DNA of 64,000 nucleotides, the filler included, from Stramenopiles sp. TOSAG23-6 (taxonomy: Eukaryota), in the NCBI GenBank assembly GCA_900128565.1. It is 5 parts of 5 records of this genome, joined end to end, with 100 filler letters (N's around TTAATTAATTAA, not from the genome) between each part and the next. Parts side by side here need not be neighbours in the genome. Positions count along the whole stretch, not along the records: positions 52,640 to 64,000 come from LT636265.1; 4 more parts are not named here. One strand, 5' to 3'. Below the pieces are notes generated by a model. It saw nothing but the letters and a program-made list of their open reading frames with translations, searched no databases and had not been told where the DNA came from. Below are positions 1-64,000 of the stretch, piece by piece. The number at the start of each line of letters is the position of its first letter. Within the stretch, counting starts at the first letter, position 1. Both the position numbers and the translations under genes were made by a program.

Positions 1-725
1 ATGCCTCTTTTAGATCCAAGTGCTAAATTGAAGCCCAGAAAATTCAGGAAGTGAATTGAAAAACTAGATTTTGCCTTCATTTTGAGTGTTTTACAGTGGG
101 GAAATTCGCCATGAAATAGTAGAGTTGGCCTTTTAAAGTTAGTATTTTCTGAAACTACATGCAATAATGGTGTATATACCTTGTCGATTAGGGATGATAT
201 TAGTTTTCAATCAACTTTTCAAGGTTTGAAACAAGCTTGGCATGAGAATGTCTAGAATTGACTTGGGTTTGGACAAGCCAATTTACCAAAAGTCATGAAA
301 AAAATGGAAGGTAAGAAAATTAGGCTTTAAAAGTTTTGCTAAAGGCATCTTTGTAGAGGGTGTAGTTGTTTGTATGACACTGTGTGTGATAGCAGTCTCC
401 ATAGAAGGCTCTATATTGAGCCAACAAGAGACTAAAAAGAGGTCAAAAATTTCCCGTGTTTTACTAGTGATTAACTAGTGAAACCGCCAAAAATGGCAAA
501 TTGAATTTTTTTTTGATATTTTCGTGATTTCGAGTATCCGGGAGCCTTAAGGAGTCGGAGGAGTCGAACTGGCCGTGACACGCGTCATTCAAAATGGCCA
601 AGTTGGCCAAAAACCAACCAACGCAAACACAATGACTATCATTAACTCATCATTAACCACCCTTGGAACCAACCTTTACACTTTTATTAATGTAACTTCG
701 TCCCAGAATCCCGCTAGATTGGTTT

Positions 726-1605
726 ATGGAAAACAACGCCGATTTTGGAGCACTCACTGAAGAGGCCTTCATTCAACAAGCTTCTTATTTGGCGTGTACA
801 TTTCCTTCCACAACGACAGATGCGGGTACCCATGATTTATATGGCTGGGAGCTAATCACAGCCAAAGCGAGTAAACTACACCCAACTATTACTTACCTTC
901 GCAAAGAAAAGATTTTTCCTTTCGGTGTAGATTATACGTCAGAAGCTTCATATAGTAAAAATCTAGAAGAGCCTTCTTCAGAAACGGAAATATTAAATAT
1001 AATTGAGGAGATAACAGAAGTTGAAGATGTTCAAGAACTGAGCGACTCTTCTAGTATAAAGCCTCAGTCACTCGAAAATACAACAGATAAATATAGAAAA
1101 GCATATTTACTATATGAATTCAACATCTTATACAGTCATACATATAAAGTTCCAATAATGTATTTCCGTGCATATATTTCGACTGGTGAGCCTGTTAGCC
1201 ACGACGTTTTGCTGAGTTTTATACCTGATTCATACAAAACTACGGTAAGTTCATGGAGTGTAACTTCAGAGGAGGAGCACCCAGTTACTGGGATTCCATT
1301 CTTTTGTTTACATCCTTGTAACACCAAGAAAATAATGTCTCAGCTATTGGGTAAAATTGAAACCAAATATGTAGTTGTTCAAAAATCCTATATGAATCCT
1401 TTGTATTTGTTTATTTGGTGTTGTTTCATATTTCCTATTTTACGTTTAAAACGGCCACTTGAAGAGTACGTTTTCATCATGAATTTTAAAACAAAATTTC
1501 ATACTAAATTTTGTACCTAACGATTTTGTGTTTTGAAATATATTTCATCGTACGTATATGAAACGATTATTGTAGATAAATATCAAATCGACATTAAAAT
1601 ATGAA
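726..1605 (+). CDS. ATG10: Atg10/Atg3-type E2-like autophagy conjugating enzyme; short last exon after the element, exact stop uncertain
   Basis: YSHTYKVPIMYF and EEHPVTGIPFFCLHPCNT catalytic HPC motif; ORF runs into an element at 1466. Confidence 0.75.
1466..1555 (+). mobile_element. Introner-like intron copy (3' end 1553 or 1555)
   Basis: GTACGTTTTCATCATGAATTT...AAATTTTGTACCTAAC...ATATTTCATCGTAC. Confidence 0.75.
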
Positions 1606-1642
1606 ACGAGTATTGTAGATAAATATCAAATAGATATTAAAA
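1557..1642. repeat. Two-copy tandem repeat of about 43 bp
   Basis: tatgaaacgattattgtagataaatatcaaatcgacattaaaa repeated with few mismatches. Confidence 0.7.
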
Positions 1643-1726
1643 TCAATAGCATGAAATACTTGTTAATGTTATAGGAGTAAAATTTTATCAGTTTTATTAT
1701 GTAAATTTTATTCGTTTATAAATAGA

Positions 1727-4700
1727 CTAATCATTAATGATGCTATCTTTAATTTCCGTTTCTTTATTATTGTCATTAGTTTTCGTTTCATCTTTTTTAT
1801 CATCATTTGTTTTCGTTTCATCTTTATTATCATCATTTGTTTTCATTTCATCTTTATTATCATCATTTGTTTTTATTTCATCTTTGTTATCATCATTTGT
1901 TTTCATTTCACTTTTATTCAGTTTAAATTTTTTCCACCTGCGAATGAATAACCTGTGTGTTGCACATGCATGATCAATCTGCAAAAAGACTTGTCTTGAT
2001 GAAGATGCTCCAGCATTGAGACCCCTTTCTCCACACATTGCATCAATCATTTCTCGACATGTAATTCTACCGTCACCATCAGTATCAAATAACTTGTATA
2101 AAGTCTCATACGAGTATAAAGGATTTGAGTCTTCAGAAAAAATAATTCCTGCTTTTCGCAGTCCACGTTCAAATTCGCCTCTATCAACTATATTATCATT
2201 TGAATCATCCATTAGTTTCTTCAATTCCCCCCCAGTTATTCCTCTCTGTTTGATTTCTGTCCTCAACCAAGAAAGAGAAGACTCCCGTTCGTGCTCTTCG
2301 TGAATATTAGAGGAACCAGTGAGCCATGAAACTAAATGCCGAGGTAAAACTTTCACTAACTTGCCTAAAGCAACACCTGCAATTAATATAGCCGTTTCTG
2401 ACCGAACATTCATTTTTAATGCAGATTGCCAGGCTTTTTGAGCAATACTAGACATATCACCACCCTCGATGGCTACAGTTTCTGCATCATTTATTGCAGC
2501 AAATGTAATATCATTAAGCTTAATGTCACTGGGAGTTCCTAAATCATTGATGGTCACAAAGTCATCGTCGATCAGATTATTTTTCACAATATCGTTCTCG
2601 AAATCTTCTGAACTATCCGTTTCTATTGATATCACATGGAGATCATCCATAATATTGTGCATTTGCATTTTTTTGTTTTCGTTCGATATATTCTTTTCTG
2701 CCCACTCCATCGCCTGATCACTAATATTTTTTGATGTGCCATCCCCTGGTGTATTTTTTGCTATCAACTTTGCTGCATTCGCACCTGAACCAGTACTACT
2801 CTTTGAAGTAGCAATTTTTATCACTGCAGCTGCTGACTCGTTCCGAATACTTTTTTGAGGGTCTGGGTATACTCTATCTGCTGCGTCATTTTGAAGATAA
2901 GGTAATATTTCAAAATATTTTGCATAAAATGGATGTTTATATGCCTCTATATATTGTATGGGTTCATCAATAAGGATATGTAAATCTTCGAAATTCAACC
3001 AAGCTTTGCTTTCGCCTTCTTTCTCTTCGTATATCATACAATCTACAGATGTAGTTGGAGCATACTTCAGTAAAATTTTGCATGTATCCGCATTTTGCTT
3101 GGCAATTTCATCAGTCGTTGCCGAAGAACAATTATATAATGCTTTGAGATCGCTTTCAGCAGCTTCCATCTGTATTTGATTTAAATTCTTTGAAGAAAGA
3201 AAACTAATTATTTCCTCTCCCCGGCTTATTTCCTTTACTAATTCGATGCTGAGACATGATGAAGTCAACGGCGTGTCAAAAATATTAGAAAATTCTTTCA
3301 CATATTTAAGCATTGCTTTCTTGTCATTTTTAGATTTACCCTTTATTGCGGATAAGGATAACAAGCAGCGTTCGGCAGCTTGACTGAGCGCAACTGTTTG
3401 TTGTTCTTTTTCGATATGTCCAATATATATTTTGTCTACTACGGCGAATCTCCACTGATCATGGTAAAAGACCCATCGTTTTTCGCCAGATGACTTCCAC
3501 CTATTGAGAGTTTGAAGCCGTGGGTGAATTACACTATCAGTATCACTAGATAAATCTTGGGAAGGCTCTGGTTTTAGGGGAATTTTTCCGGGTAACATTG
3601 GTATTAATCTACTAGGGGTATCAAGCATTGAAGGGTCGCAGCTTACGTTGGGTATTATTTGACAATCTTTTGATAACATGGATGCTTCAAGTGCTAACCT
3701 CGCAGCTTTGCGCGCTTCAGTACGAGAAATTTCTGCAAATGCGTTTTTAATTGTATCGTTTTGTAAAATATCCTTCACATGCGAAAACGGATCTATAAAT
3801 TTTGTTAACACATTCAGATCAATCACTCGAGGAAGTTGTATTGGGGCACCATTGTCAATAAGTTTCATGCGAATATACCTCTCTAATAACTCTTGTGTAG
3901 AGGCAGGCTCTCCAGTCTCCGAGTAGTTTAGTAATGCAATAGTATCTTGGAAAGTTTCTTCTTTTGTAACTTTCTCTTTTTTTTTCAGAAGTGATTGACG
4001 ATGGAAGTATTTTTCATTCTGTTCCCAGTTTACATCAAAGCCTTCGGCAACGGAAACTCTTCCATCTCCATCAACATCAAGTAATTCTTGCTTTCTTCTA
4101 TAAACATATTCCTCGTCATCGCTTTCACTATCCGAAAGTTTTGTGTCCTTTTCAACTTGTTTGATCAAAGTTCCACGCCTTGATAAACGTTGTTTTTTTA
4201 TTTCTTCGTTTATTTTCACATTGGCATCAGATGTCTCTAGCCATGCATAAAAATGGGCTCTGTATTCAAGTTGCTCTTTTGTTTCTTTTTGTATTCGTGC
4301 ATTACTTCGACGAGTATCTCGATCTGCCATTAATGACTCAATACTACGACCAAATATGATGCCTCGTGCAGCATACTTCATTGCATCTATTTTAGCCTTA
4401 CGCTTAGATTCTGCCTCTTCTTGCTTTCGCTTTCTTAATGCTCGCAACTTTGCTCTATGTTCTTTGCGCATTCTTCGGGGCTCCTCTTTCACTAATTTAA
4501 GTAATTCATCAGTAGTTGCGTTTGCTGCATTCACACGAGAATGATATTCTGTAATTAGCGAAATAACTCTGGTGTTACTTTGCAGCAACTCGACAGATGC
4601 ACCTGCTACTGCATTTTCAAGAGATACAACCTTTTGTGCAGCAAGCACTTCAGTCGATGCTCTACGAGCTGCTTCAAGTACAGCCGGGAGTAGTTGAAAA

Positions 4701-7700
4701 AATCTACCACCATATTTCCCTCCGTAAATAACGGGCATTCCTTCGAGTCTACGATCATCCTCAAGAATCATTAAACCTTGATCGAGTTTTTGTCGTGCAG
4801 GTTGAAGCTTGCGTGTAAGATTACTCCGCGCTTGGTTTAGTTTTTCCCAACTTCGAAGAGCAATAATAGATTTCTCGACGTACTCTTCATTATCTATTTT
4901 TTCCTTGAGTGCAATTCTAATTTCATTTGCTCTACTTTTACATGCCTTTTCAACTGATACTGATATCGCTGCGGCGCGTTCAGTAAATTTAATCATATTA
5001 TCTATAGCAGTTGCAACGTCGCGAGGTTTAAATAAATCAACAGGAGTTGCTAAAATTTGTCTGGCTTCTCTTAAATATTCATAAGCGACTTGAATCCTCT
5101 CATTATGACTTTTAATATCAATACCATCGGTGTATGTGAGTATATCGTATCCGCTCATTGCAGCATTCTCAATCATTGGAGATACTTTATTCATTAGAAA
5201 TTTGATTGTTTTTCTTTGTGTTTCATTGACATATACAGTATTGCCATGTTCGAATAGAAGACGTTGGTGTTCTACCTCCGCAATCTGACACATGAAATCA
5301 ATTTGAGCGACACATGCATCCGCCTGTTGCACCCTAAGACTTAACATGTTTTCTATATTTTCTGCCGATGTAAGATCCCCGGGAATGCTTAATAAATGGA
5401 GTAACTCGTCTAACTGTCTTTGACCTTTATCCAATTCAGCTTTAACCACAGGGACTTCTTCAAGGCCATGAGCATCTTCCCGGCATGTTTTCATCCATGT
5501 ATCAATACGTGCCTGTAATGTATCAGTATTTTCTCGTCTAATTGTAGCTCGACCTTCAATGTCTCGTAGTTTCCGAGCTTGGAATGCAGCATGTAGAGCA
5601 GCACACTGTCTGTTGAATACTACTTTTGCTTCTCGCGTTGCGCGTCTTGCAAGGGCTGTAACGTTGCAAAGATTCTGTTGTTCCAAAATAGATCTTTCTA
5701 ATGAATTCAAAGCATTCTTACGACGACCCCCCATTTCTCTAGGTGCAACGATTGGTGAAGTGATACTTATCATAGCTTCCTTCATCTTTGTCTGTGCAAT
5801 ATTAATTGATTCAAACACTTTCTCTCCTAACTGCATTTTGTTGTACCCAGGAATATCAAGAAAATCATTTATTCGTATAGCATGCAGTAGATGTTTTAGG
5901 GTAGCCATATCTTGTGATAAATCTAAGCCAACAACAAATGCTTCTAAATGATGAACACGTTTCTTTGCATGTTCACATATTTCTTTACAAGCTTTCAATT
6001 GTATGGAAGTTGCTTCTATATTAGTTAAATCCACTGGAACATCAATGCAAGTGGCTGCATGCATGCATGCAGATTCTATTTGCACCATTGCATGAGCTAC
6101 GGCAGGTACTGCCCGAAGCGGTGGCATTTCAACAGGATCGCCGTCTGCAGGACTAAAGATGCGCATCTTTGGGATGCCATCTAATTCTACTTGCTGTGTG
6201 GCTACAGGATGTTTATGCCTCTGAACCATTTCCATCATATAGATTATTTCGCTTTTTCGCAGACGTTGGGCCACAACCCAAGAACCATCACTTCCTATAG
6301 AGTATGTCTTTATAATATGCTGAAATTGATTCAATACAGGATCCAATACAGATTTCCTTAATTCTTCTCTTGTATTTATATCCAGTCGACGACGAGATTC
6401 ATATTGATCTGTCAAATTACTCATTTCTTCATCCAATGTTTTTTGTAATGTTTTGATCGAGTTGACGGCGTTGTTTGTAAGCGTTTCTAAGCTTTGCAAT
6501 GTCATCAATAAAGCCTCTTCTGTAGAAGTATCACATTCTGCATCATCAGCAAGTTTTATTTGTGATTCTTTTAAATACCTCTGGGCATGTTTGGAAGCTA
6601 AAAGTACAGATGGAACGAGGCCTATTCCGTGAAGGTTTTCCTCTAATGTCGACAAAATACGAGCCATAGTTTCTGCTTGTGGATCAATGTATTTAACACG
6701 CCACTTTTGCCGAATTTCAAGGCATCTTTGTATTCTATCTTCCATTTCTGCTATTAGCCGATTTTGTTGTTTTATAGATTCTCTACGCGCGCTTTCAACA
6801 CAAGACTGAGCTTGAAGGCATTTATTTTCTATAGAGACAATTCCTTTCCTTGCCACTTCATAAGAATCACAATTAACCCTTTTATCCAATTGAATCCGTG
6901 CTTGGCATATTTGGGTTTCGGCTTCTTTGAATACAGCTATCACACTATCCAAAGCCATAACTTGTAAACCAAATTCTTCGTCAGATAGTATATTATCCCG
7001 CGCATCTTGAAGCGCCTTTTCGACTGATACAAATATTGTACAACGAATGCGTGTTCGGCTTTCTTTCTCATAATGCGAAACTGCGTCATTAATTGTGACT
7101 TCGACAGCATCGACAGCATCTTTTACAGGCTTACATGCCAACTCTATTTCATTAATAGCTGTGACTAATTCATTATCATAAGCTAAAAACCTTGATTTAT
7201 GTAGACTTTGACGAGCAACAACCAACACCGAGTCAGCTGCGATGAGATCACACCGAACTGCATCAACAGTAACTTTGCTGTGTCTCCCCGCAAAGTCTTC
7301 TGTTTCAGGAGTGTAAGTGGCACTACAACTGCCATCATTTCCTAGTATAGTGAAACCAAGCCAGGGTTTTTCAGTATCTTTTGATGTTTTTCGGATTAAG
7401 TTGTCAACTTTATTCCGATTTGCATTGTAGCTTTCTTCTAATAGCTTGTTTCGGACGTCATTAAATTGCTGCATTCGATCTCTAAACTTTTGTTTCAACT
7501 CTTGATCAAATTCTATGACTTCTTGCTTTGTTCGATTCACATTTGCTTTTGAAATAGACAATTGATTTCGAAGAATCTCTCGATTTACGTCTATACCCTT
7601 TGTAAGTTTGATAAGAGACTCACGAGCCTTTTCGCAATTTCCAAAACTAGCATCTATTGCTGGTTGCAGTGGCGGATGATTTGCCAAGCCTAGTTTTGAC

Positions 7701-9055
7701 TTATCCAACAAATTCTGAATATCACTAAGTTCAGAAAGCAACATATCGATATCATATGTTTCAAACAACGCTACAGCTTTGTTGACATATACAATGGCAT
7801 TATTAGTAAGTGTTTCTATACTATCTAAAATTTTATCCAAAGCAATTTGATCTGTGCAATCAGATTTTGTCTTTAATTTCCGAAAAGCTAATGATATGGC
7901 CGATGAAGCCTTGCTAATAGCTAGATGACATTCTATGATTTTATGTAATTTGACTTTTCCAGTTGAATCGTTCTTCAAATTATCTACGACATTAGCCAAC
8001 GTTTTGAACTTGTTTTGAGAAGATTCCAATAATACATTAAATTTAGCCCTCTGATCAACATTACGCTTCCTCCGTTCCGCGATTTCATTATTTTGCGTTT
8101 TTATAAGTGATAAAATAATTTCTACTGCATTATCTATAAATGTAGCAACACCATTTGCATGAGTTTTATATAACTGTATTTGTTCATTAAGGATTTCATC
8201 ACTAACGAGAAAATCTTTCCTTGGATGTTTCATAAGTGTATACATTTCATCTAATTTAGTTTTGCATTTTCCCAATAAAATTTCAACTTTATCATTTCGT
8301 GTAACATCATACCATGTAAAGTGTATGTGAATATCTTTTGCAGAAGCTAACTTTTTAGTTGCAGGTTCGATAATGTCATGATGAATGCCTTCACGTTCCT
8401 TGATATCTAATTCTTTTCTAGATTGTCTTTGATTTTCTACATTTTCAGTTTCTTTAATCGCAAGAGTGCATGATTTCTGACCGTTCACAATAGCCATATG
8501 AATAAGACTAACTAGAGAATTGAAACGTCGATATTGATCGTTTTTAGAGATACCTTCATTGTTAACCTTGAGTAATTGAGAAGCTTCTGATACTGCACTA
8601 AATGCTTTTTGTAGGCTTCTCACAGCACGCTTGTTATGATTGATTGGTCTACCACGAGCTTTGGCTGTAACAAATATATCTTTTGCCTTTTCTACAACAT
8701 CTCTAGATACCTTTAATAATGCTTCTCGGAGTTCTTGTTTCTTTAATTTTTCTTGAGCAAGCCACCAGTCGACAACAGCGTCAACAACCCAATGTAAAAT
8801 GGGAGCATCTTTATAGGGTGGGAGGGAGTCATGAATCTCTGCGCTTCTTTGCCCGAGCCATGCAATTGTATCTTCTTTATCTTTAACCAAATCCCCAAAT
8901 GTTTTGCATTCTGATGGATCTTGTTTTATTGAACCAAATCTATCATCCCAGCCGATCTCGTGTGTTATCAATCTTTGTCGTTTCGCCTTTCGAGACTTGC
9001 TTTGCGATAGAATCTTTGGTTTATATTTCAACTTTTTGGCTTTCTTAGACGACAT
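1727..9055 (-). CDS. 2442-aa helical/coiled-coil protein with EF-hand-like loops and a C-terminal KTNDDNKDE repeat
   Basis: Uninterrupted ORF; DVDGDGRVS, DDSNDNIVDRGEF, DTDGDGRITCRE loops. Confidence 0.8.
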   Translation of the reverse strand: MSSKKAKKLKYKPKILSQSKSRKAKRQRLITHEIGWDDRFGSIKQDPSECKTFGDLVKDKEDTIAWLGQRSAEIHDSLPPYKDAPILHWVVDAVVDWWLAQEKLKKQELREALLKVSRDVVEKAKDIFVTAKARGRPINHNKRAVRSLQKAFSAVSEASQLLKVNNEGISKNDQYRRFNSLVSLIHMAIVNGQKSCTLAIKETENVENQRQSRKELDIKEREGIHHDIIEPATKKLASAKDIHIHFTWYDVTRNDKVEILLGKCKTKLDEMYTLMKHPRKDFLVSDEILNEQIQLYKTHANGVATFIDNAVEIILSLIKTQNNEIAERRKRNVDQRAKFNVLLESSQNKFKTLANVVDNLKNDSTGKVKLHKIIECHLAISKASSAISLAFRKLKTKSDCTDQIALDKILDSIETLTNNAIVYVNKAVALFETYDIDMLLSELSDIQNLLDKSKLGLANHPPLQPAIDASFGNCEKARESLIKLTKGIDVNREILRNQLSISKANVNRTKQEVIEFDQELKQKFRDRMQQFNDVRNKLLEESYNANRNKVDNLIRKTSKDTEKPWLGFTILGNDGSCSATYTPETEDFAGRHSKVTVDAVRCDLIAADSVLVVARQSLHKSRFLAYDNELVTAINEIELACKPVKDAVDAVEVTINDAVSHYEKESRTRIRCTIFVSVEKALQDARDNILSDEEFGLQVMALDSVIAVFKEAETQICQARIQLDKRVNCDSYEVARKGIVSIENKCLQAQSCVESARRESIKQQNRLIAEMEDRIQRCLEIRQKWRVKYIDPQAETMARILSTLEENLHGIGLVPSVLLASKHAQRYLKESQIKLADDAECDTSTEEALLMTLQSLETLTNNAVNSIKTLQKTLDEEMSNLTDQYESRRRLDINTREELRKSVLDPVLNQFQHIIKTYSIGSDGSWVVAQRLRKSEIIYMMEMVQRHKHPVATQQVELDGIPKMRIFSPADGDPVEMPPLRAVPAVAHAMVQIESACMHAATCIDVPVDLTNIEATSIQLKACKEICEHAKKRVHHLEAFVVGLDLSQDMATLKHLLHAIRINDFLDIPGYNKMQLGEKVFESINIAQTKMKEAMISITSPIVAPREMGGRRKNALNSLERSILEQQNLCNVTALARRATREAKVVFNRQCAALHAAFQARKLRDIEGRATIRRENTDTLQARIDTWMKTCREDAHGLEEVPVVKAELDKGQRQLDELLHLLSIPGDLTSAENIENMLSLRVQQADACVAQIDFMCQIAEVEHQRLLFEHGNTVYVNETQRKTIKFLMNKVSPMIENAAMSGYDILTYTDGIDIKSHNERIQVAYEYLREARQILATPVDLFKPRDVATAIDNMIKFTERAAAISVSVEKACKSRANEIRIALKEKIDNEEYVEKSIIALRSWEKLNQARSNLTRKLQPARQKLDQGLMILEDDRRLEGMPVIYGGKYGGRFFQLLPAVLEAARRASTEVLAAQKVVSLENAVAGASVELLQSNTRVISLITEYHSRVNAANATTDELLKLVKEEPRRMRKEHRAKLRALRKRKQEEAESKRKAKIDAMKYAARGIIFGRSIESLMADRDTRRSNARIQKETKEQLEYRAHFYAWLETSDANVKINEEIKKQRLSRRGTLIKQVEKDTKLSDSESDDEEYVYRRKQELLDVDGDGRVSVAEGFDVNWEQNEKYFHRQSLLKKKEKVTKEETFQDTIALLNYSETGEPASTQELLERYIRMKLIDNGAPIQLPRVIDLNVLTKFIDPFSHVKDILQNDTIKNAFAEISRTEARKAARLALEASMLSKDCQIIPNVSCDPSMLDTPSRLIPMLPGKIPLKPEPSQDLSSDTDSVIHPRLQTLNRWKSSGEKRWVFYHDQWRFAVVDKIYIGHIEKEQQTVALSQAAERCLLSLSAIKGKSKNDKKAMLKYVKEFSNIFDTPLTSSCLSIELVKEISRGEEIISFLSSKNLNQIQMEAAESDLKALYNCSSATTDEIAKQNADTCKILLKYAPTTSVDCMIYEEKEGESKAWLNFEDLHILIDEPIQYIEAYKHPFYAKYFEILPYLQNDAADRVYPDPQKSIRNESAAAVIKIATSKSSTGSGANAAKLIAKNTPGDGTSKNISDQAMEWAEKNISNENKKMQMHNIMDDLHVISIETDSSEDFENDIVKNNLIDDDFVTINDLGTPSDIKLNDITFAAINDAETVAIEGGDMSSIAQKAWQSALKMNVRSETAILIAGVALGKLVKVLPRHLVSWLTGSSNIHEEHERESSLSWLRTEIKQRGITGGELKKLMDDSNDNIVDRGEFERGLRKAGIIFSEDSNPLYSYETLYKLFDTDGDGRITCREMIDAMCGERGLNAGASSSRQVFLQIDHACATHRLFIRRWKKFKLNKSEMKTNDDNKDEIKTNDDNKDEMKTNDDNKDETKTNDDKKDETKTNDNNKETEIKDSIIND

Positions 9056-9416
9056 AGTAAATATAAGTTACGGCATCCACGTTTATGTCTTTAAAACTTC
9101 ANACATGTTTGCCAATATCATGTTTTTTCTGATACAATTGTACCAATGTAAAAAATACTACTTGTTGCTACGTACTACTACGTACTAGACTACAGTTGAC
9201 AGTCGATTTTACAGTTACAGTCGTAGGAATCAAAAAAATCAAAATCACAGATGAACAGCACCACCATGATAAAGTAAAAAGATAAATTCAATAAATTGTT
9301 TTTGTTATTTTCCGTTTGTTTATTTTTTATTCAATAAATTATTGAAATTACAAACGAAAAAAAAAAATTTCGTTCTTTTGTATGTTCAACTCAGTATATG
9401 GGAGCAAAAATAATAT

Positions 9417-10958
9417 CTACAATTCTTCATCATGCGCATTTACATCAACCATTGGAATCTCAGCATCAAGGATAGCATTACCCACATTACTTTCCCTCCA
9501 ATTTTCGTCAAATCTCGTTTTTGACCAATTATAAAATGATTTCCATCCGCCCATCCCAGCCATGTGCATTATATTCTTTCCCATATAGAAGGAAGTCACC
9601 CACGGATAGGAAGTTTGTAAAGTAAAAAATATGTTTCTAAAGTTTAAAATTTGTTGATACGAATTATTTTTCGTAAACTAAAAAAAAAAAAATTGTACAA
9701 AATAAAATAATAAATTTGAAATTGAAATGAATTGTGAAAACATACAACACCAAAGGGCTCGGATAAGTTATAAAATACACGACTATTTACAGCACCGAAA
9801 CGTAATCCTTTAGGTAAATCTTTTGCAGCTTTTTCAGCGGCTTTGATATATTCAGGAGCAAGACTACAGTGTGAAAAAAATATTATTTTTGAGGAAAAAA
9901 ATCGTTAGGTACAAAATTTCGTACGAAAAAAAAATAATTTGAAATTCATAATGAAAACGTGCCTGTCGCATATCGGACATGTATCGCTATAATACTCGAT
10001 AATCCAAAAGTCATCACTTCTCAAGACAGTCTCAACAAAATTATCTTGATTTAAGTCCATAATAAATTTTGATTCATGTCGACCACATATGATGCTAAAA
10101 CACATATTATGTCAGAAATAAATCGTTAGGTACAAATTTTTCTATGAAAAAAATTCGAATTCGATCAAAAAAATAAAAAAAGTTAGGTACAAAATTTAGT
10201 ATACAAAAAAAAATTCGATCAAAAAACACACCTTCTTTATATATTCCAGGTTTTGTTCCCATTTCTACTTCATGCCATGCTTCTAAAGCTTGTCTTTGTG
10301 TCATGCCATTCGCAACTTTAGTCATATGGAACACAATTTCATCTGTGCCATGTCCACCTAGGTACCGAACTTTTTTTTCATGATTATTACTTGGAAAAGA
10401 ACCAAACGTGGTGTTAGTTGGTCGAGTAATTTCTGCTTGACCACCAACAAGGAACATACTTGGATATGATGTAATATTCCATTTGTGTGAATCTGCAGCT
10501 CTATATATATGGTTCTCCGGCTCGGAATCATCAAACTTAGCAAGGATTACAGGTTGCTTTAGGATTTCAAGACTAGATAGTATTTTAGCTGCATCGCGAA
10601 ACGCAGGAGCTACTTTTTGACAATGTCCACACCATGGCGCAAAGAACTCAAGTAAAATCAGAGAGTCATCTTTTGTGACTTCTAGCATTTCTTCAATCGA
10701 TTCGGCGTCTAATTCATGTACTTCAGTATCATCGGGTTCGGTAGTAGGGTTATTCTGCTTTTTCTCCCATTCTGCTCTTGCGTGTTCACAGAAATCACAA
10801 GTCAAAGGACAGTTGTACTGCATGTACTGTTTGTCAGCTCCATTACAGTCACCGTCCATGTTGCTCTTCCACATTGGACAGTCTGGGCTCCTATCTTTAC
10901 ATTGGAATTCACCAGAAGCTAATACAAAATAGACAGTGAGAAAAATGATTGAATTCAT
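9417..10958 (-). CDS. Protein disulfide isomerase family protein with signal peptide, ShK-like domain and two thioredoxin domains (4 exons)
   Basis: CKDRSPDCPMW...CPLTCDFC; FFAPWCGHC; YYSDTCPICDSLAPEY after splicing; C-terminal HDEEL. Confidence 0.8.
9615..9745 (-). mobile_element. Introner-like intron, GT...AA
   Basis: Removal gives EPFGV|TSYPW; starts GTATGTTTT, ends TTTAC-AA. Confidence 0.7.
9864..9962 (-). mobile_element. Introner-like intron, GC...AG, AG repeated
   Basis: Removal gives CPICDS|LAPEY; full consensus core. Confidence 0.85.
10087..10231 (-). mobile_element. Introner-like intron, GT...AT, with two core motifs
   Basis: Removal gives YKEG|GRHESK; TTTGTACCTAAC present twice; 3' end less certain. 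Confidence 0.6.
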
Positions 10959-11213
10959 TCTCAAAAACTGAAAAGTTAACATCTTGGTTGATTTGAGTTT
11001 AGTTAGAACTTCGAGGCGCTATTATTTAGCAGGATTTGATTTTGCAACGTCGCTGAGTTCTGCTGATGAAAATGTCCAAAACCACCGGAACACACAATGT
11101 CATATCTACAATACATAAAAGGAAGAAAAAACGAATAAAATAGTTTACGCTAAATCCGCCACATCATTGTTTGGGCCGAATTAGACATTCGTTCGTGATT
11201 TTGATCTATTATA

Positions 11214-13029
11214 ATGCCTGCACAATATACCATATTGTTTATATTTCTGACTTACGTGGCCATAGTTGTTCCAAGGTTAGTGAGTGGCGATGATGCGTTT
11301 AAAACACTGCAGTTAGATTTTGTCAGTCGTCTTGCAGCTGCACCAAACAAAGAAATATTTGAGACTGAATTTCTCAAGACTCTCAAAAATATTAAATCAA
11401 TGCATACATGGAACTGGCATGTATTAGGCACTGACTCTACATTGAAAAATGAATATGATGGTCCACATCCAAATGATTCTGTTGCCGTAATTGGTTGTGG
11501 ACTTTCAGGTCTTACAGCAGCCAAACATTTACTTCTTCAAGGTCGTAAAGTGGTTTTGATAGAAAAGTCAGGATTTTGTGGTGGAAATTCTTCGAAAGCT
11601 TCATCAGGAATAAATGGTGGCTGGACTGAACGGCAAAAGAAAATAGGAATTACAGATTCTGCTGATTTACTTTTTTTTGATACACTGAAATCAGCATCTC
11701 GTCCTGAAGGAAGTTATACATCAAAACTCATTCGTAAAATGGCCGACGAATCTAAACGTGCGGTTGAGTGGATTGCAAAACACGCGAATGTTAGTATGCC
11801 TGATGTAGGTCAGCTAGGTGGGCATAGTGTTCCGCGGACACATCGTCCACGTACAGGTTTGTCCGGGGCTGCCTTTATTTCTGGGCTGGAAAAATCAATT
11901 CGGTACGTTTTTTTCATTTTTTTTCCATTTTTTTTTTCATAGATAATTTTGTACCTAATGATTTTTTCTACAATATTTTTTCACAATACATGAAATATGA
12001 GGGCGATTTACTCACGATTCATAGAGGTGTTTCACTAACAGATCTTATTCCTCTATTTGCAACAACAAAATCTAAGAATGAACTTGATGACACCTGCTCT
12101 CATGACACATTTGACAACCCTAACCCTACCTCATGCAATAATCCTAACACTAACGAGAATTCACGACGTGCTTGGTTATTGAAGCTTCAAAAAGTTGATA
12201 GAAAATACAAACAAATTGGCTATAAACAACAAGTAGCTGTACAATCTGTAATATTAGCAACAGGTGGTTTTGCTGCTGATAGAGCGCCTGGCGGATTATT
12301 AGAAGAATTGCTACCCAAAAGTGGGGCTTCTCCAAAACTTCCAACGACAAATGTGCGTCAAAGACAAAGGTTTCATCATATTTTTTTTTTCACACGAAAT
12401 GTAGAGCCTAACAATTTTTGTTTTTTTAATATTTTTTTCACAATTCATGGAGCATGGGCTACTGGGGATGGTATAAAAATTGCTCGGAAGGTAGGTGCAG
12501 CAACAGTTGATATGGAAATGGTTCAAATCCATCCAACAGGATTTAGCGATCATCCCTCAGGTTTTAAGGATGATGGCACCAGAGTTCTTTGCGCCGAAAT
12601 TTTACGTGGTGTTGGTGGAATTCTTTTAAATGATGACGGTGAACGTTTTACGGATGAGTTAGAAACACGAAAAACGATTACATCAAAAATGAAGCAACTG
12701 CATACAAGTGGAAAATCTAAATCTGGGAAGTTCGTCATTGCTTTACCATCTGAAGCTTGGAAACAAGTGGATGCTCATGTTCACATTTATACAGGCAAAC
12801 AACTTTTACATTGGGTTGATGGATTTGAAGGTGTTACACACTTTATTCAGGATCGTCTAAACGGCACAGGAAAATTTGTCAAGTCGACGTTTTTAAATAC
12901 AACAAATCGTACCTCCATTGCTATACCTAGGAAAACATCAGTTCATCTGCCCCTATCAGGAAAATATCTTGTTGGTCTCGTGGAACCAGTGTTGCATTAT
13001 ACTATGGGTGGATTAAAAGTTCATCCAAT
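11214..13029 (+). CDS. FAD-dependent fumarate reductase flavoprotein (Osm1/Frd1-like), 3' end cut by gap
   Basis: VIGCGLSG, GGNSSKASSGING, GGHSVPRTH, LATGGF, PTTN|GAWATGDG, VQIHPTG, EILRGVGG, HYTMGG. Confidence 0.9.
11903..11991 (+). mobile_element. Introner-like intron, GT...AT
   Basis: Joins LEKSIR|KYEGD in frame; ends CACAATAC-AT. Confidence 0.8.
12353..12448 (+). mobile_element. Introner-like intron, GT...AT, AT repeated
   Basis: Restores PTTNGAWATGDG. Confidence 0.85.
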
Positions 13030-13099
13030 GTATGTTTTTTTTTTTTTTTTTTTCCGAATTTTTTTTTTGTACGAAATTTTTTACCTAAAAATTTTTTTT
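13030..13099 (+). mobile_element. Partial element copy at contig end
   Basis: AT|GTATGTTTT...GTACGAAATTTTTTACCTAA then gap. Confidence 0.7.
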
Positions 13100-13199
13100 N
13101 NNNNNNNNNNNNNNNNNNNNNNNNNNNNNNNNNNNNNNNNNNNTTAATTAATTAANNNNNNNNNNNNNNNNNNNNNNNNNNNNNNNNNNNNNNNNNNNN
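13100..13199. other. Artificial contig linker
   Basis: N-run with TTAATTAATTAA (stops in all six frames). Confidence 0.95.
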
Positions 13200-16100
13200 T
13201 GAAGAGAGATGGAAATGATTGGAAGAATATNTGTAAAACAGCTGCAATGCTTCACGTAAGTGGTGTACCTTTGAAATGGGATCAANTAGTCGAAGGAGCC
13301 AAACGAGTTCGTTTACCTACTNCTNTATTNTGTGGTCAAAGGTATTGGTATGAANCTCGCAAAAAGTTGACAGAAACGGATGANANATTTGTAAGGATAT
13401 GGTCCAATTACAAACAGAATAGCCCTTCTTGGAATATAGAAGAAAATTCATTTGTTATTTACAACCTCGAAGGTTATTCCAATTTGAATGATATTGAAAA
13501 TGTGGACCATATTATATTTAATAATGTAAGTTTGAAACATTGTTTATTAATCATTCAAGATATAGCAAATCGTGTGNCAAAGAAAAAAATACACATTATA
13601 TTTCATACTGAGTTCGAGGATGAGATATGGGGATTTGCTCGCACTTTGCGGAGNGAGTACACACATTGGAAAGTCCAGTGCTTCGCTAGCGATGGAGACC
13701 CATTTAAAATTCAGTGGTGTCAAAATGAACTTGAACAGCGATACACAAATNACCAATTACAAATACCAGATCTAGAAAAGCTCATCATACCAAAACGGCA
13801 TATTCAATATGAGCCCGATGATGTTGTTATGATNACTGGAGGNCTTGGTCATATTGGCCTGTCTTTGGCAAAATATTTTGTCGATAGTGGTTGCAATGAC
13901 GTTTTGTTACTATCCCGATCAAAAAAGAGTGTAGATTCGCTAAACTTAGGGCCCAAAATCAGTGTGNCAGTATGTGATGTATCTGACCCCATTCAAGTGT
14001 CTTNACTNTTTAGTGGTGAAAAGATGCAGAAACTTCGCTTTGTAGTTCATGCCGCAGGAATATTATCAGATGGCTTGATTTCTAATTTGTCAACAAAAAT
14101 GTTTGATGATGTTTACTCGCCGAAAGTTACAGGTGCAATAAATATTGCTACTTCTATTGACCATATTTTTGGACAAGAATTACATCGAATGCCTTTACTC
14201 ATATTTTGTTCTTCTATCTCAGCTTTATTTGGCTCAGTGGGGCAAGCCAATTATGCGTCTGCAAATGCTGCCCTAGATTCGATTGCATTGAAGAGGTCAA
14301 ATGAGGGAAAACCCACGTTATCGGTTCAGTTTGGACCATGGTCTGGAGGGGGGATGGCAACAGATGAACTAAGAGCTAAATTCGTTAAAACTGGATTGGG
14401 GTGGATAGAGCCTAAAGCTGGAGCTTCTACACTTACAAATTTGATTGCGAATGGAAAAAGTGGTGTTGTGTTGTACGCTGTATTCACGNATAAGNATCTA
14501 AATCAGGATTTTGCAGCTCCTCTTGATGAGCAAAGAGACACGGGGTTTGAATATCTACATCGCTTGACCAAAGCAGAACGCACCTCGGTAATTCAAAAAA
14601 TTCTTGCTCCGACATTTCAAGATGCTGGTATCGTTTATACAACGACAGATCAGACATGGAGCGAATTAGGAATGGACTCGTTACAACTTATGGACTTGCA
14701 GAATGGAATCAAAGTTCGATTCAAAATGATAAATTTACCAGCAGCATTTGTATTTAAGTACGAAACTCCAGTTGAAATGATATATGCGTTATCTGAATTA
14801 TTTGATCATGTGCCGTCAGATATGAGACGAAAAGAATTTAATTGGATAACTTCCGTTTCCTGTGGAGAACATGAACAATACATTGGACGCCGACTGAAAG
14901 TCCCAATTTTATTCGTGCTTTCTTGTCCTCGATCGGGCTCTACGTTACTTCAAATGTGTATAAATTCACAATCAGTGTTCTTTGCACCACAAGAGCTATA
15001 CTTGCTAAATTTTGACACCATGAAGGAGAGAAAACAATCCCTAGAAGGTACAACATACTTGGATGGTCTCGTGAAATGTGTCCAAGATTTGCAATGTATA
15101 GCAACCCCTGACGCAGAAAAAATCATTGCATCATGGGAAGATTGGACAATACGGGAAGTATACGATCAGCTTCAAAGCTGGTGTGCCCCACGAATATTTG
15201 TTGACAAAACTCCAATATATGGTATTCATTCAAATGTATTGCAGCGAAGTTATGAATTATTTGAGGCACCTCGCTTTGTTCATCTTACACGGCACCCATA
15301 CACTTGTATAAAGTCTTGGGTCGAACATAGTGAGAGAACTGCATTGTTACATGGAGGAGATCACAAAAGTTCACAAGATTGGTCAAAAATAGAGCAATTG
15401 TACCACACATTTAACAGCAATATTGCCACATTTGTTGAAGAGAACTCCAATCACTCGGAGCGAATAACATATGAGAATTTAGTTCAAAATATGCCGGATG
15501 TGATAGAACGTATTTGTCACCTCTGCTCTGTAGCTCCAGCGTCTAACACTATAAATCCATATGATGATAAAAAAACTTTAGAAATCTTCAGGGGTATTAA
15601 TGGTATTACAATTGGCGACCCCAAAGTACTTAAGGAATCTCGCATTAATTCCGATCGTGCTCATGATTGGCGACATGTACTTGTTCCTCGCCAGTTATCG
15701 CTTAATACAGCAAAACTTGCACGGTCTTTTGGTTATGAAATTGATTCGTGTTTTCCACACGAGATTTACTGCCTTCATCGTGCTTCATGTGATCTCAGTG
15801 TCATCACACTTGTCTTTCATGATATTAGTGGAACCTTCTCTGAAATACTTGATTCTGCAGTAACCTTCGGAAAATCCAACGATACATGGGTTTATGGTAT
15901 ATGTGCTACAAAACAAGTTTTAAATACCCTGGAAACATTTGAGGAGCTTATTGAACATTACCAAAACATCATCCAGCATTGTTTTCCTGATGCGAAACGT
16001 TTTAATTTAGTAGCATATTCACTTGGGTTTCGCATTGCATATGCCCTTGGAGTTGCTTTCGAGCGTGAAGGTATATATGTGAAATTGGTCTCCGTAGATG

Positions 16101-17473
16101 GACCAGTCTATAAACCAATTAATACGGACATAGAAGACTTTATTATTGATAGATTTGCATCCGACCCTGCAAAGAGATTCGATAAGAACAATGTGAAAGT
16201 GTTAAAAAGACTTGCTTCATCATACGTGACAACAGCTAAATGTAAGAGCTCTATTCTGTATATACATGCCCCAGATATGGTACCATATCAGTGGTTTCAG
16301 CATAGCAATGGTGTGGAGGTTCTTCCCATACTTCATCGGTCAAACGAACATGCTGCTGTACTGATATTTTTTGTACCCACAAGCGGAGAGACAATTACAT
16401 TTTCTAAAAGGGATTTCCAAAGTTTAACTGCAGTAGGACACTGGTATGCTGGTGTATTTACCCTGCAAAGGACCACCCTTCCAAACAAAATTAGTGTGTT
16501 TTCAAAACAGAATGCTATGCTAGATGTACCTCCAGGTCATGCTGTGATACTAAGGTTACATCCTCAACAATATTCGTCTTCAAGCATTGTAGTAAAGTTA
16601 CCTGGGACTTCTGGAAGCCAGCAACGTTTTAAATTACTGCCATTTCAATATCGCCCCGCGACATTGTGGACGTCAGATGCATCATCTCGTTTTCTATTTA
16701 CAACACTCATTGACGAATTTCGATTTCCAGATCATACACCCCAGCGACTAAAAAGAATGTTTTTACCGGTGTCAAATCAGTCTTTGGTATATTTTTATTT
16801 ATCGTCCGTGGCATGGAAAAGTATTTCATTTACGACGACGGACGTTACTAAAATTTTTAGCTGGACTGTTTTCCTAACTTATTATGATAAATGTGGTCAT
16901 GCAATGCATGGTGAACAAGTACTCATTTCAAATAAGAAAGCAACTATTTCATTATACAAGCCTGGGTATATTGTTTTAGGTCGAGTGATACCTCGAACTA
17001 TAAATGACTTATCCCAATTGATGTATAAAACATCAATTACTTTGCATAATAATGCACAGGTATATGGCCCAATACTTTTGGAAAAGTTTAACAACTTTGA
17101 AAACATACCTAGCAACCCACAGAGCATCACACCCAAAAGAAAACTTCGGATTTTATTGCTTACAGCTTTGCAAGAACACGCTCAAAAACACGACGAAGAA
17201 AAAATAGATAAATATTGGAATATTAAAATTTTGAAGACATTAGCTTCCAATGTCACAGTTGTGAGTAAACCAATTGGTACCCACCATTTTAATATATGCG
17301 ATTGTGATATTGCTCAAGATTTAACAAACTTTTTACACTCTACAGAGGATGTACAAACTGACATTGATATGGAAGAGCCTCAAATGGTGCACGAATTACC
17401 CTTACAGTGGATGCGAATGGCAACTCGGATATTTTTCGTTGCAATGTTTTTATTGGCACTTCTAAAAATCTAG
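13200..17473 (+). CDS. Type I polyketide synthase, C-terminal part: KR-ACP-sulfotransferase-thioesterase-like, 5' truncated
   Basis: RVRLPT..RYW linker; TGxLGHIG, HAAG, GQANYASAN (KR); ELGMDSL (ACP); LSCPRSGSTLL, DKTP, RHP (sulfotransferase); AYSLG, VSVDG (thioesterase). Confidence 0.88.
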
Positions 17474-17640
17474 AAATGATAAGTTTTTGCTTTCAGAAAG
17501 TGAATACAAAAATTATGAAAATAAATTTATCTTTAAGATTTTGTTATCAAACTTTGGGATATTTATAATGAACGCAACAAAAAAGATTAACTAAAATACG
17601 AACTTATCAGAGTTTTGAATTATGAATTCTACACAACATA

Positions 17641-18642
17641 TTATCTAGTAGGTCGCCACTTTTTTGATACAGAAGCACCTCCACCAGCAAATGCAGACTT
17701 TGCTCTTTGTAAGTGCAATATATGCTTTTTTTTAAAGGCTTTCCCAGTAACAGGACATTTCATTGTTGGTTCCACAAGTTCCTTGAAATATTTTTCGAGA
17801 ATAACTGCACCAGTATTCTTGAGGAGGATAACATTTTGCCAATTGATTTGTTTCTGTGATACAGAACACAAATATTTTGGAACTTTACTCAAAGCTGTAT
17901 CTTTCTGAGGTTTTTGTTTATCTGGTTCATTGGAACTTTCTCTCTGACTTGCTGAATTTTTATCTTCATCCAGTACGAGTGTTACAGGTTTGAGATCTTT
18001 AACTCGAAGTGGCCTTCCAGAGAAAGGACTTTCTGGATACTTTGGCGGTTTAGCTACTCTATCTTCTTTAGCAGGTGGTGCAAATTCCGGAAGCCAAAAA
18101 CTACTCTTAGCAAGTTCATCGAGTTTCTGTTTTTTTGTTCTTTTATCAGGTTCTGTACGGCGAAGGCGTTTTCGTGCATTAATTTCTGCTTGCTTTTCTT
18201 CTGTTGTTCTTGCCACTCGTTTCTGGTTCATTGGCTTGAGATGTATATCTTGATTTAATTCAATACTTTTCTTGGCGGATGTACACATTTTTTCCTGATC
18301 AGCTATAAAATCTGAAATACGTTTGTTAGTCTCTATTGTCGTCGGGGCAATATACTTCGCTACATCCGTTTCACGTTGCGCTTCGTATAACACCCGCTGC
18401 TTCTTTAGCTCTTCTGTTTTGTTCAACAAATACTTATATATCACTTCTTTAGAATAAATGTGACCACTAGGGCTTGCTACTGGATTAACCGCAGGGTGCA
18501 AAGATAATGCACAGTAACCAAAAGGTGTTTGGGAATCAACCCCAGCACGCTTCTTTAAAGTTCCAGCCTCATGTTGTTGTCTCTCTGAGTACGTGTGAAA
18601 GCCCCTAGTCCCAGCACTTTTACTAGCGCGCGAGCGACCCAT
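17641..18642 (-). CDS. NOSIP: Nitric oxide synthase-interacting protein homolog
   Basis: HTYSER, DSQTPFGYCALSLHPAVNPVASPSGHIYSKE, SFWLP, CPVTGK, SAFAGGG. Confidence 0.88.
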   Translation of the reverse strand: MGRSRASKSAGTRGFHTYSERQQHEAGTLKKRAGVDSQTPFGYCALSLHPAVNPVASPSGHIYSKEVIYKYLLNKTEELKKQRVLYEAQRETDVAKYIAPTTIETNKRISDFIADQEKMCTSAKKSIELNQDIHLKPMNQKRVARTTEEKQAEINARKRLRRTEPDKRTKKQKLDELAKSSFWLPEFAPPAKEDRVAKPPKYPESPFSGRPLRVKDLKPVTLVLDEDKNSASQRESSNEPDKQKPQKDTALSKVPKYLCSVSQKQINWQNVILLKNTGAVILEKYFKELVEPTMKCPVTGKAFKKKHILHLQRAKSAFAGGGASVSKKWRPTR

Positions 18643-18926
18643 CTTATACGGCGCTGTAAAATGTCTGGCAATATAGCAAAAATAAAGTAGACAACTTAGA
18701 TAATTTTCCAAAGATGAGGGATCAATATACAGACGTAAAATCTGAGTCGAGTCGACGAGACGACATGGAGCACCGACCTCGGGACAAACAAAGAAAGGAA
18801 AGACGAAGGAAGAGGAGCGAAAAAAACGTTCGCTCTGGTCAAAACCCTTTTAGCTTGCATTACCGTGACATAACGTAGAATGCCGAACTTTTAGAAAACT
18901 TAAACTTAGAAAGCACATTCTCTATT

Positions 18927-19262
18927 ATGACAGACGTCTACTTTGGCAAATTTAATGAACCTTTACGAAATTGTCTGAATGAAATGCGTTTTAGCCTAGA
19001 AGCGATTAATGAGATATACGATAAACATTATGATAAATTAGACGAGGATGGAAAGATTATACTTCACGCAAAGGTCTCTTCATGGTTAGAATTTTATGGA
19101 CTAACGCGAAAAAATAATTATCAGACTAAGAGTAATAATGAGATGAAACTTATAATACTCAATATATTGAACAAGATTCGCTCTGGTGTTTGTGGTTCTT
19201 CTGTCGAAGACATTTGTATATATTTACAGACGTGTATTAAAGGATATGAAAATATTGGCTAA
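18927..19262 (+). CDS. Hypothetical protein
   Basis: 111-aa ATG ORF divergent from NOSIP; no motif recognised. Confidence 0.4.
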   Translation: MTDVYFGKFNEPLRNCLNEMRFSLEAINEIYDKHYDKLDEDGKIILHAKVSSWLEFYGLTRKNNYQTKSNNEMKLIILNILNKIRSGVCGSSVEDICIYLQTCIKGYENIG

Positions 19263-19461
19263 TGTTTTTGTGGTACTATCCAATCGCCGAAGAAATGCAC
19301 TCTAAAATTGAGATATTAACACATTATACTTGAAATAGTACTGCCTAGAATACTTTCTTGAGATACTTTACTGCATGTCATAGTCGCGAACCATTCGAAC
19401 TTTTATTGAGGAGAGGGATTAAGATAATCCCTATACAAAGATTTCACACTTATAATAATTC

Positions 19462-21093
19462 TCATACTTGAATAAAATTTCGTGTCACAATGCCTTTGCT
19501 TTCAGTTTGAATCAGACTTTTGTGAAGAGTGTTATACTTCTCAAATAAATCATGGTTATCCTTTCGAACCTGTTCCTCATTTATACCCAATAGACTGAAA
19601 GAAAATTCAATTGTTTTTGAGCTTTTTCGCGGATTCGCATCAATGTATTTCTTAACTCGATTTAATGAAGTTTCATCGATTTCATCAGAAGATGGTTGGG
19701 GATCCAGCTCACCTAAAAAGGAAAAAATACGGCGTATAACGTGCAAGTTATCATTAAAAAACTCAGAAGAGTCTAAATCCAAAATTTGACCAGATTTGTC
19801 TTTCACCAAAGTGACATTATATTCATTTGTTGTTGTGCACCCACCACGGTATTTAATAAACGATTGCAGAAGTGCCCTTAATAAGGGTAACATGTAGTTG
19901 TTGAAAGTGAACGAAGCATCCGGATTTCTTTCAAATAATGATTTNACTAAACTGATCATAACTGAGATCGATTTAAGGGATGAGATAGGATCCCGGTATA
20001 ACGTAATTATTCGCGCATCAGGAAATACCTTCATAATATCTGAAAAATGTGCATAATACAATGGATTTTTCAATAGCCACGGTAGATTTTCTTCAGAGTC
20101 TCCATTTTGTTGTCGGCGTTGCCACTGTAGTATTTGAAGTATTTTCTTAAAATTCTGAAATTTCATTTTTGAGATTTTTTCGTTATTCATAAAAAGTTTA
20201 AAGAAAGACTTACTTTTGAAGCAAATACTGATAAGGACAGATTGGAAGTGCACATTAAATAAAAGAGTTTCTTCCTCAGGTTGATCTGCTCTCGTTATAT
20301 TATGCATCAGTTGAAATAATGGCACTGCACCATTTATAAATTTTAAAAAGTTTTTCCCTTTTTCAAGTCTTTGGTCATTATTTCTTGAATAAGTTGACAA
20401 TGGAGGCCAAATGAAAGGATATTTCGTTTCATAATATTTGATAAATTTGAATTTTCCTGTCTCGGCTAAAAGTCGGTGTAGATGTGTTGTCCCGGTTCTA
20501 AACAGTGATGCGATAATGAGAGGTTTTCTGATTGGTTCTTCAAGAATTTCTGGATGTGCTGTGAGCAAAGCAGCCATTTGTAGTTTTGAAGAAAGAAGTT
20601 CTACAATTTGCATATGAACGGCATATCTAGAAAGCGCATGGAAGTCATTTTCATCTCCATTCACACATTCTATGACTAAGTCTAGTCCGGGCATAAACTC
20701 GTCTTCATTACCAAAGTCAGAGAGCCCCGTTTGAGTCTGTGCTTTATTCATTAGCGATTTTTTATCCAATGGCCACATACATTTAGCAAAAGGTGAAAGA
20801 AGAATATTGAGAAGCAAATATGGAAAGGGAAGGCTATTTACCGACAGATCGAGCAAAATGTATTTCCCACTCTTTTTGTCCTTTCTAAAGAGCCTGGAAT
20901 TAGAGAAGCAGCTCCGCCTGACGTATTCAAACACAAGTCGAACAGAAACCACAATTAGTATTTGGCATAGAGCGGTTTCTAGTGATAATACATTATTCCA
21001 GATGAGTAAGGTGATCAGACAGAGGCAAATCAAAATTAAAGTGATTCTTGTCAAATTGAATGTTTGTTCAACATCAGAGCATTTACAATTCAT
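19462..21093 (-). CDS. Sulfotransferase family protein with N-terminal transmembrane segments
   Basis: PLIIASLFRTGTTHLHRLL, QPEEE, WLLKNP, LYRDP. Confidence 0.8.
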   Translation of the reverse strand: MNCKCSDVEQTFNLTRITLILICLCLITLLIWNNVLSLETALCQILIVVSVRLVFEYVRRSCFSNSRLFRKDKKSGKYILLDLSVNSLPFPYLLLNILLSPFAKCMWPLDKKSLMNKAQTQTGLSDFGNEDEFMPGLDLVIECVNGDENDFHALSRYAVHMQIVELLSSKLQMAALLTAHPEILEEPIRKPLIIASLFRTGTTHLHRLLAETGKFKFIKYYETKYPFIWPPLSTYSRNNDQRLEKGKNFLKFINGAVPLFQLMHNITRADQPEEETLLFNVHFQSVLISICFKSKSFFKLFMNNEKISKMKFQNFKKILQILQWQRRQQNGDSEENLPWLLKNPLYYAHFSDIMKVFPDARIITLYRDPISSLKSISVMISLXKSLFERNPDASFTFNNYMLPLLRALLQSFIKYRGGCTTTNEYNVTLVKDKSGQILDLDSSEFFNDNLHVIRRIFSFLGELDPQPSSDEIDETSLNRVKKYIDANPRKSSKTIEFSFSLLGINEEQVRKDNHDLFEKYNTLHKSLIQTESKGIVTRNFIQV

Positions 21094-21421
21094 TTTAAAA
21101 CTTGGTGGCAATTTATTAAGAAAGAGAAGTGATATTTTTTTCCAAGCCAAAACTGAGTCGTAAGAACACCGAAAAGATGTCGGGGTTCGGGGTTCGGCAT
21201 TAGTGCCAGTTCGCGGTAAAGAATGTCAAATAAATCGAAAACGAAATGGCCGTTACACAATCTAATCAAATCTGAAACTGGTCAGAATGAGAGATATATT
21301 ATTATTTACATTAGACGTTAATCATTCGATGTCTCAAAAGAGTGATAGATTCTATTGATACTTATCATGAATTCATACAAATAAATAGTAAGCTTTATTT
21401 ATTTGCGTGTGATTTTGTAGA

Positions 21422-22675
21422 ATGTGCACTAGCCGAGCACATCGAGGCTCCGCTTCGTGGTTACATTTGAACGTAGATAACGAGGTATATTTCCACGAGA
21501 TCAAAGGGCACAGAACAGCGTCCAAGAAACAGAATCGTATTGAATTTGAACTAAAGAAACTTTTGACTGGAGGCAATGCATTTAATGGTAGTGCAGCGGA
21601 TTCATTAGGCGTTTCGAAGAAAACTTCTGTCTCAACTAAAAGAGGTGTTGTACGACAAAATAATGTACCAAAGTTAAGTAAACAAGAAAATATGAAAAGT
21701 AGAAGGAAAAAAAAAACTGAGAGTTCTAATAGATTACCAGGTGAATATATACATAAACGATGGCCAGCTACAAATCCAAGGATTATAAAGCCTGATCCAG
21801 CTCAACGTTTCCTTTCTCCTTTGAGTAATAGAGTACGTTTTCAAAATTGAATTTATTTTTTTTGTACCAAATTTTGTAGCTAACAAATTTTTTTACTTTT
21901 AAAAAATATTTTTCAACAATACGAGGAATTAGAAGAGGAAGTGTCAACGCTATGGTTCATAGAAAAACTAGGGTGAATTATCTGTCACATTTAAAAAATT
22001 TAAAAAAATTAAAGAATCTCAGTAAATTTGGAACGACAAAGAAACCTGAAAAGGAGAATTCGATTCCCGTTTTCTCTACTATTGAAAGAAATGAACATCG
22101 AAATCGGATGTCTGTTTTTATTTTTTTCAATTTCGATTTTTTTTCGTACGAAAATTTGTATCTAACAAAAAAATTGAATGTAAAATATTTTTTCACAATA
22201 CATTGATCGTGAATTTTCACTATGGAAAACTGATATAGAGAAACGACGTCTAGCTTTACTTCAACTTGGAGATGAAGATCCAATTACAGAGGGATACAAT
22301 AATAATGTCTTGTTTAGATATACTAAAATGGAGTCAACAAATCAATCAGAATCCAAAAAAAAATCCTCATCTTATGTCAAAAATGGTGTTTTAGTAAATT
22401 TTTTGCCCAGAGAAAAAACACTCAATAACCCAGTCAATCAAAATATAAGAAAGCTGATATCAAAATCTAAAGTTCATCCGAAAAAGGTAAAACTACCGTT
22501 TATAGCTTCAAAGAAAGACATGAGATTTCAATTGTCGCCAAGAGCTCACAGTAAACCTTATTATGCTACTGGACCTGACTGGGCAGCAAAAGATAAGTTA
22601 ACTGCTTTACTGTGGAATGATGTAGACCCCACGAGAAGTTGGCCAACTTTTTATGATAGACCTGAACTTAAATGA
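21422..22675 (+). CDS. Hypothetical basic protein, 3 exons
   Basis: ORFs 21422, 21952 and 22310 fuse in frame when 21833-21924 and 22110-22203 are removed. Confidence 0.65.
21833..21924 (+). mobile_element. Introner-like intron, GT...GA, GA repeated
   Basis: aga|GTACG...CAATAC-GA|gga puts exon 2 in frame with the ATG at 21952. Confidence 0.75.
22110..22203 (+). mobile_element. Introner-like intron, GT...AT, AT repeated
   Basis: In-frame join into the ORF ending at 22675. Confidence 0.8.
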
Positions 22676-23023
22676 ATTATTTACACAGTTTTTATACTAG
22701 CTAGTAGAACCTGATAAAGTTTTAAAAAATAAAAATTTTAAATTTAATTATTAATTAAATGAAATTACCTAAAAAGCAGGTTTGTATTCTGTGAACGATC
22801 AGAATTGATCGAATCGCGATTATTTAGATTTCCATTAAATTGTCCGACACAATTAAATTGCAAGTCTTGCTTGGTGGTGTAGCAATGCTCGCAGTCAAAT
22901 CAGTCACTATAGTTTGATTGAATATCTCCCTACAAAATCATTAATTAAATATATTTAACGTCTTAAAAGTTCGGCTTGGCTGGAACATTGTAGTGTATTG
23001 CAGAACATAAGGGTTCTTGATTC

Positions 23024-25026
23024 ATGGTGGGGATATCAGAGAGTACTGAAGCCAATGTTAGTGAAAAAAATACTTCCGACACAAATACTGATCTCGTACC
23101 CTCAAATAATACTTCTCCCTCAGTATTATTAAAGCGAAAGCAATGTTCAGAAAGCAAAGCATGTGCATCTGAGGACGATCTCCCTTTATCAAAGCGTCCT
23201 CGAAAAATGAGTGAATCCAGCGTTCTACCAGTTAGTGAAGGCTGTACCACAGATGTAGTTGAGAATAAGGAACAACTTGGCGAAGATGGTTTAGCCAAGA
23301 AATTCGTTGATAATACGTGCACCAATAAGGCGCCCACTGAAGACACTAACATAAGTGTCAAAGTGATGAGTGACACTAATAATGCGAATGTTACAGGGGA
23401 GTTAGATGGTCGAATTGCTGTAGAACAAGAAGCTCAGTTTAGCACGGACAAAGCTACAAATGAGGAAGTTGGTATCAATAAAACAATAACAAGTATTCCT
23501 CCAATTATTCAAGATAAAGTATCTTTGCTTGTTTCAAATATTGCTGATACCCCTGTTGCGAATAACGTTTCTATGATGATTGCAGGAATGCAAGACAACA
23601 ATACTACTTCACAAGATAACAATACTAATACACAAGATAACAATACTACTACACAAGATAACAATACTACTACACAAGATAACAAAAATACACAAGAGAA
23701 CAATACTAGTTCAAGTTGCGTAGTTACTGAAGCTGATAATATTAATAATTCTTTTGAAGAAGCATACCAAGGAGATAAAAACAAATCTGTTTCAAGTAAT
23801 GATACAAATAAAAAGGCAATATCAAATAATACGGCAATGCAGGTAAAAGTGGCTCCACCTTTTATTTCAAGCAATGAGTCAAAAGAAGTATCGATACGAA
23901 ACAATTCTGCGATCGATACAGATAATGTTGATACAACTAGTGATGGATCATCAGAAAGTCATTCTCATTCTGATTTTCCTGATCCAAACTATTTCCGAAA
24001 AGGATACGATCTTAATGGAAACCCAATGTTTCCTTTTCTTTCTTCTTTAGATGCAAAAATTGCAAAACAACGAGAAAAAGATAATAATCATATGAAAAAT
24101 GATCAAGAAAAAAATGAAAAAAAAAATGATTTAAAGTTTAAAGATTCAATTCCGTCACTTCTGGCAATCAACATTCCGAAAGCGACTGTAAAACGTATCA
24201 TGAAAATTGATGACCAAGTATCAAAAGTTGCTGCTGATGCTGTCTTTATAATGGTACGTCTCATCATGAAATTTAGTTTTTTTTTCATACGACACTTTGT
24301 ACCTAACGATTATTTTTTTGAATGTTTTTTTCATACGAAATTTTGTACCTNACNGNTGNTTTTTTTTNAATNTTTNTTTCACAATACGCAAAAGCAGCAG
24401 AATTATTCGTTCGCAATTTTTCACTTCGATCTTTTGTAGGATCTATAGTAGATCGTAATAGTATTGGAGGTCGCCGAGATATTCGTTACGAAGATGTAGA
24501 AAGGTGTGTTCATCAAGCATCTGAATTTGGTCAAGACTGGCAGTTTCTTTTGCCACGTGTCATTCCTCCACCAATAGAGGCTTCTGTGAAACAACGAGCA
24601 CTTAAACCTCTATCAAACAACAATACACGTAAGTTGGCAGAATCAAAGAGTGGTATTACCAAAGCTATAAAAGTTAATACTTTACAGAATAATGAAGACT
24701 CCCAACATCCCCCGAAAAATGTTGTTGATGATGATATAATGGAAAGTAAAGCAATGGAAATAGATACAACAATGACGGAAACTACTAAAATTATTGAAGC
24801 CAATAAAACAGCGGATACAGCAGCAGTAAATGTTAAGGAAGTTGAAAAAATCCCAATTGAAAGTACCATTGAAGATACTTCTAATAAGGATAAAGAGGGA
24901 AATGAAGCTGAAAAAATCCCAATTGAAAGTACCATTGAAAATACTTCTACTAATAAGGATAAAGAGGGAAATGAAGCTGAAAAAGTCTCAATTACAATTG
25001 TAGATACTTCCACTAATAATCCCTAG
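23024..25026 (+). CDS. H2A-like histone-fold protein (NF-YC/POLE4/CHRAC15-like) with long low-complexity tails
   Basis: IPKATVKRIMKIDDQVSKVAADAVFIM|AKAAELFV; RRDIRYEDV. Confidence 0.75.
23591..23710 (+). repeat. 21-bp coding tandem repeat (QDNNTTT)
   Basis: caagataacaatactactaca about six times. Confidence 0.85.
24254..24387 (+). mobile_element. Introner-like intron, GT...AC, duplicated core, low-quality bases
   Basis: Restores DAVFIM|AKAAELF. Confidence 0.7.
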
Positions 25027-25077
25027 ATTTCATAATATTTTTTTGTTTATACATATTTGTAAAAGCTTTTTATTTTC

Positions 25078-25893
25078 TCAATTATTACTTTTTACCTTTC
25101 CATACGTAAAATTTGACACCATTGAACCAAACAATATTGAAGCTATTACACCACAGCACATACCTTGTGAAAATCCTTTTGTTTTTATAGTTTTTAAGCA
25201 CATGTTTGCAGCCCAGCCAAAATTTTTCTTTTTGCTACATCTTTTTCGAATAATTGGTCTTCGACGTGATTCAGTCTCAATATAATTTACTATGTCATCA
25301 ACAGTTGAAAAAACACCAAGAATTTCATTTGGAGGCATATATAAAATACCTGAGCTGTAGGCTGTTTCCATTTGTTGAACGAATCCATCGTAATATCCGT
25401 CGACGTTGAGCAAGGCACAAGGTCTGGGATTCATTTGAAGTGCTCTCTCACTCACAACCTCCCATATTTCATCCCAAGTACCAGTACCACCAGGTAAAGC
25501 GATAAAACAATCGGCGTTATCGGATAAGCCTTTTTTCCGCTCTGCAAGTGTACTGCCACCAACGATGTGCAATTTTTTCTGAACTCCACTAAAGGAAAAG
25601 TCGTCCGAGGCCCACATTTCATGAACAACACCAATAACTTCTCCACCAGCTTCAGTAGCCCCATCATTCACTGCACCCATGCAACCGTATATGCCAGCAC
25701 CATTCACACATATATGACCCCGCTTTGCCAACGTAACACCAAGTAAATGAGCCGCCTTCAAGAAAGTTTCGTTTGTTTTCTGTGAGCTGGAACCATACAC
25801 ACACACACGAAGACGCGAATCTTTCGTAGAGTTTGTGACTTTGCAAGCACTTAAACTATTGTTAATCAACCCACCAGCTCCTTCTGTCGACAT
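25078..25893 (-). CDS. LOG family nucleotide phosphoribohydrolase
   Basis: VCVYGSS, GCMGAV, ERKK, ALPGGTGTWDE, LLNVDGYYD. Confidence 0.88.
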   Translation of the reverse strand: MSTEGAGGLINNSLSACKVTNSTKDSRLRVCVYGSSSQKTNETFLKAAHLLGVTLAKRGHICVNGAGIYGCMGAVNDGATEAGGEVIGVVHEMWASDDFSFSGVQKKLHIVGGSTLAERKKGLSDNADCFIALPGGTGTWDEIWEVVSERALQMNPRPCALLNVDGYYDGFVQQMETAYSSGILYMPPNEILGVFSTVDDIVNYIETESRRRPIIRKRCSKKKNFGWAANMCLKTIKTKGFSQGMCCGVIASILFGSMVSNFTYGKVKSNN

Positions 25894-26260
25894 CGATATA
25901 TTATATTTCTTTAACCTTTTACACACGTTGTAGAACTTAGGGTACACTCTACGCTCATGTGAACAAGTAGTACTATAGTTAGCGATAGTTGGAGTTGTTA
26001 TGCATTCCAAACCTACAGAAATCAAATCATCAAAAAAATGACATCTTAATATTATACTAATAATTCTCACACGAAATCTGATTCTGTCTATACGAAGGCA
26101 GCAAAAAAAAAAACAATTTGGTCGACGTCACGACGATACCATAACAACATTATTATATTATTATTATTATTATCATTTATTAGTTGAGTTTTTTTGTTTT
26201 TTTTTATCCTTGTTCAGGACGTTCTCATATCCCTCATATAACAAGAACATGGAGGAAAAA

Positions 26261-26360
26261 NNNNNNNNNNNNNNNNNNNNNNNNNNNNNNNNNNNNNNNN
26301 NNNNTTAATTAATTAANNNNNNNNNNNNNNNNNNNNNNNNNNNNNNNNNNNNNNNNNNNN
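26261..26360. other. Artificial contig linker
   Basis: N-run with TTAATTAATTAA. Confidence 0.95.
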
Positions 26361-26449
26361 TTTCAAAATTGAATTTCAAATTTTTTTTTTGTACTATATT
26401 TTGTATCTAACAAAAAAAAATGAATTTAAAATATTTTTTCATAATACAT
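26361..26449 (+). mobile_element. Partial element copy at contig start
   Basis: TTTTGTATCTAAC...ATATTTTTTCATAATAC-AT. Confidence 0.7.
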
Positions 26450-27961
26450 CATTCTAAAGCATTTCTAGGGTTTGGTATGCTGCCACTTGGTAATAGTGAA
26501 AAGAGAGCAAATGAGTCGCAACTCTCTGAAAGTCATAAAATTGCTAATACACACTTAAATATTGGATTTTCTGCGGCTAAATTGAATGAAATATGCGACC
26601 TTTGGATACCTATTTCGGCACCACCTGTCGCACCGCATTCTTTTCAGGTTGCACCACGCATCTCTGGCTTTTGTTCCATGCAATCATCACATGTTTCTTT
26701 ACAATCAAAATATGAAATGGGTGCTTTAATTGCATCAGGAATTGATACTTTAACACTTCCACTACGTACAAAAACAGTTACTTCTTATAATAATTTAAGT
26801 AACCTGAATAATGAGTATATTGGGACTCAGCACAACATATATAATTCAAAAACGAATGGAAATAATGTACGTTGGCGATTAGCGGACTTGACACGTGGTA
26901 TGCGACCTAAGACTTCCCTTCGTATTGCTTCTATGTCTCTTTTACTTCCTATTCCAGTACCTTCAATGAATGGATATACTTCGGCAGCACATGGGTATGC
27001 GGCTGGATGTCCTTCATTTTGTACTGCTGAAGCACTGAAAAATATCATTAGTACACCATCACAAGCTCTTTATTCAGGAAAGCATCCTTTGATGATTCCT
27101 TTGTCTCCAATTACAAAACATTCGTTTGGTACAAAAATTGGTACGGAATACACTCATGCTACATCAATGCAACCCTTTGCACATGCATCTGTTTTGCGAG
27201 GTGTAGATATTTTAGATGGTGATGGTAATGATGTACTTGAAAATATATTACGAAATCAATCTAGATGTCAACATCGTGGTATTGCCGCATATGGTTCAAC
27301 ATTTGGATTATTATCGCCAAGTGGTTTTCGGTGTATGCCTTTAGTTGCTACTCGAAATTCAACGAAAATTTCGGATTCAAACACTTCAAATGTCTCAAGG
27401 CGAATGCATGAAAATGGATCCAGAGATACCAGAACTAAAGATGGATCTCGTGTAGCACGTAATGCATCACAATATTTGGATACTACCACTACTACTAAGC
27501 ATGATAGTAATATCTTGTACACAATAGACCAGATGGAGCGTGTTGTGGTATCTCGAGTAAATGAAAAACAGTCTGAAAAACATCTCAATGTTCAGGCGTT
27601 GGCAACTGCTGATGCTGTAAGAAGTGCTTTACATGGAACAATGTCTTTTGAAGATGTTGAAGCTGCTGCTGCTGCTGCTGCGATGGCCCGAATGCAACAA
27701 GAAACAAAGACAAATAATACAGAAATTTCTGGAAAATCCACCAATCCAACTGCTGAAATTGTTACTTCGTGTCCCGCTTTAGTGTATGCACAAAATTCTC
27801 GTGCCTTACTACCTTTTTTGAGATGTACAGAAAATGACTTTTCGAGTAAAAATGCACGTGCAGAATATCGCAAATATGAAGCTTTTGCTTTTGATGATGA
27901 AGACTACGTGGAATCAAAAGAACAATTAACGAAGATTGCAGATGTATATGAAAGGACTTAA
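26450..27961 (+). CDS. Probable Misato/DML1-like protein, C-terminal exon
   Basis: ALIASGIDTLTLPLR and C-terminal ESKEQLTKIADVY resemble Misato as recalled; not verified by search. Confidence 0.55.
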   Translation, partial: HSKAFLGFGMLPLGNSEKRANESQLSESHKIANTHLNIGFSAAKLNEICDLWIPISAPPVAPHSFQVAPRISGFCSMQSSHVSLQSKYEMGALIASGIDTLTLPLRTKTVTSYNNLSNLNNEYIGTQHNIYNSKTNGNNVRWRLADLTRGMRPKTSLRIASMSLLLPIPVPSMNGYTSAAHGYAAGCPSFCTAEALKNIISTPSQALYSGKHPLMIPLSPITKHSFGTKIGTEYTHATSMQPFAHASVLRGVDILDGDGNDVLENILRNQSRCQHRGIAAYGSTFGLLSPSGFRCMPLVATRNSTKISDSNTSNVSRRMHENGSRDTRTKDGSRVARNASQYLDTTTTTKHDSNILYTIDQMERVVVSRVNEKQSEKHLNVQALATADAVRSALHGTMSFEDVEAAAAAAAMARMQQETKTNNTEISGKSTNPTAEIVTSCPALVYAQNSRALLPFLRCTENDFSSKNARAEYRKYEAFAFDDEDYVESKEQLTKIADVYERT

Positions 27962-28131
27962 TGAAAACAACTAAATTGTACCACTGTTTTTTTTATCATT
28001 GGACATATACGCAATTTATTAAATAGAACATTTTGATTTTGAGTAAATAAATTGGATATTTTTTTGCTTGATTGAAAAATGCTATTTTATTGTTTTGTAA
28101 CCAATTAACCAACTATTAATCTATTCGTGTG

Positions 28132-29325
28132 CTATTTGTGTGCGTTGAATTGTGTACATAAACCTTCTGCAACCAAAAAAAAGTCTTGTAGTCCTTCCAG
28201 TGGCTGTTTTAAAGTGACTTGTGCAAGTAGATTCTTTCGAGCACATTTCCGCGAACCATTGATTGGTTTTCCTTTACAAAATGATATACTTTCATTTGTG
28301 CCTGTTCGCCGAAATTGGAACCACATTCCATGCTGATATGCATTTGAACATTGTGGAAATGCCTGAGAAAAGTAAAATCCTTTTGATTCTCGATCAGTCT
28401 TTGCATACTTAGTATCTTCGACAGATGGTCGAACTACAATTTCTTTAGGACCAAGCACCATGTATTGTTGTTGCTCTGTGAGCTTTTTAAATCTTGGGTC
28501 GTCCAACGACACGATTGGATCTTCCCCACAAGCAACATTAAAGTCGTGAACTATCTTTGAAAACTTTTCACAATTCTCCTCGTCACTTTTATCTTCAAAA
28601 ACAGGTGGGAAAACCATTCTTGATATCGCATCCCATCTTATACGACCAGAAGTATCACCATGCGTACAAGCAACATCTAATGAGTAAAGTAACTCCTCTG
28701 CATTGGCAAAGCGGCTTGGTGCAAAAACAAGATCACCCATAGCGCCACGACCTGCTTCGATGGCACAAAGCATTTTCGGTACGAAAAGGGTGACATTTCG
28801 AACGCGTTTGTCCAACACCATACTTGAAAGTGCGGGGAAAACTGTATCGAGTGTTGGCATTTCCTTTGGTGCGATATGTTTTTCAAATGTTGTGTTTTCA
28901 GTATTCTTTCCCAATAATCGGCGAGGACAAAGTGCAGCTTCAGAAGCTTCCACATCTTCAACGCTTTTGATTCGAAGCAAAACAATTGACGTTGAACCAA
29001 AATCATATTCTAGTCGGAGTGAAAGCCCAACTGCTGGCTGAAAAACATTTGCGAGCACCGTTGATTTATTACGGGATTGTCCCACGTCACCAGCTGAGTC
29101 CTCATATCCATGAGGGCCAACGTAACTTGCCTCACCCCAGTCAGTCGGTTTGACGCCAACTGAAAGGCGCCACATATGTCCGTCGACATCTCCGTCACCT
29201 TGCCGGTCATCGTCGAGAAATTCTTTACAGACTAACTCTACAAGATTGAAAACCGTTTGAGATGATAGAATCTGAAGATCAATTTGCTGATCAAGAATCT
29301 CGAATATTAGACTTTGTTGCTTCAT
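28132..29325 (-). CDS. Hypothetical protein
   Basis: About 397-aa open frame; LEYDFGS motif. Confidence 0.7.
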   Translation of the reverse strand: MKQQSLIFEILDQQIDLQILSSQTVFNLVELVCKEFLDDDRQGDGDVDGHMWRLSVGVKPTDWGEASYVGPHGYEDSAGDVGQSRNKSTVLANVFQPAVGLSLRLEYDFGSTSIVLLRIKSVEDVEASEAALCPRRLLGKNTENTTFEKHIAPKEMPTLDTVFPALSSMVLDKRVRNVTLFVPKMLCAIEAGRGAMGDLVFAPSRFANAEELLYSLDVACTHGDTSGRIRWDAISRMVFPPVFEDKSDEENCEKFSKIVHDFNVACGEDPIVSLDDPRFKKLTEQQQYMVLGPKEIVVRPSVEDTKYAKTDRESKGFYFSQAFPQCSNAYQHGMWFQFRRTGTNESISFCKGKPINGSRKCARKNLLAQVTLKQPLEGLQDFFLVAEGLCTQFNAHK

Positions 29326-29530
29326 TGTTATAAAAACAATTTGGAATTGTGAACTCCGAATAAGCACAAACGAAAACTAACTTCCTTGTGGTATGAAGAC
29401 CAATCAAATCTATAAATAATTCTCCGACTGACTCGAAAATCAATTCGAATTAATTCGAAAAAATTCAGAAAATTTTTTCCCATCGACTTCGACTTCGTCT
29501 TTTATAATTCTTTTTCAATAATAAATATGA

Positions 29531-29788
29531 ATGAGTCGCGCAATCTCTCTATTTCGTCGATATAGACGAGGTATTCTACAGTTACCTTTTCCATTGCATG
29601 TTCGTAAGAAGCATTTAGAAAATCTGAGAGAAGTATTTGAATTATATCGTGACGAAACTTCTCCTGTGTTGATTGAAAAACTTCTTCAGGAAGGAGAGGA
29701 AGATCTTAAGACTCTTTTCCCGTTGAGGAATTTGGAGGAATCAGAAAAGCGTCTGCTCAATCTGCGTGATTCCCTTGATCAAAAGTAG
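29531..29788 (+). CDS. Small LYR-motif-like protein
   Basis: ISLFRRYRR...REVFE...IEKLLQEG pattern, 85 aa. Confidence 0.5.
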   Translation: MSRAISLFRRYRRGILQLPFPLHVRKKHLENLREVFELYRDETSPVLIEKLLQEGEEDLKTLFPLRNLEESEKRLLNLRDSLDQK

Positions 29789-29840
29789 TTTAAGGTATAT
29801 TTTAAATTACTTTTTTTTTTGATATATATCTGCCTAAAAT

Positions 29841-31774
29841 ATGAGTATTAGGTCTGAAAATGCTGGTGCATCCGAGGTAGATGTTGAACTTGGTTACTTC
29901 CGTTGGTGCTTATCTATGGCTGTTGTCAGTAGAACACCTTTACTCATTGATTTTGAACGCATGGACTTCACAAATGAAAATCAAACTCATGTGAAACAAA
30001 CTAATTCTTTTGAACAATTTGCTGATCACAAAAATAATTCATCAACTCGTTCTAGAAAGGCTTTACTGTCGCTATTACGTCACCACTTATCACCTGACTT
30101 TGATGTTCGACATATGAGATTTACACCTTCAACTGAACCAGAAGAATTTTATTTATCAAATATTGGTAATATTGATCGTAACCGTGTCACTAAAAACACA
30201 TTCTCTACTGAAAATTCTGACTTTAAAGGAGAACAGAACGATGAGAATTTGCAATATAGTGAAAAGAACACCTTGGTTGAAAATTTGTTTGAGACTAATG
30301 CTACTGAGGTCAATCTAGGTAAAATGACATGTAATAATCTGCAAGATGTTGAAAATAGTATACCAAATGAAAGCGTCAAAAAAGAAAGTTTTAATCAAAG
30401 TTCAGGCCAAAATTCTCACCAAAATTCTCACCCACACTCAAGACCTTTTTTGAAAGCTCCAAGTTTAACCCCAGAATTACGTAGAGCTTTTATGGCATCA
30501 AGAAATTCCGTCGATATAGCTTTTGTTGGTCAACAGGGTGTCTCTGGTGATGCTGTACATCAGGCGCAAAAATCAAAGGAATCAAAACAGCACAGACTTT
30601 TTGAAGAACATGTATGTTTTTATCATGAATTTCAAATTTATTTTTTTTGTAGCAAATTTCGTACCTAAAAAAATGTACCAATGTCCAAAATATTTTTTTT
30701 CACAATACATCTTATCTTAACAGCTCCAATATTGGGTAATATTTTAATTGTTGAAGATTTTGATCTTGCTCCTGAACACACACAAAAAAGCTTGCTCAAT
30801 ACAATGCGGCAAGGTATTTTGAAAGTTAATGTGGGTCATATTTTGAAACGAGTCCAAAACCTGTCAAAAAATCAGAATTTCTCATCGAATTCTGAAAAAA
30901 ACGAGTTTGAAAAGTTTTCTTGTGAAAATCCAGAGGAGATAGACTTATCAATCTCTCTTGCGGATCAATTTATCATATTAGCCACTGTTTCAGGCCCAAG
31001 GCTTTGTAACTCATCCAATTTATCCCGACAACCAAAACAAAATATTGATATTTCTCCTTTGGGTAGCCGGGTACCTCGAAGTGTCTTGGAACATTTTTTG
31101 CTTCGATTTGCACCTTCACCTGCATTGCTTGAAGAATATCGAAAATTATCAAATTCTCAGGAAGAGGATAATAATATAGCAAAAGAAATATATAGAAGTA
31201 GTATATGTATATCTAGTTATATTGGTATTATTCAATTACTTACTTCACCTTCTGAGCCACTGAAGGAGACAAAGTTTAGTGGTGAGAAAAAAAAACAATT
31301 TTCTGGCCCACTTGTCTCTCCTACTATAAGAAATATAAAGACTAACTCTTATGATTCAATAGATCAAGAGAAAGAAACAAATTATGTGGAATCGAAAAGT
31401 AGCAATTCTCCGGTTGTTTCGAATGGTGTGGAGAATACTGCCACCATTCGATTATCGTTTGATAGTTCAAAACAGTTGTCTAAAGATGCAAGAAATGTCC
31501 ATATTTCAGTAGAGTTGGATAGAGCAATACATGATATCTTGGTAGGATTACGCACGCATCATTGGGTGGTAGGTCATACGCGATACCAAATGATCTTGAA
31601 GCTATCGCAAATGCAACTTTGAGTCATCGCTTTAGTATTCGACGTAAAACTGTACAAATGATGAAGAAGTCCAAGAGAGTGAGGAAGAAAATATCGAATA
31701 GCCAGAAATTATACAACGTAGATCACTCACAGACAATTATTCAAAGTGTTTTGAATTCGATTTCATTCTACTAA
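29841..31774 (+). CDS. Degenerate MoxR/chelatase-type AAA+-like protein; apparent frameshift near 31565
   Basis: ILIVEDFDLAPEHTQKSLLNTM; VHISVEL..LRTH; GRSYAIPNDL...LSHR in a second frame. Confidence 0.5.
30612..30710 (+). mobile_element. Introner-like intron, GT...AT, CAT repeated
   Basis: FEEH|LILTAP in frame; the next AG is out of frame. Confidence 0.8.
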
Positions 31775-31867
31775 GAAAAAATATTCAAAATAAAACATAA
31801 ATATATATAGCACAACAAACAATATTTTCCTCTTTTATCAATAGAGATTTTTGATTAATGACAATAA

Positions 31868-34398
31868 TTATTTTCTCCGTTCTAATAATTCTTTTTTTGC
31901 TTTAAAGAATGCGTTCATATCTGATTTTTTCTGTTTTTTTTCTGTCGCTTTAAATATTCGTGTATTGTTGGATTCCTTTTTTTTAGTCGACAGGTTTGAC
32001 ATTTCCTGAAGCCATAGTTTAAAACTTTTAACTACGTTAGACCTATTTTTTTCCATCATACGTTGTATTGATTCAATTTCTTTCTTCAACTGACGGAGTT
32101 CTGCAAACTGTTCTTTGTATATATTCTTCTTTTCGTTCATTTTTTCTCTCAGTCTAACTTCTATATCTCTACTTTTTTCATTATTTTTTTCCTCGGCTGT
32201 ATTTTTATTTTTATCAGCGTCACTATTTAACACATCTTGATTTATATTTTCACGATATCGCCATTCTTCTATTTTCTGTTTAATTTCGTTAATTTGTAAT
32301 CTTGCATCATTCACTAACTTTCCCGCTGCTTTAGCAGCATTAATCTTTATTTTTAACTCCCTTTTATTCATATCAATTGCAGCTTCACCTCCAGCTTGAG
32401 ACCAATGCTGACGGAAATATTCGAATGAAATTTTACCATCTGACAAAACTTTTACATCATCTGGGAATGGAATACTTCTCGGGTCTAAATCTAAATGTAC
32501 AGACTGTTGTAAATCAAATGACTTAATTTGTCGATTTTCATTTGCGCAGTGACTAGTGTTTTCAACTGATGTATATGAAAAGTTATCCGATGTTTTTGTC
32601 TCTCTTGTAGATACTTCAAAATCCCCTCCAGTATGACTTTTGCTCTCATGTTGATGTGATAGATGGTGACCACCTCTATTGTTCACTTTGTTGGTAAGAT
32701 GAAAAATTTCTTGGTCTCGTTGATGGAGTTTTTGTCTTAATGCATTTATTTCGTTGTGCATTATCTGAATATTATTTTCATCAGGTCTATTTCTATTATT
32801 CGATTGCTCATCATACTTGGAATATTTTGTTGATTTTGTTGATCTTTCTCTCACAATATCACGAAATATTGTAAATGCTGTTTGTATTCGTTTAAAAGTA
32901 TATTTATTGCCTAGTGATAAGTGGGTATTTTCATGATTGCTTATTAATGATTTATCGTCGACAAAACTTTCAATTTTTTTCTTCAAAAATTCAATTTCGG
33001 TTGTTGTCATATTTATGTCTACTTCGTTTTCATCAGTAGTATCAGATTGTTTCAAAAATAGAATTTCTTCCTTGAGTTTCCGTACTTCAGACTTCAAACG
33101 TCGGATGAGTAATGTTGGGTTTATCTCTTCATTTATATGTGCTTTTTGGCGAACTAAAGCAACTCTCTGTGCAAATCTACATGTACTCAAAGACTCTTCA
33201 AGTTGAGGTATATCTGGACTCATCGTAGCAACCATTGAAGTTAAACAATTTCCCCCAAGTGAGTCTCGTAATATTGATGTCATCATAGAATTTCTGTAAG
33301 GAATATGCCCTCGTCCATGTTTCAGCCTCTCATGTAGTGCAATGATTACCATTTGTAAATAGTGCAGAGATTTATTTATATACGATGCTTCTTGTAATAA
33401 TTTCCCAGATGTATTGTGAAAAAAAACACGAAACTTTACCAAAAAAATCGTTAGGTACAAAATTTCGTACGAAAAAAACATAAATTCGAAATTGAAAAAA
33501 ATAAAACACACAAGTGCCATGTTTGTGAGTTCTCTCTGACCCAGCAAGGTCGACAAGGTTCAATTTTGAATGCTTTATTGTATCACTGCCATACTTCCTT
33601 TGTTCAATAGATATTGTAAACACGCAATGACTCCGTGAAGAATTTGCGTTCATCGCGGTTTCTGCAATTGCACGATTTGTATCACCTAGAAATAGCAAAT
33701 TTAAAGCTTCTTCCTCATTGTTCGCAAGGTGCATGTATTTTGAAAAAATATTTTGAAAAAAATCTAAAAACAATTGTTAGGTACAAAATTTCGTACGAAA
33801 AAAAAACGAAAAAAAAAAAAATAAAAGATAAAAAACGAATTTGAAAAAAATAAAAGATACATGCTCAAGTTCCTTAAGTTCAACGAGCCAGCTTCATCCT
33901 CAAGAATACTTATTTTTTCTCTTTCTCCTCCCTGATTATTTTGGTTTGGTGATAATAAATCAAAACCTTGTTCATTATAGATTTCCAGAAACGAAATGTA
34001 AACTTGAAAATGAGTGTCTTGATATTTTTCATCTTTAAAAGAGTTGAAAAGATATGATAAAGTACGAGGAATTACACCTCTCTGGTCATATCGTTCGACG
34101 CCACCAGTGATTGTAAATGTTTTACCAGATCCGGTCTGGCCATAAGCAAATATAGTACCATTAAAACCTTTTAGTTGAAGACATCTTCCTGCGTTGCAGT
34201 CTCACCAAGCAAACCATTAAATTTATATGAAAAATTCGTGCGAGTATTATTCACCATATTTCGTTGCTTCTCAATAGGAACACGGAAATATACTTTCCCT
34301 TCATCGGGTTGAATTTCGTAGAAGTTACTGGATTGTTTGCTTGGACGAATTCTTAAATAAATGCGAATATTTGAAGTTCCTGTTTCTTCGTCGGCCAT
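31868..34398 (-). CDS. Kinesin-9 family (KIF6-like) motor; apparent short deletion and stop at 34171
   Basis: GQTGSGKT, EEALNLLFLGDTNR, NANSSRSH, DLAGSE, YINKSLHYL, HIPYRNS. Confidence 0.9.
33409..33511 (-). mobile_element. Introner-like intron, GT...AT
   Basis: Restores DLAGSERTHKHGTSGKLLQEASYINKSL. Confidence 0.85.
33733..33860 (-). mobile_element. Introner-like intron, GT...AT, AT repeated
   Basis: Restores LRNLSMHLANNEEEAL. Confidence 0.85.
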
Positions 34399-34895
34399 TC
34401 TATATCTAAATTCAGCAATTAGCTATATATTAGTTTATTTTTGTAAAGCAAAGTTACTTGAACTTCTATATATCACTCTCATGTTGCGATATTATAAAAA
34501 TAACGAAGGGAGTTGTTCAAATTTTTGTTTTTATTCCGATTGCTACTAGCTATAGTAGGTAGTAGTAGTAGAGGTACCCTTGTAGTAGTCCTATAGTAGT
34601 AACTTACAAAAATAAATACGTTATTTTGCGTTAAAAAAAAGTATAGTAGGGTTAGGGTTTATATCAATCTCAAATCATCGAGTCATTTTCGTCGACATCA
34701 TCATCATCGACTCATCGACTCGTAGGACTCTAGCTAGAGTAGTGTAATTAAGGTGGTGAGTGACCACTCTTCATAACCCAAATCGCTGTGCCATTATTAA
34801 CACCATATCTAGAAATCCTTCAGTATAGTTTATATATTTATTGTGAGCTTACTCTAACTACATTCTGTCTTTAGTGATTCAGTCCAAAATAGTTA

Positions 34896-35477
34896 ATGAG
34901 TTCTTCTGCAGTAAGCGGTACAGATTCAACAGTAGTTGCTCCCAACACTTCTACTGGAAAAAGAAAAAATGTAGCATCAGAAATTCTCATACCGCAAGCA
35001 TCGGTAGCTCGTATTATCAAGTCGATATTACCGAATAGTGTTCAGGTAGGAAAGTGTGCCAAGCAGTATTTTATGCTTAACCAACAAACTGCTGTCGATT
35101 TTTTCAACACTTTGTTTCATGACTAACTTTTTTATTTGAAAATATGATAACCTTCACAACACAGAGCGTTTGCACGGGCTGCAGGAATATTTGTCTTATA
35201 TGCAACTGCTACAGCAAATGAATTTTGTAAAGAGAATAAGCGACAGACAATCTCTGCTCAAGATGTCTTATCTGCCATGGAAGAACTTGACTTTGATGAT
35301 TTCTTGGAAACCTTACAGTCTTCTCTAGAAGAATACAGAGCTGATCAAAATAAAAAAAAGCAAGTCAAGAAAATGCAAGAAAAAAGTTTAGCGCAAAGTC
35401 GTGAACAAAACAACAACAACATGGATGTAGATCCCCCTGTGCCTGTAATGCTGCCGCAAGAACAAATATCGAAGTAA
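34896..35477 (+). CDS. POLE3: H2B-like histone-fold protein, DNA polymerase epsilon subunit 3/CHRAC17-like; GT-AG intron 35066-35164
   Basis: IPQASVARIIK..AKQ|AFARAAGIFVLYATATAN..KRQTISAQDVLSAMEELDF. Confidence 0.8.
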
Positions 35478-35645
35478 CTTTTTTGTATTGGTGTGTAGCG
35501 CTGACTCAAATTTGAGTTGTGTACGTCCAAACTTTTTGTTTGGATTTTATATATTTTTTTCACAAACTATAAACTTTATTCTTCTTCTTGCATGAAATTT
35601 ATAAAAATGAAATTAAAGACGTATTGTTAGAATATACAATCATCG

Positions 35646-37013
35646 CTAATCTTCATGAACTGAAGCGGAAATGAACTGACTATGAAGCGTCTCTCTTTCA
35701 CGTAGTATATTTTTACACGTTCTCATATGTTTTTTTAATTCAACGACATCTTTATATGGCATTAAGCTATACCGACTAGCCTGCCATCCATAAAACATCT
35801 TCAAAATTTGGAGTATGAAAAATGCACCAGCAATGAACGCACCCGATTGATATACTGAAATAGTGGGAAATAATCCATATAATACAACGGCTGGCTTCTG
35901 TAGTTGTAGGAGTATAAGATTACTTCGCAAATCAGCAGGCAGAAAAGGTACAACAGATGGCGTTGCCATTATAAGCGCAATCAATGGAACAATGACCCAA
36001 GCCAAGAGGGCAAACAAGAATGATCGCATGCTTAATTTACCAGCAGCTCCTCTAGCTATAGCATCATCACTGAGTTTGGTACGCAACTTCATATAAAGTT
36101 CCTCCGAGTCAGATTGCATAATTTTCAAATTGCTTTGTACTTTTTGCTTAATTTCCTGATCAATGCCATCACATAACTTCCCGATATCATTAAGTTTAGA
36201 AAGTTCGGAAGATGTATCATTATTTGGAAGGAAAATAGTTGGAACTTCCCATCCATGTGTATTTTTTACACGAATAGCAAGTCTCTGAGTAACTTGAGCT
36301 GATAACTTGATCACATCTGAGATCTTTTCACAAGTGTCAATTTTTGTTAAATAATATCTCATTTTCTCGGAGTGGCGCACATTAAGCTTTTCTACAACTT
36401 CCATAGTACGAGGGGAGAGTGCCTGCCCTATTGGGTCAAGGAAAACGAAAATTAGGTCTACATGGTCAGCTAAATATACCATGGCTTCATTGACGTCGAA
36501 CGAATAGGAGACACCACCACCAACGAGACCTGGAGTATCCATAAAATCCACCATAGGGAAATTTCTTGAGTTCGATACGGATGTAATGGTAGTGAAATTC
36601 TCTATCAGTCCTGGGAACTGAGAAATACCACGAATATGAGGGAAATACTTCAAGCTGCCCTCACCTTTAATGGGTGCAGAAGAGCGCTTTCCATATGTCA
36701 CCATCGAGAAACCTTTACTCTCGATGGCCACACCAGTATTACGAACGTTTTCATCAACATACCAGTTTACAAACGATGATTTTCCTGCAGAGTGGTTTCC
36801 AATAATCATGACTGTGACTTTGTTTCTTGGACGAAGTTTAGTCAACCCAAGGCTCGCAGCAACATCTTCAAGGCCACCTTCTTTTTGGTAAGCAACTTTT
36901 ACGTCTCCAAGAATCTTTTCGGTGAGAGACTGGGCAGCTTCTTCGTACGTATTAGCCTGCTCGCGGGACTTGTTCTTGCCATTGGATCTCGTTGATGATC
37001 TAGTTTTTGGCAT
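35646..37013 (-). CDS. Dynamin/EHD-superfamily P-loop NTPase with C-terminal transmembrane helices
   Basis: GNHSAGKSSFVN, DTPG, TKID. Confidence 0.75.
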   Translation of the reverse strand: MPKTRSSTRSNGKNKSREQANTYEEAAQSLTEKILGDVKVAYQKEGGLEDVAASLGLTKLRPRNKVTVMIIGNHSAGKSSFVNWYVDENVRNTGVAIESKGFSMVTYGKRSSAPIKGEGSLKYFPHIRGISQFPGLIENFTTITSVSNSRNFPMVDFMDTPGLVGGGVSYSFDVNEAMVYLADHVDLIFVFLDPIGQALSPRTMEVVEKLNVRHSEKMRYYLTKIDTCEKISDVIKLSAQVTQRLAIRVKNTHGWEVPTIFLPNNDTSSELSKLNDIGKLCDGIDQEIKQKVQSNLKIMQSDSEELYMKLRTKLSDDAIARGAAGKLSMRSFLFALLAWVIVPLIALIMATPSVVPFLPADLRSNLILLQLQKPAVVLYGLFPTISVYQSGAFIAGAFFILQILKMFYGWQASRYSLMPYKDVVELKKHMRTCKNILRERETLHSQFISASVHED

Positions 37014-37429
37014 TTTAAGACACTAAAGGTATTGTAAAAGACTTGTGTGAATGACGAGTGAGAGACCTGGTGGTGTGACCTGGTCGTGAACATTGACATG
37101 ACATGATTGGATTGATGTGGCTAGGGTTAGGGTATATTTTCCCGTTTGCAATTTTTTTTTTTATAAAATTGCAAATTGTTGACACAAAATGTCATGCCAA
37201 TTAATTGAAGATTGAAGCTGTGGCTCACGTACAGCTATCTATGTCCATTGTTTTAATAAAATTTTGATATATTCTATTGAAGCCAACCCATGAAGGCGTG
37301 TAACGTTTGTTTTGTTCCTGGTGTCAAAAAGGTTACTTTATTATAGTCAAATAAAACAACTCTTGAAGCATCTTTAGCTGAAACACGTCGAATTGAAAGT
37401 GAAATTAATACAACTCAAAAAAAATAAGC

Positions 37430-37639
37430 ATGTCTTCTTCTGGAAAGCGAGGAGTAATTGCTTTAGGGTTAGCCGCTGGAGTTACATCGTTGGGAATTAT
37501 CTCACCATTGATTTACGCTTTTTTGAATGATAGAGATGCTGGTGAACTTCAATTAGATATGGAAAGATCGAAATGGTTTAATTTCAATAAAAGTGAGAAG
37601 AAAAAATGTCTTAGAGAAAATAAAAAGAATGAAGGATAA
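37430..37639 (+). CDS. Small single-pass membrane hypothetical protein
   Basis: 69-aa ATG ORF with one hydrophobic stretch. Confidence 0.45.
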   Translation: MSSSGKRGVIALGLAAGVTSLGIISPLIYAFLNDRDAGELQLDMERSKWFNFNKSEKKKCLRENKKNEG

Positions 37640-38169
37640 AAAAATCTTTTATGTTTTACAAAGTCTTCATGAATCAATTCTAATAAGAATGGAAACATAG
37701 CTTTCTATAGTTTTGCTAAAAACATTTCACCACCATTTCTCAACTGAGGCTCCAAAACATGATTTCATACAAAATTTTGTTTTGTACATTTGAAACAAAA
37801 CAAAAAAAGTTATTCTCGTTCGCTTGACTAAGCTACACCATCATGCTCCATTTCATATCTTGTATAATGCCATTGTAAACCACAAGTTTCAATTTCTCGT
37901 AATATCTTTTGAGACGTATAATATACATAAGGAAGTGCAGACGTAAAGCTAGCTATCGCGAATAGAGACACTTTTGTACCAGTCTTTAGAATCGAAAACA
38001 AAAAAACAATAAACACAAAACCAAGAATATGTATAAATATTAGACACTTTCATCATTAAAATAAAAAATTGTTCTCCAAGAAGGACGGTATTAATGAATA
38101 CCTTTTTTAAATGTTTTTTGTTTAGTTCTTATATTATAATTATAAGACACAGTTTTACTTTGGATGAGT

Positions 38170-38496
<327 letters not shown>

Positions 38497-38823
38497 TTAG
38501 TAAAAATATTCAAACTTTGTTATGAACTTCATGAGAGGAACAGTAGTTGAAATTTTTCGTAAGCATGTTTGTTCTCTTTTTTTCTGACCCAAAAGAACTC
38601 CCAGCACGGCGAACCACGAACTCAAACTTTTATAATTATTTCGTGTTTCTGTAGGAGCAAAAACTGAAAAAATTTGAACAATTTTTTTTTTTACGAACTT
38701 TCTTTGGATCTTTTCGGTCTTGGATCTCGATCCAGAAAATCTTGTACATTCTTTTAAGCCTGAAGTTATAACTAGATCTCTCCCGAAAGTCGAACGTTTA
38801 CTACTACAAGAATTAAGTCTATC

Positions 38824-39330
38824 ATGTGGTCAATTGCACGTAAGAGGTTCGTAACACAAAGTCGTAATTTGATCCATTCTCGGGGTCTTATCAGTTCGTC
38901 GTCTCATAAAGGTCGGCAGTGTTTCCCTGCTGCATCAGCAGCGCAAAAGGAACATCCCCAACAAGCATCGTTGGACGAGATGTTTAATAATCCAAATCTC
39001 AAAGAGCGGACTATTCCAATCCAACTGCGGCAATCAGGAGATGGTCCTACGGGGGCAGTTGACGAAGCAGGTATGCATGGCAAAGGATTGCGACTTCTCG
39101 TTGATACGCGTGTTCGAAAAGGTCCATTTTGGCATTTGTCTCAAGAACAAGGAGCGTGGTGCTACCAAATATACAATAAAGTGTATCATCCACGTGCATA
39201 CGTTAAGCCAGAAGATGGAGGTTTATGGAAAGAATACGAAAGTTTAACTAATGATGTCACTATGTGGAACGTAGCTGTGGAACGTCAAATTGCTGTTAAA
39301 GGACCAGACGCAGAAAAATTTGTAGATTAT
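38824..39330 (+). CDS. GcvT/aminomethyltransferase family protein (DmdA-like) with transit-peptide-like N-terminus, 3' truncated
   Basis: RVRKGPF, IYNKVYHP, VTMWNVAVERQIAVKGPDA. Confidence 0.75.
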
Positions 39331-39400
39331 GTACGCTTTCATTATTAATTTCAAATTTATTTTTTTTCGTACGACATTTTGTACCTAACAAATTTCGAAT
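39331..39400 (+). mobile_element. Partial element copy at contig end
   Basis: AT|GTACG...TTTCGTACGACATTTTGTACCTAAC. Confidence 0.75.
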
Positions 39401-39500
39401 NNNNNNNNNNNNNNNNNNNNNNNNNNNNNNNNNNNNNNNNNNNNTTAATTAATTAANNNNNNNNNNNNNNNNNNNNNNNNNNNNNNNNNNNNNNNNNNNN
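39401..39500. other. Artificial contig linker
   Basis: N-run with TTAATTAATTAA. Confidence 0.95.
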
Positions 39501-39656
39501 TGTGGAGTTTGCTTTCCAATCAACATGATTGTTTTGAACAAGCCATTCTTCACGCCCAACCTCTGATTTATTTTGTGAGCGGAGTGTTAACGAAAATGCC
39601 AAAATATGATGGAGGTTAAGAGAAGCAACCAGAAAAAGGAATAACGTTGGAATCAT
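39501..39656 (-). CDS. N-terminal fragment of a probable secreted protein
   Basis: MIPTLFLFLVAS signal-like start, cut by gap. Confidence 0.4.
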
Positions 39657-39949
39657 TGTTCAGTCGTTAGAATTTTCTTGCAATTGAAAAGAAGCGGTGA
39701 GCGTGAAAACAATTGTTTCACTCCAAGAAAAAAATATCAAGAAATCAACCTCAAATAATTAGGATTTGTACGGCAACAGCCTCTACATTCTACAATGTCG
39801 CGTGAATGACGGCTAATTCAATCCTATTATATGACAGCGGAGCGTGTTGCGCGTGTCACCTTGGCCAAGCCACCACCATGGCCATGACGTCGACATGCAT
39901 TATAGGGAGGTAATTATAATTAAAACCAATCAAGAAAATATAAAGAAAA

Positions 39950-40600
39950 ATGTTAGTGGAGTCAACTCGAATGTTATCTTACGGGTCCCCTGCACCTGAT
40001 TTCAATTTGAGGGATGTCACCTCCTCAAGTTATGTGAACCGTGATTCACTCCTTGCAGGAAAAAAAGGAATGTTAGTCATCTTTCTTTGTAATCACTGTC
40101 CCTATGTGGTAAACATAGAAAAAGAGTTAGCTACCGTCACTGCTTCCTTCATGAAACAAGGTATATCAGTTGTGGGAATCAGTTCTAATGATGTGGTAGC
40201 TTGTCCCGCAGATTCACCTACCAAGATGGTTGAGAAGGCAGAGAAGGTTGGCTATGAATTCCCATATTGCTTTGACGCGGACCAATCTGTTGCTATAGCA
40301 TACTGTGCCAGCTGTGCACCTGAATTTTTCTTGTTTAACGCGGATGGGAAGTTAGTATACAATGGCCGTTTCTGTGCTTCGATGCCCAAACGGGAGAAAG
40401 ACAAAACCAGGAATTACTGGCCTTCACCTGAAACCACCGGCGATGAGCTAAAAAAAGCCGTGGAACTCCTGCTTGAGGATAAGACCATACCCCTAAACGA
40501 GCAGATAACATCAAAAGGCTGTAATATAAAATGGCTTATTGGAAAAGAGCCTGGCTATTTTATTGACAAAAGGTTTTATGTAGAGACCGCAAGGGAATAA
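39950..40600 (+). CDS. AhpC/TSA (peroxiredoxin-like) thioredoxin-fold protein
   Basis: APDFNL, CNHCPYV, ISSND..PADSP, GCNIKW. Confidence 0.88.
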   Translation: MLVESTRMLSYGSPAPDFNLRDVTSSSYVNRDSLLAGKKGMLVIFLCNHCPYVVNIEKELATVTASFMKQGISVVGISSNDVVACPADSPTKMVEKAEKVGYEFPYCFDADQSVAIAYCASCAPEFFLFNADGKLVYNGRFCASMPKREKDKTRNYWPSPETTGDELKKAVELLLEDKTIPLNEQITSKGCNIKWLIGKEPGYFIDKRFYVETARE

Positions 40601-40734
40601 TTAGCTAATACTTCTAATTTTGCTTTTCAAATATAAACGAATTTATACTCGTTTTATTACAAAGTTAACTAAATGTTCGTGTAACCAATTAAATTAACTA
40701 GGTTAACCATACCACATAAATTTGTACGTATTGT

Positions 40735-41109
40735 TTAACGCCTGAAAAACGTAGTAGCACGTTTCCCAAAGTTTTTGGAGAGCTTCAATCCTTCAGTGAA
40801 ACCTATATAGTTTCCAAGGTATCGTGCCTGACGAGAGTACCTCTCTTGGTTCTCTTGACTAAAATTGAGGGTTTTGAGTGTAGCGTGTACAAGCTTCTCG
40901 CCAATAACGGAATGAACGGCTCCTTTTAAGACACCTAAAGTACCTCCTACGACGCTACCTGTAAGATCAGTAATAATATCGGCGGTCATTTCCACTAGTT
41001 TTGTAGATTCAGTGGATTGTACGTTTTTAATGTGACAATTTTCTGGCAGTGGACACGCTTCACTTTCAACCAATACATATTGTTTTGCGAGTGAATTGTT
41101 TCTGGTCAT
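40735..41109 (-). CDS. Hypothetical protein
   Basis: 124-aa ATG ORF. Confidence 0.45.
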   Translation of the reverse strand: MTRNNSLAKQYVLVESEACPLPENCHIKNVQSTESTKLVEMTADIITDLTGSVVGGTLGVLKGAVHSVIGEKLVHATLKTLNFSQENQERYSRQARYLGNYIGFTEGLKLSKNFGKRATTFFRR

Positions 41110-41550
41110 TTGCGTTTGCGCTAAACGAAGATCTTCCGTGAAATTTTAATTCCCCACAAGAGAGTGGTATTCGCCTATATCGGGTGGAACCACCAATGAT
41201 ATTAAATTCTTAGCTGAAGAAATTGAGATTTATATTCCTGTGTAGCTTTAACGTGGGTTAAGTACAGCTACAGGTAGGTACGTGTATACACGTGTATATG
41301 ATTATGATATATTTTAATATTTGATAGTAATTTGCTAGTTTTATTCATTTGAATTCAGTCAATATATTCCGGCCGCCACGTGCCAATTAATTGGTCGTCG
41401 CTCGCACTAAACAAGGTACTTCTGATACCTATAGGTATCGATATCCTGTAAAGAGGTATCTGTACTCATCATTATAAAGACTCGCACAGCCTCCAAGATT
41501 TCCAACGAGTACTTCTGCTCAACCCATTAACAAAATCACGTTCGTAGAAA

Positions 41551-42876
41551 ATGCATGTATCACTTAATATGCGGGTTCTATTATTTGCAACATTTTTTGT
41601 ACTTTGTACAACCATGAATTCTGCAAGCCGTCTAAGGTCCGTATTGAACCGTTCTGGTAAGGTAGCTACACCCCGACTAACGGTCCCAATAGAAGTAGCA
41701 CGTGGTAGAGATGGTAGCATAAAAGCTGAGGTTGGAAGACTTCAGGAGGTTAGAAAAATGGATCATCAAGGAGCGCAGGCCTGTTGCCACTTGGCTAGGG
41801 ACAATGAGCATAAAGAAAAATGGAAAAACGGTGGGTATATTGTAATAAAAACAGTTGATCCTCGAAGAAAAGGACCAGCAAAGGAGGGACCCTTGAAATA
41901 TCTAAAAGAAGAACGTTCTTTTTTGAAGCAACTAGAAGAGTCAGAATTTTACGTAACTTGGCCTAAAACATCCGATACCATTACCGACGGTGAAGGTGAT
42001 CCAGTAGTTTTAACGGACTATATAGGGGACGACTTAGCCCAAATTTTGAACCCCAAAGAAACGGAAGGCAAAATGGAAAGAAAGTTTATATATGACATGC
42101 CCGATCAACAAAAGCAAGATGAACTTCTGGGTAAAGCTCTCCGAACGTATCTTCCACAAGTTCTTATTGGAATGCACAAAATACATCAGCAAGGATACCT
42201 TCATCGAGACTTAAAATTAGAAAATACTGCAATTTCTAATCAAGAGCGTGCTATAATCTTTGACTATGGTGTAATGGCTCGTTTAGATGATTTACATCGT
42301 ACAACATTTTCAGGTACCTTCATTAACATGCCACCCGAAGCCCAAGGTGTCCTTGAATTTCAAGAAAGGCAGAGGAAACGACTTTGTTTTTGGAATCAAC
42401 TGGGAGGTTTCCCACCTGACCATATTGCAATGTCAGAAGAAGCAACAATGTCAAACTTCAAGCATCCCCAAAGTTGGGATATTTGGTCTTTTGGTTGTAT
42501 GATATGCAGTTCATTTGGAGGCGAAGAACATGTACAAAAGATCAACTTTTCAGAGGATTTATTCAAGAAGTTTGTGAGAGAAAAATTTCCAGATACAAAT
42601 CTTACATTTTTGCAAGAAGGGACAGGGTTGAACGGATTATCAGCCGCTCTTGGAAGAATGTTTGCTTCAAATCCAGCTGACAGATCAACTGATTTGTTCA
42701 GTGAATGGATTGATAATCCAGTAAAGAGTGAACGAAATGCGAAACAATTGAGTATTCTGCCTAAAATTACCCACAAAAGTAGTTTTCATGGGACAAACCC
42801 AGAACTACACAGACCTATTAGTTCTATGGGTATCCGTGAGGGAATGGCTAGAAGTATCGGGGATATTCACAAGTGA
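41551..42876 (+). CDS. Divergent Ser/Thr protein kinase with signal-peptide-like N-terminus
   Basis: VIK, HRDLKLEN, DYG, GTFINMPPE, DIWSFGC. Confidence 0.85.
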   Translation: MHVSLNMRVLLFATFFVLCTTMNSASRLRSVLNRSGKVATPRLTVPIEVARGRDGSIKAEVGRLQEVRKMDHQGAQACCHLARDNEHKEKWKNGGYIVIKTVDPRRKGPAKEGPLKYLKEERSFLKQLEESEFYVTWPKTSDTITDGEGDPVVLTDYIGDDLAQILNPKETEGKMERKFIYDMPDQQKQDELLGKALRTYLPQVLIGMHKIHQQGYLHRDLKLENTAISNQERAIIFDYGVMARLDDLHRTTFSGTFINMPPEAQGVLEFQERQRKRLCFWNQLGGFPPDHIAMSEEATMSNFKHPQSWDIWSFGCMICSSFGGEEHVQKINFSEDLFKKFVREKFPDTNLTFLQEGTGLNGLSAALGRMFASNPADRSTDLFSEWIDNPVKSERNAKQLSILPKITHKSSFHGTNPELHRPISSMGIREGMARSIGDIHK

Positions 42877-43224
42877 TTTTGATGCAACTTTCTAAATAAA
42901 AATACAAATGCAATTTAAATTTCGATTTTGTCATCACATGACCCAACTCCGAATAAAAATTAATAATTTAAAAAATTTAAAAAAAATATTACTATTTTTT
43001 TGTAGGTATTAAAAAATTTGAAAGTTGACTGGCCAGTTTGTGTTGAAACTCTGATAGATCCTGAAGAGAAAACTTTTTTTTGTCGTTATTCGTAAACAAA
43101 CCTTTGCTCCCAAATTATCTATAAGTATTACTGCAGTTCAATATATAATTACATTTACCCTCAACTAGTACTTGATTGTATTGGTAAAATCCACTTATAG
43201 TTTTGTAAGGATTAATAACTCCAC

Positions 43225-44188
43225 TTGAGAAAGATGGAAATACGTAGTTTCTTTGCAAATTTCCGTGCAAAATTCCAAAGACAAGACGTGATAGCAATAC
43301 TATTTGGTGTTGGTATTGTCTGTTTTACATCTTGTTGTGTACATAAGGGGATAGTACGACGAATTCGAAGACGTGAGCTTGCTAAGCTGTGTCTTAGGAA
43401 GCGTAAGGAACGTGACATACGACGGATGGAATTCAAAAGGAAGTTGAATCTTTCATTTCCAAGACCGGAAGATGAAGACATTTACACTAGTATGACTGCA
43501 ACACAGCTTCTCAAAGCTTTTAAACTGAGAAAAATACGTTGTGAAGATGCAATGCGAGCATTCTGTGCTAGAGCATTACGTCTTGGAGAACTTACCAATT
43601 GTATTACGGAGGAAGATTACGAGAATGTATGATTTATTTTGTTTCAAATTCGAATTTTTTTTCGTACGAAATTTTGTACCTAACAAATTTTAGTTTTTTT
43701 TTTGGAAATATTTTTCCAAAATACATTCTAAATTGGAACACTCTGGCTTCTTACGCCAAAAAGCGACACTAATTTTACGAGATGCAGAATTACTTTTGTT
43801 AGATTCATCTTTGATGAGGAAAAAAAAATTTAAAACGTCTTTTCAAAACAATTTTCCTGAAGAGAAAAAAGATGATTCTTTTATTCATAAATCCGCTGAT
43901 TTTGATAATAGTGTTAATCAATACTTTTCACGTGAAGATTCTATGTCAGCACGAAACATGGGCGAATTAACACTATTACTTAGATTAATCGAAGAACTTG
44001 TCCATGATAGACTAAGTCTTCTTGGATTGAGCCATGGGGCATTCCTCCGATTTTCAGCTGATCTTGCAGAATTGAGGAATCCAACTCTAAGTTTGCCTTC
44101 TCGTGTAAATACGATCAAAAGAATGTTTCGCACTTATAACTTTCTTGCCATGTCACAAAGCCAACGTTGGAGAGATAAATTTGTGTAA
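43225..44188 (+). CDS. Amidase (FAAH-like) N-terminus joined across an element to a non-amidase exon
   Basis: TM helix; MTATQLL..IRCEDAMRAFCARA...TNCITE; exon 2 in frame from 43727. Confidence 0.5.
43627..43726 (+). mobile_element. Introner-like intron, GT...AT, AT repeated
   Basis: Full consensus; in-frame join YEN|SKLEH. Confidence 0.8.
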
Positions 44189-44299
44189 TAAAATGTATTG
44201 AAAAACAAAAAAACAAAAAAAGAAAAAAACAAAAATTTTTATTTACTATGTGCTATAATTTTATTGAAAAACAAAAAAAAACATTATCACTTTTTATTT

Positions 44300-46162
44300 T
44301 TATTTTGTTGGGGCGCGTGTTGCTTGAATAACATTTTCCATTAAAAGTTTAAATTCCCCTAGTTCGGTGTTTAAAATAGCACATTTTTTGTTGGACTTTT
44401 TAATTTTAATATCCAGTTCCTTGGCTCTCTTCCTCGCCACAGTAAGCCCATTATTGACTTCATCCAATTCCTCTGTGTACTGAAACAAAGTGTTTTTTAA
44501 TACTTTAATTTGTGATGAATCTTTATTTTCATTTTTCTTGTTTATTTCCGCTTCTAATGTTTTGTTTAGAATGTGTAAATTTTTGCATTTTTCTTCCAAC
44601 TGTAACAAAGTCGTTTCCAAATTTGTAATTTTGAAGTTTAAACTCATACACTTAATACGTTTCGTCTTGTTTGAAATTACAGCATTTGTTATTAGCTCTT
44701 CATATTTTAATCGCTCGTGATGCATCAATCCCATTTTATTTGATATTTCTGAAATTACTTCGCCTTGATTTTCTAAATATTCTATCGGTATGGTGTTTTT
44801 GGAGGGTGACATGTATTTTAAAATATATTTCTTTTGTGTTTGAAATTTGTTAGTTATGATACAATGTCTAAAAAATAAATATTTAGGTGAAAAATCATTT
44901 TGAAAACGTAGGGGTAGGGTTGAAAACTTACGGTGCAAACTCGAATGAAGCTGAAGTATCCCATATCTTATTATTCATTTCACTATGTGCGATTGCCTCA
45001 TCAATACCAAGACTCACCTGATTGCCAATCTTTTCTATCACATGCAACGAATTCTTTATTTGATTTACATGCTGAAAATTATCCGAAAATTCAGACCTCA
45101 CAGCAGAGCGAAGCCTTTTGACTTCAGCACGCTTTCTATCTCTTTCGTTGATTGCATCTTTATAAAACTGAACCAATATATTGTGAAAACCTATTTTTAT
45201 ATTTGAAATTTGTTAGTTATGTCATATAAAATCATGGTATAAAATTTAAATTAGGTAGAACACCAAAATGTAATTGTTGATAAAGTTAATACTCGAAAAC
45301 ATTTTTTTTTTTTTTGAAATGTTTTTGAAACAAATATTGAAATTCTTGATGAAGACGTACATCTTTGTTTTTCATCGTCGTTTTTAATGAGTAGTTTTTG
45401 TAACTCTACAAAGTGATCTTGTTTGAGCTTCAATAACCCCATTTCTAATTTGTCTTTTACCGCCCAAGATTCACGTAGTTTTTTTCGAGCTTCACTGTAA
45501 GAACCATCTTGAAGTTTCTTTGTAATTTCTAATTTCTTTTGATTAATTTTTTTAACCAATTGACCGGCGATGTCATCTGTATCTTTTAAACTTTTCTGAA
45601 TTTTATTTGCATACACGCGTAATTGATTAAATAAAGGTTTGCGTAAACTAGTATTGACATATGTCCCTAAAACACTGCTACACAGTGTAACGAACTCCTC
45701 CCAATTCACTTTACCATCGAAATCTTTATCAAACACTCGCAGCTTTTCTAGAAAAGTTTTCTTGTTTAATCCTAAACCCAATTGTTTGAACAAATTCATC
45801 ATTTCATTTTCATCAAGGAAAAATTCTACGCGCTCCAAAGATACATCTGTATTCGCATTTTGAAACAGAACGTATAGCATTTTAACATCAACTTGATTCT
45901 GTGTTAAAGTTACCAACTGATCAAAATGAATGCGTTTCTTTGGTGAAAGCACAAGGTTTGACAACGTCAAAAGTCTTGAAAGTTCTTGTTTTGTTAATAT
46001 AATATCTGATGAAGTTAAGCAATGTTCGATTTGATCTGTCGAAATGGTACCATCTTCAAATTTGTTAAAATCAAACTGTTGTTGTAGTTTTTCTAATTTG
46101 TCTGTGCTCAACGGTTGGGGTTTCAATCGGTTTTGATTCACTTCTGTATCAAAATTTTCCAT
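44300..46162 (-). CDS. EF-hand and coiled-coil protein, 3 exons
   Basis: DKDFDGKVNWEEF; three ORFs fuse after removing two elements. Confidence 0.7.
44811..44931 (-). mobile_element. Diverged introner-like intron, GT...AT
   Basis: GTAAG...AACTAAC...TAAAATAC-AT; EFAP|SPSK in frame. Confidence 0.7.
45176..45360 (-). mobile_element. Long introner-like intron, GT...AT, AT repeated
   Basis: GTACGTCTTCATC...CACAATAT-AT; KQRL|VQFY in frame. Confidence 0.75.
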
Positions 46163-46470
46163 CTGGTTGTAGTCGATCAAGAACCTTTACAAATTTTACT
46201 TAATAGATAAGTTAATGTCAAAACTTTGCGCGATAAATTACAATATATACGTGCCAGTAGCCTTCGTACGATGCATGCACATCATAGAAAATGTCTGAGG
46301 ATAGATTTTAGTAGGCAAGCTATATAGCGCTAAGCAAAAAGCTTTCAACGGTTATGGTCGGTTAGAAAAATCAGTTACAACTCGGAGTTATACACGTCAG
46401 TATCCGTAAACTTATACTTGTAGTCTCTAGTTATTACATTGATTCAAGCTTTTCAGACTACAAAATCATA

Positions 46471-47200
46471 ATGTCACAAGAAAGTTGGCAAAAGAAAGCT
46501 AGCTGGGGGAAACCAACTTGGTGGGGAGATAGTTGTTCAGTTAATGACGAAGAAAAAAAACAAAAACGAACGTCAAAAGAGACTGAAGATATAGAAACAT
46601 CAAAACTACTGGAACAAGAAGACGATGAAAAACAACGCCGAGCTATATTGGGTTTGTCGAACAAAACTTTATCATCCGTGTATGATACCAAGTGCCACCC
46701 ACCCTTAAGATACTCTGGAGGAAATAACTTAAGTTCCCGCTCTCATCAAAAAACACAAAATATGAAAAGAAACGAATCAAAGTTTTCAGAGAAGCATCCA
46801 GAGTTTCAAGATAGTTTTGAGATTAAGAAACGTCTTAAATATTCATTAGCAAAACATAAACGAACGAATAAACTTGAAGATCAGTTACTTGTAAACGAAA
46901 CTACACTATCTGGAAAGGGAGGTATAAAGAAACAAGCATTTCAGGCGGGAGGCCCAAGCATGTATGTTTTATTTTTTTTGTATGAATTTTTTTTTCGTAC
47001 GAAATTTTGTACCTAACAATTTTTTTTTCTTTTTGAAATATTTTTAAATGTACATGTATAGCTCTACGTCCACAATAACGAGGCCTTCTAGTCATTTAGG
47101 GGATCTAAAGCCCTTTAGAACAAAAAAAATGATGAAAACATTAGCAAAATGTGGCCGTTATGTGAGAGATCCTCATAGTACCTATCTTCGCAATACTTAG
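46471..47200 (+). CDS. Hypothetical protein, 2 exons
   Basis: Frame continues to TAG at 47200 after removing the element. Confidence 0.6.
46962..47055 (+). mobile_element. Introner-like intron, GT...AT (an in-frame AG 6 nt downstream is also possible)
   Basis: Full consensus core; CATGTAT at both junctions. Confidence 0.75.
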
Positions 47201-47685
47201 CAATAAGCAAACGAAAAACATTTAAATTCGGCAATCTCAAATCTCCAATTTACCAAAACTCTAAAACCAGTATTCATTTTTCGATTTATATCGTATGGGC
47301 GCGTATGGGTCTTTTGCAATTCAATTTTTTTTCGTGTGTTGATAAAATGAATAAAAATTTATATATTGACAATATCATGTATGTAGTATAATGTAAATTT
47401 TTCCTTTAACAAAAAAATACTATTTTAACCTATCAAACACTATATCTCTCTCAATATAACTAGATATCGTAAAAGTTAACATTTATTATACACAAAAAGA
47501 AGGGGTTTGTTGTTTTAATGTACAAACATAAGGAACTATACTCGTTTTTAAATTGAATAGGTGCCACAAGTCAACTACAACATTCCGTATTTATCAAAAA
47601 TTCAAGTCTTTAACTGTGCATCTTGCAAACAACTATGGTATACACATAGATCCCATTGAATCCCATCTAAGCGCACAATAATAAT

Positions 47686-48306
47686 TTACCAGCAATCGTC
47701 AGCAGCTTTTGGAGGAGGTGCAAAGCACTCTGTCTCTTCTTCTGGTTCATCATCACCGCCATCAGGGGAAGGCCCATTTGTATACAGTTCAGTGCCTTTG
47801 ATTACGTTAACAAGTTGCTCTTCAAAGCGACTCTCGGAATATTTGTAAGCTTTACTGAATTTGCAACGCCATACAATAACACCGTTCTTGTCGACAATGA
47901 TAGCCTGTGGTACTTTGAGGGTCTCAAGGTCAGCCAGTTCCATGAGGGACTTCTTGAACTTTGAGTCTTCATCAAAAGCGAGCGGAAGTTCACACGCAAG
48001 AGCCTTCTTTTCGATGAAACGTTTTACATCTTTCATAGCTGGATCAATAGAAACGCATACAGCTTGGAGGTCATCGCTGTGAGACTTGCACATATTTTCA
48101 ACGCCAGTCATAGACTCGAAGCAGTTATCCTTGAGGAATTTAGCCCAAAAGACGAGAACAGTATTCTTATCAGAGTCAAGGGTGACTTTCTCGCCCTGAG
48201 CATACTGAAGACTATCGAGAGAAGGACATTTCTTTCCAATAAGGCAGTCCCCTTCGTAAGTAATATACTCGTTGTAGTCGGTCGCAGATTCCCAAGATTT
48301 AGACAT
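47686..48306 (-). CDS. Redoxin/thioredoxin-fold protein lacking CxxC
   Basis: VLVFWAKF, VSID, PLAFD, VPQAIIVDKNGVIVWR. Confidence 0.7.
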   Translation of the reverse strand: MSKSWESATDYNEYITYEGDCLIGKKCPSLDSLQYAQGEKVTLDSDKNTVLVFWAKFLKDNCFESMTGVENMCKSHSDDLQAVCVSIDPAMKDVKRFIEKKALACELPLAFDEDSKFKKSLMELADLETLKVPQAIIVDKNGVIVWRCKFSKAYKYSESRFEEQLVNVIKGTELYTNGPSPDGGDDEPEEETECFAPPPKAADDCW

Positions 48307-48529
48307 TATTATAGAATTTAGTTGTAATAAGAAAAACAGACTGTGTGTGTGTGAGTGTCTCGCGGTGGAAGCTACCATAACCAGTAGTAGCACTTTTTTC
48401 GAACTGAATCTTTTGTTGGCCTAGGGTTAGGGTTTCAAATTTTGACATCTTCTTGGCATCTTCTTGCTTCTCTCTTTTGTGTTTACTTCTAAAGAATATG
48501 TTTAGAAAGTTAAACGTTTAGGAAAAAAC

Positions 48530-50048
48530 ATGAGTAATATAGATTATACCGACGACATTTTCAAATTAACTAAGGATCGCATACATCAGAAATTATCGCC
48601 AAATGGGCCACTTTCTACTTGGGAGAAAACAGGTCCATTTTGTTTCGTTCAGTTGGCTGACACTCAATTTGGTATGCTAGAGCAAACATTTGATGGTCAG
48701 TGGCTCCGAAAATACCGCAAACTAATTAGTATTTTGACTTTAGGGTATATTGATGGAAGGAAAGTAATTCCAGTTCCAGAATTAATTCATGAAAAAGCTC
48801 GATCTGAACTATTTGAAATGGAGAAAATATTTAGCGAACAAGCTGTTGAAGCCGTGAATGCAATTTTTCCACGTATTTTAATTTCATTACAAATAGACAA
48901 TGAACAATATAGATTTAGCCTTTAGGTACAAAATTTTGGTAGAGAATAGAATTATAATTTCATTTTTTTTATTATTTAGATATATTATACATGATATGCC
49001 CTGCTTTTGTCATAGTTTGTGGAGACTTGGTCAATGCTATGCCCCATAAAGAACCTACGTATGTTTTATTTTTTTTTCAATTACGAATTTATTTTTTCAT
49101 AGGAAATTTTGTACCTAACAATTTTTTTAGATTTTTTTTGAAATATTTTTCCACGATACACTCGACATATGGCTCAAGTAAAAACATTCAAAAAGATATT
49201 TAGTAAAGTTCATCCAGATATTGCATTAGTCTGCTGCTGTGGAAACCATGATGTTGGAAATAGACCAACACCAAAAACAATAAAAACATGGAGCAATAAT
49301 TTTGGTTCAGATTATTTTAGCTTCATTGTTGGAGGTGTAAAATGTATTGTATTGAATAGCCAATTATATAAAGATCCATCATCTGCTCTAGATCTTGCTG
49401 CAGAACAAGACACATGGCTCGACTCAGAACTTGCACATACGCATTTGAGTAGGGATAACTCTCAGAAATCACGAATTATAGTTTTTAGTCACCATCCTCC
49501 TTTTATCAACGATCCTTATGAAAATGATGAATATTTCCCATTGGATCGCATTACAAGGCTTCGCCTTTTACATAAGTTATGCCGTGCTGGAGCTACACAC
49601 TGGTTTTCGGGTCACTATCACCGTAATGGTATGTTTTTATAGTGTGAAAAATTTAGTACAATATTTTATATAATACAAATTAAAGTTATTCATTTTTAGC
49701 TTTTGTTAACTTTCTATTGTATACAAAAACGCAGGTGGGATTTATTATGAAACTAAATGTGGAGAATCTAATAGGAGTAAAAAGACAGTAGAAACAACAC
49801 CAAATCGTACTCCAAAGACATTAGAAGTATGTGTAACTGCTGCAGTTGGTGCTAATATTATTTCGGATTCATCCGGAGATATTCTTGGATTATCTGGAAT
49901 GAAAGCTCTTGTAGCCGACACGAAAACATCTGGAATTCGTGTTGTAAAAGTTCACGAAAAAACAATTTCACATAAATATTATAGCCTATTCGAATGTTCT
50001 AAGAAGATAAATGAAGCTAATGATGGAATTTGGCAAATTAATTTATGA
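48530..50048 (+). CDS. CPPED1: Calcineurin-like metallophosphoesterase (CPPED1-like), 4 exons
   Basis: LADTQFG, CGDL, GNHD, HHP, GHYHRN, SGIRVVKV. Confidence 0.85.
48873..48997 (+). other. Intron containing an inverted element core; 3' end 48979 (AG) or 48997 (AT)
   Basis: Starts GTATTTT; contains TTAGGTACAAAATTTT. Confidence 0.5.
49059..49161 (+). mobile_element. Introner-like intron, GT...AC, AC repeated
   Basis: HKEPT|RHMAQV in frame. Confidence 0.8.
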
Positions 50049-50125
50049 AAACGTATATACAAATATAACTAATAGTTTATAACAAATTATTGTAGCATTC
50101 TCTCATAATCTGATTTTGATTTTTG

Positions 50126-52531
50126 TTATTGAGATGTAGACATATCACTAGCTTCGAAAGTATTATGATGTTCCATATCCACATCACTTGTATTACTGTT
50201 TACATTAGTAACATCTCTCGATTGGCTTCGAATACTGAAATTATGTACTTCATCTGAGTTCTTAGATTTGCCTTCAACCAAAGAATTTTTTTGTTGTTTT
50301 TGTTGACTTTTTTTGTTTTTCAAAAGTTCTTTTGTAGAATAATCTGCTTTCTTTTGTTCAAAATTTCGAGAATTATGAAGAGCTCCCATTAATCCAGCAG
50401 GATTTGGAGAAGGCATTTTTTGTATCGATGAAACAAAACTCATTCCATCATCAGTTCCATCAGCAACACTACTTAAAGTACTAGCACGACTGTCACGCAC
50501 ACTACTACCATCGTAAATGCTACTACTACCAATACTATTTCCTGTATTACGTCTGCTACGAACTCGTAATCGTTCCAATTGTCGCAGTACAGGACGTGGC
50601 GAATATTCTGCAGTGCTAGGATTAGTCACAGAATCACTTTTATTACGAGTTATATTTCCTATATTACTCTTAGAAGTTTGTTTAGGTGAATGGAATGTCT
50701 TTACTGGCGAATGTATTGAAGACCAAATACTTTTGAGTTCAATTTTGAGTTGTTTTGCAATTGATGATGTCACTGATTTCTGAAGTACCACGTGATCATC
50801 TCCTTCAGATCGAAATCCTACAACCTCAAGAAGAGCTCGACCTTGAGGGCGACTTAAAAGTTTTCGGCGAAGAGTGCTTGAAGCAAGAGAGAGTCGTCGA
50901 TATTTTCTTATACTAGGCTTCGCAATGACCCGATCCATTATTCGACACAATAAAGCAGTAGCACCTTCCACAACTGTTGATGGGTTTGAAGCACAAAACT
51001 CATTAATAACAGATTTAATAGCAACTTTTTGTCTAGAATATACTGCTACTTCTTCTACAGTCATCCCAGTGATGTTTCCAACTGACACTTTTTTTTTGTT
51101 CAAATCCTACATTTGTATTTGATACACAAGAATTTGTCAACGAAGATTCTCTAGTATGATCACCGACGCGTGTCTCATAGAGAGATCTAGAAGATGCAGG
51201 ACGATTTGTTTTGTTTGATTTATTTAATGTTGTATTTGACGAAGATTCCAACATTGATGTATTCTAAAAACATATTTCAGAAATATGATTTTTTTTGTTA
51301 GGTATAAAATTTTGTGGAAAAACAAATTAAATTCATTAGGGTTAGGATTAGGGTTAGGGTGAAAACATACATGATCCTAATACTTCACTATGAGCTGTAA
51401 AGGGTCTTTTGTACTTACGATCTGAACGACTTTTCGAATTGGACATAGAACCAGATCCAATTATATTACCATTATTACGGGTTTCAATATCATCAAGTTC
51501 TTCCGATAATTCGCTTCCAGTCTCTTCAATAGCTCGTTCTTCAATATTACCGATTTTTCTGTTCTTTCTCATTCCACCACGACCACCACGACCTCCTCTT
51601 CCACCTCTGCCACCTCGACCAAATTGAACTATATTGTGAAAAATAATTTTTTTTTGTTGAATTTGTTAGGTACGAAATTTCGTACCAAAAAAAAATAATT
51701 TTGAAATTGAAAAAAATAAAACATACCAATGTTTCCTCTTGTGTTAAAATTACTGTGAGATCCAGAAATTCTATCATTCTTTTCAGTGAAATCATTCGAA
51801 TTATTATTAACTTCCTCATCATCATCTTCCTCGAAATCATCACTATTATATTCAAAGTTGGAGTTTTCCGGGGTATTCGATTCAAAAATATTAGTTTTAT
51901 TCTCTACATCTTTAGAATTTGAAACATGAATATTTTGTATTAATTGAATATTATCGGAACTACGACCTCTTAATACATTTTCCACATCTCGCGCTGCTTT
52001 AGTTAAACTATTACGAGACACGTCCAAGTCAGCAAAACCTTCTTTAGTTAAACTATTACGAGACACATCCATGTCACGAAAGTCTTCTTTATCATACATA
52101 TTTGACACGTTTGTTGTATTTCCTATGAGTGAGGAAATTTGAGATTCTTGGCTAATTTCATTTGTTGCTCTCTGCTGATGATGCTTACTCCTTCTCTTTG
52201 ATTCAAATGCAATAGATGAAACATTATTTCTTTCATCATCTGTCTGACTCGATTCACTATGACTGTCGTGTCCACCACTGACATTATCAAACTTATCATT
52301 TATTGCAAATTTACCTCTTTGAAGTGACGCCTTTCCAGTAACTTTTTTTCTAAATGGATTACCTGGAGAACTTCGTGCAGCAGCTGCTAAAACAGATTTT
52401 GATAATCGACCACCAATACTGTCATTTTGATTGAGTCGTCTGTTCCAAGTTAAATCATCGGGGATATTAATTCCAGTTAAGTTACTGTTACTCAGAAATC
52501 CTGTGGCATCATCAGAATGTAAGCCATTTGT
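50126..52531 (-). CDS. PUB-domain low-complexity protein, 5' truncated; probable homopolymer frameshift near 51090
   Basis: DRVIAKPSIRKYRRL...GRALLEVVGF; RGG repeat. Confidence 0.65.
51257..51370 (-). mobile_element. Introner-like intron, GT...AT, containing telomere-type repeats
   Basis: VLGSS|MLES in frame; about four CCCTAA units inside. Confidence 0.75.
51629..51726 (-). mobile_element. Introner-like intron, GT...AG
   Basis: GNIV|QFGRGG; perfect palindrome GGTACGAAATTTCGTACC. Confidence 0.85.
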
Positions 52532-52539
52532 ATGTATTG

Positions 52540-52639
52540 NNNNNNNNNNNNNNNNNNNNNNNNNNNNNNNNNNNNNNNNNNNNTTAATTAATTAANNNNN
52601 NNNNNNNNNNNNNNNNNNNNNNNNNNNNNNNNNNNNNNN
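52540..52639. other. Artificial contig linker
   Basis: N-run with TTAATTAATTAA. Confidence 0.95.
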
Positions 52640-52640
52640 A

Positions 52641-52967
52641 TGAATCCAGCGGTTACTGGAGTGACAAACAGGAAAGCCAAGATGCGATTGAAGTTTTTCT
52701 TGAAAAATCAAAAGTACAAAAAGGAGACTTAGTTTTCCGTTTTCTTTTAATTGTTGCAGATGGAATTGGGGAGCTTGGAGTTGAGGTATTCTTTACTGCG
52801 AGAAAGGTTGCTGAAAAATAAAACATTGATTGATTTACAATAATTATTAGTTTATTTTCATCAACAACATTTTTTTTTCAGATTACTTTCACCGACATCA
52901 CCAGTTAAAGAAACATTTTTGTCCCCAGTATACATTTGACACTTACTTTTTTCTGCAATTGCTTCCA
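52641..52967. repeat. Diverged duplicate of about 53687-54006 (3' ends of two convergent genes)
   Basis: Shared gacaaacaggaaagccaagatgcg and ...[13 protein letters not shown] tail. Confidence 0.85.
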
Positions 52968-53137
52968 GTAGTAAGCAGCTTAAGTAGTTATCAAACAACA
53001 AACTGTAGCAACAGTTATACGTTAATAAATTACAAAAAATGTCAAAAAATGTCAACGGTCAGCATACAAAATCGAAAATTTCCGGATTGACTTGAATCCG
53101 TCTTACGAACCAATCAATATTTCATACAGGTCTAACA

Positions 53138-53869
53138 ATGAAATTGGAAACAGATGGTTCAACATTGTTTGCGGAGTTGGTTCGTTTGGATCCAGAAGTA
53201 AAGCAAGATATGTACTTGGATGAACATGGTTGGTCGGTGAAAGACTTGCAGGAAGATATTGCGCTGACAAAACGATGGAAGAAAATCACAGCAACCTTTG
53301 GTTTTCCCAAAACAAAATCAACTTGGAGGGTTTTAAGTTGGTCATTTTGGAGTGAAATTCCTGAAGATTTGATTAGTGAAAAGACATTTACTTCATTTGA
53401 AGAAGCTGGTCCAATCTTGACGGCCAATGTGAATCCTTCCACCAATGAATTTGGTATAGATTTAAAGGACCCAACAGATGCCTTCTGTACTATGAAAACA
53501 ACAGCTGCTTGTAATAATTCAGCAAATTTGAGTCCAATAAAAGGTAATATGATCACATTTTGTGAAGGTTGGTGGTGTTTAGATAAGGATATTGAATTTC
53601 ATGAAGAAGATCACCACAATGATGATGCTAACATCGAGTGGTTCCAACATTGTGGAGATTTTGAAGAGCTGATCAAGAGAGTAGTTGAATCCTGCGAATT
53701 TCTCTGGAAAGACAAACAGGAAAGCCAAGATGCGATTAAAGCTTTTCTTGAAAAATCAAAAGTTCAAAAAGGAGACTTAGTTTTCCGTTTTCTTTTAATT
53801 GAGGGAGATGGAAGGGGAGGGTTTGGAGTTGAGTTATTCTTTACTGCGAGAAAGGTTGCTGAAAAATAA
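53138..53869 (+). CDS. Hypothetical acidic protein
   Basis: 243-aa ORF with a paralogous 3' end at 52641-52821. Confidence 0.7.
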   Translation: MKLETDGSTLFAELVRLDPEVKQDMYLDEHGWSVKDLQEDIALTKRWKKITATFGFPKTKSTWRVLSWSFWSEIPEDLISEKTFTSFEEAGPILTANVNPSTNEFGIDLKDPTDAFCTMKTTAACNNSANLSPIKGNMITFCEGWWCLDKDIEFHEEDHHNDDANIEWFQHCGDFEELIKRVVESCEFLWKDKQESQDAIKAFLEKSKVQKGDLVFRFLLIEGDGRGGFGVELFFTARKVAEK

Positions 53870-53898
53870 ATCATAAAACAATTATTAATTTATTTTCA

Positions 53899-54976
53899 TC
53901 AACAACATTTTTTTTTCAGATTACTTTCACCGACATCACCAGTTAAAGAAACCTTTTTGTCCCCAGTATACATTTGATACTTACTTTTTTCTGCAAGTGC
54001 TTCCATTTCCAAATTCTTCAAAGAAAGTTCTGCCATTTTGAGAAATGCTTCCTCAATGCCAATGCCTGACTTCGCACTGGTTGCAAAGAACGGAATATTA
54101 GAACTTTCAGCCAGTGCCCGACCTTCTTCTATATCACATTTGCTATTAGGAATGTCACATTTGTTCGCCAGGAGTACTTGTACAACATTAATTGGAGCAT
54201 TTTTCGTTATTTGCTTCATCCAAGATCTGATGTTTGAAAAAGATTTTTAATTATCTAAACTATAAACCATGAATGTATATTGAAAAATATTTTTTTTGTA
54301 ATAAAATTCGTTAGGTACAAAATTTACTATGAAAAAATAAATTTAAAATTCATGATGAAAACGTACATATCCCCTGAGCACCTCGGTAATACGCTGTACA
54401 AACTACATGGTGTATATGAATGAAAGAAATAGAGATGATGAGAATATGTTTATACTATACCAATCAAAAGAAATTTATAAAGTGAACACAGTTGTAAAAC
54501 AAAATGTTAGTTACAAAATTTGGTACAAAAAAACGAAATTATTATTGCACTTACTTGTCTTAAATCTTTCTTGTCCTGCAGTATCCCACACTTGTAGCTT
54601 CAACACTTTGTCGCCAACAGTAACAGTTTTAATTTTAAAATCAATGCCAATTGTCGTAATAAAATTAGTGGTAAACTTTCCATCACAGTATCGGAGTAAA
54701 ACACAGCTAAAATATTACAAGATAACAACAATAATACACAAATTAGAGACACAATTGATACTTGCTGCTAACTTCGGAGACTGTTAGTATACTATACTAT
54801 AACATAATAGAAGAACACACACACAATGAAATAGGAGAAAAAACAAAAAATCGGGTAATCAACGTGGCAAAAAAAACAAGACTAACCTACCTTTTCCCTA
54901 CTCCAGAGTCTCCAATGAGCAAAAGCTTTACAAGATAATCAAATTTGCTTCTACTGTTCGAATTTTTCATAGTCAT
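53899..54976 (-). CDS. Rab8/Sec4-like small GTPase, 4 exons, in-frame TAA at 54247
   Basis: [42 protein letters not shown]-terminal CC; GT-AG introns 54707-54890 and 54403-54554. Confidence 0.88.
54273..54366 (-). mobile_element. Introner-like intron, GT...AT, AT repeated
   Basis: Restores [12 protein letters not shown]. Confidence 0.85.
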
Positions 54977-55348
54977 TCTAAATAAAAAAAACTTCGCAGA
55001 AGCAATGTAAAAACTAGCACAAAATAAAGATGTCTATAATTACGCAATTGTAATGTCTGTGATTACTCTTGGCAAATGTTGTATTTGGTTTGCGACTCTT
55101 TCTCGACTTATGAATACTATAGAGTCTATACTAGAGGCTGTCGCCATGTTCGTGGACCGTGGTGGTTGCCACAAAAAAGAAAAAAATAGCAAATAAATCA
55201 ATCGATCAAATGATTCAAAAAGAAGACACAAACAAACAAAAAATAATAAACCTTTTTGAGTGAGCCGTACGTTAACAACGGTTGAATCCGGTACTAGACT
55301 ACATGATTTGAAAAAAAATGTTTTTGTAGATATTAAAAATATGGAGGA

Positions 55349-58300
55349 ATGAGTCTCAGTGATAAAGCATGGGAAATCAGTGGACTGGTTATTGACTGCG
55401 ACAAGACATGTTTGTCCAATATCGAATGTCCAAAGTCTTTGACAACTTCCGAGGAACAACGTCTTTGGAACCTTGGTCTTTCTGCATTTTCAAAGACTTT
55501 ACCAGGATCGTCAAATAGTAAGATTTTTACTGACATATTGAATGATAATACTTCAGATGAACAATCTTATAAGGATAATCCTTCCAATGATAATAATATA
55601 GATAAACCGTATGGACCGGCAGATACCGTTGAAGATATCTCCGACGCTTTGAACGAAAGTAAATCCAGTGTCTTGAACATTGATGAAAATGGGAAAAACA
55701 ATAATACAGAGGAAAAAGTGAGAAGTAAAGATATCTCCGACGCTTTGAACGAAAGTAAATCCAGTGTCTTGAACATTGATGAAAACGGGGGAAACAATAA
55801 TAGAGAGGAAAAAGTGAGAAGTAAGACACCAATAGCAATAAATACAGAAGACAACGAACCATTATCTTCAACTCTACTAACAAAATCTTCTGAGTCAAAG
55901 TCATCGATACCCACAGGTAGAGCAATACAAAGAGCCGATATGGTTATGTACATTCATCAAAAATATACGTCGTCGAAACCCTATTTAAAAAAGTATAAAT
56001 ATCCTACGTGTCAATACGATGGACCAAAGAGCCCTACAAGAGTTATCGTTACACGAAATAAGGTTATCAATGAATTTATAAGTATGTGTGATAAACAGGG
56101 CATCCGTGTGGAATCTCTACTTCTCAGAAGATTACTCGGTGAAGTCGAATTCGTACCAACTGAGTACAAAAACTCAGATGAGACAAATAGAGTATCGAAT
56201 ATTGGATCAATGCCTTCTACAGTGAAAGAAGAATTCGACGAAAATGATGAAGGCTGGTGTATTGATGGTAGATTTTATGGGCAAATTCAAAGCGATTCAA
56301 GGACAGATGTTGCTAAAGATACAGCGAATATTAGGAAAAATGATATCTTCATACTTAATTTAGAAAATTTGAATATTGTAGGTTTTCATCATTACTTTCA
56401 AATTTATTGTTTTGTGCCAAATTGCAAACCTAACAAATTTCAAACTTCAAACATATTTTTTTATAATACTTGGATTTACTCGTGCAGCTGTCATAGGGTC
56501 TGTTTTAGCAGTTATGCCATCGCATTCATATACTACTTATTTTTTGCGAAATAATAGATTAGAGCTGACTGATGGAATACAAAAGTTTGGACCTCGAAAT
56601 AGCTCAGATACAGGTTTGTCGAGGATAATAACGAATTTACCAATAGGTGCAAAAATGATTGACGTGTCCTACAATACAATCGGTGTTCAAGGTACACGCT
56701 TAATTTGTAAACATCTTTCGAATACTCTAAAATCGTTGACGTCGCTAAACGTTGAAAATTGTGGACTAAGTGATAGTAATATTGGAGCTTTATTATTTGC
56801 ATTCGCTGGTCGTAAAGATGTTGGTAAAGATGGTGTATGCTGGGGTACTTCATCTGAATGTGAAAAGAACACCAAAACAAAATGTTTCCCATTACGGCAT
56901 TTATGTTTAGCTCAGAATTCTTTTGGTTCTGTATCTGCATCGGCTTTCTCATATTTTGTGAATACAAATGGGTGCAAACTTTCCAGCCTCGATCTTCGTA
57001 TCACGGGTCTCACAGCATACTTGTTTCATTTAGTAGTTATAGCTCTTATTGGTTCTAATGATGTTAAAGACACAAAAGATGAACGTTCAACTGATATTGA
57101 TGATATGATACAAAAAGACACAAAAGATGAACATACATCTGATTTTGATGGTACGATACAAAGTGCGAGAAAACGAAACATTCACCTGAAAGAGTTGAAA
57201 ATTGGTTGGAATCCAATAGGAAGTGTAAGTGCAAAAGTGTTTACAGAATCAAAATCAAACATCGACGAAAATAAGCCAAGCGGCGTGAAACAAAGTGAAG
57301 CAAAAGGTAAAGTAAAAATATCAAAAACAAAGAAAAAGAATACTAAGAAGAAAGCAAAGAAATTAAAAGGTAAAAAAAAGAAAGCAAAAGCCACAAAGGA
57401 AACTTTCAAATGTAGTAAACCAAAGATGTTACAAAAGACTGCTGGTATTGGAGCCCTCGCATTAGCGCGACTTCTCCGCTTTAAGCCATCGACTATTATT
57501 CACTTGGATGCCTCAGGGCTTCAATTTTCTTCACTAGAACTAGCGCTATTATCAAGTGCTCTTCAACAGAACAAAAAACTTTTGGGGCTACATTTTGATT
57601 TAGCTGAAAAGAGCAGCACCGAAAATGGGATGACATGTGTCGATTCCAAAGGATTCTTAAACGTGGCTTCATCAGAAAGTGCAAAGTACTTATGTAGATT
57701 AATGCTTCCTCCTGATGCACCGCCACATAGTACTATGAAAACTAGACGACGCAGATGTATGTCTCCAAGAGTAACAAAATTACAGAAAACTATACCAAAT
57801 ATTAGTTTGAAAGATATTACTATATGCACGGACTTTAATAAACCTCGCGGGTGCTTGAATCCTGAATGTAAATCATATCATATCTGTAGCGTGTGCTTTG
57901 GGGGACATCCACAGTACCGAGCAAATCAATGTAAAATGGGGCATCAAAAAGTGGATAACATTGATTTCGCAGGCGTTGGCTTTGGAAGACAATGTAAAAT
58001 TTGTCATGGATGGAAGGAACACACATTTGAATTTCGTCCAGGTATATCTCGATTTCGCGAATTACCACCTGGACCCCATGCTGATATTATGATACATTTA
58101 AGTATCGATGGCTGGCGGGGATGTTCTCTTAAAAAAAGTAATTCAGATGACGTCTTCCGTTTGAATCGTTTTTTACCGACAGACTGTAAATTAGAATATT
58201 TCTATTCTGCGTGGAAAGATAAAGAGGCGCATACTGCGTTTTTCTTTTGTGCAAGAGATCAGCCACGTGCAATATCTTTGAGGCCAGAACAAATTTGCGG

Positions 58301-60845
58301 GATAATTTCTGAGGTAAATGTTCTAACTATTACAAGCCCTATTTTAAAAGATATTTCATACCGTTCAGGGTATCTGAACCATAATACATCTCTACGTGAA
58401 TCATTTGTTGTTCCGTGTCCGTTTGCGGTGAAGTCTACGTCACTGTATCAGGGAGCAGATTGGACACCAATGCACTCCGTGTGGGCTCGACGACGATACT
58501 TCACTTGTGATGCAAAATCTTTCTTCGATATCCCAAGCAACATAGAATGTATGTTTGCTAAAGATTGGGCACGGCTAGAAAGTTCATCATCATTTCGCAC
58601 CTTTGTAACAGAATGCGATCTTCCAGAGCTAAAAGGTAAAGATATGGATGATAAAAAACCCATGGAAAATCTCAAGAAGAGATTTAGAAAGATGTATGAT
58701 GAGATTGTTTCTGTTTTTGATTGGGCTCGTGCTGATGGTTGCTGTGCTACAAATGAATGTGTAGGTAGTGTCAGTGTCAGTATCGATATGCCTACATTCA
58801 CTTCTATACTACAAAAAGCTCAAATCTGTGGGAGAAATACCATAATGTCAAACATTGAGATCGAGAAGATATTTTTAGTTGCTGCAGAAATTGGAAGAGA
58901 AATACATCTACAACTTTTGAATTCTGATACTAATTACGATCGTTTGGGTTTAATGCGGTTTGAGTTCTGTGCTGCTCTTTGCTACGTTGCGTTCCGCTTA
59001 TTCATGAGAAAATCAACCGATAAAACTTACTCGGAAGACACACATAATTTCTCACCCGGAAGTAAAACTTATATTACACTCCCGCGTGCCTTGAGATTGT
59101 TATGGGAACAGTGGATAGCACCCGGATTACCTTCAGAAGCAGTGACAAGTCGTCGATCTTTCCGAAAGAATCGACTGTATACAAGAGATATAGATACCGT
59201 CGTTGAAAGATGGTTACCAAAACTACAGAAATTATTCCAGAAAACAGCACAAAATACGATTAAAAGGGGTACCTCAAATAATTGTTTTTTTCCAAGTGAC
59301 TTTAATAAAGATATTTCCGAGGAATCAACTGATGCATATGCAATGCATCGTTTAAGAGGTGATCAGTTTTATGCGTTGCTACAGCATGGAGGTGTTGTTG
59401 ATGCTGTGTTTACTGAAAGGGAAGCTCGGCTAGCTGTAGTTTGGGCTTTAACACAATGTCAAGACGAGCTTTTTCCACGAAATGGGAAATCAGCTACAAC
59501 AACTCTTTCCTTTGAAGACTTTGTAGAAGCCTTAGTGATTGTTGCATGTCTGAAACCAATGCCAAGCTTAGCAGAAATTAAAGGGTGCATGAATACTTTT
59601 AGTATCAGGGAACGTAGAAATCTAGATTATATTTCAACTGGAAATAAGCTTCGCAAACTTGCCCCATTCTATACTGCATGGAAAATTCTAGAGCATAGAA
59701 GTTACAATAACCGAGAAGGTTCTGCGGCGTCCCGGTATAGTAATACTCTTATATTGGGATATGAATCTTCCTCATCTTCAGATGATGATGATCCAGAGCT
59801 CAATCAATGCTATTTAGAAAGCCCTAATAAACTAAATACTGCAGATATAGAAAAATTGCAAAATAAAGCATCAAAACAAAAAAGAAATGACAATCAAAAT
59901 GACATTAATCATGCAAAGTACCAAGACCCAACAGATAAATCCAATGCAAATTTACAACATCTGGTAGAAGGGCCGCATGTAAACATGCCTCTTTGGAATA
60001 CACTTGAAGCTGAAATAATTGGTATCATGAAGAGCAAGAAGAAGCTTTTACATTTGTGGAATAATTTAGATAGCAATCGCAATGGTGTAGTGTCCTTGCG
60101 CGAGGTTTTGGAATTCACCAAACGAAAATGGAGAAGATTGAGCTACAAGCCTGCAGTTACTCGAGCTTTTTGTGCGATTTGTAGAGAAACAGGCAATATA
60201 AAAAACTGTTTTATCAGAAAGATGGAATTTAAACAATTATTAAGGAATATCTTTTATTTCAACCAAATATGGGCATTTTTTTGTATCGCTGATCACCATC
60301 AAGGTACAAATAAAAATATTGAAGTAACCCGCAATGGTCATGCCTTAGATTTCCGAGAATTCCGAAAAGGTCTGAAAAGTTTACGTATTCAAATGGATAA
60401 GAAACAAGCAAGAGAAGAGTTCCAATCTATTGATACTAACTGGTCTGGAACAATTACTTTTGACGATTTTTGTATTTGGTTTGCGGCTCTTCGACATCCT
60501 ATAGAAGATGATGATGTTGATGATACTACATTTGTCAACAGTACCAGTGAAACAAATCTGACTATTACAACTGATGACAATTACAGCTCTAGTAAAAATA
60601 ATGGCAATATCAAGAATAAAAATAAAGTTTTAGATTATGAAGAAATTGCGAAAACAAACAAATCTATGACAGATATTGTCATGGAACATGAAGAAAAAGT
60701 AGTACAAGACATGGAACATGAAGAAAAAGTAGTACAAGAGTATAACATTCGAGCAAATACAGGTAGGTGGAAAATACATGAAAGATTTGAAATGTTATTA
60801 CATCTGATAGAGGACTCATTGTTATTTAAAGACAAGTCAACGTAA
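55349..60845 (+). CDS. Large LRR + Cys/His zinc-finger-like + EF-hand protein, 2 exons
   Basis: IDVSYNTIG, LNVENCGL, LKIGWNPIG; CTDFN..C....C...H; DSNRNGVVSLRE, DTNWSGTITFDDF. Confidence 0.8.
55634..55825 (+). repeat. 96-bp coding tandem duplication
   Basis: DISDALNESKSSVLNIDENG twice. Confidence 0.85.
56378..56471 (+). mobile_element. Introner-like intron, GT...TT, TT repeated
   Basis: Joins the 55349 and 56412 ORFs: LNLENLNI|GFTRA. Confidence 0.78.
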
Positions 60846-60972
60846 ATCTTGCATATACATTATGTACATATCTGAAAAAATACACAATCGATATTAAAAC
60901 TTGATCATACAAATAAAAGTATTATTGATGTTTGTACCAATTAGTACGGAAGTTTTATAATCTTTAACATAT

Positions 60973-63703
60973 TTATTTCTTCATATTAATCACTCCATCA
61001 ATCCGAAGTAACTGCTGGATGAGAGTTGTCATTTGTCGCGCACCAGAAGTTTTCACATTGAATGGCTCAACTGTGTATTTTGGAAAAATATTTCAAAAAA
61101 AAAATCGTTAGGTACCAAATTTCGTACGAAAAAAAAATCGAAATTGAAAAAAAAATAAAACATACATATTTGCATTAAAAGCATCTGAAAGAGTTGAGTG
61201 TGCAAGCTCCGATGATCTCAAAACTGATTTTCTCCTATCATTTCCTGATGATACCATTGAAATTTTATCTTTATTTTCTTTATTAATGCCAACAATTGGT
61301 ACACTTATTATTCCAGTATCACAGCGTTTATTTATACTCGTTATATTTGTTTTCTCATTTTCTATACTGTCTAGATTTTCACAATGAGAATTCTCTTTTT
61401 CTGAACTAGATAAATCTTCAGTTCTATGAGAATGGGCCCGACACAAACTATCCAAAAGTATCATTATTTTACGTGTATTACGGTTTTTCTGTACACGAGA
61501 AATATCATTTATATTATAAAAAGAATTTCTCTCTGGTTGTCTTGTACCATTTATATTATACAACGAATTTCTTTCTGGATATTTTGTACTATAATTACTA
61601 CTAATGCTTTTTTGTACTGCGTTTCTCGCCAGAGCTTCAGCTGGTGCTAAATAACCTGATGCAAGGATATGATAAACAACTTTTAAATACTGATTTTGCC
61701 CATGGAATATAGAAACTTTTGTATTATTCCTCTCTGTAAATGATGTAAACAAACAATGTAGTTTTGCTTCAAATGAACCTGCTCCAGCGACAAGCTGTAA
61801 AGAAGGATCTTCCGACCAAGCTCGGAGAAATCGAATACTCCGACGTATGTATTTTAGGAAAATATTTTCATGTTTTTTTTTTGTTAAGTATAAAATTTCG
61901 TACGAAATATAAATTAATTTAAAATTGATCCTGACCTGAAAACATACATTGATAACGAGTATTCCTGTAACAATCCTTGTGTCGGCGCTCGGAGTAAAAA
62001 TTGACATAATTTACTTTGGTTGATTACATTTGACTTGTTGATATTCGTTTTACTTTGGTTGTTTACAGTTGACTTGTTGATATTCTTTTCATTAAAAGTA
62101 TACTTAATACCTTTTATATATACAAATTGTTTCGGACCAAGTGAATACAAGGATGCACCAGCAGCATAACCTAAGGCAGCATTTTGAAGAGTTTCTTTCG
62201 AACAATCAACCATGTTGGTGACAAAATATTTTGAAAAATATTTGTTAGGTACAAAATTTCGTACCAAAAAATATACATTTGAAATTCATCATGAAAACAT
62301 ATAAAGGCATACCAATTCCACTTCTTGTACATAGAATGGAAGCACATTCATCACTTATCCAAGCAACACCACGCATTCCTCGTGCATCACAACAACTCGC
62401 AACTGTATCCGACAGTTGACAAGTTGATAAAATTAAATTAACACCTCGATTTTGAAGTAATTCTAAACACTGATTGATTCTAATTGATTCAAATGTGACA
62501 ACGTGACTATAATCGATTGCAGTTGCGACATGTATTGTGAAAAAAAAAAAAAAAATTTAAATGTTTTTTGTTAGGTACGAAATTTCGTACGAAAAAAAAA
62601 ATTAAATCGATTTTTCTGTAAAAAAAAAAATAAAACATACATGAACAGATGCGCGTTCACTGGCTAAAACAGATGTACTATTTTTTGACCAAGATAGGGC
62701 ACATGAAAGAACAATGAAACAAACAGGTTCATTAGAGTTAGTATTCTTACGAAGATATATTGTGAAACATATTTTGTTGTAGTAAAACAATTGGTTAAAA
62801 AAAAATCTTTTTCGTTTACGTACAAAATTTCATACTAAAAAAAAAATGAAATTCATCGTAGAAAAAAAAAATAAATTCGAAATTGAAAAAAAAAAGTACA
62901 TGCGCTCTTAGGAAAGGTTTTGATAAGAGAACTCCATTACCCACTGGGCGTGATTGAGAAAGTGAACCATAGCAAACTTCACATATACTTTCATTTTCTT
63001 TAATTGCCTGTAATACATTGTACAATTCCACACCAAGGGCTAAGCCCCTTTTTTTAGTTTTACCGAAATTGCGTATGTTTTGAAGCCAGTCAGTGACAAG
63101 TTGGGTTAAGATTTTCGCAGTAGATTGATTATAGGACGCAGCAAAATGAGTATTCAAAACATGACGAATATACTTCTTTAGTTCAGTAATATCTGTTCCA
63201 CCTTTTTTATTATCTTCAAGAATTTTTTTTTTTTTTTTTGATGGAACATGTTTAGTATCCACTAGTTGCCAAACAACCCAACTGCGCATTGACTTCTCAA
63301 GGATTCCACGTGTCCAGAGATGCTGAACATGCGTCATACTATGTGACAATATTGAAAGCCACTCTCTGGTATTTCCACATGCCCATTCAAATTTAGTAGA
63401 AGACGTGTGAACAAACGAGACAATTTCTGAAATAGCAGCATGTAAAGAAATAATGAGTGACGTGCAACCATCACCGTGTAAACGACTAAATTCTTTCACT
63501 GTTTTGAAAATAAATCGCGCGATTGGGTCCTTTATTGATGATTCTATGGAACGAAGAATAGCAGCTCCTGAATTAGTGACTAATATAGTATTATAAGAAG
63601 ATACCAACATCTTGTCTGAACCAAGAGGGCCCAGAGAAGAGTTTACTAAATCGTTTAATACCTCGGAAATTTGATAAAGTCGTCGCAAGAGCGGCTGCTC
63701 CAT
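60973..63703 (-). CDS. Divergent group II chaperonin-like protein (BBS10-like), 6 exons
   Basis: SSLGPLGSDK, DPIAR, GDG, LRAPT, AGAGSFE, IVEP..VK, LLRID. Confidence 0.7.
61073..61165 (-). mobile_element. Introner-like intron, GT...AC
   Basis: NANI|VEPFNVK; the AG 2 nt downstream would give an immediate TGA. Confidence 0.85.
61847..61947 (-). mobile_element. Introner-like intron, GT...AT, AT repeated
   Basis: EYSLSI|RRSIRF in frame. Confidence 0.8.
62212..62302 (-). mobile_element. Introner-like intron starting ATATG (AT...AT)
   Basis: Full consensus body; GMPL|VDCS in frame. Confidence 0.65.
62530..62640 (-). mobile_element. Introner-like intron, GT...AT, AT repeated
   Basis: ASVH|VATA in frame. 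Confidence 0.8.
62755..62899 (-). mobile_element. Introner-like intron, GT...AT, AT repeated
   Basis: FLRAH|LRKNT in frame. Confidence 0.75.
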
Positions 63704-63928
63704 GATTCAATAAATTGTGCTGATGAATCTATATAGAATAAACTCTACGATATCCAACAATAATCATGACGACAATATTTGAGGTTTCATTATCATTGTA
63801 TAATATTATAGTCCGCCAATGAATGATCGAGTTGTCGGCCACAGTGAGAGAGCAGAAGAAGAAGAGCGATCTGATGTCTCAGAACATCATCGGCCGACCG
63901 GTCGACCGGAATTTTTGACGTGAGTATA

Positions 63929-64000
63929 ACAGTCATGGCCGAGTTTGGTCTAAGGCGCCACGTTAAGGTCGTGGTCTCGTCAGAGGCGTGGGTTCAAATC
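63929..64000 (+). tRNA. tRNA-Leu(AAG), cut by window end
   Basis: TGGCCGAG..TGGTCTAAGGC D-arm, CCACG/CGTGG stem around TTAAGGT, long variable arm, GGTTCAAATC. Confidence 0.85.

What the first reader, a model, noticed from the sequence alone, without database searches (positions are those of the whole stretch)
21833..21924. The last two intron nucleotides copy the end of the upstream exon (2-bp TSD rule); GA case
Seen: aGA|GTACG...CAATAC-GA|gga keeps the frame into the 21952 ORF and the next exon. The nearby AG (1 nt later) leads to a TGA within about 17 codons. Across copies, NN equals the last two exon bases in 16 of 26 (AT x12, AG, AC, GA, TT). Two mismatches (33511 act/aca, 51726 att/ata) are synonymous third-position differences. 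Inference: the element is GTAY...RTAC with a ~4-bp terminal inverted match, and it inserts with a 2-bp duplication, preferring AT. One duplicate copy leaves with the intron, so the insertion is scar-free at any dinucleotide.
Basis: partly seen in the sequence, partly recalled or inferred. Interest (0 to 1): 0.8.

Follow-up and report, generated by a model that had tools for sequence, protein, structure and literature searches.

The report
Mobile introns spliced without an AG
A family of about 90-base mobile introns in a marine protist genome is cut out of messenger RNA at a fixed point two bases past its own end instead of at the usual AG signal, and those two bases usually copy the end of the upstream exon, so the insertions leave no scar in the protein.

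Summary
At 21833-21924 a polyA RNA contig joins 21830 to 21923. It therefore skips exactly 92 bases, not the 93 that the AG one base further on would give.

The window holds 24 copies of one ~90-nt family with readable ends: GTAYGTTTT..CGTACGAAATTTTGTACCTAAC..TTTTTCACAATAC+NN.
- Removing core+2 gives the best open frame in 21 of 24 copies.
- NN equals the last two exon bases in 16 of 24 (AT x12, AG, GA, AC, TT). Shuffled pairings average 9.0 matches, P=1e-5.
- Kinesin and fumarate-reductase alignments show four junctions without a gap or extra residue.

The reading as an introner with a 2-bp target-site duplication is well supported but not proven, because no empty site was seen.
- Copy 24254-24387 is RNA-verified to lose the core only.
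- Seven further copies mismatch.
- Where NN matches, one cannot tell which NN copy leaves.
- The terminal inverted repeat is only 3-4 bp, and no transposase was found.

The organism is not a tunicate. One gene matches a EukProt CDS labelled GSMAST32, which points to a MAST-3 stramenopile. That published gene model mishandles these introns.

I rate this a new variant of a known kind: introners and the non-AG introns of Fritillaria and Amoebophrya.

The parts
21833..21924 (+). The finding (c07): a 92-nt family intron, GTACGT..CAACAATAC+GA
   Evidence: RNA contig X7 record 20 skips exactly 92 nt here.
21831..21832 (+). Exon copy of the repeated dinucleotide GA. The intron copy is at 21923-21924.
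   Evidence: The repeat makes the junction ambiguous by 2 nt (21830/21923 to 21832/21925).
21833..21838 (+). 5' splice-site hexamer GTACGT. The family consensus GTAYGT is nearly invariant.
   Evidence: Alignment A1: G, T, A, G, T, T and T are 90-100% conserved.
21880..21884 (+). CTAAC, a branch-point-like motif inside the most conserved block of the family (..TTTTGTACCTAAC..)
   Evidence: That it acts as the branch point is inferred.
21914..21922 (+). Conserved 3' end motif CAACAATAC (family consensus TTTTTCACAATAC). The cut lies 2 nt beyond it.
22110..22203 (+). c08: family intron GTCTG..CACAATAC+AT, AT/AT
   Evidence: RNA contig X9 record 25 lies on 22047-22107 and 22202-22364, skipping 94 nt. 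Open frame 76/157.
24254..24387 (+). c09: a copy with an internal duplication, removed as the core only (GT..AC), flanks TG/GC. This is the exception to the rule.
   Evidence: X9 record 28 ends at 24254 and runs on with the letters of 24389 onward. Open frame 411/212 at +0 against 411/22 at +2.
33409..33511 (-). c13 in the kinesin motor domain: GTGTG..CACAATAC+AT, exon TT / NN AT
   Evidence: The exon pieces abut on PDB chains 9ijj_c and 3nwn_A with exactly one junction codon.
33733..33860 (-). c14 in the kinesin motor domain: GTATC..CAAAATAC+AT, AT/AT
   Evidence: The exon pieces abut on chain 7n61_0X with one junction codon.
11903..11991 (+). c04 in the fumarate reductase gene: GTACG..CACAATAC+AT, exon CG / NN AT (no match)
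   Evidence: Open frame 232/385 at +2. No gap against 11 homologues at the junction.
12353..12448 (+). c05 in the fumarate reductase gene: GTGCGT..CACAATTC+AT, AT/AT, 96 nt and open in frame
   Evidence: Removal gives TTN|GAWATGDG. All 11 homologues have TN-G..(A/T)TGDG with no insert.
1466..1555 (+). c01: exon GA / NN GT
   Evidence: 256/16 at +2.
9864..9962 (-). c02: GCACG..CACACTGT+AG, AG/AG. It reads as a canonical GC-AG intron.
   Evidence: 49/73.
30612..30710 (+). c12: AT/AT
   Evidence: 258/303.
43627..43726 (+). c16: AT/AT
   Evidence: 136/153.
44811..44931 (-). c29: GTAAGT.., with CCCTA-type repeats inside, exon CC / NN AT
   Evidence: 93/170.
45176..45360 (-). c30: a long copy ending CACAATAT+AT, AT/AT
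   Evidence: 275/82.
46962..47055 (+). c17: AT/AT
   Evidence: 198/48.
49059..49161 (+). c18: AC/AC
   Evidence: 33/160.
51257..51370 (-). c19: AT/AT, with (CCCTAA)n inside
   Evidence: 98/74.
51629..51726 (-). c20: GTATG..CACAATAT+AG, exon TG / NN AG. It reads as GT-AG.
   Evidence: 288/91.
54273..54366 (-). c21 in a Rab gene: AT/AT
   Evidence: Junction [12 protein letters not shown], judged by eye. The open frame alone is ambiguous.
56378..56471 (+). c23: GTAGG..ATAATAC+TT, TT/TT
   Evidence: 347/1457 at +2 against 347/8 and 347/27.
61073..61165 (-). c24: exon AT / NN AC
   Evidence: 281/33.
61847..61947 (-). c25: AT/AT
   Evidence: 112/246.
62212..62312 (-). c26: a degenerate copy whose borders are unresolved
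   Evidence: The best frame is at +1 with the assumed 5' site.
62530..62640 (-). c27: AT/AT
   Evidence: 63/94.
62755..62899 (-). c28: ends CACAATAT+AT, AT/AT
   Evidence: 269/50.
13030..13099 (+). c06: 5' part of a copy (exon ..AT|GTATG), cut off by N. Two more copies are cut by N: 26361-26449 (3' part, ..ATAC+AT) and 39331-39400 (5' part, exon ..AT).
   Evidence: Not counted in the census.

Best explanation
These are copies of a short (about 90 nt), non-autonomous mobile element that behaves as an introner.

How it works, as I read it:
- The element carries its own 5' splice site (GTAYGT), a branch-point-like CTAAC, a U-rich tract and a conserved 3' end (TTTTTCACAATAC).
- It most likely enters exons with a 2-bp staggered cut, so the target dinucleotide ends up on both sides. 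AT is the commonest target, but GA, AC, TT and AG also occur.
- The spliceosome removes the core plus one copy of that dinucleotide, which restores the original reading frame and sequence.
- The 3' cut is therefore not set by an AG. It lies at a fixed place, two bases after ..ATAC, whatever those two bases are. In the one case tested it is preferred over an AG one base further on.

What is shown and what is inferred:
- Shown: the family, the removed length, junctions without a scar, and the excess of NN matches.
- Inferred: the duplication at insertion, the spliceosomal mechanism, the branch point, and which of the two NN copies leaves.

The host is a marine protist, most likely a MAST-3 stramenopile, that also has ordinary GT-AG introns.
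For: Family:
- nhmmer finds 36 hits at about 28 loci in 64 kb.
- The alignment of 20 copies shows similarity over the whole length that stops at the flanks.
- In DNA run X3 the summed contig depth over the elements is about 800-8,600, against 5-10 beside them. About 20 contigs diverge exactly before 21833, and 25 diverge behind 22203.

Removed unit:
- Core+2 gives the best open frame in 21 of 24 copies.
- RNA contigs from two polyA metatranscriptome studies skip 92 nt at c07 and 94 nt at c08.

No scar:
- The kinesin exon pieces abut on PDB chains with one junction codon at both introns.
- In the fumarate reductase gene, c04 and c05 show no gap against 11 homologues. At c05 the rule restores the G that all 11 share.

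Duplication:
- 16 of 24 copies match, against a shuffled mean of 9.0, P=1e-5.
- 4 of the 12 pairs that are not AT/AT match.
- Other offset pairings give 0-4 matches against 14 of 20.
- One more AT/AT copy lies on metagenome contig L001.

Splicing rather than DNA excision:
- For 23 of the 24 copies the best open frame across the junction lies on the element's own strand (c21 by motif only; c26 borders unresolved), so they lie in sense to their gene.
- GTAYGT and CTAAC are the best-conserved blocks.
- DNA contigs of a wild population keep the element at the depth of the flanks (X3 records 3, 4, 6 and 8).
Against: - No empty site and no polymorphic copy was seen, so insertion with a duplication is not demonstrated.
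- c09 is RNA-verified to lose the core only, and its flanks do not match.
- c04 (CG/AT) and c29 (CC/AT) differ at both bases. Five more copies also mismatch: c01, c13, c20 and c24 differ at one base each, and c26 (exon TG / NN AT) has unresolved borders.
- Terminal inverted repeats are only 3-4 bp.
- No transposase domain was found in the 29 ORF pieces scanned.
- The RNA evidence is three contigs in all, each a single contig of a metatranscriptome. The tool warns that such libraries can hold DNA. A contig from an element-free allele would look the same.
- The branch point and the use of the major spliceosome are untested.
- Two weak hints on which NN copy is removed disagree. At c01 the best homologue has E, as when the exon copy is kept. 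At c04 the closest homologues have L or M where keeping the exon copy gives R.
Confidence: 0.7

Rival explanations
1. Same element and same duplication, but the splice sites sit the other way round. The 3' cut is always directly after ..TAC, as in c09 and as in the YAY-ending introns of Fritillaria. The 5' cut lies two bases upstream of GTAYG. Most of these introns would then be AT..AC.
For: - c09 is cut directly after TAC.
- With this framing all 16 matching copies end in TAC, TAT, TTC or TGT, and 12 would be AT-AC, a terminal pair known to be chemically compatible (recalled).
- At c04 this framing gives M, where the closest homologues have L or M and the other framing gives R.
Against: - GTAYGT is a perfect U1/U6-type 5' site in the other register, and it is the best-conserved 5' block.
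- c02 and c20 are canonical GC-AG and GT-AG introns only in the other register.
- At c01 the best homologue has E, which fits the other register.
- c09 itself starts at GT.
- One Leishmania homologue has R at the c04 position.
Confidence: 0.2
2. There is no duplication. The introns spread as RNA, by reverse splicing and then reverse transcription, or as DNA without a staggered cut. They prefer sites after AT, and the NN belongs to the element.
For: - 12 of the 16 matches are AT/AT, which could reflect a site preference plus an element-borne AT.
- c04, c29 and c26 have NN=AT after a different exon end.
- c09 has no repeat.
- Terminal inverted repeats are almost absent.
Against: - NN of GA, AC, TT and AG each equals its own exon end. 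That is 4 of the 12 pairs that are not AT/AT, where about 1 in 16 is expected by chance.
- The shuffle that keeps the AT frequencies gives P=1e-5.
- An element-borne NN would not vary together with the exon.
Confidence: 0.07
3. The elements are cut out of the DNA, like ciliate IES or 'pointer' sequences that keep one copy of a 2-bp repeat. Alternatively, the joined RNA contigs come from alleles that never had the element.
For: - Short AT-rich elements in coding sequence, flanked by a 2-bp repeat of which one copy stays, look formally like Paramecium or Oxytricha IES (recalled).
- The RNA libraries are metatranscriptomes, and the tool does not vouch that a contig is RNA.
Against: - The copies lie in sense to their gene: for 23 of the 24 the best open frame across the junction lies on the element's own strand. 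DNA excision would not require this.
- The copies carry GTAYGT and CTAAC.
- DNA contigs of run X3 hold the element at the same depth as the flanks (5.1 against 5.3-6.6).
- The genetic code is standard: long ORFs end in TAA 21, TAG 10 and TGA 8 times.
- The genes of the window need the removal to be readable.
Confidence: 0.03

Closest known systems
Introner elements of Micromonas pusilla, Aureococcus and other protists (Huff 2016, recalled; Gozashti 2022, PMC9860276, passages; review PMC11282704, passages)
   Same: A short, non-autonomous, multi-copy element inserted in sense in the exons of unrelated genes. It brings one or both splice sites. It is flanked by a target-site duplication of which one copy is spliced out, so the mRNA length is unchanged.
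   Different: The described families use GY-AG borders, and their 3' AG comes from the element or from the duplication. Reported duplications are 3-9 bp, and many families have clear terminal inverted repeats. Here the duplication is 2 bp of almost any sequence. The 3' border is AT, AC, GA, TT or GT in 21 of 23 copies with resolved borders (c26 is unresolved). The inverted ends are 3-4 bp.
Non-canonical introns of the larvacean Fritillaria borealis and relatives (Henriet 2019, not held, recalled; Soo 2026, PMC13326754, sections read)
   Same: Introns ending in AT or AC. A short triplet before the 5' site is repeated as the last bases of the intron (YAY). They are thought to derive from transposons and are removed by the U2-type spliceosome. 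Here 18 of 23 copies also end in YAY (read).
   Different: The host there is an animal; here the closest named relatives are stramenopiles. In Fritillaria the main classes start with AG; here the 5' site is a canonical GTAYGT. The repeat there is a YAY triplet; here it is a dinucleotide that can be GA or TT. Whether U2AF is duplicated in this organism is unknown.
Introner elements and non-canonical introns of Amoebophrya (PMC7789003, passages)
   Same: A marine protist with direct repeats that overlap the exon-intron borders, diverse non-GT/AG ends, and a MITE-like interpretation.
   Different: In Amoebophrya the direct repeats are 3-5 nt, inverted repeats of 8-20 nt form a hairpin, and U1 was not found. 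Here no consensus structure is predicted. Six single folds give z-scores from -2.2 to +1.1. The 5' site is canonical.
Nonconventional introns of euglenids (review PMC11282704, passages)
   Same: Variable borders and short repeats at the junctions.
   Different: Euglenid introns depend on base pairing near the two intron ends and have no canonical 5' site. Neither holds here.

Membership tests
Introner (transposon-derived intron family) | Many similar copies serving as introns in unrelated genes of one genome | tested here: met
   24 copies with readable ends in 64 kb. They lie in kinesin, fumarate reductase, Rab, ATG10-like, thioredoxin-like, histone-fold and unnamed genes. Depth over the elements in DNA run X3 is very high.
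Introner (transposon-derived intron family) | Removed from mRNA | tested here: met
   3 of 3 copies in the laid stretch have a joined contig in polyA RNA libraries. Homologue alignments support 4 more junctions. The caveat is that each is a single contig from a metatranscriptome.
Introner (transposon-derived intron family) | Target-site duplication specific to each locus | tested here: met
   16 of 24 match, against a shuffled mean of 9.0, P=1e-5. 4 of the 12 pairs that are not AT/AT match. This is statistical evidence only, since no empty site was seen.
Introner (transposon-derived intron family) | Canonical GY-AG borders, as in all families described so far | tested here: not met
   The 3' dinucleotides are AT 15, AC 3, AG 2, GA 1, TT 1 and GT 1 of 23 (read). 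The GA case is verified by RNA.
Introner (transposon-derived intron family) | Recent mobility (presence/absence between strains) | not tested
   The whole genome is not held. Only one related metagenome locus was found.
MITE (miniature inverted-repeat element) | Terminal inverted repeats of about 10 bp or more | tested here: not met
   Only GTA..TAC is shared. The fourth position pairs in some copies only.
MITE (miniature inverted-repeat element) | A cognate autonomous transposon with the same ends | not testable with these tools
   No transposase domain was found in the 29 ORF pieces of the window. The rest of the genome is not available.
Fritillaria-type non-canonical introns | A YAY triplet as the last three intron bases and often before the 5' site | tested here: inconclusive
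   18 of 23 copies end in YAY (CAT 13, CAC 2, TAC 1, TAT 2). CGA, CTT, CGT and TAG x2 do not. The repeat here is 2 nt, not 3. The base before the exon AT is C in only about half of the AT copies.
Fritillaria-type non-canonical introns | The host is a fritillariid tunicate with duplicated U2AF | tested here: not met
   The best named kinesin homologues are stramenopiles. In the tree the window's kinesin lies outside the animal clade, which has support 100. One gene equals a EukProt CDS labelled GSMAST32. U2AF was not examined.
U12-type AT-AC introns | 5' ATATCC and branch site TCCTTAAC | tested here: not met
   The family consensus has GTAYGT and CCTAAC. The U12 motifs themselves are recalled.
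Ciliate-type internal eliminated sequences | Removed from somatic DNA, with no bias in strand | tested here: not met
   The copies lie in sense to their gene: for 23 of the 24 the best open frame across the junction lies on the element's own strand. DNA contigs of X3 keep the element at the depth of the flanks. The genetic code is standard.

The most novel reading that the evidence does not exclude
In this stramenopile the spliceosome sets the 3' splice site of a whole intron family by position, two bases beyond an element-borne ..TTTTTCACAATAC motif. It does not use an AG, and it passes over an AG one base away. A transposon that makes a 2-bp duplication therefore heals itself at any target dinucleotide. 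This would be an independent origin of non-AG splicing, outside tunicates, alveolates and euglenozoans. Current gene models for this lineage miss it.
Probability: 0.45. Interest if true: 0.8.

Novelty: new variant of a known kind. Interest (0 to 1): 0.66.

Why it matters
Why spliceosomal introns almost always end in AG, and how introns are gained in bursts, are open questions.

- **A small, testable system.** One element family has a canonical 5' site and a 3' cut defined by distance from an internal motif. The cut seems indifferent to the last two bases.
- **Natural variants are already there.** Copies ending in AT, AC, GA, TT and AG, and one +0 exception, exist in a single genome.
- **A new host lineage.** The host belongs to an abundant, uncultured group of marine grazers.
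- **A practical consequence for annotation.** Pipelines that allow only GY-AG borders mis-model these genes. The one public model I could compare (P0121) deletes 11 real codons after c04 and replaces the conserved G at c05. Protein sets of this lineage are therefore likely to carry systematic errors.

Tried and rejected
**Host is a fritillariid tunicate.** This was my first lead, from papers. I rejected it for three reasons:
- The kinesin homologues and tree point elsewhere.
- The genes present (soluble fumarate reductase, a LOG-family protein, a KR-sulfotransferase) suggest, from my own recalled knowledge of where these families occur, a protist rather than an animal.
- One gene matches a CDS labelled GSMAST32.

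**Tc1/mariner-like insertion at the TA inside a palindromic ATGTACAT target.** Rejected. It predicts a 6-nt loss after splicing, and the kinesin junctions show none. GA and TT flanks are also not palindromic.

**RNA structure bringing the ends together (Euglena or Amoebophrya type).** RNAalifold predicts 0 pairs on 20 copies. Six single folds have z-scores from -2.2 to +1.1 and different shapes.

**Changed genetic code or a ciliate host.** Rejected. The 'Ciliophora' and 'Chordata' taxa of the two Atlas look-ups are weak leads, and I did not use them.

**Searches that gave little or nothing:**
- The whole genome is not held.
- Rfam and tRNA scans of the window found nothing.
- The metagenome pattern scan gave only one locus.
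- Earlier-findings look-ups by place and by sequence found nothing.
- One search found nothing because I set the E-value cut-off too strictly.
- The PDB search for the exon downstream of c02 gave no hit. That junction rests on my own reading of the CxxC..LAPEY motif.

**Which NN copy is removed.** c01 and c04 give weak and opposite hints, so this is unresolved. c01's gene turned out to be ATG10-like, not ATG3, so the C-terminal motif I had recalled does not apply.

**Empty sites in DNA run X3.** None appears among the 15 joints shown out of 63. This is not evidence of absence.

**Parts of 14496-24350 without RNA cover.** No conclusion drawn.

**Papers.** Henriet 2019 is not held, and supplements are closed. 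Either may show intron logos or repeat rules that bear on novelty.
Full report
**1. What is at the coordinates**

The window is eukaryotic, about 35% G+C, gene-dense, and has long open exons. No whole genome is held for it.

At 21833 an exon ends ..AAT AGA. It is followed by GTACGTTTTC.., CTAAC at 21880-21884, a U-rich stretch, then ..CAACAATAC GA | GGA ATT.
- Removing 21833-21924 (92 nt) joins 140 open codons to 93 open codons.
- Ending at the AG one base later leaves 16 codons before a stop.

**2. RNA evidence**

I laid one DNA run and three RNA runs from seawater on 14496-24350.
- **c07 (the finding).** RNA contig X7 record 20 (156 nt, polyA library) lies on 21767-21830 and 21923-21988 without a break and with no difference. 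It skips 92 nt. Because GA stands on both sides, this is the same as 21833-21924. The AG site would have skipped 93.
- **c08.** X9 record 25 (240 nt, another study) lies on 22047-22107 and 22202-22364. It skips 94 nt, which equals 22110-22203 (GTCTG..CACAATAC+AT).
- **c09.** X9 record 28 ends at 24254 and continues with the letters that stand at 24389 onward. Here only the core 24254-24387 (GTACG..CACAATAC) is removed, and the flanks are TG and GC. The histone-fold reading frame agrees (411/212 open codons at +0).
- **DNA.** DNA contigs of run X3 hold the elements at the depth of their flanks (records 3, 4, 6, 8).

Caveats: each junction rests on one contig. The tool does not vouch that a contig of an RNA library is RNA. 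An element-free allele would look the same as a spliced message.

**3. A family**

nhmmer, seeded with the finding, gives 36 hits at about 28 loci. A search for strong 5' sites added two more copies, and the homologue alignment redefined one (c05).

The alignment of 20 copies gives this consensus: CAT|GTATGTTTTATTTTTTT.AATTTCAAATTTTTTTTTTCGTACGAAATTTTGTACCTAACAAATTTTTT..AAATATTTTTTCACAATAC AT.
- The best-conserved blocks are GTAYGTTT, the central ..CGTACGAAATTTTGTACCTAAC, and the 3' TTTTTCACAATAC.
- Similarity stops at the flanks.
- In DNA run X3 the summed depth over the elements is hundreds to thousands, against 5-10 beside them. Some 20 contigs diverge exactly before 21833.
- The similarity is therefore that of a repeated element, not only of shared splice signals.
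- For 23 of the 24 copies with readable ends the best open frame across the junction lies on the element's own strand (c21 by motif only; c26 borders unresolved), so they lie in sense to their gene.
- One 41-nt fragment lies antisense inside an ORF (27110-27150).

**4. The removed unit**

- For 21 of the 24 copies, removing the core plus two bases gives the best open frame across the junction.
- c09 needs +0. c26 is degenerate and unresolved. c21 is too close to a short exon to judge by frame, but it fits the Rab motif [12 protein letters not shown] by eye.
- Independent checks on the kinesin gene: three exon pieces align to solved KIF9-type chains so that exactly one residue, the split junction codon, is left between them at both introns. 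These are 9ijj_c and 3nwn_A for c13, and 7n61_0X for c14.
- In the fumarate reductase gene the c04 junction shows no gap against 11 homologues.
- Removing c05 (12353-12448) gives TTN|GAWATGDG, where all 11 homologues have TN-G..(A/T)TGDG.

**5. The repeat**

- NN equals the last two exon bases in 16 of 24 copies: AT x12, AG, GA, AC and TT.
- Shuffling NN among the copies keeps the AT bias. It gives a mean of 9.0 matches, and 16 or more in a fraction 1e-5 of 200,000 shuffles.
- 4 of the 12 pairs that are not AT/AT match.
- On the first 20 copies, all other offset pairings gave 0-4 matches against 14.
- One further copy, on a metagenome contig, is AT/AT.
- The exon end is AT in about half of the copies, against 9.5% of all dinucleotides in the window. 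AT is therefore preferred, either at insertion or by survival.

**6. What it is**

The simplest reading is an introner: a non-autonomous mobile element that brings a 5' splice site, a branch site and a 3' end motif. It makes a 2-bp duplication and is removed together with one copy of that duplication.

What is unusual is the 3' border. Of 23 copies with resolved borders, the intron ends in AT 15 times, AC 3, AG 2, GA 1, TT 1 and GT 1 (read). In the GA case an AG one base away is not used.

The position is constant relative to ..ATAC and not relative to CTAAC, whose distance from the cut varies.

Ordinary introns of the same window appear to be GT-AG. Examples are the first Rab intron and the intron at 49629, both judged by eye.

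**7. What remains open**

- No empty site was seen.
- c09 has no repeat at all, and c04 and c29 mismatch at both bases. Some copies may therefore have arrived in another way, or their borders may have shifted.
- The terminal inverted repeat is 3-4 bp.
- No transposase domain was found in 29 ORF pieces.
- Which NN copy is removed cannot be read from matching copies. The canonical GTAYGT, and the fact that c02 and c20 are GC-AG and GT-AG only in that register, favour a 5' cut at GT. c09 and a weak hint at c04 favour a 3' cut at TAC.
- No RNA structure is conserved.

**8. The host**

- My first lead was the larvacean Fritillaria, known for AT- and AC-ending introns derived from transposons (PMC13326754, sections read; PMC11282704, passages).
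- The evidence went against it. The best named kinesin homologues are stramenopiles. The quick tree puts the window's kinesin on a long branch with unnamed environmental sequences, outside the animal clade.
- The fumarate reductase gene is identical, in all aligned blocks, to a EukProt CDS whose source label begins GSMAST32.
- The host is therefore most likely a MAST-3 stramenopile.
- The genetic code is standard.

**9. Novelty**

- The principle is known. Introners with a duplication of which one copy is spliced out are described (Gozashti 2022, passages; review, passages). Non-AG introns of transposon origin are described in Fritillaria and Amoebophrya (PMC7789003, passages).
- I found no mention of such introns in stramenopiles or in MAST lineages in eight library searches.
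- The paper on MAST-3 single-cell genomes has two uses of 'intron' and none of 'splice' (PMC5778133, passages). A 2026 preprint on new single-cell genomes speaks only of intron proportions.
- Henriet 2019 and all supplements were out of reach.
- The public gene model P0121 deletes 11 real codons after c04 and models c05 as a GT-AG intron that loses the conserved G. This suggests the class has gone unrecognised in this lineage.

I file it as a new variant of a known kind.

Noticed in passing
window 34165-34185 (- strand): The kinesin reading frame breaks at ..QEDVFN* and resumes in another frame at KGFNGTIFAYGQTGSGKT. About 13 residues that kinesins have before the P-loop are missing, and there is no intron-like sequence between. 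This could be an assembly deletion, a pseudogene or something else.
   Followed up: no
window 54247-54249 (- strand): There is an in-frame TAA in the Rab gene (..[13 protein letters not shown]..) where Rab proteins have E (NEKSF, recalled). The rest of the gene is intact and ends in KKKCC-TGA. The genetic code is otherwise standard, so this is probably a sequencing error or a polymorphism.
   Followed up: partly
window about 54405-54553 (- strand): The second Rab intron begins GTAAGT and holds a fragment of the family core. To keep the invariant length of switch II ([13 protein letters not shown]), it must be removed as GT..TA or as TA..AG. That is, the GT and the AG are one base out of register. 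Judged by eye only; no RNA was available.
   Followed up: partly
window 51345-51368 and 44909-44920 (- strand); also about 34650 and about 48430: Telomere-like CCCTAA/CCCTA repeats sit inside two family copies (c19, c29), at the same place just after GTAYGTTTTCA. Short CCCTAA/TTAGGG motifs also stand near two gene starts.
   Followed up: no
window 11205-13144 (+), compared with protein P0121: The public CDS for this fumarate reductase gene differs from the open reading frame by six gaps. Three of them remove sequence that aligns with homologues (for example RKYEGDLLTIH and RAWLLKLQK..QQV). The model also reads into the next family intron at 13030.
   Followed up: partly
window 13148-17470 (+) and 19465-21225 (-): A 1441-residue ORF combines a polyketide-type KR domain with a Sulfotransfer_3 domain. 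A second Sulfotransfer_3 protein lies next to it.
   Followed up: no
window 27110-27150 (- strand): A 41-nt match to the family core lies antisense inside the 516-residue ORF 26411-27958 (E=5e-6). It may be a chance match or an exonised fragment. The Atlas look-up gives that ORF a weak tubulin-like lead.
   Followed up: no
window 10090-10235 (- strand): This is a composite of two partial family copies in tandem, between exons of the thioredoxin/ShK-domain gene. I did not resolve its borders, and it is not in the census.
   Followed up: no

Follow-up and report, generated by a model that had tools for sequence, protein, structure and literature searches.

Where is an intron cut when it ends in AC and an AG stands two bases further on? 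The intron at positions 61165-61073 raises this question. It lies on the minus strand of the window, by which we mean the whole 64,000-nucleotide stretch of DNA that was analysed, made up of separate contigs of Stramenopiles sp. TOSAG23-6 joined by N-TTAATTAATTAA-N spacers at 13100-13199, 26261-26360, 39401-39500 and 52540-52639. The original prediction placed the cut before GT and after AC, which keeps the upstream dinucleotide in the exon and passes over the AG. The features of the gene and of the intron are the following:

60973-63703, minus strand: host gene of the TCP-1/cpn60 family, 729 amino acids, six exons, one stop
62755-62899, minus strand: intron 1, GT...AT; a two-residue gap relative to the homolog P0121 lies beside the junction
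62530-62640, minus strand: intron 2, GT...AT
62212-62302, minus strand: intron 3, AT...AT, upstream TT; gives PLVD where the homolog has PLQD
61847-61947, minus strand: intron 4, GT...AT
61073-61165, minus strand: focal intron (GT...AC, 93 nt), preceded by four other non-AG introns in this chaperonin-like gene
61166-61167, minus strand: upstream dinucleotide AT, exonic, bases 1-2 of an Ile codon; upstream copy of a presumed 2-nt duplication
61158-61168, minus strand: 5' splice site TAT/GTATGTTT (slash, cut), with 9 Watson-Crick and 2 G-U pairs to the 5' end of the genome's own U1
61112-61127, minus strand: near-palindromic family box GTAC-GAAATTTG-GTAC
61107-61111, minus strand: branch-site-like CTAAC; branch A presumed at 61108, 35 nt from the 3' end
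61075-61094, minus strand: 3' family motif GAAATATTTTTCCAAAATAC; its final 3-4 bases are an inverted repeat of the intron start
61073-61074, minus strand: 3' terminal dinucleotide AC; AT in most family copies
61071-61072, minus strand: out-of-frame AG with which the last exon begins; its use leads to a stop
60973-61072, minus strand: last exon, VEP...LLRID, the chaperonin C-terminus

The host gene, which may be BBS10-like, matches Pfam Cpn60_TCP1 in exon 1 (E 8.5e-17) and weakly in the last exon, which aligns to the final 32 positions of the model (459-490 of 490; E 0.075). One close homolog was found (P0121), with 36% identity to the spliced 729-residue product. Relative to this protein, junctions 2, 4 and 5 are free of gaps, the focal junction included, and junction 3 has a one-residue gap four residues ahead of it. 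All five introns lack a terminal AG (GT-AT, GT-AT, AT-AT, GT-AT and GT-AC).

Across the focal intron the minus strand reads ...aat at / GTATGTTTT ... CCAAAATAC AC / a gtt gag cca, where CCAAAATAC ends at 61075. Removing 61165-61073 gives NIVEPFNVK...LLRIDG followed by the stop of the gene, as proposed. Cutting after the AG at 61072-61071 yields Ala-Asn-Ile and a stop, also as proposed, and the same early stop (ANI-stop) follows when only GT...TAC is excised. If the downstream pair AC is kept in place of AT, the junction reads NTVEPF, with Thr instead of Ile. The intron itself holds no AG, none of the six AGs in the last exon restores the frame when the 61165 donor is used, and if the intron is retained, reading ends at a TAA within the branch box. 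Ile had been claimed to fit the family better. This holds in an alignment of 131 homologs longer than 400 residues, 98 of which could be anchored at the Glu of VEP: the junction column contains Val in 33, Ile in 30, Pro in 12, Leu in 8 and Thr in none.

We enumerated 31 frame-keeping cuts, comprising every nearby GT, GC or AT...AG pair together with each 93-nt register shifted by up to 3 nt. Scored on a C-terminal homolog profile, whose underlying alignment included the query and on which the nearest registers differ by one residue, the proposed cut ranks at the top with 31.1 bits, followed by the TA-CA register (29.3), AT-AC (27.3), AT-AG (27.1) and the best GT/GC-AG pair (19.1). The proposed cut also has the best U1 pairing of the 31. 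The focal intron is thus very probably cut at GT (61165) and after AC (61073). That the upstream pair is exonic, that GT is the true 5' end and that the nearby AG goes unused is backed by protein conservation, by the stop counts and by the independent register set by U1, the last two of which are described below. Three seawater metatranscriptome runs hold 0.07-0.16 of the words sampled from window positions 54000-63990; these values have no bearing on splicing or habitat.

An Rfam search of the genome returned one U1 snRNA sequence, which occurs in two contig copies that do not differ. The 5' arm reads AAACGUACAUG, compared with AUACUUACCUG in the Rfam consensus, and is exactly complementary to the family donor CAT/GTACGTTT; in this pairing GT falls at +1 and the upstream AT belongs to the exon. 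All three changes from the consensus (U2A, U5G and C9A) match this donor, at +7 T, +4 C/T and exon -1 T, respectively, and a fourth A upstream in U1 would pair with +9 T as well. Averaged over 315 family donors, 9.0 of 11 positions form Watson-Crick pairs with GT at +1; the AT...AC register allows 3.4, and a U1 with the Rfam consensus sequence reaches 6.8. The gene scores 54.1 bits, under the Rfam cut-off of 69.5; its loops I and II depart from the consensus for U1-70K and U1A, and the RNA folds moderately (z -1.9). This U1, as known from its gene sequence, is evidence on the register that is independent of the protein fit. With an assembly broken into 6236 contigs, a standard U1 could have been missed.

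Genes for U5, U2, U1 and U4 lie head to tail inside 650 bases of one contig (C1146; L073 1-645). That contig carries no family box, and the contig with U6 carries two. The pairing sites of the other snRNAs are standard (U2 GUAGUA, U5 loop 1 and U6 ACAGAGA), and an altered U2, U5 loop or U6 ACAGAGA was rejected. The CTAAC core pairs with GUAG of U2, leaving two upstream positions of TACCTAAC unpaired. A genome search for U12 and U6atac gave no match in this incomplete genome. U12-type introns have the donor RTATCCTT; with the donor GTAYGTTT and no U12 or U6atac match, a U12-type intron was rejected. We also scanned metagenome contigs by pattern for relatives with the same U1; none of the 113 stretches returned has a blastn match to the snRNA cluster or to the family box, and they are ascribed to chance.

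The focal intron belongs to a large family. The family box pattern has 3264 exact matches in the 21.1-Mb genome and none for the reversed control, a number that is not the copy number because duplicated contigs inflate it: some contigs are mirror-symmetric or duplicated (C2, C4 and C27; C13 and C14). Our family sample covers 947,125 bases, namely the window and fetched stretches, about 4% of the genome and partly picked for box density. It contains 497 box matches, which reduce to 411 distinct elements, 315 of them with both ends well scored; the other 96 were left out for weak ends or N. Many similar copies stand at unrelated gene positions, as is characteristic of introners and MITE-derived introns. 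The median length is 99 nt and the donor is uniform (GTAYGTTT). Terminal pairs among the 315 are GT-AT in 228, GT-TT in 19, GT-AG in 14, AT-AT in 14, GT-GT in 13, GT-AC in 5 and others in 22. Counted by 3' end, 249 copies have AT and 16 have AG, and about 95% are non-AG. A search of viral contigs found no family box.

Several introns of the window bear on the range of forms. A canonical GTAAGT...TAG intron in a Rab-like gene (54554-54403, minus strand) carries the palindrome and a CTAAC box about 100 nt from its end, and an apparently canonical GTATG...GCAG intron at 49629-49734 (plus strand) is without the family box; AG acceptors thus seem to be still in use, as in the latter. The branch box and its flanks are tandemly duplicated in the introns at 24254-24400 (plus strand) and 10231-10100 (minus strand). 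Telomere-like CCCTAA repeats stand just past the donor in several family introns, among them 51370-51257 and 44931-44811 (both minus strand), and also in L039. In a flavoprotein gene, 12356-12450 (plus strand) is intron-like, adds no stop to the frame 11828-13147 and was missed by the box pattern.

The two-base ambiguity at the focal junction recurs across the family, and copies in which the two dinucleotides differ can be used to set the register. Of such discordant copies, 81 have a unique frame; in these, no stop arises when the upstream pair stays and 4 arise when the downstream pair does, small numbers with about 1.7% expected per random change. The copies at 11903 (CG/AT) and 44931 (CC/AT), named earlier as discordant, are indeed so. 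At 9745, where the intron is GT...TAC-AA with TT upstream, the predicted preference for Val is borne out: FGVTSYP is closer than FGETSYP to WNITSYP in the first thioredoxin-like domain of the same protein. Motifs that we presume to be ABC GKST, MATE EWWAFE, SET DMLNH and photolyase SRLS survive only when the upstream pair is kept.

In 214 of the 315 copies the intron ends in the same two bases as the upstream exon (permutation mean 168.6, maximum 183). Matched pairs other than AT number 27, compared with a permutation mean of 3.4 (maximum 10 in 5000). At position -3 there is no clear excess of matches (108; chance range 88-109). These matches point to a 2-nt target-site duplication, with 101 of the 315 copies mismatched. 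The upstream pair is AT in 209 of 315 copies, compared with an exon background of 9.3%. Where the upstream pair is not AT (106 copies), the intron ends in AT in 62 and repeats the pair in 27. Upstream deviations are mostly non-synonymous (41 of 54); the 13 synonymous ones compare with 17.6% expected, and the synonymous-site test of discordant copies showed no enrichment. The ends also show an inverted repeat of only 3-4 bp, with positions 1-4 matching at 0.77, 0.89, 0.85 and 0.56, plus position 7 in T/A runs. Such a picture is what a 2-nt target-site duplication preferring AT would leave, but it does not explain everything. Since deviations are mostly non-synonymous and 62 of the 106 copies are still AT-ended, plain duplication followed by drift is insufficient; later selection for AT, or an element that supplies its own AT, is needed besides.

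How the 3' end is chosen is a separate matter. The suggestion that the TAC motif sets the acceptor by distance is plausible, at about even odds. In its favour, the distance from branch to intron end is variable (5-95% range 32-48 nt, with peaks at 33-36 and 42-44), and removal to two bases past TAY keeps an open frame in 295 of 315 copies, compared with 156 and 135 at the other two offsets, a correlation that is partly circular because all copies inherit the motif and the boundary caller used it. Against it, the intron at 48873-48997 (plus strand) needs a GT...AT end 5 nt past TACAT. That intron lies in a metallophosphoesterase-like gene, presumably CPPED1-like, with the family box antisense, possibly through an inverted insertion or a local inversion. 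The final three intron bases are Y in 99%, A in 87% and T in 90%, so most ends mimic YAG with the last base alone changed. A YAY triplet read like a YAG acceptor accounts for most copies equally well; the 33 of 315 copies that end in TT or GT have to rely on the upstream motif or on another cue. A fixed ruler from the branch was rejected on the 32-48 nt spread. First-AG scanning was rejected as well: a YAG between the branch box and the end is skipped in 49 of the 299 non-AG copies. An AG exactly 2 nt downstream is found in 8 of the 299, the focal intron among them.

We looked for changes in the proteins that act at the 3' splice site. One divergent U2AF65-like gene was found (C433:20200-22300, minus strand; L254). 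It is intron-free and encodes an RS region, two RRMs and a UHM; both RRMs resemble RRM1 by eye, and the second aligned to RRM1. A U2AF35-like finger was found neither among 23 CCCH matches nor by a motif pattern in this fragmented, intron-interrupted assembly. Prp8 was rejected as the cause: the region compared differs at 16 of 516 near-invariant columns, where the median of 80 homologs is 2 and three homologs reach 17-25. Its alpha-finger stretch is almost unchanged. The motif MASGSTTF reads MTAGQATF, with S to A in none of the 80 homologs, and this change is the sole remaining Prp8 lead. The Prp8 gene (L077 4086-9998, minus strand) is open for about 1970 codons and has no family intron; some of its rare residues are common to P0013, whose cluster includes an Incisomonas marina protein.

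We consider it probable, at roughly 0.8, that the focal stretch is a major-spliceosome (U2-type) intron belonging to an introner-like family spread through the genome, with its cuts at GT (61165) and after AC (61073) and an AG-free acceptor, as far as sequence can tell. A short non-autonomous DNA element with GTA...TAY ends would have been inserted into exons, preferably at AT, with duplication of 2 nt, so that the last two intron bases would be the duplicated target, usually AT. The U1 with U2A, U5G and C9A would pair, through C9A, with the exonic U at -1, so that the donor including the target site would be read by ordinary base pairing. U2 would read CTAAC as the putative branch site. The acceptor would be chosen with no requirement for AG, most likely from the 3' context TTTTYCAMAATAY plus NN, usually a YAT that mimics YAG, and neither by first-AG scanning nor at a fixed distance from the branch. 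This AG-free acceptor step is the least certain of the four and stands at about even odds.

Four other explanations were weighed against this reading. The one we find unlikely, if the least so of the four, accepts the same boundaries and denies the transposon: selection for very strong splice signals would have made the introns of a non-mobile family alike, and a splicing constraint would explain why exon and intron ends match. It would account for the box in the canonical Rab-gene intron, for the 62 of 106 copies with a non-AT upstream pair that are still AT-ended and for the spacers between family boxes, which vary freely. It does not account for the excess of non-AT matched pairs (27 vs 3.4 expected), for the near-even use of the three frame offsets (101/93/78) or for internal boxes shared beyond known signals. 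Ordinary nearby AG acceptors joined to other donors, such as AT...AG at 61163-61071 or GT...AG at 61161-61066, would entail small protein changes; we regard this as improbable. Frame-keeping pairs of that kind are present at the focal locus, the window has canonical GT-AG introns (54554-54403), and an in-frame AG lies within -24 to +30 nt in 124 of the 299 non-AG copies, so that frame alone does not exclude AG use there. However, 175 of the 299 have no such AG, the focal candidates score lower against the protein family (AT-AG reaches 27.1 bits at best and GT/GC-AG 19.1, vs 31.1) with poorer U1 pairing, and host-gene junctions 2, 4 and 5 are gap-free relative to P0121 as proposed.

Removal outside the spliceosome, either guided by structure as in euglenid non-conventional introns or as DNA excision through the 2-nt repeats, would make the U1 match incidental. 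The short terminal inverted repeat, the 2-nt direct repeats and the internal palindrome would suit such a process, but the focal intron folds no better than shuffles (z 0.02), its donor is complementary to U1, and CTAAC fits GUAG of U2. Moreover, 125 of 132 copies have an open frame when read along the box strand, compared with 53 of 132 along the opposite one. We hold this explanation to be very improbable, and a euglenid-type intron was rejected on the fold and on the presence of U1 and branch signals. Least probable, with hardly any weight, is a register shifted by two, in which introns run NN-GT...TAC (mostly AT...AC) and the downstream pair is kept in the mRNA. AT-AC is a known terminal pair, according to the available text of PMC11282704, and either register yields an identical mRNA in the 214 of 315 copies whose two pairs are equal. 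Against this register stand the Thr it would place at the focal junction, seen in 0 of 98 homologs, the 4 stops vs 0 in 81 discordant copies, the 3.4 vs 9.0 paired bases of U1 and the missing U12 or U6atac match in the incomplete genome.

Going beyond the U2-type reading with its AG-free acceptor, we tentatively propose, as a possibility that we would not yet favour, that an invading element re-coded the major spliceosome. The only U1 would pair with both the AT target and the donor of the element, AG recognition by U2AF35 would be lost or bypassed, and the divergent U2AF65-like protein with its two RRM1-like domains, or another factor, would read the terminal motif, with the cut two bases past TAY regardless of sequence. 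If this were true, a eukaryote would have GT-AT as its default intron.

Few rules of splicing are as fixed as the 3' AG, and the dominant family here is about 95% without it. A uniform donor together with a U1 altered opposite the last base of the exon makes this a clear example from nature in which intron signals and the spliceosome have changed in concert. The focal intron, with a decoy AG two bases off, is a ready reporter for AG-free acceptor choice. Gene finders built on GT-AG will mis-model genes in this genome, for example at all five introns of the host gene. New here are a U1 that matches the donor, counts at genome scale and the observation that U2, U5 and U6 have kept their standard form. 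A literature search, chiefly outside subscription journals and supplements, found no GT-AT-dominant protist with a re-coded U1 and no U1 changed at exon -1.

Several known systems share parts of this arrangement; the comparisons follow the available portions of the cited papers. Like the introners of Micromonas, the family consists of repeated sense-strand introns in which the element supplies the donor and the duplicated target the acceptor, although Micromonas introners mostly co-opt an AG from a 3-nt duplication (PMC3879977; PMC11282704). IE-B and IE-D of Micromonas have GT-TG ends, in classes of 25 and 6 members (PMC3879977), and the Micromonas U1 is standard, whereas the U1 here is changed (bioRxiv 10.1101/2022.06.08.495308). 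Amoebophrya, also a marine protist, has introners that are likewise repeated, mostly non-canonical and flanked by direct and inverted repeats, but U1 is reported absent there, the target-site duplication is 3-5 nt and the ends are variable, unlike here (PMC7789003 via PMC11282704).

In Fritillaria borealis and F. pellucida, introns are non-canonical and MITE-derived, with about 5% canonical GT-AG (PMC13326754; PMC11282704). As in our family, 3' AT and AC are common and the last bases of the intron repeat the upstream exon end (PMC13326754); the Fritillaria elements have terminal inverted repeats and target-site duplications, and the minor spliceosome is absent, so that the major spliceosome does the splicing (PMC13326754; PMC11282704). 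The differences are several (PMC13326754). Fritillaria donors are diverse and mostly AG, whereas the donor here is uniformly GTAYGTTT. The repeat there is a YAY triplet, in contrast to 2 nt here, where the 3' ends fit YAY but position -3 shows no clear duplication, and the strong CTAAC box sets our family apart. The Fritillaria U1 is not re-coded, existing in two versions with identical 5' ends for which an m6A change was proposed, and Fritillaria has a duplicated U2AF; in this genome the change lies in the U1 sequence, and one divergent U2AF65-like gene was found.

Co-evolved U1 RNAs are described in Entamoeba (ACAAAC) and Mastigamoeba balamuthi (ACGUAC), where, as here, the 5' arm is altered to match the donor of the genome (bioRxiv 10.1101/2022.06.08.495308). 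The available text of that study reports neither a change that pairs with exon -1, such as C9A here, nor loss of the AG acceptor. The ACGUAC core of the U1 in this genome is that of Mastigamoeba, and its added 5' A resembles the extended pairing in Entamoeba (bioRxiv 10.1101/2022.06.08.495308). Fritillaria is therefore the closest case for the 3' ends, and Entamoeba and Mastigamoeba are the closest for U1.
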